Program-made: the position numbers and the translations under genes
Part shown: positions 1 through 64,000 of the stretch, piece after piece
Layout: every line of letters starts with the position of its first letter
How positions within the stretch are numbered: position 1 is the first letter of the stretch
The notes under the pieces: model-generated
The model's input: the letters and a program-made list of their open reading frames with translations, nothing else
The model's database searches: none
Told to the model about the DNA's origin: nothing
Origin: Podarcis vaucheri
Lineage: Eukaryota
Reading direction: 5' to 3' (one strand)
Length of the DNA: 64,000 nucleotides
Assembly: GCA_965113315.1 (NCBI GenBank)
Contig: OZ220375.1

Positions 1-262
1 CTGGGAGCAAGCATTCCAGTGCTCATTCCCGAATCACAATGTGCCATTAGAAGTTGATAAAAAGGTTTGTACCAGGGATGAGAGGCTAGATAACCTTTTT
101 GGGTCTGTTTTTGAAACTCGCATGACTGGTCACAGCTACAGCATCTTCAATGCTGCCCATGCCGTGGCACAAGCTTTGCACACCATGTACTCATCAAGAT
201 CCAACCACGACCCACTAGCAGGTGGTAAAAAAACTGAATGGAAAAACCTTCAGCCCTGGCAG
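1..262 (+). CDS. V2R gene A exon 3 (3' part; Venus flytrap domain)
   Basis: Frame from nt 2 reads [44 protein letters not shown]; donor gtaatg at 263. Confidence 0.92.
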
Positions 263-3200
263 GTAATGTTTCCACAACAAAATGGATTTATTGCCATGAA
301 TGCATTTTTATAAAGTGAAATAGCACCCAAATACAGTGGTACCTTGAGTTACAAACGCCTCAGGTTACAAACGCTTCAGGTTACAAACTCAGCTAACCTG
401 GAAGAGTTACCTTAAGTTGAGAACTTTGCCCCAGGATGAGAACGGAAATTGTGTGCCGGCGGCGCAGCAGCAGTAAGAGGCCTCATTAGCGAAAGCACGC
501 CTCTAGTTAAGAACAGTTTCAGGTTAAGAACGGACCTCCGGAATGAATTTCGTAACTAGAGGTACCACTGTATAACAGTGGAATTGCACTTGACATACAG
601 TGGTACCTCGGGTTACATACGCTTCAGGTTACATATGCTTCAGGTTACAGACTCCGCTACCCCAGAAATAGTGCTTCAGGTTAAGAACTTTGCTTCAGGA
701 TGAGAACAGAAATCGTGCTCCGGCGGCGCAGCAGGAGGCCCCATTAGCTAAAGTCGTGCTTCAGGTCAAGAACAGTTTCGGGTTAAGTACGGATCTCCAG
801 AACGAATTAAGTACTTAACCTGAGGTACCACTGTACTATTCATTAACAAGAGCAACAACTATTGTTACATTTAGGGGGGATTATGAACCCACATAGTCTG
901 AACCTGTGGCTTATTTTGTACTGAGCAGGATTATGATCACTCATTAACAGGAGCTGAAATGTGGGGAGAAGGGGAATGATGTGTGAGCAGAAGGAGCTAA
1001 TCACTCTCGGCATAATATTGAGGGAAATTGCCCTTCTGAACCTGCGTTTAGCCTCAAAGCAGCTTGTGTGTGTGTGATTTTAACCAGAATCACTAGAGAA
1101 GAAAAATGCTAACCACCTAAAACCCTCTTCACTGCTGCCGCCTAGGACACATTCACACCACACATTTAAAGCAGTATCACACCACTTTAACAGCAAGGGC
1201 ATCTTCAACAGAATCCTGGGAATGACTCCCTCAGGAAGTTGTGGATTCTCCTTTAAGGAGGGGTTGGATCGCCACCTCTTGTGGATGCTTTAGTTGAGAT
1301 CTCTGCATTACAGGGCTTGGCCTAGATGACCTTTGGTTTCATTCCAACAACTCTACTATTCATCTAGTTTTTTCACTTGTAGATTGAAAGAACAATTTGC
1401 TTGCATTTTTAAAAAAATTACTGTTTGACTGCATTCATTATTGCATTCCCCCCATAAGCATTTGTAAAAGGAAATTGCAAAAGAAATTGCAAAAGAAATT
1501 GCAAAAGAAGCAAAAACAAAATCCTGCACCAGCAGGGAAATGTATTTATGAAGCTCNNNNNNNNNNNNNNNNNNNNNNNNNNNNNNNNNNNNNNNNNNNN
1601 NNNNNNNNNNNNNNNNNNNNNNNNNNNNNNNNNNNNNNNNNNNNNNNNNNNNNNNNNNNNNNNNNNNNNNNNNNNNNNNNNNNNNNNNNNNNNNNNNNNN
1701 NNNNNNNNNNNNNNNNNNNNNNNNNTCAGTTTCTTCAAGGCATCTCCTTTAACAATTCAGCGGGAGAAAGAGTGCACTTCAACAATAAAATGGAAATGGT
1801 CACAGGATTTGATATAATGAAGATGGTCATATTTCCCAACAACTCCTTCACAAAAGTGAAAGTTGGAAGAGTAGATCCCAATGAAGAGCAGAATATCATC
1901 CTTAATGAGGACAGGATTACTTGGCAAAGACGTTTCAATCAGGTATGTGTCTATACTGATACTAAAAAATGGGACCTAATGGTCAGAAGTTAGGCTCTGA
2001 AATTTGTTTTTTTATTTATTAAGTTCATTTATGTCCTGTCTTTCCTCTAAGGTGTACAAGAAAACATTCAATACTGTCTTGCTTCCATTTTTCCTCACAA
2101 AAACCCTCTGAGGTACATTAGCCTGAGAGATACATTTTGCCCCAAGGCCACACAGTGATTTTCTTCGCCAAGTAGAGAATTGAACCCTGATATTTCTGGT
2201 CTTGCTCTAACCATTAGACCACTGTGGTTTTCAGTTAGTGCCATGTATGCAGAAACTCCACAACACCCTCAATGAACTCCCCCCCATCCTGTTTTTGTGG
2301 GATAAAAAATTCATTTGAGTAAGCCATTGGTTTACTCTGGTGTGCAGATTCTCCTCAAACAAGCAATTGGCTATAAAACTAAGATTCAGGGAATCACTGG
2401 CAAATTGTCTGCACTGTGTTCAACTGATTGCTTGAATCTTTTTAGTTTTGCCAATGAACAAAAGTGATCTCTAAATTCTTCCACCCATAATTCTTTCGAC
2501 CTTTATTTGTAGGTGTTGCCCCTTTCTGTATGTAGTGACTCCTGCCATGCTGGTTATCAGAAGAAGAAGAAGGAAGGGGAGAAATTTTGCTGCTATGATT
2601 GTGTTCCATGTCCAGAAGGGAAGGTTTCATGGCAACAAGGTAGGTGTTCTAGTGCGTTAATGTTTCCAGAATACACAGAAAATACAATTTATGAAGTAAA
2701 AACAATAAAGAAATTTATGACAACTTAAAGACAGACAGATACTCAGCATAACCAGACACTGCTATGTTGAAGATTCTCATGAAAACAGGCCTGTATTCAC
2801 AAATGAATTCACACTATGTTTCTCACTATTTTGTTTTTCAGACATGGCAGACTGCTACAAATGCCATGATGATCAATATGCAAGCAGGGACCAAGATCAA
2901 TGTATGTCAAAGACATTAGCTTATCTGTCCTACGAAGATCCTTTAGGGATTAGTTTAGGATTGGTTGCTGTGTCCTTCTCTATTGTTACAGTATCGGTAA
3001 TTGGAATTTTTATTAAGAACAAAGATACCCCCATAGTCAAAGCCAACAATCGGGACCTTACATACATTCTCCTCTTCTCCCTCCTGTTCTGCTTCCTCTC
3101 ATCATTGCTATTCCTTGGCCAACCTGGGAAGGTGATCTGCTTTCTCCGTCAATCTGCTTTTGGCATTATCTTCTCAGTGGCTATCTCTTGTGTGTTGGCT

Positions 3201-3743
3201 AAAACCATAATTGTGGTTCTTGCTTTCATGGCCACCAAGCCGGGGTCCAGAATGAGAATGTGGGTGGGGAAAAGATTGACCAATTCCATTGTTCTCTCCT
3301 GCTCCATTATTCAAGCAGGCATTTGTGTGCTGTGGCTGGCAACCTCCCCCCCATTCCCAGATTTGGACATGCAGTCCCTAATTGAAGAAATTATAGCAGA
3401 ATGCAATGAAGGGTCTGTCACCATGTTTTATCTTGTTCTGGGCTACATGGGAGTTCTGGCCATCATCAGCTTCACTGTGGCTTTCCTGGCAAGAAAGTTG
3501 CCAGACAGTTTTAATGAAGCCAAGTTCATTACCTTCAGCATGTTGATGTTCTGCAGTGTTTGGTTGTCATTTGTTCCAACCTACCTGAGTACCAAAGGGA
3601 AATATATGGTGGCTGTGGAGATCTTCTCCATCTTGGCCTCCAGTGCTGGCTTGTTGGGTTGTATATTTTCCCCCAAATGCTACATTATTTTGTTGAGACC
3701 TGAACTGAATACGAGGGAGCAGCTGATAAGAATAAAGAGTTAA
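1..3743 (+). CDS. V2R gene A (vomeronasal type-2 receptor), 5'-partial: join(<1..262, ~1721(in gap)..1942, 2513..2639, 2842..3743)
   Basis: Exon 3 tail [20 protein letters not shown]|gt; exon 4 [12 protein letters not shown]|gt; 127-nt Cys-rich exon 5; 902-nt 7TM exon with [38 protein letters not shown] boundaries and phases consistent. Confidence 0.92.
334..570. mobile_element. Non-autonomous Tc1/mariner (pogo/Tigger-like) MITE
   Basis: TIRs CAGTGGTACCT...AGGTACCACTG, TA on both flanks. Confidence 0.88.
598..833. mobile_element. Non-autonomous Tc1/mariner (pogo/Tigger-like) MITE, same family as 334-570
   Basis: TIRs CAGTGGTACCTC...GAGGTACCACTG, TA flanks. Confidence 0.88.
1225..1362 (+). 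mobile_element. Degenerate CR1 LINE 3' fragment
   Basis: Resembles the CR1 3' end seen at 63269-63719 (..gggcttggcctagatgacctttgg..ccaacaactctact). Confidence 0.5.
1466..1510. repeat. Short tandem repeat (AAAAGAAATTGC)x~3
   Basis: Directly visible; explains the KKLQKKLQ spurious ORF text. Confidence 0.8.
1557..1725. other. Assembly gap (169 N)
   Basis: Run of N. Confidence 1.
1726..1942 (+). CDS. V2R gene A exon 4 (acceptor hidden in N gap)
   Basis: [33 protein letters not shown]; donor gtatgt at 1943. Confidence 0.9.
2513..2639 (+). CDS. V2R gene A exon 5 (cysteine-rich NCD3G domain)
   Basis: ttgtag|[43 protein letters not shown]|gtaggt; 127 nt. Confidence 0.93.
2842..3743 (+). CDS. V2R gene A exon 6 (7-transmembrane domain)
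   Basis: tttcag acceptor; 902 nt open to TAA; class C 7TM motifs. Confidence 0.95.
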
Positions 3744-4102
3744 AGAATCTAAGTAAACAGTTTATGTATTTCTTGTGCAATATGACAATGAGACGGTGGG
3801 CCTACTCAAGAAGTCAGATTTAGGTAGCATACATTCCTGACCAATCTATTTCTACTCCTATGTTACAAACAAACACAACAAATATGACAGATTCATATGG
3901 ATGGAGGGTTAAGAATATAACATGCTTGTGTGATGGCTGATTATTCTTCTGATGTATTTATCTTAATTCTAATTCATAACTTCTTAAATAATGTAGGCCA
4001 CAATCCTCATGAATAACCAAAATAAGGAACTGTATGGAACCTTGGAGATTCACTCACTACTAAATATTTTCCAAATCTGCTTAATACATAACATATAAAA
4101 CC

Positions 4103-4300
4103 TTCCTTCCAGTAGCACCTTAAAGACCAACTAAGTTAGTTCTTGGTATGAGCTTTCGTGTGCATGCACACTTCTTCAGATACCTGCATGCACACGAAAG
4201 CTCATACCAAGAACTAACTTAGTTGGTCTTTAAGGTGCTACTGGAAGGAATTTTTTTATTTTGACTATGGCAGACCAACATGGCTACCTATCTGTAACTG
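4103..4300. mobile_element. Penelope-like element fragment (inverted terminal repeat arrangement) forming a perfect 66-bp hairpin
   Basis: 4103-4168 is the exact reverse complement of 4185-4250 (16-nt loop); flanking direct repeat ATATAAAACCTT at 4093-4104 and 4302-4313; contains a hammerhead core typical of Penelope-like repeats. Confidence 0.8.
4145..4184 (-). ncRNA. Minimal type I hammerhead ribozyme motif (Penelope-associated)
   Basis: Minus strand GGUAU CUGAAGA A GUGUG-CAUG-CACAC GAAA GC UC^AUACC: stem I GGUAU/AUACC, CUGANGA and GAAA core, palindromic AGCU stem III. Confidence 0.75.
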
Positions 4301-5747
4301 TATATAAAACCTTGAACAACTTAGGTCTAGGTTACCTCAAATACTATCTACCCCTATACAGACTTGTAAGGTCACTTAGATTGCTAGGGGAATTTGATTA
4401 ATGATACTGTACTTTATAGTACATCACAGGGCATGTATCTCCCATAGATGAAGCACCAATCAACAATTATTTCAAACATCTTGCAAAGTCTCATCTTTCC
4501 CTAACCGATAAGATTGGACTATGTTTTATGTGCTTTGGAACTCTTGAATTATTTGCTTCAATTATATGCCTTTAAGTGCCTTGTTTTAATTCTTTTTAAT
4601 ATTGTATACTACTTAGAGATTTTAAAATATTAAGTGGTTTATAAATGCTTTCACATAAATAGTGTTAATAAATAAGGAGGGAATCATACAATTCAACAGC
4701 AGCAGGTGCAAATGAGTGGTTTTCACTGACATTACATTGGGGCAGGAAGGATTAAAACTCTATTCTCCACATTCTGTGGTACTGAGTATTGTTAACAATG
4801 TTCTCTGGTTCTTATGTCTTATGTCCCCGCCTTCTGTCCACTTGTAAAAAGCTCTTTGTGAAATAGATTCATTGGTGCTTTGCTAAGCATAAAATAAATT
4901 ACATTTATAACATGCTAAATTAAGGTTCACAGCTGATGGACCCTTAGCTAGGAATTAATACTTAAAATGTATTAAGGTTAAAGGGCAGTTGGAAATGTCT
5001 CCCTCTCCCTTCTTTCATTTCACTGTATCTTTGTGCAAAATAATATGTGGCCATCTCTACAGCTGTCCCAGATGTCAAGTGGAGATGGAGATCATAGTGA
5101 TTGTGGGAAGAATCAGCAGTGATTCTGATTCTCCTTTGGAAAAATGGAGGTCCAGCTTTATTTCACTTATTGGCCCAGACTATTTGCTCCAGTTGTTCCA
5201 GGCCTCTCCTAGAAATCTGTTGGGTCCATGTCTAGCATATGTTCCTAATAGAATCACCATTGATGGGGCCAATTGTGTACCAGTGTCACTGTTTCTACTC
5301 CACAGAGCACTTGTTAATAACTAGGGGGTGCCTCATCTCACCGCCCCTACTCCTCCATGGGAAACCCTTAGAGCTTCCACTTTCAAACTCAAGCAACTAT
5401 GAAGTGCACTTTTTAACCTTCCAAATTTTATTTCAGAAGCCAGTCCTCTGTCCTGTTCTGGACCTTCTTTGCTCTTCTCTTCCATTTTCAATATCAATTC
5501 TCTGGAGATATTTTCAATATCAATTCTCTGCAAAGTTCAGAAAGCACAAACTTTATTTATCAGACCAAAACCTTAGGGACAAAGTAGCTCCTTCACACCC
5601 AAAACACAGCTTTGTCTAATTCACTCCAAACTGTTGTCAAAGTTTTGTGCTCTTTTTGTGCAATCTTTTGTTACCAACCACTCACTTTTTGCCACTGCCC
5701 TGAACTGAGTAATTGGTACACTGTGAACCAAAATCCAAATGGCATTG

Positions 5748-6511
5748 TTCTCAGGAGGCGATCCTTCTTGTGACTGGGCTCCTGGACACACCCCTGGATA
5801 AGTAGGTTTCGTTTCTTGGTCTAAGTTTCATTTCTCTAAATAGGCATCACGGGTCATTGCCAATCAGGAGGGGGATAGGGTGGTTCAAGAATTATATAAG
5901 CATCAGCGCAAGAGTGCCCAGGCACATGATTGGCATTGCTGAACCCACCCTCCCACCCTTATTGTTGGTTCTCGGCCTTGCTTTGGACTTTGTGTGAGTC
6001 GCCTGTCTTGGGACAGGGGCCGGGTAGGAATATTTACCCATTTAGAAAATTAGCACTGGCCACTTGGTTTTTTGCCTACCCCTTTAGCAATTGCCACAAC
6101 TTTCCAGGTTTGGCGGTTAGGCATTGGCTTAATTTTATGTGTGGAGGGGAGGTGTGGCCATCACCTGCCCCTCAATGATCAAAAGGTATTCCGTTAAAGG
6201 AATCTGGGGGTCCTGGATCTCGTCCGAATTCCGCTTGATGGGCTACAGTCATGCCGGAATAACAGGAACCTCACAGTAAGCTTCTGTTGGGCAAAACCCC
6301 AATGTTGCTGCCTCAGTGGGTTTACCTACATAGATTCTGTCAACTGGGGCAGTAGTCAGTTATGGTCTTCAGCTAATACCTATGCCAATACCAATACCAC
6401 TCACATTTAATTTTCAATCAATAAAGTTGTGGCCTTAATGTTACACATCAACCTTAATTCTGTGTCTGTGTGTAGTTATTTCATGGGGGGCTGGCTGGGG
6501 GCCTCAAGACA
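5748..6511 (+). mobile_element. LTR-like / DIRS(Ngaro)-like repeat, copy 1 of 3
   Basis: Shares motifs with 57926-58726 and 61574-62370: ccaccctccc, ggtaggaat, ggttttttgcctacc, cacaactt..ggttaggcattgg, ttccgttaaaggaatc, AATAAAGTTGTGGCC and a similar 3' end. Superfamily assignment is tentative. Confidence 0.6.
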
Positions 6512-7046
6512 CAAATCAGTGTCAAACTTTGGTAATAGTCTCAAACCCTTTTGTACAGCAAACCTCACTCCCAAAATATTAAGCAGGTCCCTTAGAAAGG
6601 AAGGAGGGGTACGAGTGATTCTCCCAGCTAAAACATGCTGTTTTAGCAATTGTTGTTCATACCTATGGTGGACACATGTTCCCAAATATAAATTAATCTG
6701 TACATTATTTGATTAAAAGCAGCTTATGTACCAATCTGAATTTAATTGGTGGGAGATCTGCATGAAAAAAATTCAAGAAAGTCACAGTTTTGAAAGAAAA
6801 CTGTGTTCTCTTTTGTGTAATGTTTCAGGAAGCAGAAATAATATTTTTTTATATTAAAATGCAAATTGAATTGAATTTGATGCCCATCACTAGGTGCTTC
6901 CAAATTAATACAGGGCATCAAATGAAACTCAGCAAGGACTATCAACATTAATTTTAAGTACCTATAATGTTACAGTAGGCTCTTGCATCCTAAGCCACTT
7001 GTGCTCTACACATACAAAAATACAACAGGATACATAGCAAAATCCT

Positions 7047-7948
7047 TCAATTCTTTCTCCTTATGAGTTGCTCCTTGCTATTCATCTGAGGCCTCAACAT
7101 TATGATGTAGCATTTAGGGGCAAAGATGCAACCCAATAGCCCAGCACTGGAGGACAGGATGGAGAAGATCTCCACCACTACCATATACTTCCCTTTGGTG
7201 CTCAGATAGGTTGGAACAAAGGACAACCAAACACTGCAAAACAGCAACATGCTGAATGTAATGAACTTGGCTTCATTAAAAGTATCTGGTAATTTGCGGG
7301 CTAAGAATGCCACAATGAAGCTGGCTGTAGCCAAGAGGCCCAAGTAGCCCAGGACAGAATAAAATATTGTAACGGAGCCTTCATTACATTGCACAATGAT
7401 TTCATCTGCTACAGAGTTCATGTCTAAATCAGGGAATGAGGGAGCAGTGGTCAGCCATACAGTACAAATACTTGCTTGGATAACAGTGCAGGAAAGGACA
7501 ATGGAGTTGCTCAGTTTTTTCCCCACCCACTTCCTCATCTTGGACCCTGGTTTGGTAGCCATGAAAGCTACAACCACTGTGATGGTTTTTGCCAACACAC
7601 AAGAAACAGCCATTGAGAAGACAATGCCAAAAGTTGGTTGTCGGAGGAGGCAGGTCACTGTGTTAGGTCTTCCAAGAAACAGCAATGTAGAGAGGAAGCA
7701 GAGCAGGAGGGAGATGAGCAACGTGTACGTGAGGTCCCGGTTGTTGGCTTTGACTATGGGCGTATCTCTGTGCTTAATAAAAGTTCCCAACACCCAGGCT
7801 GAGATCAGGGAAAAGAAAACAGCAATCACGGCTGAACTTATCCCTAAAAGCTCTTGGTAAGATAGAAAGGTTATTGTCTTAGGGATGCAGTCACTTCTGT
7901 CTTTGCTTGCATGCTCTTGCTCTGGGCATCTGAAACAGTCATCAATAT
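7047..7948 (-). CDS. V2R gene B exon 6 (7TM)
   Basis: tctcag|ATATTGATGAC; [34 protein letters not shown]. Confidence 0.95.
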
Positions 7949-10900
7949 CTGAGAACAAACATGGAAAGAGATAGAACTTTATGATCAAATTCTTGCTAAT
8001 TGCAAATGAGCTGATAGTTATATATATATATATATGCCACTCAACATTAAGTCAATTCTATATTTGCTTCTAGTTGCTTAGTTTTTCTTGGGTCATAAGA
8101 TCGTGCTTGATGCAATGGAGCTTACTGCCTAATTTGAATATACATATTAGACTGCCGCTTAATTGAAAGTCCTCTTGAGCAATCCTGGAAGGCATAAACT
8201 TATTTACACACTATTCTTATTTACCACTTGTAAATTGCCAATCATTTGACCCTTTATAATGGGGAAAGGGAGGTAACAAATCACTTACCAATCTGGTTTG
8301 AAACCTTCCCTTCTGGACATGGAATACAATCATAGCAGCAAAATTGTTCTCCTTCCTTTGCTTTCTTCTGATAACCAGGCTGGCAGTGTTCATTACACAC
8401 AGAAAGGGGAGGCGCCTGCTCTTAAACAGGAAAGGATTGCACAGGGAGTTTTTATTTTATTTTTACATTCTGCAAGTGCTAATCATCAAATTAAACAACA
8501 ACAACAAAATTTGTTTAAAAACAGCAGCAAAAATTTTCTCCTTCCTTCCTTTTCTTCCGATATCCTAGGTGGCAGTGCTCATTGCACACAGAAAGGCAAG
8601 CAGCTACCTTTACAGAGGAAAGAAATTGTGATGTGTGCTTTTGTTTTTGCATCATGAAAGTGACAATCATCTTTCTTTTTTTAAAGGCCAATCAATCAGC
8701 CCCATAACTTTCTACCCAGCCACACCATTGCTTCTTCTATTGCACTGTTGTTCACATCAACTAGCAGTCTAGTTCATTTGCATTCAAAGCACGGGCAGTT
8801 TCACAGACATGCAGCACAACTATGCAATGAAAGGGAATGCTTGGAATCCAATCGGCACATCCAGCTGTGAAGCCACTTCCCTCACTCTCCATCACCAAGA
8901 ATGTCTAGATTCCATACCTTGTTAAAGCTTGTGTGCCAATCAATTAGATCTTCATTGATCATGAATCCGTTTTCTTCAGGAGCTCTAGGATCTTCCACCC
9001 TTCCAACTTTCACACGAAGGAAGGAATCGTTTGGAAACATGATCATGTTCATTATGTCAAATCCACCGCTCCTTTCCCCTTGTTCATTAAAGAACACTGT
9101 CTCTCCGGCTGAGTTGTTAAAAGAAATGTCTTGAAGATATGAGTGCATCTAGTTGAAAGAGAAGAACATAAAAAGAGACCAGAAACTAATGGAGTTTGTT
9201 TTGCAGGAGATATATGTTACTGGATACACAAATGACTTAATGAACTTCTATATTCCTCCACCAGTAAGAAATGAATTATGTATTCACAAAAATACACCCT
9301 TCTTTCTGCTCACTGAAAAATGTTACCAACCCTACGTTATGTGGAATATAAAGAAGTAATAAACCTAGAACAACCATTAGGGGATTATTTTGAGCTAAAT
9401 ATGAATCACACTGAGAGCCAGTGTGGTGTAGTGGTTAAGAGTGGTAGTCTCATAATCTGGGGAACTGGGTTCGCGTCTCCGCTCCTCCACATGCAGCTGC
9501 TGGGTGACCTTGGGCCAGTCACCTATCTTTCAAGTCTCTCAGCCCCACTCACCTCACAGAGTGTTGTGGGGGAGAAAGGGAAAGGAGAATGTTAGCCGCT
9601 TTGAGACTCCTGAAGGGGAGTGAAAGGCGGGATATCAAATCCAAACTCTTGTGAATAAGGGGACAAATGCATAGATATTATGGGATGCCAGTAAGGCAGT
9701 TATGAGGGGTTTATTTATCCAGCAAAATACATACAGGAGAAAACTGATAGAACAGAAGAAGAGAGAAATTTTGGACAGCCTAATGAAAAAAAGAAAGAGA
9801 ACTAATGTGTAAACCAAATAAAGAATCCAAGAAGCAAGCAATTAAAATAGTACAAACACAATATTCAATGATTATTATGAAATAGAGTGGAAGATTAAAA
9901 GAATGAAACAAAAATATTTTGAACATGCAAATAAACCAGGGAAATTGTTAGCATGGCAAATGAATAAAAATGAGTTTAAAAACTCTGTAGATAAAATTAA
10001 ACTAAATGAAAAAAGTTATAGACAACCCAAAAGAGAATAGGAAAGTACTTGTTAAATATTACACAGTTTTATATAGAAAGGGGGACAGAGATAGACTAAT
10101 ATTTAAAGGCAAATAACCTACCAAAAATTAAAGAGGAAAATTAGTAATTTTAAATGCCCAGATATCAACTCAAGAAGTACAGTGGTACCTTGGTTTACAA
10201 CCATAATCCGTTCCAGTGGTCCGTTTGTCAACCAAAACAGGTTGTAACCCAAGGTGCGCTTTTGCCAATGGGGCCTCCCAAAAAAATTTGTCCATAATCC
10301 CCCCAAAATGGGTTGTAATCCAAAAAAAGTTTGTAAACTGGGACACACAATTCTGGGTTTGATGTGGTTGTAATCCAAAACGTATGCAAACCAGACTGTT
10401 TGCAATTAATCAGGCAAAAATAGGAAAATTGCCAGACCAGATTGACTATCAGCAAAATATTACAAAAAATTAAATAAGCAGCTTTTAGCACCATTAAATG
10501 ATATAATGAATGAAATTTTAAGATCAGGAAAAATACCAGAGAAATGGGAAGATGCATATATAACATTAATTCCAAAACAAGAGGCAGATTTGACCCAAAT
10601 AAAACATTACAGACCAATTTTGTTATTAAACGATTATAAACTATTTGCTAACATAATGGCTGATAGGATAAAAACAATATTAAAAGAATACATCATGACC
10701 AGGCAGGATTCCTTCCAGGGAGACAAATGAAAGATAATATATTATAGACGTCAGAGAATACCTGGAAGTAAGAAATGAAAAACAAGCAGCATTAATGTTT
10801 ATAGATTCCGAAAAAGCCTTTGACAATGTCTCTTGGGAATTGATGAATAAAATCCTTGAAGAAATGGATTTTGTAGAAAAATTTAGGAAAGGAATTTCTG

Positions 10901-13900
10901 CAATATATTCAGATTGAAAAGCTAAATTTATTGTGAATCAGGTGGTAACAGATAAATGTAAGATACCGAAGGAAACAATACAGGGATGTCTGTTATCACC
11001 TTTACTATTTATTCTGGTCTTAGAAGTCCTGGCGAGGAACATTAGGGCTGACAAAAATATTGGAGGAATCCTGGTAGGGAAAAAGGCTTAAAAATTGAAA
11101 GCATATGCTGATGACCTTTTAATTACAGTTGAAGACAATAAGATTTTAGAAAAAATAAAGGAATTTGAGCAAGTTGCAGGCTTCAAACTAAATAAAAATA
11201 AGACTCAGCTGTTGGCTAAAAATTTATCAGAATTAGATAAAAAAGAATTATTCCAGACTATAGAAATAGAGATTTATAAGAAGGTCAAATATTTAGGAAT
11301 TTGGCTTACAACTAAGAATATCAACCTTTATAAAGACAATTATGAAAAGTGTTGGAATGAAATAAAAAGAAATGTAAAAAATATGGGGCAGAATGAATTT
11401 ATCATTATTAGGAAGAATTACAGCTATTAAGATGAACACATTGCCAAAAATGTTGTTTTTGTTCCCGTCAATACCAGTAATAAGTAACATATCATGCTTT
11501 AAAAAATGGCAAAAGGATATCTCAAAATTTACAGTGGTACCTCGCAAGACGAATGCCTCGGAAGACGAAAACCTCGCAAGACGAAAGAGTTTTTCGTTTT
11601 TTGAGTTGCTTCGCAAGATGAATTTCCCTATGGGCTTGCTTCGCAAGACGAAAACGTCTTGCAAGTTTGTTTCCTTTTTCTTAAAACCGCTTGAAGAGGT
11701 GCAGTTGAGACTTGACCGTGCTTCACAAGATGAAAAATTCGCAAGACGAAAAAACTTGCAGAACGAATTAATTTCGTCTTGCGAGGCACCACTGTATATG
11801 GAAAGGGAAGAAACCAAGGATAAAACATAAAATACTTACAGATATTAAAGACAGAGGAGGTTTCTCCCTTCCAGACTTCAAATTATATTATGAAGCTGCT
11901 TATGTTACTTGAATCAGGGATTGGATTAAATTAGAAAACACAGATTTGTTAGATCTGTAAGGACACAATGACAGATTTGGATGGTATGTGTATCTGTGGT
12001 ATAATAAATGGAAAGTACATAAAGCATTCCATAATCATATAATTAGGAGATCACTTTTAAAAGCATGGGGAAAACATAAGGACCTTTTAGAACAAAAGAG
12101 AAGAAGAAACTTTTTATGTATGCTACAACAGTGGCTAGGATATTGCTAGCCCAAAGATGGAAGAGCGACGAAATACCAACTAAAGAACAATGGCAAGAAA
12201 AATTGATGGAATATGCTGAAATGGTGAAGCTAACTGAAAGGCAAAGACAATAGAGACTTTTAAAAAGACTGGGAATCATTTATGAGGTACCGAGAGAAAC
12301 AATGCAAAGAAAGTTTGAGTAAACGCTTACAATTAATAAACAAATATAGAAATTATAAAGATCATGTTAAAATGATAAGAGAATAATATTTGATATAATG
12401 AACTCAATATGAAGATATAATTCAGAAACAGAGGAATTAATATGTAAAAAACCAGAAGAGGAAGTTAAGGGAGGTTGAGGGGAAGAAGAGAAGAAGAGTT
12501 TGGATTTGATATCCCGCCTTTCACTCCCCTTCAGGAGTCTCAAAGTGGCTAACATTCTCCTTTCCCTTCCTCCCCCACAACAAACACTCTGTGAGGTGAG
12601 TGGGGCTGAGAGACTTCAGAGAAGTGTGACTGGCCCAAGGTCACCCAGCAGCTGCATGTGGAGGAGCGGAGACGCGAACCCGGTTCCCCAGATTACGAGA
12701 CTACCGCTCTTAACCACTACACCACACTGGCTCTCAAGGGGAGAGGGATCTGGGGAATTATATTCTTTTGTTATCTGATATGTTGTTATTATTATGATGA
12801 TAAAAAACTCTATATTTTAACAAAGAAAAAAGAAAAAGGATGATGTATCCACAAAAATACACCCTTCTTTCAGCTCACTGAAAAATTCAACCAACCCTAA
12901 ATACTATTGGGTGTACAGAAGTAATAAACCTAGAACAACCATTCCTACCTACCGGTAATATTGTTTAGATAGTATACAAAAATACAGAAATATAAGATAT
13001 TTTAATATGGCAGGTGAAAATTTATGAGACAGTAACAGGTAAAATTCTTTTCAGTCTCAGTAATGGGAGGAATGCAGAATCCCAAAGCCATCATGAAATA
13101 AGATGCTTAACAGCGGTTACTAATAGATGCTTAATAGTGGTTACCGAAGGATGGATTGAGCCAAACTAATGGGAAGAATACAATCCACACACAGTACCTG
13201 CCAAGGCTGCACTTCTGGAAGTTCGAACCTTTTTCTGCTCACCATTGCTCTGTAGTTGGATCGATATGAGTACATGATATGAAGAGCATGGGCCACCACA
13301 TAGACAGCATTATAGATACTGTAGCTGTGGGCAGTCATGCGCATTTCAAAGAGTGGATCAGGAAGGCTCTCCAGAGTCTCTTCCCCAGTGCAGGGTCCAC
13401 TGTATATTAATGAGAAATTGCCATTTGGAAGGTTACAGTCAAATGCTTTCTCCCAGAAGCACGTGAGAAATCCATCTCTCAAGCAACTATTAGGTTTTCT
13501 ACTCTGAAGAAAATCATTGAACCCCAGAGGATCATTTGAGTGAACTGTGAAGCAAATGGCACCATTGAAATATTGAAGGTCCCAAACCCTTTGAAAGTCT
13601 AATAATATGAAATCAATCTCAGATGTCATAATCCACACTTTTCTAATTGATCTAAGTCCAAAACCTTCAGGATCTTGCATGAATATAACAGTTGTCAGCC
13701 ATGCGATTACCACAGTTTCTCCGTACATTAGAAATGTACTGACTGTATTATCAATGAATGGTGCAGACAATCTCCAGTACGTCTTATAAAGTTCAGGAAT
13801 ACTATCTGAATGAAATTCTTCTGGGATTCTCTCTATGAAAGCCGAACAAATTTCATTCTGTCTAAGCAAGATTTCCATGTCATGCAAGAAAGATTCTCCA

Positions 13901-16280
13901 CTGACTCCATCGTCTGCAAAGAGCCCAACCCACGTCCATCCAAAATGTTTAAGCAGTCTGATAATCCCTGTGTACTGAAGAGCTGAGTTGGGAACCATGC
14001 AGTAAAAGGAGCGGGTAAGACTTGTGAGACCTTTCTCTGGAGGAAATGAGCCATAAATGAGCTGGAAGAAATTAAGAAATATTGTAGAACTAGTTTTGGA
14101 TTATTTTTTGTGTATATACAACACATACTCTATGAAGAAATCAATTGATCTTATGAGAGTTGAATCCAAGTTATGGTAATATTAAATTTAACATGCAATA
14201 GCCTGAAGTACACAAGGATACAAGAGAATATTACAAAACAAATGGAAAAACAAATTCAATAGCTGTCAACACAACAAGAAATAACAGTATGAAGATCGCA
14301 CATAGCTGAAGGGAAGTAATGGTTAAAGGAGGAGGGAGGAGTAAGGCAGTAATTGGAAAATTGTAGCGGACAAATATGCAATTTAGGAGGTTAAGAACAA
14401 AGAATTAAAAGAAGAAGATTAAAGTTAAATAGTAAAATGAGAAAATCTGAGAAGAATTTAGTACAAATGAAAACATGAGAGTTATGTTATTCCTTCTATC
14501 TTGGTTTATTTTGGTTGTAAGGTCTTCTGTTGTAAAGGTTTATTTTGGTTGTAAAGTTATCTGTTGTAAAGATTGTACATAAAATCAATAAAATATTGTG
14601 TATATAGGTCTTTTGATACAACAAGAACTCATTGAAGCAATCAATTGATCTTATGAGAGTTGAATCCAAGTTATGGTAATATTATACGCTTTCTATGAGT
14701 TCTCATCCATCAACCTTTTTATATGATTATTAAGGAGCAATCCTGTATTGGAATTACAATCACTTAATGGGATTAGGTTTTCTTGGCACAAGCACCTGCC
14801 TATAACTCTGATTCACTTCAGCAATTTGAATTGTGATTTCCACATGAAGTGCACATCTGCTGGATTAAAATCCATGCCTAATCTTTTGTCATATCCATTC
14901 CATGTTTTGAAACACAAAATTACTTTTAAAATGGCAAGAGTAAAATTTGTGGGGGAGGGAGGGGAAATCCCAAAGCCACATTGGTAGATCTTACCTGTGG
15001 AATCTTGTAGTGGCCTATGATCTCAGACATTTGGAAAGAAGTATCAGAGTCAAATCCCCCAATGATGCTTAGGAGATTTTTTGGGGTGTCACATTTGTAG
15101 TTGGGGACAAACTTAGAGGATTTGAAAAGGAGTTCAAGAGTGCTATGGTAGGTCATCTTTGCATTGTTGTAGCTGTCATAGATATGGAACCCAAGTGTGA
15201 CGTTAGGCAAGATCCTGGGATTCTCATTTATCTCTTTCACAGCAAATGCCAAGGCCAGGATGTGCTGATAGAACTTTGTCACGAAACTGAAAGGAGAGTC
15301 CATTTATAATTTCAGAGGAGAACTCTACAATGCATTAAATGTGCATGCAACAATAGTGGTCATTTCTTCCCCCGTCTCATTTAGATTGTAATAAAATTAT
15401 TTTATTTTATTGTCAGATTTCTCAGGTAATTTAAACCTCCCTCTTCAGCTCAAATATAATTCAGGAAATCTGAGGGCATACTGGTAGTTTTGAAACATCA
15501 CTCGTTTGTCCTTTGAGCTTTCGCAGAAAGCGGAAAGCTTTCATTTTCTGTGTCATGCCAAAATGTGTATAATATTGAGTTTTTGTGCAAAAGGTATCAG
15601 AAATTCTGCAGCAGATGCTGATTAATTCTCATGTGGACTAATAAAAAAAATCAAATTGATGCACAAATGTGGGAAACTAATATTAAGACTCAAGAAGGGA
15701 GAAACATAGAAAATAAGAATTAGACAGATTTGCCAATGCCTAATATGAACCCAACATGAATGTCTGTCTTGAGTTTACAAACATGTAAAATTCAGCACAT
15801 TGCAAAATATTTCCCACTACAACATCTGAGCACTAATATGTATCCATTTCTTTTTTAAAAAAATCATTTTCAAAACTGTTTTTATTTCTTAGACACAGAC
15901 CCACCCAAATCCAAACTTTTATTAATAGCATTTTAAAATCCCTACTCCATGAATTGTGGATCCCCTTGGATTGATTACTCCTATGCAATTCATTGCATTG
16001 TTCTTAGTGAACCATACAAGGCAAGAAGATGTAGACAGGGAAAGGATGCTTACTATGCCGTGTCAAAGTGCTTTGGTGATGGCTGGTTTTCGAAGAAGAA
16101 TGTATAGGGAGAGTAGATGATATGCGAAGCAATCCCACCAATGTGAAGGTCACCTGGCTCATACCATTCCTGTGGAACAGGGAGGTAATGAGTCATTGGG
16201 CATTTCATAGTGTCTGCTTTGCCCACTATGGGAGGCAACAAAAGCAGCATCAGAAAGAACCACAGTATCTTAGGCTTCAT
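7047..16280 (-). CDS. V2R gene B, intact, 880 aa: complement(join(16054..16280,14995..15286,13198..14061,8918..9148,8289..8415,7047..7948))
   Basis: Exon sizes 227/292/864/231/127/902 = 2643 nt, all GT-AG, phases compatible; signal peptide, Venus flytrap, Cys-rich and 7TM domains. Confidence 0.93.
8289..8415 (-). CDS. V2R gene B exon 5 (Cys-rich)
   Basis: gagcag|[43 protein letters not shown]|gtaagt; 127 nt. Confidence 0.93.
8523..8603 (-). pseudogene. Truncated, frameshifted duplicate of exon 5 (D-type) in gene B intron 4
   Basis: Reads ..[24 protein letters not shown] then breaks off; matches D exon 5 nt 35919-36000 with a 1-nt deletion; no donor. Confidence 0.88.
8918..9148 (-). CDS. V2R gene B exon 4
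   Basis: aactag|[20 protein letters not shown]|gtatgg; 231 nt. Confidence 0.93.
9413..9650 (+). mobile_element. tRNA-derived SINE (Squam3-like)
   Basis: A-box gtggtgtagtgg, B-box-like gggttcgcgtctcc, tail atatcaaatccaaactctt; three more near-identical copies in the window. Confidence 0.85.
10180..10405. mobile_element. Truncated Tc1/pogo-like MITE nested in L1
   Basis: TA + CAGTGGTACCTTGG left TIR; right TIR missing. Confidence 0.7.
11532..11794. mobile_element. Tc1/pogo-like MITE nested in L1
   Basis: TIRs CAGTGGTACCTCGCAAGACGAA / TTCGTCTTGCGAGGCACCACTG, TA flanks, internal cgcaagacga subrepeats. Confidence 0.88.
12483..12735 (-). mobile_element. tRNA-derived SINE (Squam3-like) nested in L1 3' UTR
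   Basis: Reverse complement of the 9413-9650 family, with (CTT)n-like tail. Confidence 0.85.
13198..14061 (-). CDS. V2R gene B exon 3 (Venus flytrap domain)
   Basis: ttccag|[41 protein letters not shown]|gtactg; 864 nt. Confidence 0.95.
14186..14596 (+). mobile_element. Probable L1 3'-UTR fragment in gene B intron 2
   Basis: A-rich with ggagggagg tract, ends aatcaataaaata; absent in C; flanked by a long direct duplication (about 14109-14185 and 14597-14684). Confidence 0.55.
14995..15286 (-). CDS. V2R gene B exon 2
   Basis: tttcag|[44 protein letters not shown]|gtaaga; 292 nt. Confidence 0.94.
16054..16280 (-). CDS. V2R gene B exon 1 (signal peptide)
   Basis: [38 protein letters not shown]|gtaagc. 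Confidence 0.9.
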
Positions 16281-16496
16281 TTTAGATCAGGGTATTGTGC
16301 ATAGTGCTGGGTCCTGGCAATGCAGCAGCTATTGAAGCTATTGAACAAGCAAAATTTTGAGAACTGAAGAACTGCAAATGTGTGCCTTGATTAGTAGCTG
16401 AAATTTCCAACACTCTGATATCAAGTGTGGCTGAGCAGATGAAGAAAAGCAGAAACTGTTGGAAAGCAAACTAACAGAAAGTTGCCTGCCTTTGGC

Positions 16497-16657
16497 CCCC
16501 TACTCCCAAGCTCTCAATTTGGCTAAAGTGTATTTATAACCACTTTCAGAATTGCTTCTTAATTTCTTTCTGCTGACTTCTATAAAGCAGTTGGAGTTTT
16601 TACCAGTTGAAGAGATTATAGTCTTCTGGATAATTACAGGGGGAATAATTACTTCTT
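16497..16657 (-). promoter_or_regulatory. Putative proximal promoter module of gene B (TATAAATA at 16538-16531)
   Basis: Block conserved upstream of B, C, D, E and F; TATA about 250 nt before ATG; TAATTA motifs. Confidence 0.5.
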
Positions 16658-16789
16658 GAGAGCCAATTCTTTTGACTGGCACTATTGGAAGCAAACATGT
16701 TGCTTCCCTTCTTGATATCTGACCAAAGCAATTCTCTGTTGTTGTTTTTAGGAGCACAAACAGTGGCAAATTTGTTACAGTAGGGATAT

Positions 16790-16912
16790 GGAGAATGTGG
16801 TTGTGCTCATGATCTCTTTGTGGGCTTGCCAGGGCCATCTGGTTGGGCACTCCTAGAACAGAATGCTAGATGGGATGGTCCTTTGCCTTGATTCTGACCT
16901 TGTCCTTATGTC
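16790..16912 (+). mobile_element. Ancient CR1-like 3' fragment shared upstream of B, C, D and E
   Basis: ccatctggttgggcactc..agaacagaatgctagatgg..ccttgattctg..cttatgt; homologs near 28530-28640, 30560-30670 (rc) and 39420-39535 (rc). Confidence 0.5.
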
Positions 16913-17783
16913 CTTTCTCACTGATGTTTCCTGGGTCCTTTTTCAAGGACAATTACAAAAGTGGGAAGGAGCTATGTGATCATCCTTGCCCATATTGTTC
17001 TGGCCTTAGAGATCCCTGGCACTGTCAATTTTTTCCATGACTCCATCCTCTAGAAGTCCAGGTTCTCTGCTGTTAAGCTAGTATTCTACTCATTAAGTCA
17101 TAGATTGCAGCTCAGAAACGAAGCACTGGGCAGAAGGGGGGGGAGAGATCACAGTGAGGGGAGATATAAACTTGATGCTCCTCAGTTGGTTTAGATATTG
17201 CAGCTCAGTAAGGGGAAATTGTCATTTCTCATCAACTGAGATGTGTGTGTGTGTAGGGTGTCATGCTTAGTAGAGATTAGAAATCCAATGTTTTGCACTG
17301 AATGAAGCCTGAAGATCAGGAGTGAAGCAGCTCACTACGTTTCCACCGTGTGTAGTAAGAAGGGCTTGTGGATTAAGCATATACAATGCTATGTGTCTGG
17401 GTCCCAGAAATTTACTAATTTCTGGAATTAGTAAGGTTGGAATTAATCAAGGTTTGATCACAACTGTGACAAACACTGCTGGATTAAGTTTAGGATAACA
17501 AGTCAGCCCGGTTTGATTTAGCTGGTTGGGATAAGGCACTAAGAAACAAAGGATGAAATTGCCGGTCATTAGCCTATCAACAGATGCCATCAACCATGCA
17601 GGTGACTGCCTAGGACAGAAGAAGAGACCTCTTTGTCTAGATTTAAGATTTCTTGAGGCAAGCAGCCACTGTACAGCTCTGTTGGAGGCAGAGAAAAATG
17701 GTTCAGGTCATATCCTAGCATCTCTCCCAAAATCTCTCTCACACCACCAGGGTCCCTGGGAGATCAGATTTGGGGGCTGTGCC

Positions 17784-18179
17784 TGTTGGGTGATAACACC
17801 AAGGCTGTTGCCTCCCCCCCCCATGCAGTGTCACCTGGAAATCATCACTCCGGTGTCCCGTCATGCTTTTGTGACCCAAATCCAAGGACATGACCACACA
17901 ACTAGCAGAGTCCAGACAAAAGCTGAGCCTTGAGGTGTAACATCTAAACCTAATTTATTGTGCACAAAATCAAATGTAATAGAACAAAGAAAACATGTCT
18001 TCTCCCTCTGTCTTTCTTACTCAGAGAGAGAACTGCAAAAGCAATAGCTGTACAGAACAGAACAGCATTTCTCAATTTCCGCTCACAAGACTCCAACAAT
18101 CAGTGCTGGAATGTAAGCAGACATGTGACATGTAACAATCCCACACATCTGCAGCACGGGAGGAATGGAATTCCCAACA
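17784..18179 (-). mobile_element. Solo LTR
   Basis: TGTTGGG...CCCAACA termini; AATAAA on minus strand near 17955; empty site ggctgtgcacagctttaattt in the paralogous region at ~29535. Confidence 0.8.
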
Positions 18180-18529
18180 GTCCACAGCTTTAATTTAGTG
18201 TCTGTTGAATATCACTATACAATGTGTGCAAGCATTTCAGTCTTTTCATGCCCTTTAATTCTCCATTCACTCTTGCAGATTCTGTTCTAAGGTATGCATT
18301 CTATCAGAGAACATAGGGTCATGTATGTTGGAATGTGGTCACCTTCCATTCATTCTAACAAAGTATTCAAAATGTCAACAATGAAAGAGATACTATAATG
18401 TGGTTGATAGTTGAACGAACATGGTGGAAAAGCTAAGTATGTTGAACCTTATAAATTTTACCAGGACTCCTGTCAAGGATATATTATAGGAAAGCTGCTC
18501 TGTGAGGAGATAATAAGAAGAATAAGAAT

Positions 18530-18985
18530 AAGAATTTCTACCCCGCTCATCTGGTGAGGAGCACATCATCATCATCATCATCATTATTATTTACCCCACT
18601 CATCTGGCTGAGTTTTCCCAGCCACTCTGGGCAGCTCACAACAGAATATTAATAATAAAAAGTGATAAAACATCAAACATGAAAAACTTCCCTAAACAGG
18701 GCTACCTTCAGATGTCTTCTAAAAGTCAGATAGTGTTTGTTTCCTGGGCATCAGGGGGGAGGGCATACCGAGAAGGCCCTCTACCTGGTTCCCTGTAGCT
18801 TCACTTCTTGTAGTAAGGGAACTGCCAGAAGGCCCTCAGAACTGGACCTCAGTACGATGGGGTACAGACGCTCCTTCAGGCTGAGGCTGTTTAGGGCTTT
18901 AAAGGTCAGCACCAACACTTTGAATTGTGCTCAGAAATGTACTGGGAGCCAATGTAGATCTTTCAGGACTGGTGCTATATGATCT
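18530..18985 (-). mobile_element. L2-type LINE 3' fragment
   Basis: Minus strand encodes LHWLPV..QFKVLVLTFKAL; tail with (ATG)n/(AAT)n. Confidence 0.75.
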
Positions 18986-19338
18986 AATTATTCTTACAGG
19001 ACACCACACACTGTCCTTCCAACTAAGCTCAGGGAATCCTTACTCTAGCTTGTGATATATTCTTCAGAGTAGATGTTTCTACCCAGAATCAACTCTCTCT
19101 CCTCTCACTCCCTATCTTCCCTAGCTGACTCCTAACCTATCCTCCCAACCTCAATCCCAACATACTCCAAACCAAACTAAATCCTGTTTCCCCAAATCCT
19201 CTTCTTTTCAACTACCCTTCCTGGAAACCCCAGCCAATCATAAGCTGCCATTTGTTTAACCGTTTACTGGCAAGGGAAAAAAAAAGAAAACACTTGTTGA
19301 ACCAACTTGCCCAGCAAAAACAAACTTTTCCGTCACAC

Positions 19339-21725
19339 CTGAATGCCCCCTGTCCCCACAAAACAGTACTTCTGTCTTGTCAGGATTCCACCTTAATCTG
19401 TTAACTGCCATCCATCCTCCAACTGCCCCCAGACACTCACAGAAGATCTTCACCGCCTTCACTGGTTGTGATTTAAAAGAGAGGTAGATCTGGGTATCAT
19501 CTGCATACTGATGAACACCGGCCCAAAAACCCTGATGATCTCTCCCGGGGGCTTCATATAGATGTTAAAAAGCATGGGGAAGAGGACGGAACCCTGAGGC
19601 ACCCCACAAGTGAGAATCCAAGGGTCTGAACACTCATCCCCCAACACCACTTTTAGACACGTACCAGGAGGAATGAGCGGAACCACTGTATAACAGTGTC
19701 CCCAGTTCCCTGCTCCTCCAGACGGTCCAGAAGGATGTCATGGTCAATGGCATCAAAAGCCACTGAGAGATCCAGTAAAACTAGGAAACAGCTTTCACCT
19801 TTGTCCCGAGCCCACCAGAGATCATCTACCAGTATGACCAAGGTAGTTTCAGTCCCATGATGAGGCCTGAATCCCGACTGAAAGGAATCCAAATGGCCCT
19901 CATCCTCCAGGCATGCCTGGAGTTGTTCAGCAACCCCCTCTTGATCTGTTGATGGACAGCTGCCCTGACTCAGCCCTGAACACACGGACACAATGCTTGG
20001 TAGCTGTGGCTGGATGGCTGCTTGGGAGCTGGTTGAAGTTAAATCCTTCAAAGACAAAGGTCCTCTGGCTGGGTTGGGACGACTTGGGGTTGGGGGGCCA
20101 ACTCCTATCTCTTGCGGGGCTCAGTTAGTGCCAGCGCCTTCTGTCAAGAGTTTGGGTAAAACTTTGATGCCTCCCTTTCTATGGTTGTGCAGGCTGTAGC
20201 CACAGCAAAGGTGGCATTTTTCCATCTCCGCCATATTAAGCAGTTGGTCCCTTACCTTTCTCGCCCTGATCTGGCCACAGTGATCCATGTGACAGTCACC
20301 TCCAGGCTTGATTATTGTAACTCGCTCTATGCGGGGCTGCCCTTGAAGCTGACCCAGAAACTCCAGCAGGTGCAGAATGCCGTGGTGAGGCTCCTTACGG
20401 AGTCCTTGGATCACATTCATCCAGTGCTTTACCATCTGCACTGCCTCCCAGTGGAGTGCAGGGTCAGGTTTAAGGTTCTGGTTTTGACCTTTAAAACCCT
20501 ATGTGACCTAGGACCCTCGTACCTACAGGACCGCCTCTCCTGATATGCCCCGTGGAGGACCTTTAGGTCCATAAATAACACTTTGGAGGTCCCAAGCCTC
20601 AAGGAGGTTAGATTAGTTTCAACTAGGGCCAGGGCCTCTGTCACAAAAGACTAAGGCCCTGTGGGTTTGACATCTTTCCGCAGGGCCTGCAAGATAGAAC
20701 TGTTCCGCCTGGCCTTCGGCTTAGTCTCACTCTGACCCCTTATATGGGATTTGGTATAAAAATTTTCCCTTGGCTTTTTTGCTGGCCCATTTAGGACCAG
20801 CATGGATGGCTCGGGTGAATATCTGATGTTTCCTCCCTTTATGGTCTTGATTTATGGGCTACTACTAAAATGAGGCTGCATTTTAAGCTGTATTTTAAGC
20901 CGTATTTTAATTAACTGTTTGTGTGTTTGTTGTTTGTTTGTTTGTTTGTTTGTTTGTTTTTCCTATTACATATTATTGTAATTCATATTTGGTGTTAGCT
21001 GTCCTGAGCCCAGCCCTGGCTGGGGAGGACAGGATTTAAATAAAAATGTATTATTAATTTATTATTTATTATTAATCACCTTGCCCAAGAATAGAAGATT
21101 TGAGACTGGGCGATAGTTGGCCATATTGACTGGATCAAAAGATGTTTTTTAAAGAAGCGGTTTAAAAACCGCCTCTTTCAGTGGGTCTGGGAAAGCTCCT
21201 TCACAGAGAGAAGCATTCACCACCCCTCAGAGCCCATCACCCAGCCCTTCCCTGCTCGCTTTTATGAGCCAGGATGGGCAAGGATCAAGGAGACAGGTAG
21301 TTGGTTTCACTTGTCCAAGCCGTATGTCCACATCCTTGGAGGTAACAGATTGGAACTGACCCCATGCAAATTGACAAGACAGGACTCTAGCACTCTCCTG
21401 CCCTGGCCCTGCTCCCATTGTGGAGTCTACCTCTTTCTGAATCCGAGCAACTTTATCTGCAAAAAAGTTTGCAAAATCAATGCAGGGAATCTTGGGGTCC
21501 TTAGCAGGCCCTGATGATGAAGGTTAGATTGTGAACCACCTGAAAGAGTCTCCTGCTGCTGTTTTCTGCAGATGCAATAGAGACAGTGAAGAAAGTCCTC
21601 TTTGCTGTTGCTATCACCACTTGGTAGGCTCGATGTTGAGCTCTAACCAGTGTCTGGTCCGATTCAGAATGAGTTTTCCACCACTAGAGCTCTAGTCGTC
21701 TCAACAATTGTTTCATCAGCCTCAG
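19339..21725 (-). mobile_element. L2-type LINE ORF2 fragment split by a nested L2 (pieces ~19339-19944 and ~21076-21725)
   Basis: PTTCLLDPCPSWL..NYRPVSNL..GKVI / EQLQ..QSGFRPHHGTET..LLDLSVAFDAIDH..GVPQGSVL..NPDKTEVL are colinear across the insertion. Confidence 0.85.
19945..21075 (+). mobile_element. L2-type LINE 3' end nested in the opposite-strand L2
   Basis: WLKLNPSKTKVL..TSRLDYCNSLYAGLP..LQQVQNA..FKVLVLTFK; 3' UTR with (TTTG)n and (TTA)n tail. Confidence 0.85.
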
Positions 21726-22237
21726 CTTTAGGGGCTGTATGCAGTTGCAACAAATAGCACATTAACATCCACACAAAGAATAGGTATGGTGAGGAACGTA
21801 TGACTGATCTGCTCCTGAAGATTCGTCAATATTAACTGTTTATTTATCCTATGGCATCCATTTTTGCACACATATTCCCGTGTGTGTGTGTGTGTGTGAA
21901 ATACATTATTTGATCTAATGCAGTTTGTGTACAAAACTGAAAATTAATCAGTGGCAAATCTGCATGAAAAAAATTCAAGAAAGTCACAATTTTGAAAAAT
22001 TAAACGGTGTTTTGTGTAATGTTTCAGGAAGCACAAATTATATTTTTTTTCTATAAATGCAAATTGAATTGAATTTCCTGCGCATCATTAGCTACTTCCA
22101 AATGAATTTAGGCCATCAAATGAAACTAAGCAGGGACGCTACACATTATGTAGAATAATATTACAGAAGGCTTTTGCATCCTAAGCCACTTGCACTCTAC
22201 ACATACAAGAATACAACAGGATACACAGCAAAATCCT

Positions 22238-23139
22238 TCAATTCTTTCTCCTTGTGAGTTGCTCCCTGCTATTCATCTGAGGCCTCAGCATTATAATGTA
22301 GAATTTAGGGGCAAAGATGCAGCCCAATAAGCCAGCACTGGAAGACAGGATGGAGAAGATCTCCACCACCACCATGTACTTCCCTTTGGTGCTCAGATAG
22401 GTTGGAACAAAGGACAACCAAACACTGCAAAACAGCAACATGCTGAATGTAATGAACTTGGCTTCATTAAAAGTATCTGGTAATTTACGGGCTAAGAATG
22501 CCACAATGAAGCTGGCTGTAGCCAAGAGGCCCAAGTAGCCCAGGACAGTGTAAAACATTGCAACGCAGCCTTCATTACATTGCACAATGATTTCCTCTGC
22601 TACAGAGTTCATGTCTAAATCAGGGAATGAGGGAGCAGTGGTCAGCCATACAATACAAACACTTGCTTGGATAACAGTGCAGGAAAGGACAATGGAGTTG
22701 CTTAGTTTTTTCCCCACCCACTTCCTCATCTTGGACCCTGGTTTGGTAGCCATGAAAGCTACAACCACTGTGATGGTTTTCGCCAACACACAAGAAACAG
22801 CCATTGAGAAGACAATGCCAAAAGTTGGTTGTCGGAGGAGGCAGGTCACTGTGTTAGGTCTTCCAAGAAACAGCAACGTAGAGAGGAAGGAGAGCAGGAG
22901 GGAGATGAGCAGCGTGTACGTGAGGTCCCGGTTGTTGGCTTTGACTATGGGAGTATCTCTGTGCCAAATAAAAATTCCCAACACCCCGGCTGAGATCAGG
23001 GAAAAGGAAAGAGCAATCACGGCTGAACTTATCCCTAAAAGCTCTTGGTAAGATAGAAAGGTTATTGTCTTAGGTATGCATTCACTTCTGTCTTTGCTTG
23101 TATGCTCTTCCTCTGGGCATCTGAAACAGTCATCAATAT
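22238..23139 (-). CDS. V2R gene C exon 6 (7TM)
   Basis: tttcag|AT; 902 nt open to TGA. Confidence 0.95.
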
Positions 23140-26100
23140 CTGAAAGAAACATGGAAAGAGATAGAATTTGATGATCAAATTCTTGCTAATTGCAAATGAG
23201 TTGGTGGTTATATAAAAATTGCACTCAACATTAAGCCAATTCTTCATTTGCTTCTAGTTGCTTAGTTTATCTTGGGTCATTAGATCATGCTTGACGCAAT
23301 GGAGCTTGATGGGAAGTTTTCCTTCTGCACCTGAGTCTGGCAAACCACTCTAAGCTGAAACATTCCTTCCTAGAATGTTTAGTTCACATTGAGTTCATGG
23401 AACATTGTACCCTGACCTGTTCTTAATGCATGGTTGACCACATCTATGGAATGCGATGGTCATGCTCTTTTAAGTCTTACTATATCACTCAATAAAAAAA
23501 TTCCTTCCTGTAGCACCTTAAAGACCAACTAAGTTAGTTCTTGGTATAAGCTTTCGTGTGCATGCACACTTCTTCAGATACACTCAATAGTTATAGTTTA
23601 AGTCTTGCTATATCAATCACTAGTAATTGTTTAATATGAGGTCTTCACGCCTGTCCAATTCTGTGTTCCCTTTCCCAACCTTTAATCTATTGATGATTAA
23701 TGCCTATATGCAACCCTTGCATTGTATTTGTGTTAACCAATCAGCAACAAGCACATATGTGCCAATGCTGTAATATTCAATAAAAGGGAATCCCCAAGAC
23801 ATGCTCGAGAAATGCCTCCCATATGACACTTGTCACTCGTCTGTCGTTTATTTCAACCCAACAGGAGCTTACTGCCTAATTTGAATATACATATTAGACT
23901 GCCGCTTAATTGAAAGTCCTCTTGAGCAATACTGGAAGGCAGAAACCTATTTACACACTGTTCTTATTCACCACTTCTAAGTTGCCAATCATTTGATCCC
24001 TGTATAAAGGGGAAATAAGGTAACAAATCACCAATCTGGTTTGAAACCTTCCCTTCTGGACATGGAATACAATCATAGCAGCAAAATTGTTCTCCTTCCT
24101 TCGTTTTCTTCTGATAACCAGGCTGGCAGTGTTCATTACACAGAGAAAGGGGAGGCACCTGCTCTTAAACAGGAAAGGATTGCACTGGGAGTTTTTATTT
24201 TATTTTTACATTCTGCAAGTGCTAATCATCAGATTAAACAACAACAACAAAATTTGTTTAACAACAGCAGCAAAATTTTTCTCCTTCCTTCCTTTTCTTC
24301 TGATATCCTAGGTGGCAGTGCCCATTGCACACAGAAAGGCAAGCAACTAACTTTACAGAGGAAAGAAATTGTGATTGTGTGTTTTTATTTTTATTTTTGC
24401 ATCATGGAAGTGTCAATCATCTTTCATTCTTTTTTTAAAGGCCAATCAATCGGCCCCATAACTTTCCCCTGGAATGATGCTTTCTACCCAGCCACACCAT
24501 TGCTTCTTCTATTGCACTGTTGTTCACATCAACTAGCAGTCTAGTTCATTTGCATTCAAAGCATGGGCAGTTTCAAAGACATGCAGCAAAACTATGCAAT
24601 GAAAGAGAATGCTTGGAATACAATTGATACATCCAGCTGTGAAGCCACTTCCCTCACCCTCTATCCCCAGTAATGTGTAGATTCCACACCTTGTTAAAGC
24701 TCCTCTGCCAAACAATTAGATCTTCATTGATCATGAATCCATTTTCTTCAGGAGCTCTAGGATCTTCCACCCTTCCAACTTTCACAGGAAGGAAGGAATT
24801 GTTTGGAAACATGATCATGTTCATTATGTCAAATCCACCGCTCCTTTCCCCTTTTTCATTAAAGAACACTGTCTCTCCAGCTGAGTTGTTAAAGGAAATG
24901 TCTTGAAGATATGAGTGCATCTAGTTAAAAGAGAAGAACATAAAAAGAGACCAGAAACTAATGGAGCTTCTTTTGCAGGAGATATTTGTTACTGGGTACC
25001 CAAAGGACTGGATGAACTCCACCAGTAAGAAAAAGGACGATGTATTCACAAAAATACACCCTTCTTTCAGATCACTGGAAAATTTAACCAACCCTAAATT
25101 ATGTGGAATATAAAGAAGTAATAAAAGTAGAACAACCATTCCTACCTGATATTGTTTAGATAGTATCATCTGAGAAATGCAGAATATAAAAAGTGTGATA
25201 TTACATTATGGCAGGTGGAAAATTCATGAGACAGTAGCAGGTAAGATTCTTTTAAGTTTCAATAACAGGAGAAATGAAGAATCCACAAACCAACATCGGA
25301 TACCATGCTTAGCAGTCGTTACTAATAGATGCTTAATACTGGTTACCAATGGATGGATTGAATCAAACAAACTGAAAGAATACAGTTCACACACATTACC
25401 TGCCAAGGCTGCACTTCTGGAAGTTCAAACCTTTCTCTGCTCATCATTGATCTATAGTTGGATCGATATGAGTACATGACGTGAAGAGCATGGGCCACCA
25501 CATAGACAGCATTATAGATACTGTAGCTGTGGGCAGTCATGCGCATTTCAAACTGAGGCCCAGGAAGCCTTTCCAGAGTCTCTTCCCCAGTGCAGGTTTC
25601 ATGGCCTTCTATTGAGACATGGGATTTTGGAAGTTGACAGTCAAATGCTTTCTCCCAGAAGTCCATGAGAAATCCATCTCTCAAGCAACAATAAGGTTTT
25701 CTACTCTGAAGATATTCCTTGAACCCCAGAGGATCATTTGAGTGAATTGTGAAGCAAATGGCACCTTCAAAATGTTGAAGGTCCCAACCCCTTTGAAAGT
25801 CAAATAATATGAAATCAATCTCAGATGTCATAATCCACACTTTTCTAATTGATCTAAGTCCATCATTTGCAGGATCTCGCATAAATATAACAGTTCTCAG
25901 CCATGCGATTGCCAAAGATTCTCCATAGATTATAAATGTACTGACTGTATTATATGTGAATGCTGCATACAATCTCAAGTACGTCTCATACATTTCATCA
26001 ATACTATCTGAATGAGGTTCTTGTGGGATTCTCTCTGTGAAAGCTGCACAAATTCCATTCTGTCTAAGCAATGTCTCTATGTCATGCAAGAAAGATTCTC

Positions 26101-28000
26101 CACTGTTTCCATCATCTGCAAAGAGCCCAACCCACGTCCATCCAAAATGTTTAAGCAGTCTGATAATCCCTGTGTACTGAAGAGCTGAGTTGGGAACCAT
26201 GCAGTAAAAGGAACGGATAAGAATTGTGAGACTTTTCTCTGGAGGAAATGAGCCATAGATGACCTGGAAGAAATTTTGAAATACTGTAGAACTAGTTTTA
26301 GATTATATTTTTGTTTATATAGGTCTTCTGATTCAACAAATATTCTTTGAAGCAATCAATTGATATTATGAGAGTTGAATCCAAGTTATGGTAATATTAT
26401 ACACTTTCTGTGAGTTCTCATCCATCAAACTTTTTAATTATTATTAAGGAGCAGTCATGTATTGAAATTACAAGTACTTAATGGGGTTAGGGTTTCTTGG
26501 CACAAGCACCTGCCTATAACTCTGATTCACTTCAGGAATTTGAATTGTGATTTCCACATGGAGTGCACCTCTGCTGGGTTAGAATCCATGCCTAATCTTT
26601 TGTCATATCCATTCCATGTTTTGAAACACAAAATTACTTTTAAAATGGCAAGAGTAAAAAGGGTGGGCCAATGAGGGAATCCCAAAGCCGCATTGGTAGA
26701 CCTTACCTGTGGAATCTTGTAGTGGCCTGTGATCTCAGCCATTTGGAAAGAGGTATCAGCCCCCAATCCCCCAATGATGCTTAGGAGATTTTTTTGGCTG
26801 TCACATTTGTAGTTGGGGACAAACTTAGAGGATTTGAAAAGGAGTTCAAGAGTGCTATGGTAGGTCATCTTTGCATTGTAGTAGCTGTCATAGATATGGA
26901 ACCCGAGTGTGACATTCGTCAAGATCCTGGGATTCTCATTTATCTCTTTCACAGCAAATGCCAATGCAAGAACATGCTGATAGAACTTTGTCACCATACT
27001 GAAAGAAGAGCCCATTTTTAATTTCAGAGGAGGATTCTACAATGCATTAAATATGCTAATGTTGATAGTGGTCATTTCTTCCTCCGACTCATTTAGATTG
27101 TAATAAAACTATATTATTTTTTTGTCAGGTTTCTGAGGCAATTTAAACCTCCCTCTTCAGCTCAAATATAATTCAGGAAACCTAAAGGGATAGTTTTGAA
27201 ACACCACTTGTTTGTCCTTTGAGCTTTCCCATAAAGCAGAAAACAACAAAACATAGCTTTCAATTTTCTGCTTCCTGCCAAAATGTGTATAGTATTGACA
27301 TTTTTGTACAAAACGTATCAGAAATTTTGGTGCAGATGCTGATTAATTTTTATGAGTACTAATAAAAAAGCAGATTGATGTGCAAATTGGGGGAAACTAA
27401 TATTAAGACTCAAAAAATGAGAAACTTGGAGAATATGAATTGGACACATTTGCCAATGTCTATTATGAACCCAACATGGAGGTCTGAGTTCAGTTTTTCT
27501 AGGTTACAAACATGTAAAATTCAGCACACTGCAAAATATTTCCCACCACAACATCTTTGCACTAATACTTATCCATTTTTAATTTTTTTTAATAACTGTT
27601 CTTAGTTCCTCAACACAGACCCACCCAAATCCAAACTTCTATTAATAAAATTTTAAAACGCCTTTGCCCTGAATTGTGGCTCCCCTTTGTTATATTGATT
27701 ACTCCTGTGCTTTCTAGTGATTCATTGCATTGTTCTTTGTGAACCACACAAGGCAAGAAGATATAGACAGGGAAATGATGCTTACTATGCTGTGTCAAAG
27801 ACCTGCTGTGATGGCTGTTCTTTGAAGGAGACTTCATAGAGAGAGTAAATGATATGCGAAGCAATCCCACCAATGTGAAGGTCACCTGGCTCATACCATT
27901 CATGTAGAACAGGGAGGGAATCAGTCATTGGGCATTTCATAGTGTCTGCTTTGCCCACTACTGGAAGCAACAAAAGCAGCATCAGAAAGAACCGCAGCAT
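22238..28000 (-). CDS. V2R gene C, intact reading frame, 876 aa: complement(join(27786..28000,26707..26998,25400..26263,24690..24920,24032..24158,22238..23139))
   Basis: Exon sizes 215/292/864/231/127/902, GT-AG, phases compatible; exon 5 donor weakened to GTGATT. Confidence 0.9.
23495..23580 (-). mobile_element. Penelope-like fragment nested in the LTR
   Basis: Near-identical to 4103-4183; 9-bp flanking repeat CACTCAATA (23486-94, 23581-89). Confidence 0.8.
23544..23581 (-). ncRNA. Minimal hammerhead ribozyme motif, sense to gene C pre-mRNA
   Basis: GUAU CUGAAGA A GUGUG-CAUG-CACAC GAAA GC UU^AUAC; palindromic AAGCUU stem III. Confidence 0.72.
24032..24158 (-). CDS. V2R gene C exon 5 (Cys-rich)
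   Basis: gagcag|[43 protein letters not shown]|gtgatt; 127 nt. Confidence 0.9.
24266..24346 (-). pseudogene. Truncated, frameshifted duplicate of exon 5 (D-type) in gene C intron 4
   Basis: Same 81-nt remnant and same 1-nt deletion as 8523-8603. Confidence 0.88.
24690..24920 (-). CDS. V2R gene C exon 4
   Basis: aactag|MHSYLQD..SFNK|gtgtgg; 231 nt. Confidence 0.93.
25400..26263 (-). CDS. V2R gene C exon 3
   Basis: ttccag|[12 protein letters not shown]|gtaatg; 864 nt. Confidence 0.95.
26707..26998 (-). CDS. V2R gene C exon 2
   Basis: tttcag|[14 protein letters not shown]|gtaagg; 292 nt. Confidence 0.94.
27786..28000 (-). CDS. V2R gene C exon 1
   Basis: [21 protein letters not shown]|gtaagc; 215 nt. 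Confidence 0.9.
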
Positions 28001-28235
28001 CCTAGACTTCTTTTTACAACAGCGTATGGTGGATAGTGCCGGGTCCTGGCAATACAGCAGTTACTGAAGTGATATTACCAAGAAAATTTATGGGATCTGA
28101 AGGATTGCAAATGTGTGCCTTGATTAGTAACTGAAATTTCCAACACTCCGATATACAAGTGTGGCTGAGCAGATGGAGAAAAGCGAAAACTGTCTGATAG
28201 CAAACAGACAGAAATTTGGCCCCCTGCCTTTGGCC

Positions 28236-28390
28236 CCCTACTCCCAAGATCTCAATTTGGCTAAAGTATATTTATAACCACTTTCAGAATGGCTTCTTGA
28301 TTTCTTTCTCCTGACTTCTAGAAAGCATTTGGGATTTTCACCAGGGGAAGAGATCAAAGTCTTCTGGTTAATTACAGGGGGAATAATTAA
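28236..28390 (-). promoter_or_regulatory. Putative proximal promoter module of gene C (TATAAATA at 28276-28269)
   Basis: Homologous conserved upstream block. Confidence 0.5.
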
Positions 28391-29873
28391 GAGGCAGCTC
28401 TCTTCACTGGCACTCTTGGAAGCAAACATGTTATTTCTTTGCTTGAGGTCTGACCACAGCAATTCTCTGTTGTTGTTTTTAGGAGCACACACAGTGGCAG
28501 ATTTGTTACAGTAGGGATATGGAGAATGTGGTTGTGCTCATGATCTCTTTGTGGGCTTGTTAAGGCCATCTGGTTGGGCACTCCTAGAACAGAATGCTAG
28601 GTGGGATGGTCCTTTGCCTTGATTCTGACCTTGACATTATGTCCTTTTCCACTGATGTTTCCTGGACAATTATAAGGTGGGAAGGTGCTGTGTGATAGGC
28701 CTTGCCCATATTGCTCTGACCTGAGAGATCCCTCGCACTGTCTTTTTTGCCATGACTCCATCCTCTAGAAGTCCAGGTTCTCTACTGTTAAGCTAATATT
28801 CTAACTCATTCTCATTTCTGCAACCTCACCCCCCCTTACTCTACTAATTCAGCCATGGATTGCAGCTGAGAAACAAAGCACTGGGTGGAGGTGGGTTGAT
28901 GGAGAGAGAGGTGAATACCATGAAAAGAGATATAAACCTGATGCTCTTCAGTTGATTAGATATTGCAGCTCAGTAATGGGAAATTGTCATTTCTCATCAA
29001 CTGATGTAGAGGTGTGTGTGTGTAGGGAGTCATGCTTAATGGAGTATATAAACCCCATGCTGTTGCACTGAATGAAGCCTGAAGATTAGCACTGATGCAG
29101 CTCACTACATTTCCACTCTGTGTAATAAGGAGGGCTTGTGGATTATGCATATACAATGCTAGGTGTCTAGGTCCCATAAATTTACTAATTTATGGAGTTA
29201 GTAAGGTTGGTATTAATCAAGGTTTGAGTACAACTGTGACAAACACTGCTGGATTAAGTTTAGGATAACTAGTTTGATTTAGCTGGTTGGTATAAGGCAT
29301 TAAGAAACAAAGAATGAAATTGCCAGTCATTAGCCTATCAGTAGAAGCCATCAACCATGCAGGTGTCTTCCTAGCACAGAAGAAAAGGCCTATCTGCCCA
29401 GATTAAGATTGCTCAGGGCAACCAGCCGTTGTACAGCTCTGTAGAAGGAAGCAAAAGATGGTTCAGGTAATGTCCCAGCAACTCTCCCGAAATCTCTCTC
29501 ACACCACCAAGGTCCCTGGGAGATCACGTTTGGGGGCTGTGCACAGCTTTAATTTGGAGGGTTACAGCTTCTCCATCTCCAGATCAAGGGTTTGACATGG
29601 ACAGCTCTATTTTGCTTTCCTAGCTGGGAAATGAATACTGTGGCAGTGGGCAGCCAGGTATGATCAAGAACCACAAACTATTCTCATCTGCTTAAGATAT
29701 CCGCACCAAAGGGTGAAAATGTAGTGAGGTGCTTCACTACTGATCTTCAGAATTCATTCTGTGCAACAGCATCAGGTATATAATCTCCACATGCACACAT
29801 ACCTCAGTTCATGAGAAATGACCATTTCCCATAGCTGAGCTGCAGTATCTAATCAACTGAGGAGCACCAGGTT

Positions 29874-30350
29874 AAACTGTACTGGCTACCAAGTCATTTC
29901 TGGACCCAGTTCTAAGTGCTGGTTTTGACTTATAAAGCCTTAAAAGGCTCTGGACTGCGATACCGCAAGGACCGCCTCTTCCCATATGAACCTGTCCAGA
30001 CTCTGAGATCATCTTCTGAGGCCCTTCTTTGTGTGCTGCCTCCTGAGAGGTCTGGAGGGTGGCAACACAGGAATGGGCATTCTCTGCTGTGGCCCCCATC
30101 TGTGAAATGCTTTCCCTAGGGAAGTTTGCCTGGCGCCTTCATTATACAATTTTAGGCGCCAGACAAAAAGGCCTTTGGTTGACCTTATTGACATCCAACA
30201 CCCTTTTAGAATATGGTCCTTTGGGGTGGGAGTTATTGTGTTATTCTTTTTGGTTTGATTTTATATGTTGTGGTCTTGTTTGTGAACCACCCTGAGACCC
30301 CCAGCTATAGGGCTATGTATAAATTGAATAAATAATAATTATAATAATAC
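29874..30350 (+). mobile_element. L2-type LINE 3' fragment between C and D
   Basis: VLVLTYKALKG..FSAVAP; (AAT)n tail; interrupts the D-side homology to C upstream sequence. Confidence 0.75.
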
Positions 30351-30801
30351 ATTTATCCTTACTGTGATCATCTCTCTCTCCACCCCAGCCCCACCCAATG
30401 CTTTGTTTCTGAGCTGCAATCCATGACTATATTAGTAGACGGAGGGTAATGTTGCAGAGAGGAGACTGGGTTAGAATATTAGTTTAGCAACAGAGAACCT
30501 GGACTTCTAGAGGATGGAGTCATGGCAAAAAAGACAGTGCCAGGGATCTCTAAGGCCAGAACAAGGACAAGGTCAGAATCAAGGACCATCCCATCTAGAC
30601 TTCTTTTCTAGGAGTGCCCAACCTGATGGCCCTGAGAAGCTCACAAAGAGATCATGAGCACAACCACATTCTCCATATCCCTACTGTGACAAATTTGCCA
30701 CTGTTTGTGCTCCTAAAAACATAGAATTATTGTGGTCAGATCTCAAGCAAGAAAACAACATGTTTGCTTCCAAGAGTGCCAGTCGAGAGCCTTAGCTCTT
30801 A

Positions 30802-30961
30802 AGAAGTAATTATGTCCCCCTGTAATTAAACAGAAGACTATAATCTCTTCAACTGGTAAAAACTCCAACTGCTTTATAGAAGTCAGGAGAAAGAAATTAA
30901 GAAGCCATTCTGAAAGTGGTTATAAATATACTTTAGCCAAATTGAGATCTTGGGAGTAGGG
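30802..30961 (+). promoter_or_regulatory. Putative proximal promoter module of gene D (TATAAATA at 30921-30928)
   Basis: Homologous conserved upstream block. Confidence 0.5.
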
Positions 30962-31190
30962 GGCCAAAGGCAGGCAACTTTCTGTTAGTTTGTTTTCCAA
31001 CAGTTTCTGCTTTTCTTCATCTACTGAGCCACACTTGATATCAGAGTGCTGGCAATTTCAGCTACTAATCAAGGCACACATTTTAAGTTCTTCAGTTCTC
31101 AAAATTTGGCTTGTTCAATAGCTTCAATAGCTGCTGCATTGCCAGGACCCAGCACTGTGCACCATACCCTTATCTAAAAAGAAGTCTAGG

Positions 31191-31405
31191 ATGCTGTGTT
31201 TCTTTCTGATGCTGCTTTTGTTGCCACCCATAGTGGGCAAAGCAGACACTATGAAATGCCCAATGATTGATTCCCTCCCTGTTCTACATGAATGGTATGA
31301 GCCAGGTGACCTTCACATTGGTGGGATTGCTTCGCATATCATTTACTCTCTCTATGAAGTCTCCTTCAGAGAACAGCCATCACAGCAGGTCTTTGACACG
31401 GCATA
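31191..31405 (+). CDS. V2R gene D exon 1
   Basis: [21 protein letters not shown]|gtaagc. Confidence 0.9.
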
Positions 31406-34400
31406 GTAAGCATCCTTTCCCTGCCTATATCTTCTTGCCTTGTGTGGTTCACAAAGAACAATGCAATGAATCACCAGAAAGCACAGGAGTAATCAATCCA
31501 AACAAGGGGATCCACTATTCAGGGCAAATGTTTTTTAAAATGTTATTAATAAAAATTTGGATTTGGGTGGGTCTATGTTTGGGAAATGAGAACAGTTATG
31601 AAAATGATTTATTAAAAAATAAACACATATAAGTGCTAAAATGTTGTAGTGAGAAATGTTTTGCAGTGTGCTGAATTTTACATGTTTGTAACTGTATTGG
31701 GTTCATAATAGACATTGGCAAATGTGTCCAATTCATATTCTCCAAATTTCTCCTTTTTTGAGTCTTAATATTAGTTTTCCTCAATTTGCACATCAATTTG
31801 ATTTTTTTGATTAGTACTCATAAAAATTAATCACCATCTGCACCAGAATTTCTGATACCTTTTGCACAAAAATGTCAATATTATGCACATTTTGGCAGGA
31901 GACAGAAAGCTATGTCTTGTTGCTTTCTGCTTGGGAAAGCTCAGAGAACGAACAAGTGGTATTTAGAAACTATCCCTTTAGGTTTCCTGAAGTATATTTG
32001 AGCTGAAGAAGGAGGTTTAGATTACCTCAGAAACCTGACAATAAAATAATATAGTTTTATTACAATCTAAGTGAGTCGGAGGAAGAAATGACCACTATCG
32101 TTGCATGCACATTTAATGCATTGTAGAATTCTCCTCTGAAATTAAAAATGGGCTTTTCTTTCAGTATGGTGACAAAGTTCTATCAGCATGTCCTGGCCTT
32201 GGCATTTGCTGTGAAAGAGATAAATGAGAATCCCAGGATCTTGCCGAATGTCACACTCGGGTTCCATATCTATGACAGCTACAACAATGCAAAGATGACC
32301 TACCATAGCACTCTTGAACTCCTTTTCAAATCCTCTAAGTTTGTCCCCAACTACAAATGTGACAGCCAAAAAAATCTCCTAAGCATCATTGGGGGATTGG
32401 GGGCTGATACCTCTTTCCAAATGTCTGAGATCATAGGCCACTACAAGATTCCACAGGTAAGGTCTACCAATATGGTTCTGAGATCCCCACCCCCCACAAA
32501 TTTTACTCTTGCCATTCTAGGAGTAATTCTGTGTTTCAGAACGTGGAAGGAATATGACAGACATTGGGCATGGATTTTAACCCTGCAGGTGTGCACTCCA
32601 TGTGGAAATTACAAGTCAAATAGTTGAAGTAAATTAGAGATAGAGGCAGGTGCTTGTGCTTGAGAGCCAGTGTGGTGTAGTGGTTAAGAGCAGTAGTCTC
32701 GTAATCTGGGGAACCAGGTTCGCGTCTCCGCTCCTCCACATGCAGCTGCTGGGTGACCTTGGGCCAGTCACACTTCTTTGAAGTCTCTCAGCCCCACTCA
32801 CCTCACAGAGTGTTTGTTGTGGAGGAGGAAGGGAAAGGAGAATGTTAGCCGCTTTGAGACTCCTTCGGGTAGTGATAAAGCAGGATATCAAATCCAAACT
32901 CTTCTTCTTCTTCTTCTTCTTCTGCTTGGAGACCTGCCAAGAAACCCTAATCCCATTAAGTGCTTGTAGCTCCAATACAAGACTTCTCCTTAATAATAAT
33001 TTTAAAAGTGTGATGGATAAAAACTCACAGAAAGTGTATAATACAGTGGTACCTTGGGTTAAGAACTTAATTCGTTCTGGAGGTCCATTCTTACCCGGAA
33101 ACTGTTCATAACCTGAAGTACCACATTAGCTAATGGGGCCTCCCACTGCCACCGTGCCGCTGCTGCACGATTTGTGTTCTCATCCTGAAGCAAAGTTCTT
33201 AACCTGAGGTCCTATTTCTGGGTTGGGGGGGGGGGTTGTAACCTGAAGCGCCTGTAACTTGAAGTATCTGTAACCCGAGGTACCACTGTATTACCATAAC
33301 TTGGATTCAACTTTCATAAGATCAATTGATTGCTTCAAAGAATATTTGTTGTATCAAAAGACCTATATACACAAAAAAATAATCTAAAACTAGTTCTACA
33401 GCATTTCTTAATTTCTTCCAGCTCATCTATGGCTCATTTCCCCCAGAGAAAAGTCTCACAAGTCTTATCCGTTCCTTTTACTGCATGGTTCCCAACTCAG
33501 CTCTTCAGTACACAGGGATTATCAGACTGCTTAAACATTTTGGATGGACGTGGGTTGGGCTCTTTGCAGATGATGGAAACAGTGGAGAATCTTTCTTGCA
33601 TGACATAGAGATCTTGCTTAGACAGAATGGAATTTGTGCAGCTTTCACAGAGAGAATCCCACAAGAACCTCATTCAGATCGTATTGATGAAATGTATGAG
33701 ACGTACTTGAGATTGTATGCAGCATTCACATATAATACAGTCAGTACATTTATAATCTATGGAGAATCTTTGGCAATTGCATGGCTGAGAACTGTTATAT
33801 ACATGCGAGATCCTGCAGATCATGGACTTAGATCAATTAGAAAAGTGTGGATTATGACATCTGAGATTGATTTCATATTATTTGACTTTCAAAGGGGTTG
33901 GGACCTTCAACATTTCGAAGGTGCCATTTGCTTCACAGTTCACTCAAATGATCCTCTGGGGTTCAAGGAATATCTTCAGAGTAGAAAACCTTATTGTTGC
34001 TTGAGAGATGGATTTTTCATGGACTTCTGGGAGAAAGCATTTGACTGTAAACTTCCAAAATCCCATGTCTCAATAGAAGGCCGTGAAACCTGCACTGGGG
34101 AAGAGACTCTGGAAAGGCTTCCTGGGCCTCAGTTTGAAATGCGCATGACCGCCCACAGCTACAGTATCTATAATGCTGTCTATGTGGTGGCCCATGCTCT
34201 TCACGTCTTGTACTCATATCGATCCAACTATAGATCAATGATGAGCAGAGAAAGGTTTGAACTTCCAGAAGTGCAGCCTTGGCAGGTAATGTGTGTGAAC
34301 TGTATTCTTTCAGTTTGTTTGATTCAATCCATCCATCGGTAACCAGTATTAAGCATCTATTAGTAACGACTGCTAAGCATCTTGTTTGATGATGGTTTGT

Positions 34401-37275
34401 GGATTTTTCATTTCTCCTGTTATTGAGACTGAAAAGAATCTTACCTGCTACTGTCTCACAAATTTTCCACTTGCCATAATGTAATATCACACTTTTTACA
34501 TTCTGCATTTCTTAGATACTATCTAAACAATATCAGGTAGGAATGGTTTTTCTAGATTTATTACTTCTTTATATGCCACATAATGACCGCTCCCCGCTTA
34601 AACGGGGGGCGCCCTTTGCGTGGGCGCGTGCAGCCCCTAGATCTGGAGCGGCCCCAACAGCATAGGCTTGGCTTTGCCTTCCCTCAGGTGGGATACCTGG
34701 AGGTCTCCGCCTACCTCAGTCAGTTGTCCAATCCCACCTGGGGGAAGCGTTGCCAAGGAGACCAGGCCAGGTAGGGGAGGGATTACCTGCCCACACAATA
34801 GAGGGAGGATCTTACCTAGGAATCCTCACTTGGCTCTTTCTAGATTTATTACTTCTTTATATGCCACATAATATACGGTTGGTTAAATTTTCCAGTGAGG
34901 TGAAAGAAGTGTTTATCTTTGTGAATACATCATCCTTTTTCTTACTGGTGGAGGAATATAGAAGTTCATTAAGTTATTAAGAACTTAACACAAGGAGTAA
35001 CTTATATCTCCTGCAAAACAAACCCCATTAGTTTCTGGTCTCCTTGTATGTTCTTCTCTTTCAAATAGTTGCACTCATATCTTCAAGACATTTCCTTTAA
35101 CAACTCAGCCGGAGAGACAGTGTTCTTTAATGAAAAAGGGGAAAGGGGCGGTGGATTTGACATAATGAACATGGTCATGTTTCCAAACAAATCTTTCCTT
35201 CGGGTGACAGTTGGAAGGGTCGAGGATCCTAGAGCTCTTGAAGAAAACAGATTCACAATAAATGAAGATCTAATTGTTTGGCACAGGAGCTTTAACAAGG
35301 TGGGAAATCTAGATATTCTTGGGGATGGAGAGTGAGGGAAGCGGCTTCACAGCTGGATGTGTCAATTGGATTCCAAGCATTCCCTTTCACTGCATAGTTG
35401 TGCTGCATGTCTGTGAAACTGCCCGTGCTTTGAATGCAATAGAACCAGACAGCTGCTGCTATTTGAAGTGAACAACAATGCAATAGAAGATCCAATGATG
35501 TGGCTGGGTAAAAAGCATCAATCCCATTGGCAGACTAAGGTGTGGGAATGGGGTGTGGTCCGCCATGGGTACCATCCCGGAAGGTGACATTGTGGCTGCC
35601 CCGTCCCCCCAGGACACTCGCTGCTCACCGCACACCCCTGGCACGCTCGCAGCCCACTGCGCTCACCCCGGGACATGCGCTGCTTGTGGTGTACCCCCGT
35701 CGTGCACCATGCCCCCTGGGATGTGTGCAAGCCACACCCCCAGATGTACGCTGCTCCCGGAGCCGGAGCAGGTAGCTTTGACACTACATCATCCCAGGCA
35801 AAAGTCACTGGTTTGATTGACTGGCCTTTAAAAAAAGAAAGAAAGATGACTGGCACTTGCATGATGCAAAAATAAAAAATAAAAACACCTTCACAATTTC
35901 TTTTCTCTCTAAGGGTAGTTGCTTCCCCTTTCTGTGTGCAATGAGCACTGCCACAAGGGATATCAGAAGAAAAGGAAGGAAGGAGAACAATTTTGCTGCT
36001 ATGATTGTATTCCATGTGCAGAAGGGAAGGTTTCAAACCAGACTGGTAAGTTTCCCCATTATACAGAGTTAATTCCTTATGGAGTCAAGTAATTATCAAT
36101 TTACAAGTGTTAAAAAAGAATGGTGCATAAGATTCTACCTCCCAGGATTTGCTCAACTTTCAGAAACCAACAAAGCGGCAGTCTAATGCATATTAATTTG
36201 GGTGTAATCTCCATTTCAGCCAACATTATCTATTACCCAGGATGAACTAAGGAGCTACAAGTAAAAGAAGTATTGACTTAATGTTGAGTAGCATTTTATA
36301 TGACAATCAGCTCATTTGGAATTTGTAAGAATTTGATCATCAAATTCTATCTCTTTCCATGTTTTTTTTTCAGATATTGATGACTGTTTCAGATGCCCAG
36401 AGGAAGAGCATGCAAGCAAAGACAGAAGTGACTGCATCCTTAAGACAATAACCTTTCTATCTTACCAAGAGCTTTTAGGGATTAGTTTAGCCGTGATTGC
36501 TGTTTCCTTTTCCCTGATCTCAGCCGGGGTGTTGGGAACTTTTATTAAGCACAGAGATACGGCCATAGTCAAAGCCAACAACCGGGACCTCACGTACATG
36601 CTGCTCATCTCCCTCCTGCTCTGCTTCCTCTCTACATTGCTGTTTCTTGGAAGACCTAACACAATGACCTGCCTCCTCCGACAACCAACTTTTGGCATTG
36701 TCTTCTCAATGGCTGTTTCTTGTGTGTTGGCAAAAACCATCACAGTGATTGTAGCATTCATGGCTACCAAACCAGGGTCCAAGATGAGGAAGTGGGTGGG
36801 GAAAAAGCTGAGCAACTCCATTGTCCTTTCCTGCACTGTTATCCAAGCAAGTATTTGTACTGTATGGCTGACCACTGCTCCCTCATTCCCTGATTTAGAC
36901 ATGAACTCTGTAGCACAGGAAATCATTGTGCAATGTAATGAAGGCTCCGTTGCAATATTTTACTCTGTCCTGGGCTACTTGGGCCTCTTGGCTACAGCCA
37001 GCTTCATTGTGGCATTCTTAGCCCACAAATTACCAGATACATTTAATGAAGCCAAGTTCATTACATTCAGCATGTTGCTGTTTTGCAGTGTTTGGTTGTC
37101 CTTTGTTCCAACCTATCTGAGCACCAAAGGGAAGTATATGGTAGTGGTGGAGATCTTCTCCATCCTGTCCTCCAGTGCTGGATTGTTGGGCTGCATCTTT
37201 GCCCCTAAATGTTACATCATAATGTTGAGGCCTCAGATGAATAGTAGGGAGCAACTCATAAGGAGAAAGAACTGA
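31191..37275 (+). CDS. V2R gene D, intact reading frame, 876 aa: join(31191..31405,32165..32456,33422..34285,35069..35299,35919..36045,36374..37275)
   Basis: Exon sizes 215/292/864/231/127/902, GT-AG, phases compatible. Confidence 0.92.
32165..32456 (+). CDS. V2R gene D exon 2
   Basis: tttcag|[14 protein letters not shown]|gtaagg; 292 nt. Confidence 0.94.
32662..32923 (+). mobile_element. tRNA-derived SINE (Squam3-like)
   Basis: Full-length with (CTT)n tail; short flanking repeat tgctt; absent from B and C. Confidence 0.87.
33044..33288. mobile_element. Tc1/pogo-like MITE
   Basis: CAGTGGTACCT TIRs; TA duplication confirmed by the empty site in C (26390-26405). Confidence 0.9.
33422..34285 (+). 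CDS. V2R gene D exon 3
   Basis: ttccag|[12 protein letters not shown]|gtaatg; 864 nt. Confidence 0.95.
34585..34836. mobile_element. Unclassified 252-bp GC-rich insertion with a perfect 36-bp flanking duplication
   Basis: TTTCTAGATTTATTACTTCTTTATATGCCACATAAT at 34549-34584 and 34837-34872; single copy in C. Confidence 0.65.
35069..35299 (+). CDS. V2R gene D exon 4
   Basis: aaatag|LHSYLQD..SFNK|gtggga; 231 nt. Confidence 0.93.
35525..35786. mobile_element. hAT-like non-autonomous element
   Basis: GC-rich; degenerate termini CATTGGCAGA..TA / TAGCTTTGACACTA; ~8-bp flanking repeat catca(a)tcc; empty site in C (~24470). Confidence 0.6.
35919..36045 (+). CDS. V2R gene D exon 5 (Cys-rich)
   Basis: gggtag|[43 protein letters not shown]|gtaagt; 127 nt. 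Confidence 0.9.
36374..37275 (+). CDS. V2R gene D exon 6 (7TM)
   Basis: tttcag|AT; 902 nt open to TGA. Confidence 0.95.
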
Positions 37276-38056
37276 AGAATAGTGTATACTAGTGTACTGC
37301 TATATAAATGTGGATTAATGACTTAGGATGCAAGAGCCTACTATAAAATTTTAATATAAACTCATTCACAAGTTCTGAAACATTAGATGCAACAGAACAC
37401 ACATGTAATTCAAATTTGGATTTTTTTTATGCAGCTCTCGAACGAAATTGTGTGCAGCTTAAGAAGAAAGCTACATGAAATGAAATATATCCATGATAAA
37501 TATATGCAAATTCTTGTATGCAAGAAAAGGTGTACATTATTGATGGATCTTTCTGAGGAATTTTTTTCAGCCCAAATTGATTGCGAAATACAGGTAGAAG
37601 CCCTTTAAACTGGAGTATGCCGCTTACATAATTTAGTACTGAAATTATTATTATTATAAATGTAAGTAAATGTATGGCCAGGAAGATCTGAAGGGGATGC
37701 AATGTCTCCTCCTGTACCACATGTAGGGCTTACATTCTGCAGGATCTCCACTGAAAGTTGTTCACCCCACCCTAGAAATTTTTGAATAGAGGACTGTGAT
37801 ATGAATTTGGGTAGTGTGTGTGTGGGTAGGCTGTATGCCTTAGCATTCTAATTCCTGGTTCTAGCGTGGTTCATTTCCTGTAATAGCCTTGGTAGCTTTC
37901 TAGTGAGGTAATGACCCACTAAGTTTTGGCCATTAAAGTAACAAAGGAAGTAGTTCTGGCAGCCCACATTGCTTGGTGTGCAACAGATTCAAACTTATGG
38001 GGTGCCACTTAATGAGGTGGATTTTACATGTAGGAATGAAGTGTAAGCTTGGGGGG

Positions 38057-38345
38057 GAAGAAGAAGAAGAAGAAGAAGAAGAAGAAGAAGAAGAGGAGGA
38101 GGAGGAGGAGGAGTTTGGATTTGATATCCTGCTTTATCACTACCCTAAGGAGTCTCAAAGTGGCTAACATTCTCCTTTCCCTTCCTCCCCCACAACAAAC
38201 ACTCTGTGAGGTGAGTGGGGCTGAGAGACTTCAAAGAAGTGTGACTAGCCCAAGGTCACCCAGCAGCTGCATGTGGAGGAGCAGAGACGCGAACCCGGTT
38301 CCCCAGATTACGAGTCTACCTCTCTTAACCACTACACCACACTGG
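38057..38345 (-). mobile_element. tRNA-derived SINE (Squam3-like) with expanded (CTC)n(CTT)n tail
   Basis: Reverse complement of the family; (GAA)n(GAG)n at ~38057-38113. Confidence 0.87.
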
Positions 38346-39645
38346 AAGGGAAGGAGCTGATATCAGACAAGAAGAAGGAGAGTGACTGAAATAAATGCTT
38401 ATGAACACAATACACATCCTGACTCATACCTTCTACTGCAGAAATGCAGCTGGTCCAGTTGATCTCTTCTAACCCTTTTTTAAGTTTCTCCTTCATTCCA
38501 TCAAATTCTTCCCAATCTTCCCTGCCTGTTGTCATGCCCTTGATTGCTCTGGATCACTGTGGATGCCCCAATCTGTGGCAATCTGTCTTCATCCAACTCA
38601 GTCAAAGTTCGGATCCCTCCAAATCAGACAGATTTGGTTTTGGATTCAGTATTTCACCAAATCTGGTGCATAGCTTTCCTCCAAATAATTTTGAACTTCC
38701 CATAAGTCTCCTCTTATTTTGATTGAGCCAGGGATACTAGACTATGGAATGTAATAACTTTTTGATTTGAAATGTGGGTCCTAAACGTCATGTCTGCTCC
38801 CTGTTGCAATGAAGGGCAAATATTTGTCTTCTTTGGGACCTCTGGATTTTAAAATGAGAAGGAAAGGAAACAAGGGGTTTCTGTGATCTTGTCCAAATTC
38901 TGTAATAGTGGCGTATGATAGTGCAGTAAGTTTTAAATAGAGGGCTGGTAGAGTTTAAGTGGGCCAATGTAGAGTGTAGTGGTGTTTGCAGTTTGTAGAT
39001 ATTGTTAATATTATATACTGCACTCCCGCTATGTAATTTATAGTTTACCTGAAAGGTTATCAATACAGGGTTGTTGTTGTTGTTGTTGTTTTTAAACAAA
39101 CCACTTTATTTCCTCATTGTGCCTTGTATTAATTAAATTCTAAGATTTTGCTTGTATACATTACTCCTAATGTTTTTCCCTCCCAATGATTCATTTATGT
39201 ATATAGTGCTTTTGATTTTCCTTGAGCAGCATTCTGCCTATGTATTGCTCTGACGAGCAAACCCATCCTTGTTGGTGTAATGTGAACTATGGGTTACATT
39301 ACACAGTGCTTGGGCTCGTGTCTTGAGGAGCTGAAAGAACTATCAAGGGAGTTCCACCACTCAGATATCAGGAGCATGTGGTCACTGCTGTTGTGTTTTA
39401 ATTGTTGTGGCAGGTGAGAACCTTGCTGGTTCAAGGCAAAGGCCCATCTCATCCAGCAATCTGCTCTGTAGGTGTCCAGCAGATGACTGTGGCAGACCCA
39501 CAAAGAGGTAATGAGCATGATCAACATTCTCCATAGCCTTGCTGTAAGAAAGTTGCCACTGTTTCTGCCCCTGTAGAAGAAGAACATTGTTGGGGTCAGA
39601 TTTCAAGCACAGAAACAGAAATCCCAGTCAACAGTCCTAGTTCCA

Positions 39646-39807
39646 AAGACGTAATCATCTCCCCCTTTAATTATCCAATCCACTATAATTTGTTCCCCTG
39701 ACGAGAGCTCCAAAGGCTTTCTAGAAGGCAGGAGAGATGAATAAAAAAGCAAGCCTTAAAGCAGATATTGATATACAGCTGTATCATGGAGAGCTGGGGA
39801 GTAGGGT
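39646..39807 (+). promoter_or_regulatory. Putative proximal promoter module of gene E
   Basis: Homologous block; TATA position degenerate (tattgatata). Confidence 0.4.
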
Positions 39808-40058
39808 TCAAACAACAGGTATGTTTCTGTCAATTTGATTTCTAGCAGTTTTGTTCATCTTGCTGGCCACACTTTAAATCAGATTTTTGGCATTCCCAGT
39901 GAGTAAGCAAGGTAAATATTTGTAATCCTTCAGTTGGAAAAACATTGCTTGCTAATTTATCTTTTATAGCTGCGTTGCCAGAGGCAGGGATTCCTCACCA
40001 TAGCCTGATTAAGTCTGGGAGTTTTGATGGGTGAACACAGGAGATTCTCCATCTAGAG

Positions 40059-40285
40059 ATGGATGGGATGATGCTGTGGTTCTTTCTGATGCTGCTTTTG
40101 TTGCCTCAAATAGTGGGCAAAATTGATAATACGAATGGCCCAATGCCTGAATCCCTCCCTGTTCTGCATGAATGGTACGAGACTGGTGACCTAGTTATCG
40201 GTGGGATTGCGTCACATATCATTTACTTTTTCGATGATGTTTCCTTCAAAGAAAAGCCATCACAGAAGCTCTTTGACATTCCATA
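40059..40285 (+). CDS. V2R gene E exon 1
   Basis: [26 protein letters not shown]|gtaagg. Confidence 0.88.
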
Positions 40286-43200
40286 GTAAGGATCCTTTCT
40301 CTCTCTGCATCTTTTTGGCTTGGCTAGTTGAAAAGAAACATTTATAGAAATCCTAAGATGTTATTGTATGGCTGGCAAATTTTACATGTTGGTAACCTAG
40401 AGGAAAAATGAATGCAGTCCAAGCCTCCATGCTTGTTGTATCCATCCTGACAAACACTAAGAATAATAAACATTGGGCATTGGGTTCAAAATAGGGATGA
40501 GCAAATTTGTTCATTTCATGTTGCTTAAGTTTCTCATTTTTCTGGTCTTCAGCTGAGTTCTCCACATATGCACTTCAGTTTGATTTTTCTTTTTAAAAGG
40601 CATAATAAAAATTAATCATCACCTGCATTGAAATTTCTCGTAGTATTGATGTTTTTGTTACATAATCTCACCTGTTATAAACATTCTTGCAGGACATCAG
40701 CTCACTTGGTAGATCTGAATAGAAGGACACTCTCACTCAGATGAATATCCCATTTGATAAAGGGTGGTATATAAATTGGATAAAGAATAATAATACCCCA
40801 CAGCCCAACACACTTGCTTTTACAAAGAAAGTTCAAATAAGACAAAACTGCGGTGTTTCAGTGTAATATAAAGGTTTAAATCAGCTCAGAAATCTGACCA
40901 TATAGTGAGTAGATTCCCCCCCCCATCTAAATCAGTCATACACTAAAATGGCCAACCATGGGGTATTCCAACTTAATGCAGGGCAGAATTCTCCTCTGAA
41001 ATTATAAATGGACTCTTCTTTCAGTATGGTGACAAAGTTCTATCAACATATCCTGGCCTTGGCATTTGCTGTGAAAGAGATAAATGAGAATCCCAGGATC
41101 TTGTCGAATGTCACACTCGGGTTCCATATCTACGACAGCTACTACAATGCAAAGATGACCTACCTTAGCACTCTCAAACTCCTTTTCAAATCCTCTAAAT
41201 TTGTCCCCAACTACAAATGTGATTCCCAGAAAAATCTCCTAAGCATCATTGGGGGATTTGGCTCTGATACCTCTTTCCAAATGGCTGAGATCATAGGCCA
41301 CTACAAGATTCCACAGGTAAGAGTAATGAGTGTGGCTTTGTGATTCCCCACCCCCACAAATTTTACTCTCGCCATTCTAGGAGTAATTCTGTTTTTCAGA
41401 ATGTGGGAGGGATGTGAAAGAGCCTTAATTATAGACTTTGGATGGATTGTTGCCAAGTTCCAGGAGATGGGTTTTAACCTGGAAGGGCTTGCACTCCCTG
41501 TGAAAGTTCTAGGTCAATGTTCTTAAAATTCAGATTGTTGTAGTGAAACAGAGACCAGCCAAGAAATTGTTATCCTACTTAGCGACTGTAACTGCAGTTT
41601 AGGACTGCCCTTGTATGATACAATAAAAAGCAAAGTTGAGTTGAGATTCCAAAGGAAATGTTTGTATGTGGGTTTGTGTGTTATTGGGTTGATTATGTTT
41701 TAATTTTGATTATGTATTTTGTGTTCTTATATTATGATTTTATTTTGCAAACTGTCCTGAGAGCTGCAGGCCTGGGGCAATATACAGATTTAATAAATAA
41801 ATCAATTAAATAACTCAAAAGGTGTTGGCTTCAAGTATCCCAAGACCTATTGATTGCTTCAAAGAATATTTGTTGTATCAAAAGATATATGCACACAAAG
41901 AATGCTGCAAAAATAGGTGGGTTTTTTTTTAAAAAAGAATACATTTAGATATATGACATGCAGTGTCATGGAGTGTGGCTTTGTGATTCTCCACCCCCAC
42001 AAATTTTACTCTCTCCATTCTAGGAGTAATTCTGCTTCTCAAAACATGGGAGGGATGTGAAAGAGCTTAATCATAGACATTGGATGGATTGTTGTTTAGT
42101 TACGTTATTTTAGCATCAACACTTCTACCTCCACCGTGTTAATGCTGAGATTGTTTTTCATGACGATACACTAGATTCCTTAGGTGAGTTTGGTGAAGTT
42201 GTACTTATTACCTCCCACCACAAGAAGCAGAGTGGGGGGGGTCTGCTTTTTGAGCAGCACTCATTAAACTAGCTAAAGGTGTAGGTCGCTGTGCAGGATG
42301 CCTAAAAGTCCGATTTTTGCTTATATTCATCTCCATGGTTATTGCTTTAAAATTTCTGGTTTTTAAAATATTCCTTTTCATTTTTTTAAAGAAAAATCTG
42401 AGCATATACAGTGGTTGTTTTAAATTGTCATTTTACGTAAAACTGTTGCATGCCATATATGTAAATATATTCTTTTTTAAAAAAAAAACCACCTATTTTT
42501 GCAGCATTATTTTTGATACAACAAATATTCTTTGAAGCAATCAATAGGTCTTGGGATACTTGAATCCAACAACTTTTGAGATGTTGAATTTATTTATTAA
42601 ATCTGTATACTGCCCCATACCTGCAGCTCTCAGGGCAGTTCGCAAAATAAAATCACAATATAAGAACACAAAATTAATAATCAAAATTAAAACATAATCT
42701 ACCCAATAACACACAAACCCACACACAAACATATCCTTTGAAATCTCAACTCAAGCTTGCTTTTTATTGTACCATACAAGGACAGTCCTAAATTGCAGTT
42801 ACAGTCACTAAGTAGGATGACAATTTCTTGGCTGGTCTCTGTTTCACTACAACAACCTGAATTTTAAGAACATTAACCTAGAACTTTCACAGGGAATGCA
42901 ACCCCTTCCTGGTGTTGACAACTTTAGGTCAAGGATCAAAGTCATTAACTATGAAAAAAATTAATTGTCCTGGGTCTCTTCTTTCAGCATCTTCTTTGAA
43001 AAATGAAGGTTTGATCTTTTTGATCTGGACCCCAAGTCCATTATTTATTTTTAATTTCAACATTTCACCTGTAAGCCCGGCAGTTTCTTCATCCTGAACC
43101 TGATCTAACAGTTTTATAGTTGTTGTGGACTGCACTAAGACTTCCAACTTGCTGTTAAATTCCAGAAGTGTTGCTTCCAAAGGAAACAGCAGAGTCTTAA

Positions 43201-46200
43201 TTGTGTCTTTAAGTATTTCTTGTTGTTTTGCTAATAGGTTTCTAAATTATGTCTGCCATTGACTCCTGTTCGGTCACCAGCTTTGGTTCCTCTGATCTGT
43301 CCACCACTTTTCCTGCTTCTTTTCCTCATGATTGTGTTTGAATTTGCCTTCACTCTTGGAGTTGAAAAAAAGTTTGTAAGATCCTTTCTAGATGTTTTGG
43401 AATTGTAATTCATTCCCCTCAATGTTTTGCAGGGTTAGGGATTTTGTTGCTGGTTTGAGTCTATGCCCAAGCCAATTTTAAAGGTGGCTGCAGAGGAGCT
43501 TTGATTCTAAATGGTCATCTTGGCCATGTGCCCTCTACCCCAGAAGCACTTCTATAATATCAATTCATTTTCTCCTAGCTCACCTACGGCTCCTTTCCTC
43601 CAGAGGAAAGTCTCACAAGTCACACGCGATCCTTCTACTGCATGGTTCCCAACTCAGCTCTTCAGTACACAGGGATTATAAGACTGCTTAAACATTTTGG
43701 ATGGACGTGGGTTGGACTCTTTGCAGAGGATGATAACATTGGAGAATATTTCCTGCGTGACATAGAGACATTGCTTAGACAGAATGGAATTTGTGCAGCT
43801 TTCACAGAGAGAATCCCACAAGAACCTCATTCAGATAGTATTGATGAAATGTATGAGACGTACTTGAGATTGTATGCAGCATTCACATATAATACAGTCA
43901 GTACATTTATAATCTATGGAGAATCTTTGGCAATTGCATGGCTGAGAACTGTTATATACATGCGAGATCCTGCAAATGATGGACTTAGATCAATTAGAAA
44001 AGTGTGGATTATGACATCTGAGATTGATTTCATATTATTTGACATCCAAAGGGGTTGGGACCTTCAACTTTTCGAAGGTGCCATTTGCTTCACTATTCAC
44101 TCAAATGATCCTTTGGGTTTCAAGGAATTTCTTCAGAGTAGAAAACCTTATTGTAACTTGAGAGATGGATTTCTCATGGACTTCTGGGAGAAAGCATTTG
44201 AGTGTAAACTTCCAGAATCCCATGTCTCAATAGAAGGCAGTGAAACCTGCACTGGGGAAGAGACTCTGGAGAGCCTTCCTGGGCATCTGTTCGAAATGCA
44301 TATGACTGCCCACAGCTACAGTATCTATAATGCCGTCTATGTTGTGGCCCATGCACTGCACACCATATATTCTGTTTGGTCAAACTATAGAGCAATGGGG
44401 AATGGAAAAAACTTTGAACTTCAGGAATTGCAGCCTTGGAAGGTAATGTCTGGGGACTCTTTTCTTTCAGTTATGTTGGCTTAATCCAAGGTGAGACTAT
44501 ATCCAGATTTCAATTCATCAGTAACCACTAGTATAAATCTTATTCCATGATGGCTTGTGGATTCTCCTTTCCTCGTGTTCATTTAAATGGGAAAGAATTG
44601 TAGCTTCCTACCACTGTGGACGTGGGTGGCGCTGTGGGTAAAAGCCTCAGCGCCTAGGGCTTGCCGATCGAAAGGTCGGCGGTTCGAATCCCCGCGGCGG
44701 GGTGCGCTCCCGCTGCTCGGTCCCAGCGCCTGCCAACCTAGCAGTTCGAAAGCACCCCCGGGTGCAAGTAGATAAATAGGTACCGCTTACCAGCGGGAAG
44801 GTAAACAGCGTTCCGTGTGCTGTGCTGGCTCGCCAGATGCAGCTTTGTCACGCTGGCCACGTGACCCGGAAGTGTCTCCGGACAGCGCTGGCCCCCGGCC
44901 TCTTGAGTGAGATGGGCGCACAAACCCCAGAGTCTGTCAAGACTGGCCCATTCGGGCAGGGGTACCTTTACCTTTACCTTTACCACTGTGTTACAAACTT
45001 TCCCTCTGCCATATCAAAACGCCTCATTGTTCGTATTTGTTATTTCTTAGATGAAACCATCTAACAATATTAGAGAGGAATGGTAGTTTTAGGTTCATTC
45101 CTCCCATCCCCTCTCTAATAATTTCAGGCTGCTTAAAACATTTTGTCAGCCAGGACAAGGGTGCATTTTTGTGAATATATCACCTTTTGCTTGCTGGTGA
45201 AGAGCTATTGAAATTCATTCTGAATTTTGGAGTATGCAATGACATATTTCCTTTTTTATGAGTTTGTTTTTCCCTTTTCAGGTTTGTAAACAAGAACAAA
45301 GAAAACAATTAAAATATAATCAGTAAATCAGCTTTGACTTCCCTCCTCCCCTTTTTTATCCTCATTCCAACATTTTTCTCCTCTATTACTCCAATTTTAT
45401 CAAAATGTTTACCTACAACTATTATCTCTATCAATGCTACTAATGATTTTAATTGTTTACAATATTTTTCCGATACATTATGTACCTTCCCCATTCCTTA
45501 TAAAAAAATTATTCTTCCTGGTTCCTAAATCTTCCGGTCGGTTTTGCCATTTCAGCATAGTCCATCAGTTTCATCTGCCATTGTTCCTTGGTAGGGACTG
45601 TATTTCTCTGAGCTAAAAAAAGTCTGGGCAACTGTAGTGGCAAACCTAAATAGTCTCTTCTGGTCATTTGGAATCTCTGCACCTAAAATTCCTAAAAGAC
45701 AAGCTTCTGATTTCTTAGAGAAGGTCATCTTTTAAAAAATTTCAGCTCACTGTATATCATCTCCCAGAATGCTTTTACTACTTCACACATCCACAATATA
45801 TGATAAAAGATGCACTCTTTCTCTTTACTTTACCACCATGTGCCGGGCTGGAGCCAGCAAGTAAGCAACAGCAGCTGCCAGACTTGGACGGCAGCCCAGA
45901 AGATGAAGGGAGGTTTGTTATGGGAAGACCAGAGGAAAGTACAGGGGACAGTTCACAGCGCAGAGAAATACAGGACTTATCAGACGATAGCTTGTCCGGG
46001 CCAGTTTCCAAACCTCTCAGCATGCAAGAATGCAGGAGAGGAGGGGTACAAGAAAAGGGGAAATGGACATCACAGAAGCGACGGAAGTGATTTGTTTTTC
46101 TGTGTTGCTTCCAGAGGAAGAGGAACAACGCTGAGGATTTAGTTGAGTCATCATCAGGGTAGCCATACGTCACAGGGACAGAGAGCTCTGGACAAGTGGC

Positions 46201-49200
46201 ATGTTTTTCTGGAATAAAACCAACTTTTAATTGACTGTTTGTGTACGCATCTTGCTGCTGCTACACCAAGCATATGATCTTGATTTATGCATCTTGGCTA
46301 GTTTGCTAGGGGTCAAATACCAAAAATACATCATTTTCATTTAATTTTATTTCCTGATTCAGCATACTGTAAACTTTAAATTCTGGTTCCATAACCTATC
46401 CCATACCACCAGTGGAAGTTAGAACCAAAATCTCTTCCCCAGTGTATCATCACTGGTGTTACCTGTTCATGTTTGGTATGCCATTCCAATAATAATTTAT
46501 ACATTTTAGAAAGTAATTTAATCTTATTTTCTAACAGTGCCATTTCAAATTGAGAGGTTTCATGTAAGAAAACTTTCTTTTTGTCCAACTTAAATATATC
46601 ATTGAGTTGATAGTATTGTAGCCAATCAGTTAATAATCCTCTTACATTTTCAAACCTCTTTAATTTCAACTCTTGAGCTATTCCCATTAATAGTTCTTTA
46701 TAATTTACTCAGTCATTTTTCTTTTTCTTTTCAAAGCTATCGATTCAAGTGGAGAGAGTCATAGTTGTGTTTATTGTTGTAATAATTTTTTATATTTCTC
46801 CCACACTTCATCCACCACTTTCCTTACTACATGGTTCAGAAAACCTTTGTGAATTTTGACCTTCTCATACCACAAATATGTGTGCCAACTGAATCTATCA
46901 ACATGACCTTCAAGCTCTAAAACATCAGTATTTTTTTAAAAATAATATCCATTCCTTTAACCAGCAAAGGCAGGGTGCCTCATAATATAATGTCAGAACT
47001 GGCAGGGAGAATCCACCTTTCTCTTTAGAATATATAAACAATTTATATTTTATACTTGGTTTCTTTATGCTTGTTATGCTTGCAAACCATAGCACAAAAA
47101 TGTTCATTCATTTCTTGTCTGTATGTTTTTCTCTTTTACTCAGATTCACCCATTGCTTCAAGGCATTTCCTTTAACAACTCAGCTGGAAAAACAGTGTTC
47201 TTTGATGAAAAAAGGGAATGGGGTAGTGGATTTGACATAATTAATATGATCATGTTCCCAAACAATTCCTTCCTTCGTGTGAAAGTTGGAAGGGTGGAGG
47301 ATGCCAGTTCGCTTGAAGCAAACAGATTCATCATAAATGAGGATGTAATTGTTTGGCACAAAGGTTATAACCAGGTGGGGATTCTAGAAAACTCTTAGGG
47401 ATGTAGACAGAGGGGATCGCTTCCCTGTCTGTATGGATGCATAATTTGGATGTGAATAATTCCTTTTGACTGCATATTTCTGCTTTGCATCTGTGATAGC
47501 ACTCATTCCTTGAAAACAAAGGAATTGTTGTTGATCAATATTGAGAACAATGACCTGAATGGATCTATGGCTGCATTGATTATGAGGGATAATCCCAAGC
47601 TAAAGACACTGGGTTGATTGACTGCTCATGGTTGTTGTTGTTGTTGTTTGTTGTTGTTTAATTTGAAGATAAGCACTTGCACAATGTAAAAATAAAATAA
47701 AAACACCCTTTGCCATCCTTTCCTGTTTAAGAGCAGGTGCCTCCCCTTTCTGTGTGTAATGAACACTGCCAGCCTGGTTATCAGAAGAAAACGAAGGAAG
47801 GAGAACAATTTTGCTGCTATGATTGTATTCCATGTCCAGAAGGGAAGGTTTCAAACCAGATTGGTAAGTGATTTGGTACATCAGTATCCCCATTGTACAG
47901 GGTTAGTTCCTTATGGGGTCAACTAATTGGCAATTTACAAGTGTTAAATAAGAATGGTGTGTAAATAAGTTTCTGCCTCAGAGGATTTCTCAGGAAGACT
48001 TTCAACAAAGCGGCAGTCAAATGCATCGTAATAAGGGAGTGACCTCCATAGCACTGAGCATGATCTAATTACCATATTTTTCACTGTATAAGACACACTT
48101 TTTCTTTCCTAAAAAGTAAGGGGAAATGTGTGTGCATCTTATGGAGCGAATGCAGGCTGCGCAGCCCATGATCAGGGATAGCCGCACGAAGCAGCGGAAA
48201 TGTTGCTCCTGCTGTAATCCCTCTTGCTGTTCTGGCTTCAGAAATAGCCTCTTTAACAACATTTGATTCAGAATATATATTTTTTCTTGTTTTCCTCCTC
48301 TAAAAACTAGGTGTGTCTTATGGTTGGTTGCGTCTTATAGAGCGAAAAATACGGTACCCAAGATATACTAAGCAACTAGAAGCAAAAGAAGAATTGAATA
48401 GATGTTAAGTGGCATTGTTATATGACCATCAGCTCATTTGGATTTAACAACAATTTGATCATCCAGTTCTATATATTTCCATGTTTCTTTCAGATATTGA
48501 TGACTGTTTCAGTTGCCCAGAGGAAGAGCATGCAAGCAAAGACAGAAGTGAATGCATACCTAAGACAATAACCTTTCTATCTTACCAAGAGCTTTTAGGG
48601 ATTAGTTTAGCCATGATTGCTGTTTTCTTTTCCCTGATCTCAGCCTGGGTGTTGGGAACTTTTATTAAGCACAGAGATACGCCCATAGTCAAAGCCAACA
48701 ACCGGGACCTCACGTACATGCTGCTCATCTCCCTCCTGCTCTGCTTCCTCTCTACATTGCTGTTTCTTGGAAGACCTAACACAGTGACCTGCCTCCTCCG
48801 ACAACCAACTTTTGGCATCGTCTTCTCAATGGCTGTTTCTTGTGTGTTGGCGAAAACCATCACAGTGGTTGTAGCTTTCATGGCTACCAAACCAGGGTCC
48901 AAGATGAGGAAGTGGGTGGGGAAAAAACTGAGCAACTCCATTGTCCTCTCCTGCACTGTTATCCAAGGAAGTGTTTGTACTGTATGGCTGACCACTGCTC
49001 CCTCATTCCCTGATTTAGATATGAAGTCTGTAGCAGAGGAAATCATTGTGCAATGTAATGAAGGCTCCGTTGCAATGTTTTACTGTGTCCTGGGCTATTT
49101 GGGACTCTTGGCTATTGCCAGCTTCATTGTGGCATTCTTAGCCCGCAATTTACCAGATACTTTTAATGAAGCCAAGTTCATTACATTCAGCATGTTGCTC

Positions 49201-49395
49201 TTTTGCAGTGTTTGGTTGTCCTTTGTTCCAACCTATCTGAGCACCAAAGGGAAGTATATGGTAGTGGTGGAGATCTTCTCCATCCTGTCCTCCAGTGCTG
49301 GCTTATTGGGCTGCATCTTTGCCCCTAAATGCTACATTATAATGCTGAGGCCTCAGATGAATAGCAAGGAGCAACTCATAAGGAGAAAGAATTGA
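40059..49395 (+). CDS. V2R gene E, intact, ~880 aa: join(40059..40285,41025..41316,43579..44442,47144..47374,47737..47863,48494..49395)
   Basis: Exon sizes 227/292/864/231/127/902, GT-AG; alternative in-frame ATGs at 40068 and 40071. Confidence 0.92.
41025..41316 (+). CDS. V2R gene E exon 2
   Basis: tttcag|[14 protein letters not shown]|gtaaga; 292 nt. Confidence 0.94.
41328..42913. repeat. Local duplication in E intron 2: direct repeat 41328-41452 / 41970-42094 and inverted repeat ~41478-41962 / ~42447-42913
   Basis: Read directly by alignment; copies diverged by roughly 10 percent (eye estimate). Confidence 0.88.
42914..43542 (-). mobile_element. Probable L1 5' UTR/ORF1 fragment
   Basis: Minus strand starts gggtagagggcacatggCCAAGATGAcc (L1-like 5' end with YY1-type motif), followed by A-rich coiled-coil-like coding remnants. 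Confidence 0.45.
43579..44442 (+). CDS. V2R gene E exon 3
   Basis: tcctag|[12 protein letters not shown]|gtaatg; 864 nt. Confidence 0.95.
44618..44980 (+). mobile_element. Sauria SINE, full length
   Basis: Head ggacgtgggtggcgctgtggg..ggttcgaatccc, (ACCTTT)n tail, TSD taccactgt; CpG-rich, so young. Confidence 0.9.
45255..47080 (-). mobile_element. L1 LINE 3' fragment in E intron 3 (antisense to host), split by a solo LTR
   Basis: Minus strand [27 protein letters not shown]; [15 protein letters not shown]; 3' UTR with gggaggagggaagtc. Confidence 0.82.
45841..46272 (+). mobile_element. Solo LTR (Gypsy-like) nested in L1
   Basis: TG...CA termini, AATAAA near 46213, approximate 4-bp TSD CATG/TATG. 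Confidence 0.65.
47144..47374 (+). CDS. V2R gene E exon 4
   Basis: actcag|[19 protein letters not shown]|gtgggg; 231 nt. Confidence 0.93.
47737..47863 (+). CDS. V2R gene E exon 5 (Cys-rich)
   Basis: gagcag|[43 protein letters not shown]|gtaagt; 127 nt. Confidence 0.93.
48072..48354. mobile_element. Tc1/mariner-superfamily (Tc2/pogo-like) MITE
   Basis: TIRs CC(A/G)TATTTTTC..TATAAGAC / GTCTTATAGAGCGAAAAATACGG, TA flanks. Confidence 0.85.
48494..49395 (+). CDS. V2R gene E exon 6 (7TM)
   Basis: tttcag|AT; 902 nt open to TGA. Confidence 0.95.
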
Positions 49396-49702
49396 AGGAT
49401 TTTACTGTGTATCCCATTGTATCCTGTATGTGTAAAGCTCAAGTGGCTTAGGATGCAAGAGCCTACTGTAACATTATATATATTTAATGTTGAGAGTCCC
49501 TGCTTAGTTTCATTTGGTGCCCTAAATTCATTTGAAGCAACTAGTGATGGGCAGCAAATTCAATTAAATTTGCATTTTAATATTTTTTTAAAAAAAATCA
49601 TGCTTCCTGAAACATTACACAAAACAGAACACAGTTTTCTTTCCAAATTGTGTCTTTCTTGTTTTTTTCCATGCAGCTCTCGCAGCAATTAATTTGCCGA
49701 TT

Positions 49703-49855
49703 GGTACCACTCCGGTGGTAAGGTAAACAGCATTTCCGTGTGCTGCTCTGGTTCGCCAGAAGCGGCTTAGTGATGATGGGCACATGACCCGGAAGCTGTC
49801 TGTGGAAAAACGCCGGCTCCTCGGCCTGTAGAGCTGAGATGAGAACCCACCACAG
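49703..49855 (+). mobile_element. Sauria SINE internal fragment
   Basis: ggtaccac..aggtaaacagc..ttccgtgtgctg..cgccaga..tgacccggaag matches 44779-44920. Confidence 0.75.
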
Positions 49856-50693
49856 TTTTGTCTTGGCATGGAGACAGGCCAGGTTGAACAGACCTCTGTC
49901 ACTTCTTGATCTACAGCCATGTTATTGATTCATTGGGGTGTGGGTGGGTGTTGCCTAGTGGTTCAATACAGGGTTACCCCTATGCATTTTCTTTTATTCT
50001 TTTGCCCCTTGAACTATGAGCCAAAGTGGTGGCATATCTGGTTGGCTGCCATTGCAGCATTGCCCTCCTTGCTACAGTGATGCTGCTGAACTCTAGGTCA
50101 GAATGCCGCAGGAGTAGTGGAGAAGGCAAGGGGGGGCGACACATTATTCCCTTATTTTGAAATTAAATATGATGAATTTATGCGTATTTCCAGGCAATTT
50201 CCCACACACATCAAATTGATACCCTCATGGTAATTTATTTGAATTATTTATATGGCATCTATACCAAAGATTTTTCAGCATGGCTAAGTAAATAAAAGGA
50301 GCAAGCTAGAAACAAAATAAATAATACAGTAGATACTCCATTTCACACCAGATTCTTGGCACTAAGATTAAATCAAGAATCACTGCTCCTTTTCCTTATT
50401 TCACACCTGTTGTTTTCTTTAGCTGAAAATGTGGTGCACAGAGAAATTGTAGGCATGAATTCCCTTGATAATACTTGAGTTTGATAATAGCTTTGATTAT
50501 TAGTTTTTAGCTGGGATGTTTCGTGTGTCCAAAGACAATGACTTAACTCTTGTTCCACTCGTCTGCTGTTCACAATGGAAAACTCTAAACCATCTGGCAC
50601 TGAGGAGCAGAGGAGACTCATGGTCAGATCTGGGAATGGGACAGAGAAAAGAACTGTTCATTACCAAAGGTGCTACTCAGGGCCAAAACTCTG

Positions 50694-50850
50694 AAGAAGT
50701 AATTATCTCTCCCTCCAATGATCCAAATATCTATAATTTGTTCCCATAATAAAAGCTGCACATGCTTTCCAGAAGGCACAAGAGAACAGATGAGAATAAA
50801 ATCCAAAAATGGTTTAAAGCTCCTGTGCCACGGAGAGCTGGGAATAGAGG
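50694..50850 (+). promoter_or_regulatory. Putative proximal promoter module of gene F
   Basis: agaagtaattatct..ctataatttgttccc..gctttccagaaggca..gagagctgggaatag, homologous to the D and E blocks. Confidence 0.4.
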
Positions 50851-51060
50851 CAAGAGGCAGGCAGGGATCTGTCAGTTTCATTTCTGAAATTCCAAGTTGT
50901 TTTCATGTACTTTGTCCGAATCAGAGGGTGGGCCATCACAATTACTAAATGCCTGAATTTCTAATCCTTCTATGGAAAAGTAGGACCGGTACATTTCAAG
51001 TCTGCATTCTGATGTGGTTGGACACAAAACAGTCTACATTTACAGAAACAGATTGGCCAG

Positions 51061-51275
51061 ATGTTGTGGTTATTGGTGTTGTTATTTCTTTTTATTCCTG
51101 TTGTGCACAAAGTAGATACCATGAAGTGCCCTATAAATGATCCCATCGCTGTTCCACAGGAGTGGTACCAGCCAGGTCACCTTCTGATTGGTGGCATTGT
51201 TGGTCATATTTTTTACATTTTCTTTGAAGCTTTCTTCAAGGAAAACCCATCGCAGAATGTGTTTGAGTTTCCGAT
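51061..51275 (+). CDS. V2R gene F exon 1
   Basis: MLWLLVLLFLFIPVV..QEWYQPGHLLIGGI..FP AT|gtaagg; 215 nt. Confidence 0.8.
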
Positions 51276-52481
51276 GTAAGGACCCTTTCTCCCTCTCCAT
51301 CTTCTGGGCTTTTTTTTAATGCACAATTGACAGAAAAGATATTGGTCCTCTGTAGGGAATTCCTCCTCCTCCTTTGAGTCTTTTGCATTGCACTAAGCAT
51401 GCAACAGCTCAGTAAAATTATGTGTATTCAGAAACATTTTATTCATGTTGAATCCAACTCTCCTTTTCCACAAACCATGCAACATTTATAACAATCTCTT
51501 TAAGTGCAATTTCTCTCTTCCAGAACCCTAGTCTCAAGCTCCACTTATAACTGAAATCTTAAGAGGCTTATAAGGCAACAGTTTAGCATTTCAAAATCAG
51601 AATTAACTTTTCTCACTGTCACCATTAGAAATTAATACCAACACAGTACATATCTATTCAGAAAGTTGAATGAGTCTTGCTTGCTGATAGATTAATGTAG
51701 AATTACAATCCAACAGTACATTTCTAACCATGTCTAATGAGAAGTAAGTCCTATTCAATTTCAGGAGGTTACACTCAGGTAAATTGGGCTATGATTTCAG
51801 CTTGAGTATCCATGTATAAGAAATTAGTGTGGTATAAAGTTCCATGGGCCAAAGCACACTTTATTATTTATTCAATAAAATTTATACACGACTTGATGGC
51901 AGAAAACCTCAAAGATAAGACAATAACACCCAGAAAAAAATTCATAATACTTCTTTAAAACAAACAAGAGGTAAAAAACTAAAACAGAAAAAAATTACCT
52001 CAGTTTTCTAAGCATCTGAGTAGGCATGCCTAAATAAGAATGCTTTTAGCCGGCCTTGGAAAAGGTAAAATAAAGGTGCTTGCTTGATCTCAATAGGCAG
52101 CAAGTTCTGAAGTGAAGGTGCAGCCACACTAAATGGCTGAGTTCTTACAAATGTGGAACAGGTATTTTGTAGTACCTGTAGTAGTGTCAACTTTATCAGG
52201 TATTTGTGTATTTTGTCCCCCCAAAGTGAGTTGAAAAAGTTATGCAAGTGTGGCTGTAGTGGTGTTGAAGCACTATACAGATCCCAAATGCCCTCATAGC
52301 ATACATAAAATGCATAATATATATCTGTAATGACAAGTATAGTGTCTATTAGCCAGAAATATTGATTATAAACCACAAGATTTCCCAGTAAACTAAATCA
52401 GGGAAAGAAATAACCATTGTCAGTTTCATGCATCACAGTATTCTCGTTTGAAACTGTAAATTAATTCACTTCATCCTGCAG

Positions 52482-52773
52482 TCTGGCGACAAAATTCTAC
52501 CAGCATGTCCTTGCTTTGGCGTTTGCTGTGAAAGAGATAAACGAGAATCCCCAAATCTTGCCCAATGCCACTCTTGGATTTCATATCTATGACAGCTATT
52601 ATGATGCAAGGATGACTTATCGGGCCACTCTGGACCTGCTCTTCAAATCCTGTAGTTTTGTCCCCAACTACAAATGTGATTCCCAGAAAAACCTCATAGC
52701 CATCATTGGGGGGCTTGGCTCAGATACTTCTTCTCATATGAGTGATGTTGTAATTCTTTACAAGATTCCTCAG
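52482..52773 (+). CDS. V2R gene F exon 2
   Basis: ctgcag|[29 protein letters not shown]|gtagga; 292 nt. Confidence 0.85.
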
Positions 52774-53315
52774 GTAGGATCTACGAATAGGGACATTTTC
52801 ACAAATTACACCCTTTTCTTGATATTCTGGATGTTATTTTGAGCTTTAGCAAGAGGTTATGATTGTGGCTCAAACCTAACAATATTATTGGTCATGTTGG
52901 TGGATGGTTTCCAAATTTGTAAACAGGGGCTTAGCTTGTTCTTTCTCCAGATGAATTATCTCTGAAACATCAGATACACTGTGTTGTGTTTTCAGTTTCT
53001 GTCAGCACAAGCTCGGCATAAGTGTCATGAGTAACACTGAGAACTCTTTAGCACCAGCTAAAGATAGCCTTGATTATTTTTTGTTCTGGTAACCTCCTAG
53101 ATACTTTAAAGCAAATCAATGCACAAATGTGCTATACAAAGGAAAGCTTGAGGAATTCTGTCACTGTAAATAACAGAAAAAATATGGCCTGGATAACACC
53201 TTTCAAAGCTAATGTGCTGATCGGAACTTAGATATCCACTGCATTTTGCACTTCTCTGAATGTTGTGATGCTGCTGTGATGTAGTTTAACCATATTAAAA
53301 TATTCATCTACATAG

Positions 53316-53661
53316 GTAAAGGTAAAGGGACCATTAGGTCCAGTCGTGACCGACTCTGGTGTTGCGGCACTCATCTCGCTTTATTGGCCGAGGGAGCCGG
53401 TGTACAGCTTCCGGGTCATGTGGCCAGCATGACTAAGCTGCTTCTGGCTTACCAGAGCAGCACACGGAAATGCCGTTTACCTTCCCGCCGGAGCAGTACC
53501 TATTTATCTACTTGCAGTTTGATATGCTTTTGAACTGCTAGGTTGGCAGGAGCAGGGACCGAGCAACAGGAGCTCACCCCGTTGCAGGGATTTGAACCGC
53601 CGACCTTCTGATTGGCAAGTCCTAGGCTCTGTGGTTTAACCCACAGCGCCACCCGCGTCCC
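53316..53661 (-). mobile_element. Sauria SINE, full length
   Basis: Reverse complement of the 44618 family; 15-bp TSD TATTCATCTACATAG (53301-15, 53663-77). Confidence 0.9.
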
Positions 53662-53857
53662 TTATTCATCTACATAGTAGCATGTGATAAAGTATATAAA
53701 TTTTCTATATGTATTTTGAGGGAAAGCACACATTTAAATTTCTGATACTTAATCCTGACAACATTGGTGACACTTTCATCCAAATATCGTAATGACTTTA
53801 CCCAATGGCTTCATATTTTGAAACTTATCTATATAATAACTCTAAATTTCCTTTCAG

Positions 53858-54696
53858 TTCACATATGGCTCGTTTCCCCCAGAGAAAAGCGCTAGTAATA
53901 AGGTCACTTCCTTTTACCATATGGTCCCCAATGAAACCCATCAGTATAAGGGATTATCCTCCTGCTTAAGCATTTTGGATGGACGTGGATTGGGCTTTTT
54001 GCTGTGAATAATGACCGTGGAGAATATTTTTTACAGACCCTTGAGCCTTTGCTTTCTCAAAACAGAATTTGCTCAGCATTCACACAAAGAGTTCCACAAC
54101 TTCCTCGTTTTGATAAATGGGGTGACCTGTATGCTATGCTGAAAAGCTTTTATGCAAGCTGTACAGATGTTAAAGCCAATACATTTATTCTCTACGGAGA
54201 TGTTTTAACAATTATGTGGGTGAGATTTCTTTTATTCGCACGAGATCCTGGGAAGGTGTGGATCATGACGACCCAAATTGATTTAACGTTATCAAGCTTG
54301 CAAAGGAACTGGGATCTTCAGCCTTTCCAAGGTGCCATTTCTTTCACAATACATTCGGAAGATATCCCAGGATTCAAGGAATTTCTTCAGAGCAGGAAAC
54401 CTTACTGGGACCAGGGAAATGGCTTTGTCAAGAACTTTTGGGAGCAAGCATTTGACTGCATCTTTCCAAAACCTGGAGTGTCAATGGAGGTGCATGAAAC
54501 ATGTACTGGAGAGGAGAGGTTGGAGACCCTTCCTTGGCCTCAGTTTGAAATGGGTATGACTGGCCACAGCTACAGTATCTACAATGCTGTCTTTGCTGTG
54601 GCTCATGCCTTGCATGCTATTTACTCACTTAGATCCAAGCGCAGAGCAGAGATTGGCAGCAAAAGATATGAACTTCAAAGTCTGCAGCCTTGGCAG
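53858..54696 (+). pseudogene. V2R gene F exon 3 (frameshifted)
   Basis: FTYGSFPP..MVPNETHQYK, then -1 shift; downstream frame 54004-54696 reads ..QPWQ|gtaata; 839 nt = 864-24-1. Confidence 0.85.
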
Positions 54697-55101
54697 GTAA
54701 TACCTTGAAAAGAAATTCTCTTAGGTCAGTTAGCTGATGAGTAGGTGATACTGTTAAAAGATTCACACTCACAAATAGTTGCTGAAATGGTATGGTACAT
54801 TTTATTCCCTGGAGGATTTTTCTGGGTTCACATATTCCTCCTGGATGTTTAGAATGAACAGAACATTCATATTCTAATTCTGTTTTTATATTTTCTCTCT
54901 CCATATATTGTATCAAATTAGCTTCCCTTTCCAAATTTGATGCTTTTTGTATGAAACTCTCTTAAAATAGCATAGTATATATTTGTTATATGTGTTATTT
55001 AGCAAATTATCTTTGTTAAAAGTAATATATAAAAAATGAGTGCCAATTGTGGATTCATTTCTATATTTTGCTCCACAATGCTTCATGTTCCCAAATGACT
55101 A

Positions 55102-55258
55102 CAGTGGTACCTTGGTTCTTGAACGTAATCCATTCCTGGAGTCTGTTCAACTCCCAAAACCATTCAAAACCAAGGTGCAGCTTCCAATTGGCTGCAGGAC
55201 CTTCCTGCACTCAAGCGGAGCCGATTTGTTGGGCAATTGGGGAACCAAGGTTTGACTG
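55102..55258. mobile_element. Tc1/pogo-like MITE (internally deleted)
   Basis: TA-CAGTGGTACCTTGGTTC...GAACCAAGGTTTGACTG-TA. Confidence 0.75.
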
Positions 55259-55433
55259 TACAAGATTCTTGTGCTAGCTTGGTTTATTCTGAGCAGAAAT
55301 CAGTTTGCTTTGAGGCACAAACCACCAACAAACTACCAGATCCACCCTCAGCATTTATATCACAGCATACATGGTTCTTCCGTTTAATTTCCACTATGTT
55401 GCTACGTCTTCGTGTCTTTTGTCTTTCCAATAG

Positions 55434-55659
55434 CTCCATCCATTTATTCAAGCTGTCTCTTTTAACAACTGTGCTGGGGACTCAATCTTCTTCATGACAA
55501 AAGGAAAGCAGGGAATGGATTTGACATTGTGAACATGGTCACATCCCAAACAAGTCTGTCTTTCGGGTGAAAATTGGAAGGGTGGATCTTGAGGCCTCTG
55601 AAGAGAAAGCATTCATCCTTAATGAAGATCTAATTGTGTGGCATGCAAGTTTTAATCAG
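55434..55659 (+). pseudogene. V2R gene F exon 4 (two frameshifts)
   Basis: aatag|LHPFIQAVSFNNCAGDSIFF / GFDIVNMVT / PNKSVFRVKIGRVD..SFNQ|gtatgg; 226 nt. Confidence 0.85.
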
Positions 55660-56529
55660 GTATGGATTCTGCCAGATTCTTTGGGGGGTCCCTATGTTCT
55701 TCAGATGGGTCATGCCCTATTGGATAGGGTTATAATTTGAATGTGGCTACCAAGCACATTCAAATATAGATGAAGCATTGAACTGACAAAACTTCCACAG
55801 GTTTCTGTAGAAGTGAGACCTGAATAGGATTAAGTATAAACCGTTATAAAAACATGACTTTGTGGGAAACTGATAAAATCACCCACCAGTCAATGATCTC
55901 ATTTTTTGTTGGAAAGGGCCCCTAGGTTAGTTGCAACACAATGGATTGCATTGAGAAGTTTCTTAGGTCTAATCTCTTCCATCTCCAACAAGTAGGATAA
56001 GAAAGAAGAAACCTTTATGTGGGTTGAGGGACCAATGGTAAGTGTCTGGCTAGGTGGACACAGATCCATTCACCATTCTCCTACTCATCTGACCCAGCAG
56101 AAAGTAAATCAGCTGGGTCAGAGTTCTTATCAGGATATGACATGGTCAGATAGATAGATTCCTACTCTTCTTATGCCAACATATCATGAGGCAAATACTC
56201 TGGGATGAAGCCAGTAAGTGGATGGACAGTCTGGGAGAAAGGAAGCATGGAACTGGATAGTTTGGCGAAGGTTTCTTGGCTAAAGGAAGGAGAGAACCTA
56301 CCTTTGAATATGTTTTTATACATTGCTTCTCAGCCCAGCCTACTTCACAGGGTTGTCTGTTGTTGAGATTAAATGAAGACGGAAATAACCACATGAACTC
56401 CTTGCAGAACGGGGGGGGGGGGTAATAAATGCAAGGAATAAATAAACGTTGGAAAATCAGTTGTGGTTTTATTTTGGTTTTTAAAAATAATATTTACTCT
56501 TTCCACAAACTTTTCCTTTTAATGGATAG

Positions 56530-56595
56530 ACAAATCCCTTTCCGTATGCAATGAATGGTGTCTCCCTGGTCAACAAAAGAAGAGGAAGGAATTGG
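56530..56595 (+). pseudogene. V2R gene F exon 5, 5' part (remainder in gap)
   Basis: ..LSVCNEWCLPGQQKKRKEL, one base out of frame with the ggatag acceptor. Confidence 0.7.
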
Positions 56596-56795
56596 NNNNN
56601 NNNNNNNNNNNNNNNNNNNNNNNNNNNNNNNNNNNNNNNNNNNNNNNNNNNNNNNNNNNNNNNNNNNNNNNNNNNNNNNNNNNNNNNNNNNNNNNNNNNN
56701 NNNNNNNNNNNNNNNNNNNNNNNNNNNNNNNNNNNNNNNNNNNNNNNNNNNNNNNNNNNNNNNNNNNNNNNNNNNNNNNNNNNNNNNNNNNNNNN
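56596..56795. other. Assembly gap (200 N)
   Basis: Run of N. Confidence 1.
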
Positions 56796-57082
56796 ATTTC
56801 TCTACTGTCTTCCAATATCTTCCAGGTCCTCCTGTAACTACTGTCATCAGAAGGTCCATTCTATACAGTATAGGAATTGGTTTTAAGTATAGTGGTCCCT
56901 AACCTTTGATACATTACAATCACCATAGATATTGCCTTTTTGGTGCTGATTGAAGAGCTGTATTTTTAACTAAGCTTTTCAGTTGGAATTGGGGGGGGGG
57001 GGAATCTGTCTGTATCTGTACAGATCTGATTTTTTAAAATGTGTGTGAAACTGATCTAATTATTTTCATGAACTGTCAGATC

Positions 57083-57301
57083 TCAGTTGTCGAACGTTAT
57101 CCTTTCCGGAAGCCCATTCGGCTTCTGAAATGTTTGACATGGAGGTGCAGCTTCCAACTGGCTGCAAGAGATTCCTGCACTCAAGCGGAAACCACGTCAG
57201 ATATTCGGCTTCCAAAAACATTCGAAAACCAGAGCATTACTTCTGGGTTTCAGGAGCTGAAACATTCAAAACAGAGCTGTTCGTGAACCGAGGTTTGACT
57301 G
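57083..57301. mobile_element. Tc1/pogo-like MITE, same family as 55102-55258
   Basis: Shared core aggtgcagcttccaa..ggctgca..ttcctgcactcaagcgga; right end GAGGTTTGACTG-TA. Confidence 0.65.
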
Positions 57302-57925
57302 TATTAAATTGTTATAATTATACTTATTGTTAGTGGTTTTATTGTTAAATTCATTTGAGGTATTTATGGGAAGTGATTCATAACTGGAATTAAATAAATG
57401 CAACGAATGCAATTCTCAAGGAAGTCTTTAAGGATGAATAAAGCGGCAGTCCTAAATAAAGCCCCACTCACTTCAGAATGAGTTACTTGTACATATATAC
57501 TTCAAAATATCATAGGGACAAATATAGTTAAAGTGGTTCAAGCACAGTTCTGATTAATTCAGAAGATAAACATTGCTGATGCTTTTGGATTATTTTTACA
57601 AGAATAATTGTAGCAAATGATAAAGATGTGGCAGTAGGAGAGGAGAAGTAAGCTGGACCAATTGCAAAGCAGGTAAAACTACCACATTCCTGCTTTGCCT
57701 TGCTACTGCTTCCCCCTGAAGGGAGAGAAGAGATGCTAGACCATCCCTGGACCCACTGATCTGATTTGCTGGCCTGACACCAGACGTTTGGGTGGCGTGG
57801 GAGTTTAAAGGGGGGGGAATAGTTGTTTATCTGCTAATCCATGAACAGGAGTAATATTTGCTTATCATTTGGGTATAGTTAATATTGTTTGTTATCATTT
57901 ATATGCTGGGTGTGTTGTTTTTGCG

Positions 57926-58726
57926 TGTCGAGGTCCCCAAGCCACCCCCCAAATAACTCACAACGCACACTTAATTTTTGTTTAAGGTTTTTGGGATAAT
58001 TTTGGCCACAACTTTATTTAAATACAAAACCGCGAGTGGTTGTTTAGGCATTGGTTAAGACTATCTGTCCCCCCGCCTGGGGACAGAACTGACTTCCGGG
58101 CACCACCGAAAGACAGTGCGGGGGAAAGCAAGTCAGGGAGAAATGGAGCTGAGTCACAGACCCTCAACTCTCACCCGCATGCTCCCCGAAGGCTTGCCGG
58201 CCCTAGTCCCATTCCAGGGATTGGACGAAAAGATGGCAAGCCCCAGGATTCCTTTAATGGAACTCCCTTTCCGCAGCAACCATGGAGGGGCAGGCCCAGC
58301 CTATCCTAACCCCTCCTCAACCAATTTATAACCAATGCCTAACCGCAACCTTACAAGTTGTGACGATTTGCTACGCAGTAGGCAAAAACCAAATGGCCCA
58401 GCCAATCAGCCAGATGGACAAAATTCCTACCAGGCCCCTGCCCCAACGGCAGACGACCCCATGATAGGCATAGCAAGGTCAATGCAACAACCCCTTACTC
58501 AAGGGCGGGTGGGCGGGTGATCCGTTGCACGCAGCAAAGAGAAAGCTCCAGGCTGCGTGCAGAGTATTTAAACATTTTACCCCTCCCACCAAAATTGCAA
58601 CATAACTTTTACCCCAGCAACCCAGTGAACCAATCACTGCCCCAGGCCATCTTTAGAGACCCTGCCTGGTAACAGAGGGGTGGCTCAGCAGACCCCACCG
58701 CAACACGTGCTCTCCATGAAGGAGAA
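57926..58726 (-). mobile_element. LTR-like / DIRS(Ngaro)-like repeat, copy 2 of 3
   Basis: Reverse complement shares AATAAAGTTGTGGCC, ggtaggaatttt, ggtttttgcctac and the ..ggggacctcgaca end. Confidence 0.65.
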
Positions 58727-58981
58727 CACGCTTTGTTTTTTCATAAGTGGTATGTTAGCAATATATTAACGTATTATATGATTAGCCCTTTTTTATTCCC
58801 TTATGGTGTTATGTGTGTATGTACATTGTAATCCACTTGGTACTGGCTTTCCGTAAAGAAGATTCCCGTGTTCCTATTTTCTTAGGATGACTGGTTTGCT
58901 TGGAACACGAACAATAACTTCCATAGGGAGGCACATAATTGTTCACAAGTCACTGAAGTTCAACCTATTCCTACTTTTCAG

Positions 58982-59874
58982 ATACAGAATATTGTTTCAG
59001 ATGCCCTGATGATCAATATCCAATTATGAGCAGAGATAGATGCATCCCAAGAACAATAAACTTTCTTTCTTTTGAAGAACCATTGGGGATCAGTTTAGCC
59101 TCAACGGCTGTTTCTTCTGCCTTTATCACAGTTTTGGTGCTAGGAACCTTTCTGAGGTATCATAATACCCCCATTGTAAAAGCCAATAACAGGGATCTCA
59201 CTTACACCCTTCTCATCTGCCTCCTTCTCTGCTTCCTCTCTTCGTTGCTTTTCCTGGGCAAACCCAATAAAGTGACCTGCCTCCTCCGACAACCAACATC
59301 TGGCATTATATTCTCAGCAGCTATTTCATGCATCTTGGCCAAAACCATCACAGTGGTCCTAGCTTTCAAACCAGGATCGAACATGATGAAGTGGGTGGGG
59401 AAAAGACTGGGAAACTCCATTGTCTTTCTCTGCACTCTTATCCCAGCAAATATTTGCATGGTGTGGCTGGCAACCTCTCCCCCCTTTGCTGATTTAGACA
59501 TGCAATCGCTAGAGAAAGAAATAATTGTAAAATGCAACGAAGCGCCACTTTTCATGTTTTACTTAGTCTTGGGTTACATACACTTTTTGGCCATTGCGAG
59601 TTTCATTATGGCATTTGTAGCCCGTGAATTACCTGACAGCTTTAACGAAGCCAAGTTTCTTGCATTTAGCATGGTGCTCTTTTGCAGTGTTTGGCTGTCT
59701 TTTGTTCCAGCCTACCTGAGCACAAGTGGAAAAGACATGGTGGCTGTGGAAATCTTCTCCATCTTGGCCTCAAGTGCTGGGCTGCTGGGTTTCATTTTTG
59801 CCCCTAAATGCTATATCCTTCTGCTGAAACCTGAGCTGAACAACAAACAACAACTACTAAGAAGAAGAAAATAA
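58982..59874 (+). CDS. V2R gene F exon 6 (7TM; open but degenerate)
   Basis: tttcag|AT; 893 nt; TPIVKANN retained; AFKPGS lacks MAT. Confidence 0.8.
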
Positions 59875-59877
59875 TCC

Positions 59878-59928
59878 GTGCATTTTTCTGCTATGTGCAT
59901 TTTTCTGCTATGTGCATTTTTCTGCTAT
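59878..59928. repeat. Tandem repeat (GTGCATTTTTCTGCTAT)x3
   Basis: Three perfect 17-mers directly after the F stop codon. Confidence 0.9.
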
Positions 59929-60727
59929 TATATTTTTATTTTTGAAAAGTAAGGGTTTAGCATAGAATGATATGGCTATTATATTAATCACACAATTTTA
60001 TCTAAAATTATTTACTAATCTCTCCAGAAAGTTTCTGACGCTCCTAACCTCTGCTATTGCACCAATTGCCTGCACCACATAACTGTCACTAGGCCTGCCC
60101 CATGTGTTGGATTCTGCACATTTAAGTGAGCCAGGGAGCCAGCTGCACTGTTCAATTGTAGGAGAGCCAGCTTCATTGCAGCATAATATGGGATAGAATG
60201 GCATGGCTGTTAAATAACAGGACAATATGAAGATAAAAGATCGAATTCAACACAACAAAATGATGCTGAGGAGAGCTACAAACATGTGTAGCGGAGAACA
60301 GGCACAAGACACAAGGTTTCAAAACATCAGTGCCTTTTGATGGCTCATTTAATTGAGCTGAGACACAGTACATGTAGGATCTCCCCTCTTTCCCTGTTCT
60401 CATTCTTGAGGCTTTACTTTTGGAACAGGTATAAGGAAAACATTTTCCTTCTAATTTAGGGACTCATGAGCCAATTTGCATGAGAGGAAAGGTGAGTGTT
60501 CCTGCCCGCCCCTCTATGCCATCCACTACTGATTAAGTCCTAGACGTTTACCTTTTGTCACCACCTTTGCCTCAGTTCCTCACATTCCATTCCTGAGAAA
60601 GTTACTTCAGGCAAAAGGACCTGTCCTAAATCTTCTCCTGTGGTGACAACATATGGAAAAAATTCATTCAGTTTTTCTACAGTCTCTTTTTCTTCCCTTC
60701 ACTTCATTGTTATTGAAAGGCCTAACT

Positions 60728-61221
60728 TTGGCAAAGGGTGTTTAAAGAGTTAACTGGAGTTAAAGCTGACTGAAAGTCCAGAGGTAGCATTACTATCAAT
60801 TATATGGTGGGGTGGAAGGTACACAGACTATGAAGGACTTGCTCACATATTTATTGACAGCTGCACAAGTTATTATAGGTAGGAAGTGGAAGGGGCAAGG
60901 TGAATATAAAATGGAAGAATTGTACGAAGAGGTGTGGGATATAGCTATTAAGGATAAATTAACATGTGCTATTAAGGTAAGACAGGGGATATGCAGGAGA
61001 AAGGATTCTGAGGAGATATGGAAGGTGTTTGCAGAATTTGTACTGTTAAAACGGAAAGGGGTCAAACCATTGTAAGAGGTGTTGAAATTTTGGGATGTTG
61101 GATTGTTACAATAGTTTTGGGGGTGGGGTGCACATTTTCATTCTTATTTATTTACTATTACTACTTTGTCAAAATAAAAATAAAATTATTAATTAAAAAA
61201 AGCTACTAAAAGTAAAAGAAA
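60728..61221 (+). mobile_element. L1 LINE 3' fragment
   Basis: YLLTAAQVIIGRKWK ORF2 C-terminal motif, A-rich tail, 13-bp TSD GAAAGGCCTAACT (60715-27, 61222-34). Confidence 0.85.
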
Positions 61222-61294
61222 GAAAGGCCTAACTGCCATCCAAGTGATCATCTGTTTCTTATGCATTGAAATAATGTTTTATTGTTGGTCTTTG

Positions 61295-61317
61295 TATCTA
61301 TCATCTATCTATCTATC

Positions 61318-61357
<40 letters not shown>
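61295..61357. repeat. (TATC)n microsatellite
   Basis: Directly visible. Confidence 0.95.
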
Positions 61358-61358
<1 letters not shown>

Positions 61359-61573
61359 GCAAAATCCTCTTTGAATTGTGCTTGCACTTCTTTTGCAGGA
61401 TATGTTTCCTTTCATCTTTCTTATTTGGAAAAGGCTTTCTTTTTCTGAAGGAAGCTTTCTTGCAGCTTATAGCTTCCTTGACATTACTCATTAATGATAC
61501 ATGAATCCTGTTGGCCCTGAACCGTGGTATGCAGTCCAATAAAATTGCATTAAAAATATATTGATACAAAGAC

Positions 61574-62370
61574 TCTCCTTCCTGCAAGAGAGGGGAGTGG
61601 TTGTGGCCGGGAGCCGGACTCCGCCTCAAGCAGGGGGCGTTTGCCCCCTGCCTCCCACTCACCTGGCTGGCGCCCATGCCCTCGGTCAGGCACCCAACCA
61701 GGTGCCTTCAAGGGGGCGTGTACAGCAGCCTGAATTGCTGCGGTGCCAGCCTCCAGCCCTCACTTTTGTCGTCCCGTCGCGAGTCACCCACCCTCCACTC
61801 CCTTAGAGCAGGGTTTCCAGTTTTCTCTTGGCCTTGCTATGGACCTTAGGTTGGTCGCCCTGGTTGTCCGGGGGGCCTGGTAGGAATTTTTCCATTTGGC
61901 ATTAGGCTTTTTGGTTTTTTTCGCCTACCTCATAGCAATCGTCACAACTTTCGTGGTATTGGTGGGTAGGTTAGGCATTGGAATAATGTGTTGTGGTGTC
62001 AAAGGGCTAGGTGTGGCCATCGCCTGCGCCTTCAATTTCTGGGTATTCCGTTCAAGGAATCTGGCGGTCGTGTATTCTGTCCGATGCCTGCTTGGCGGAA
62101 GGCCATGGCACGACCCTCGGTGACATCAGGGGAGAACCTATAGTTGGATTAGCATCAACAGGCTCCACCTACTGGTGAATAAACCCCCTTTGTTTTTTAG
62201 ACTCACCCCTCTCCGAGTGGGTGGAGTCAGCTGATGTAATCCAATGCCTAAGCCAATACCTTTTCACTTGCTGTAATCAATAAAGTTGTGGCCTTTTCTT
62301 GCCCATTAACCTTATATCACGTGTCCTTGTGTTACATTCCGCTGCGCGGGGTTCGGGTCCTCGAACCACA
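61574..62370 (+). mobile_element. LTR-like / DIRS(Ngaro)-like repeat, copy 3 of 3
   Basis: Same colinear motifs as copies 1 and 2; CpG-rich. Confidence 0.65.
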
Positions 62371-62382
62371 AATCAAACCGAT

Positions 62383-62419
<37 letters not shown>

Positions 62420-62648
62420 TCACAGAATCATAGAGTTGGAAGGGACCCTGAGAACCATCTAGTCAAACCCCTGAAATGAAGGAATATGCATCTGTCCCTT
62501 ACAGGGATCAAATCTGTAACCTCGGAGTTATCAGCACCATACTCTGAGCAAGATGATGTACATGATTCTTCCTATCCACATGTTTACAACAACCTGATGA
62601 GGTAGGGTAGGCTGAGAGAGAGAAAGCAGCTAGCCCAAGGACACAGAA

Positions 62649-62863
62649 CAGGGCTTTCTAAACTTTGTGTCATGACAGGTTAGTAATTTGGCCGCAGTGT
62701 GCAGGTGTGTCACACAAACGGTCCCCACACTCCCACCCACCCACCCTGGGCTGGCAAGGGGTTAGCTTAACCTCTGGTTTGCAAGTAAAATTGAATTATT
62801 ATGCCAAAAAATGATGCATGTTTAAAAAGTGTGTCACCAATATGAAAAGTTTGGAAAGCTCTA
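62649..62863. mobile_element. hAT-like MITE
   Basis: TIRs CAGGGCTTTCTAAACT / AGTTTGGAAAGCTCTA; degenerate 8-bp TSD acacagaa/acccagag. Confidence 0.65.
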
Positions 62864-63268
62864 ACCCAGAGTGAGCTTCATGACTGCATGGGGATTGTAA
62901 CTCTAGTCTGAACCACAACCATAATGGTGTGTGTGTGTGTAATGGCTTTGCACAGCCTTTAACCCCGTCAGCCCAATAGCTCAGATATGGGGGCATCAGG
63001 TTGGCCCACCATGGATCAAACTGGGGGACAAGCCACACCCCATCCCAGCTGCACTCCTGAATAAATTTTGGGACATGGCTAATGCTTAATTTAAATAAAT
63101 TATTCACATTCCACAGTATGTGTTTTCCCCAAAAAATATTTTATAAAATTTTAGTAACTAGACACAGGTTACATAGAAAAGAAAAGAAAAAGAATTGAAC
63201 AAAATACATTCTCAGAAAATTGTTTGTCTGAAGCCTTCCAAAAGGCATACATGGAAGGAAAGTCAGCT

Positions 63269-63719
63269 TAGAATCATAGAATCATAGAATCATAGAATCA
63301 TAGAATCATAGAGTTGGAAGAGACCACAAGGGCCATCGAGTCCAACCCCCTGCCAAGCAGGAAACACCATCGGAGCACTCCTGACATATGGTTGTCAAGC
63401 TTCTGCTTAAAGACCTCCAAAGAAGGAGACTCCACCACACTCCTTGGCAGCAAATTCCACTGTCGAACAGCTCTTACTGTCAGGAAGTTCTTCCTAATGT
63501 TTAGGTGGAATCTTCTTTCTTGTAGTTTGGATCCATTGCTCCGTGTCCGCTTCTCCGGAGCAGCAGAAAACAACCTTTCTCCCTCCTCTATGTGACATCC
63601 TTTTATATATTTGAACATGGCTATCATATCACCCCTTAACCTCCTCTTCTCCAGGCTAAACATGCCCAGCTCCCTTAGCCGTTCCTCATAAGGCATCATT
63701 TCCAGGCCTTTGACCATTT
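63269..63719 (-). mobile_element. CR1 LINE 3' end (young, 5'-truncated)
   Basis: YEERLRELGMFSLEKRRLRGDMI..WNLLP..FKQKLD; (ATTCTATG)n tail. Confidence 0.93.
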
Positions 63720-64000
63720 TGCTTGTTTCTTTACAGTACTAAACACACATTCAACTGTTCGGATATCTGAGTCTGTGGTGCATATAACAAGGTTTGGGTC
63801 CTAATTACTCATGTTAGAATACGAGATTTTTTCATATAAAAAGTATTTGGATAGTGGGACCTGTGTATTGAAAATATAAACAAATGGCAAAAAAGTGATC
63901 TCAGGTACGTTTGCTACTGGAATATATACAGAGGGAGAGAGAGAATTTGGTCTTCAACTTTTAACTATCACATATTTAAAATTTACCAGAGTGAAGGGAG

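Follow-up and report, generated by a model that had tools for sequence, protein, structure and literature searches.

The 64 kb stretch of Podarcis vaucheri DNA analyzed here (hereafter the window) contains a tandem array of six V2R paralogs, which we designate A to F; the shared ancestor of B and C is denoted X. In B, C, D and E, all of exons 1 to 6 could be placed, and their borders are GT-AG. B and C lie on the minus strand, inverted relative to D and E on the plus strand, and all six of their exons are open and bounded by canonical splice sites. In exon-by-exon Pfam searches of these four genes, ANF_receptor was detected in exon 3 (and weakly in exon 4), NCD3G in exon 5 and 7tm_3 in exon 6, i.e. 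the domain plan of a V2R, consisting of a Venus-flytrap ligand-binding region, a nine-cysteine domain and a class C 7TM region. The best relative of solved structure was CaSR (E = 4e-82). At least 120 squamate matches, all among the matches listed, were named "vomeronasal type-2 receptor 26-like" or "116-like", names which represent automatic annotations; the best protein matches listed came from Podarcis raffonei (96%) and P. muralis (93%), under the name "vomeronasal type-2 receptor 26-like". Runs of N are present at positions 1557-1725 and 56596-56795, and exon 5 of gene F enters the latter.

In both B and C, the exon 5 in use is preceded by a dead, truncated copy, which we will call the stub. 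The stub is 81 nt long (8523-8603 in B and 24266-24346 in C, both on the minus strand) and corresponds to the first 82 nt of a D-type exon 5. Gene D itself has a single exon 5 (35919-36045, plus strand), in which the stub homologue occupies 35919-36000 and the breakpoint homologue follows 36000. The stub has no donor site, and a 1-nt deletion common to B and C (TTGCTT-GCC versus TTGCTTCCCC in D) brings a TAG into the exon-5 frame. In gene B (all minus strand), the stub is preceded by a D-type intron 4 (8604-8917; 68 sites shared by X and D, 9 by X and E), which ends in the retained acceptor of the stub with its polypyrimidine tract and AG. Downstream of the stub lies a 16-nt junction segment, GTTTTTAAACAAATTT (8507-8522), which may be either filler or a degenerate microsatellite. 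It is followed by an E-type end of intron 4, running from (TTG)4 TTTAAT through the acceptor actually used (8416-8506; 15 sites X=E, 3 sites X=D), and by the used, E-type exon 5 of 127 nt (8289-8415), which encodes the NCD3G Cys-rich domain. Gene C possesses the identical junction and the same 1-nt deletion, with the 16-nt filler and E-type intron 4 end at 24159-24265 and the used E-type exon 5 at 24032-24158 (minus strand). In both genes, 107 nt separate the stub from the used exon downstream.

The junction of B and C can be written as ...TTTTGCTGCT -> GTT(T/G)TTAAACAAATTT -> (TTG)4 TTTAAT(T/C)TGATGATTAGCACTTGC. Beyond it, the sequence corresponds to the last part of E intron 4 (47632-47736) rather than to D; the intron 4 end with the (TTG)n run in E (47628-47736, plus strand) is homologous to B 8506-8416, and the exon 5 used by B and C has its closest counterpart in the single exon 5 of E next to this intron end (47737-47863, plus strand). 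Position 82 of exon 5 is in this way linked to position ~-107 of intron 4, and about 150-190 nt are duplicated. Microhomology at the join amounts to a few bases (GCTGCT / CTGCT...TTG; 2-5 nt), with the 16 nt lying between. The 16-nt filler carries TTTAAACAAA, a 9/10 match to the D-type A-rich tract (TTTAAAAAAA). The breakpoint homologues of D and E are separated by 11.6 kb. A contig from a public DNA run (X1 record 5, 8459-8588) spans the junction with no differences. Within the stub, B and C have diverged by 8%. As B and C have one common non-homologous junction, this junction is older than the duplication that separated them. The initial annotation had described the stub in both genes with its common deletion, the inversion relative to D and E, the switch into the (TTG)n-containing end of E intron 4, a microhomology-like join and a subsequent duplication of the chimera, and all of these points were reproduced.

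We then considered how the two genes are spliced. Exon 4 of gene B (8918-9148, minus strand, D-type, 231 nt) is spliced directly to 8415. Three RNA contigs, originating from three runs and two organisms, were available: two were B-like (X17 record 13 and X18 record 17) and one was C-like (X19 record 24). In each of them, 8916/8918 is connected to 8413/8415, and 8289 to 7948; the succession of exons 4, 5 and 6 is thereby seen in RNA and the borders of these exons are confirmed. No depth over the stub was found in any of the three RNA runs, depth being that of assembled contigs, which lose rare isoforms, and minor use of the stub acceptor in B/C transcripts may occur. Annotated protein models of P. 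raffonei and P. muralis show the same join of exon 4 to exon 5, skipping the stub. In models P0001 and P0002, exon 4 is of the X/D type (71-72 of 77 residues in common with B, 53 of 77 with E) and is directly followed by an E-type exon 5 (40-41 of 42 residues in common with E, 35-36 of 42 with D), the comparison with Podarcis orthologues being one of protein models. The skipping of the stub, which had been postulated from the DNA, is thus borne out by the RNA contigs as well as by two annotated models. As far as the joins of exons 4 to 6 are concerned, B and C are intact, transcribed and correctly spliced chimeras.

The two halves of these chimeras have different nearest relatives. In BLAST searches within the window, the stub with its upstream intron was 84% identical to D (E-value 1e-51) and 78% to E, while the used exon 5 with its flanks was 89% identical to E (1e-121) and 77% to D. 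At those sites of the ~150-nt unit where D and E differ, the stub of B has 21 D-type, 2 E-type and 5 other states and the stub of C has 23, 3 and 4, respectively, whereas the real copies of B and C each have 3 D-type, 25 E-type and 2 other states. Identity within the unit reaches 88-89% between stub and D and 94-95% between real copy and E, both pairs being far closer than the introns of D and E. A maximum likelihood tree of the unit, rooted on A and F, grouped D with the two stubs (support 72/77) and E with the two real copies (86/90). Two other topologies were rejected by the AU test, namely a single clade of stub and real copies, as expected from internal duplication within B/C (p = 7e-8), and a single clade of D and E (p = 4e-6). 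With A as an outgroup, six exon-5 sites at which D differs from both E and X represent changes on the D line.

For the whole genes, unrooted four-taxon trees cannot tell ((X,D),E) from ((X,E),D), and three-way site patterns, distances, a breakpoint test and outgroup rooting were used instead, with A and F alignable in exons 5 and 6 only. Since a global MAFFT alignment of the four genes misplaced the stub region, separate alignments were made for the unit, intron 5, exon 6 and the UTR. On the 5' side of the junction (5' flank, exons 1-4, introns 1-4 and stub), X agrees with D at 509 sites, with E at 89, and D agrees with E at 34. Jukes-Cantor (JC) distances in the introns of this part are 0.05-0.15 between X and D and 0.36-0.49 to E. 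Immediately 3' of the junction (last 72 nt of intron 4 and exon 5), the pattern is reversed, with 27 sites X=E, 3 sites X=D and 1 site D=E. A maximum chi-square scan of 767 informative sites placed the breakpoint at B 8485/8482, i.e. at the stub junction, with 567 D-type to 95 E-type sites upstream and 32 to 73 downstream, and none of 2000 permutations was as extreme. B and C have, therefore, a different nearest relative on either side of a definable breakpoint. This agrees with the D-likeness claimed upstream of the switch, and comparison of the two sides of the stub, for which the initial annotation had proposed intron-only trees, revealed the change of closest relative from D to E.

Further downstream, the picture is less uniform. 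It had been claimed that exon 5, intron 5 and the 3' UTR all resemble E, and this holds for exon 5 and the 3' UTR; the affinity of intron 5 (7949-8288 in gene B, minus strand) is mixed or star-like. In its 5' part, 14 sites are X=E, 11 are D=E and 4 are X=D, and in its 3' part X=D and X=E are supported by 11 and 10 sites, respectively. The claim of an E-type 7TM half did not stand. Exon 6 (7047-7948 in B, minus strand), which encodes the 7TM region in an open reading frame, is 95-98% identical among B, C, D and E, with dS of 0.066-0.104 for every pair, and in its polarisation by outgroups nearly all changes were autapomorphies, with no D-type or E-type grouping. Homogenisation of this exon across the four genes means that an "E-type 7TM" does not exist; of the proposed D-type ligand-binding domain on an E-type Cys-rich/7TM half, the ligand-binding and Cys-rich parts remain. 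Exon 6 also holds D-like patches (for example 7494-7242, with 11 sites X=D and 3 sites X=E), and the region downstream of the breakpoint is a significant mosaic (runs test, z = -3.29). E-type sequence reappears only in the last ~90 nt of the exon: from its final 93 nt through the 3' UTR into the 3' flank, X is of the E type (14 sites X=E, 1 site X=D). The 3' UTR and flank of B (6728-7046, minus strand) are common with E (49396-49707) and not with D. The flank shared by X and E reaches E 49707, while homology of D ends at 37357, 85 nt past the stop codon; before this point the 3' UTR of D is at a distance of 0.27-0.33, and beyond it becomes unalignable. Clean E-type signal in B is confined to 8506-~8200 (~300 nt) and 7137-6728 (~400 nt). 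The distance between X and E is 0.01-0.11 in the exon-5 unit and rises to 0.24-0.28 in intron 5; that between B and C is unusually low in the unit (0.015-0.03) and 0.13 in intron 5. The jump in X-E distance, together with the low B-C distance in the unit, suggests that part of the E-likeness may stem from later conversion.

To explain these observations, we propose that X originated by non-homologous joining of a D-lineage gene to an E-lineage gene, and that B and C are its duplicates, modified by later conversion; we assign this model a probability of about 0.7. According to the model, the break in the D-lineage gene would have followed nucleotide 82 of its exon 5, and the broken end would have been joined to the (TTG)n run of an E-lineage gene, ~90-107 nt before exon 5 of the latter. 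With this join, the gene would keep the promoter, exons 1-4 and introns of the D type and, as a relic, the truncated D-type exon 5; its working exon 5 and its 3' end would be of E-type sequence. The relic having no donor and being frame-shifted, splicing would proceed from exon 4 to the downstream E-type acceptor, leaving the mRNA in frame. Tandem duplication of X would then have given rise to B and C, and subsequent conversion among the paralogs would account for the uniformity of exon 6 and for the blurred affinity of intron 5. A single event may have supplied the whole E-type 3' part. One origin predicts similar distances of X to both parents, and those between X and D in 5' noncoding DNA (0.10-0.16) are indeed similar to those between X and E at the intron-4 end, 3' UTR and 3' flank (0.04-0.20).

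As for the mechanism, fusion of D- and E-like neighbours by deletion or unequal exchange had been suggested. The fusion junction is confirmed, but plain homologous unequal crossover cannot leave a stub. Since D and E both survive, deletion would require a prior extra copy of the D-E pair; the event probably was either a deletion within such an extra, inverted copy or a replication template switch. The V2R family is large, so the true parents of X may lie outside the window. Reciprocal relics (the 3' end of a D-type exon 5 or its intron 5, or an E-type 5' half) were sought elsewhere in the window and none were found. No second junction of the presumed event could be identified in the window, where TE insertions and later duplication have altered the flanks of the genes.

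The same structure could also have been assembled in two steps. In this case, a D-type gene would have undergone an internal tandem duplication of ~190 nt (the end of intron 4 and the first 82 nt of exon 5), the downstream copy would have been converted by E-type sequence, and a separate conversion would have occurred at the 3' end; the stub would then mark a duplication junction rather than a D/E junction. Conversion is rampant in the cluster, as documented by exon 6, by the JC distance of 0.019 between C and D in exon 3 and by exon-3 windows in which D or C is 98-99% identical to E. The much closer similarity of X to E, and of B to C, in the exon-5 unit than in the adjoining intron 5 also fits with this explanation, as does the resemblance of the junction filler to the D-type TTTAAAAAAA tract. 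However, no more than 16 nt separate the junction from the E-type tract, of which the E-specific (TTG)n insertion is a part, and there is essentially no upstream homology to prime conversion there. Moreover, the 3' UTR and flank stay E-type for more than 225 nt past any homology of D and E, where homologous conversion could not resolve. At least three events would be needed where one suffices otherwise, and we regard the two-step origin as unlikely.

Alternatively, the stub and a full exon 5 might have been ancestral to B, C, D and E, with D keeping the upstream copy and E the downstream one. Taken alone, the unit tree ((stubs,D),(reals,E)) fits an old duplication of the unit. Such a history, however, does not predict the switch of flank affinity at the junction. 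Collapse of X into D would be expected to leave D with an X/E-type 3' UTR, but this UTR is the one found at 0.27-0.33 and lost to alignment past +85 nt; collapse into E should have left an X/D-type 5' part, and not one at a distance of 0.36-0.49. Stub and D (88-89% identity) and real copy and E (94-95%) are also much more similar than the introns of D and E are to each other. Outgroup A has one copy, and in F no second copy was seen before the gap. An ancestral two-copy state is, accordingly, highly improbable. Finally, a stub created by mis-joining a read of a D-type paralog or by a chance low-complexity match is hardly credible, for while the family is repetitive (in the DNA run, contig depth summed for exons 5-6 exceeds that of the flanking bins by a factor of tens to hundreds), the same junction occurs in two paralogs with stubs diverged by 8%, a DNA-run contig crosses it without mismatch and BLAST E-values range from 1e-22 to 1e-51.

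According to the model of a non-homologous D/E join, B and C can be compared with several known systems. Recombination of tandem paralogs has produced fusion genes such as haemoglobin Lepore and anti-Lepore, the delta/beta-globin chimeras of laurasiatherian mammals (PMC4041002) and the CYP21A1P/A2 chimeras (PMC3161346). B and C resemble them in taking the 5' part from one paralog and the 3' part from its array neighbour, in having an intact expressed product and in later gene conversion. The globin and CYP21 fusions, however, arose by homologous unequal crossing-over and have seamless, in-register junctions within homologous sequence, which B and C do not have. Here, the middle of exon 5 is joined out of register to the late part of intron 4, with a partial exon duplicate, filler and microhomology, and neither parental type has been lost. 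Concerted evolution is known from the same receptor family: GENECONV tracts were reported in OlfC chemoreceptor arrays (PMC6588630) and gene conversion was proposed as possible for squamate V2Rs (PMC3590772). It yields the same mosaic similarity of paralogs as seen in exon 6 and parts of exon 3. Conversion, however, swaps homologous sequence and leaves gene structure unchanged, and by itself does not generate a structural scar such as the stub. Microhomology-mediated non-homologous rearrangements include NHEJ/MMEJ deletions and FoSTeS/MMBIR template switching, the latter of which yields inverted duplications. The out-of-register junction with its 2-5 nt of microhomology and short stretch of extra bases may be of this kind. 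The new copy, inverted and head-to-head with a D-type gene, with homologous 5' flanks as the inverted arms, would also fit a template switch. In the literature searched, exon relics were not described for any V2R.

Duplication, conversion and the exchange of domains are thought to diversify chemoreceptor families. As a rule, exchanges are recognized from tree discordance alone, because homologous crossovers leave no mark. In B and C, the relic is a physical mark that fixes the breakpoint to a few bases, and the stub provides a fixed landmark against which later gene conversion can be read. Chimeric genes in tandem arrays are already known as a kind, and B and C are a further member of it. It is tempting, if very much a long shot, to regard the stubs of B and C as decoy 3' splice sites, and out-of-register joins as a recurrent route of V2R diversification in lacertids. 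The polypyrimidine tract and AG of the stub are intact and have been kept in both genes; were the site used, a stop-containing extended exon 5 of 315 nt would result, tuning the output of both receptors. Were such joins recurrent, they would move the ligand-binding ectodomain onto the Cys-rich domain and 3' end of another paralog in a traceable way. In any case, B and C illustrate that a gene can tolerate a frame-shifted half-exon, even one whose good acceptor is situated 107 nt before the real acceptor. As the four genes have the same 7TM exon, the chimera departs from a pure D-type receptor in seven E-type residues of the Cys-rich domain and in its E-type 3' UTR, and the functional consequence is small.

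Six class-C GPCR paralogues lie in the window: A (partial, plus strand), B (about 16280 to 7047, minus), C (about 28000 to 22238, minus), D (31191 to 37275, plus), E (40059 to 49395, plus) and F (about 50700 to 59874, plus). Domain and family searches, each run on a single exon, placed ANF_receptor in exon 3, NCD3G in exon 5 and 7tm_3 in exon 6; the nearest solved structure to exon 6 was the calcium-sensing receptor (4e-82). The matches listed by a word search were squamate proteins only, named "vomeronasal type-2 receptor 26-like" or "116-like", the best of them from Podarcis raffonei (96%) and P. muralis (93%). These names indicate that the window is a vomeronasal type-2 receptor (V2R) cluster of a Podarcis-like lacertid. 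In B, C, D and E, exons 1-6 are open throughout with canonical splice borders. N runs were left as they stand, and one cuts into exon 5 of F.

In gene B, on the minus strand, exon 4 (9148-8918) is followed by a D-like intron 4 (8917-8604), the stub (8603-8523), whose 81 nt duplicate the opening 82 nt of exon 5, 16 nt of unassigned sequence (the junction filler, 8522-8507), (TTG)4 TTTAAT... up to the acceptor (8506-8416) and the used exon 5 (8415-8289). The order of parts and their spacing are identical in C, on the same strand (stub 24346-24266, used exon 5 24158-24032). A 1-nt deletion common to both stubs gives a TAG in the exon-5 frame, and no plausible donor site was found after the stub in B or C. 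Within the window, the stub and upstream intron matched D best (84%, 1e-51), and the used exon 5 with its flanks matched E best (89%, 1e-121). Diagnostic sites were positions where D and E differ in the ~150-nt unit common to the stub and the used copy. At these sites the B stub was D-type at 21, E-type at 2 and neither at 5, and the C stub at 23, 3 and 4, respectively; each used copy was D-type at 3, E-type at 25 and neither at 2. The stubs thus carry the D state at most sites of the unit. A maximum-likelihood tree rooted on A and F gave (D,(Bstub,Cstub)) and (E,(Breal,Creal)); a single group of stub and used copy, as predicted by internal duplication, was rejected (AU p = 7e-8). By comparison with outgroup A, six exon-5 sites at which D is unlike both E and X (X denoting sites at which B and C are the same) were assigned as changes to the D line. 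The junction is also crossed with zero differences by a contig of the public DNA run X1 (record 5, 8459-8588). The truncated D-type copy and E-type used exon 5 described in the initial annotation are borne out; the stub is a genuine observation, far beyond chance.

From the 5' flank through intron 4, X agreed with D at 509 sites, X with E at 89 and D with E at 34. JC distances in the upstream introns were 0.08-0.16 between X and D, and 0.36-0.49 from either of them to E. Across exon 5 and the final 72 nt of intron 4, the corresponding patterns were X=E 27, X=D 3, D=E 1. By maximum chi-square on 767 informative sites, the top-scoring single breakpoint fell at the junction (B 8485/8482), with D:E counts of 567:95 to the left and 32:73 to the right (permutations as extreme, 0/2000). 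The discordance across the stub, which had been set as a test of the chimera, was thus found by site patterns, distances and maximum chi-square. Within the ligand-binding part, exon 3 of the head-to-head pair C (25098-26396) and D (33289-34584) is 96-98% identical (JC 0.019), B being 0.115 from both, and in one 200-nt window E (43778-43978) is 98-99% identical to C or D. These stretches resemble recent gene-conversion tracts.

Further 3', the picture is more complex. Intron 5 had been said to resemble E and not D. Its 5' part (X=E 14, D=E 11, X=D 4) is indeed not D-like, yet E is equally close to D and to X there, and the 3' part is evenly divided (X=D 11, X=E 10), so that the statement holds only in part. 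The proposed E-type 7TM half did not hold: exon 6 is 95-98% identical among B, C, D and E, dS is 0.066-0.104 in every pair, far under D-E intron divergence, and against outgroups A and F almost every variable site is an autapomorphy of either D or E. Exon 6 has been homogenised through gene conversion, and an "E-type" or "D-type" 7TM therefore does not exist. The alternation of D-like and E-like patches downstream exceeds what chance would give (runs test z = -3.29). E-affinity is clear again from 93 nt before the end of exon 6 to 85 nt into the 3' UTR (X=E 14, X=D 1). It runs 225 nt further 3', through a region without any D homology (B-E 0.115, C-E 0.20), and the resemblance of the 3' UTR to E described at first is upheld. 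The ends of X-E and B-C homology lie no more than 27 nt apart. The low exon-6 dS (spans 7047-7948, 22238-23139, 36374-37275 and 48494-49395), set against D-E introns that differ by 0.4-0.5, suggests that the 7TM exon evolves in concert. In DNA run X1, the contig depth summed across exons 5-6 exceeded that of adjacent bins by factors of tens to hundreds, a sign that near-identical paralogues may be numerous. In the 3' flank (B 6728-6962, E 49484-49707, C 21929-22156), the B-E distance is lower than that of B to its tandem twin C (0.207), a hint either that B and E exchanged sequence once more or that C has changed faster.

Spliced contigs of three RNA runs were placed on 6900-9400. Two of them (X17 record 13 and X18 record 17, organism H) carry B states at C-specific sites, whereas at 7783, 7884, 7890 and 7910 the states of X19 record 24 (organism C) are those specific to C. 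In each of the three contigs, exon 4 is spliced straight to the downstream exon 5, which is in turn joined (from 8289) to exon 6 (at 7948). The exon 4/exon 5 joint was reported as 8916 to 8413, 2 nt off the canonical 8918|8415; the placements are equivalent because of an 8414 G>A variant, seen in X1, which yields a GTG codon as in C and E. The transcripts are X-type: the RNA contigs differ from B by about 3% in exon 4 (E by about 20%) and by 4% in exon 5 (D by about 12%). No contigs covered 8496-8915 in these runs, although such evidence can miss rare use of the stub acceptor. Among annotated proteins, P0001 (P. raffonei, NCBI model) comprises exons 4, 5 and 6, and P0002 (P. muralis, NCBI model), matching C at 41/42 residues of exon 5 and 292/299 of exon 6, is the orthologue of C. 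Both read ...SFNK|VPPLS..., an X/D-type exon 4 into an E-type exon 5, so that contigs and models together confirm the predicted skipping of the stub.

Other transcript forms were also observed. In X19 record 25, a D/C-type exon 1 end (= 31376-31405) is joined to the start of exon 4 (9148), skipping exons 2-3 and reading ...GCA TA|A TGC..., which creates TAA; in P0002, exon 2 is joined straight to exon 4. Isoforms without the main Venus-flytrap exon thus seem to occur. The X17 and X18 contigs include 51 nt of intron 3 upstream of the exon-4 acceptor (9149-9199), and their next 29 letters have no match anywhere in the window. P0001 begins at the ATG with which exon 4 of B and of C starts (TTG in D, ATC in E). 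Extension and start could stem from an alternative 5' exon or from a CRD+7TM isoform that is truncated.

We propose that the ancestral chimeric gene of B and C, also called X, was born by an out-of-register join of D-lineage and E-lineage genes, in which position 82 of exon 5 was linked to a point some 100 nt upstream of exon 5 in the other gene. The whole 3' part of X would have been E-type at birth and blurred afterwards; this most simply explains two clean E-type anchors around a homogenised exon, one covering junction and exon 5, the other reaching from the exon-6 end across the 3' flank, past any D/E homology. The X-D distance in the 5' part (0.10-0.16) is similar to that of X-E in the 3' noncoding anchors (0.04-0.20), which fits a single origin. 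B-C distances of 0.08-0.13 in most introns show that X was duplicated in tandem into B and C soon after the join. Internal duplication followed by gene conversion is an unlikely though not negligible alternative: gene conversion pervades the cluster, B, C and E are suspiciously alike in the exon-5 unit, and the filler matches the A-rich tract of D at 9/10, but the conversions would have had to end without homology both at the junction and in the 3' flank. It is very improbable that stub plus full exon 5 was the ancestral state, as the 3' end of D is not X/E-type, the 5' part of E is not X/D-type and gene A has a single copy. An artefact can practically be dismissed, the junction being present in two diverged paralogues and in an independent read contig.

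As for the mechanism of the D/E join, the junction shows short microhomology immediately before the repeat (D TTGCTGCT|ATGATTG, E GACTGCT|CATGGTTG), plus the filler. A deletion or unequal exchange between D-like and E-like neighbours had been suggested. Homologous unequal crossover cannot yield such an out-of-register junction, and deletion would require an extra copy of the D/E pair because D and E both persist. A replication template switch, with an inverted copy being made during a jump from D to E, may have been the mechanism and would cover everything in one event; the true parents may be paralogues beyond the window. C and D stand head-to-head, with their 5' flanks forming inverted arms (C 28711-29122, D 30564-29707, 76-84% identity) around a spacer of about 585 nt; the D arm has an insertion of about 495 nt (29873-30368), and the C flank is common to B up to 29542.

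Gene conversion in V2R/OlfC arrays is already known (PMC6588630) and has been raised for squamate V2R (PMC3590772), as are chimeric fusion genes between tandem paralogues, for example beta-globins (PMC4041002). In the literature searched, no V2R was described in which an exon relic marks a join of this sort, and the B/C junction is an unusually well-marked case of this kind of fusion. At the protein level, the functional novelty of the chimera is small, amounting to seven residues of the Cys-rich domain, together with the 3' UTR.

Several repeats and insertions were noted in the cluster. The enlarged intron 3 of B holds an inverted pair of a ~240-nt repeat (9412-9650/12494-12736, 94% identity) around about 2.8 kb of AT-rich DNA, with ORFs between the repeats giving no Pfam match; further copies lie in D intron 2 (32659-32916) and downstream of D (38071-38345), and the repeat looks like a MITE or transposon end. 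A degraded reverse-transcriptase fragment (19653-20057, minus strand, RVT_1 1.5e-08) is located in the 4-kb spacer between the B 5' flank and the C 3' end. Intron 5 of C contains an insertion of about 560 nt (23307-23864), absent from B, D and E, which includes a ~87-nt element that recurs between A and B (4097-4256), at 95-97% identity, in the form of a 160-nt palindrome. The exon-5 donor of C has lost GTAA and kept GT.
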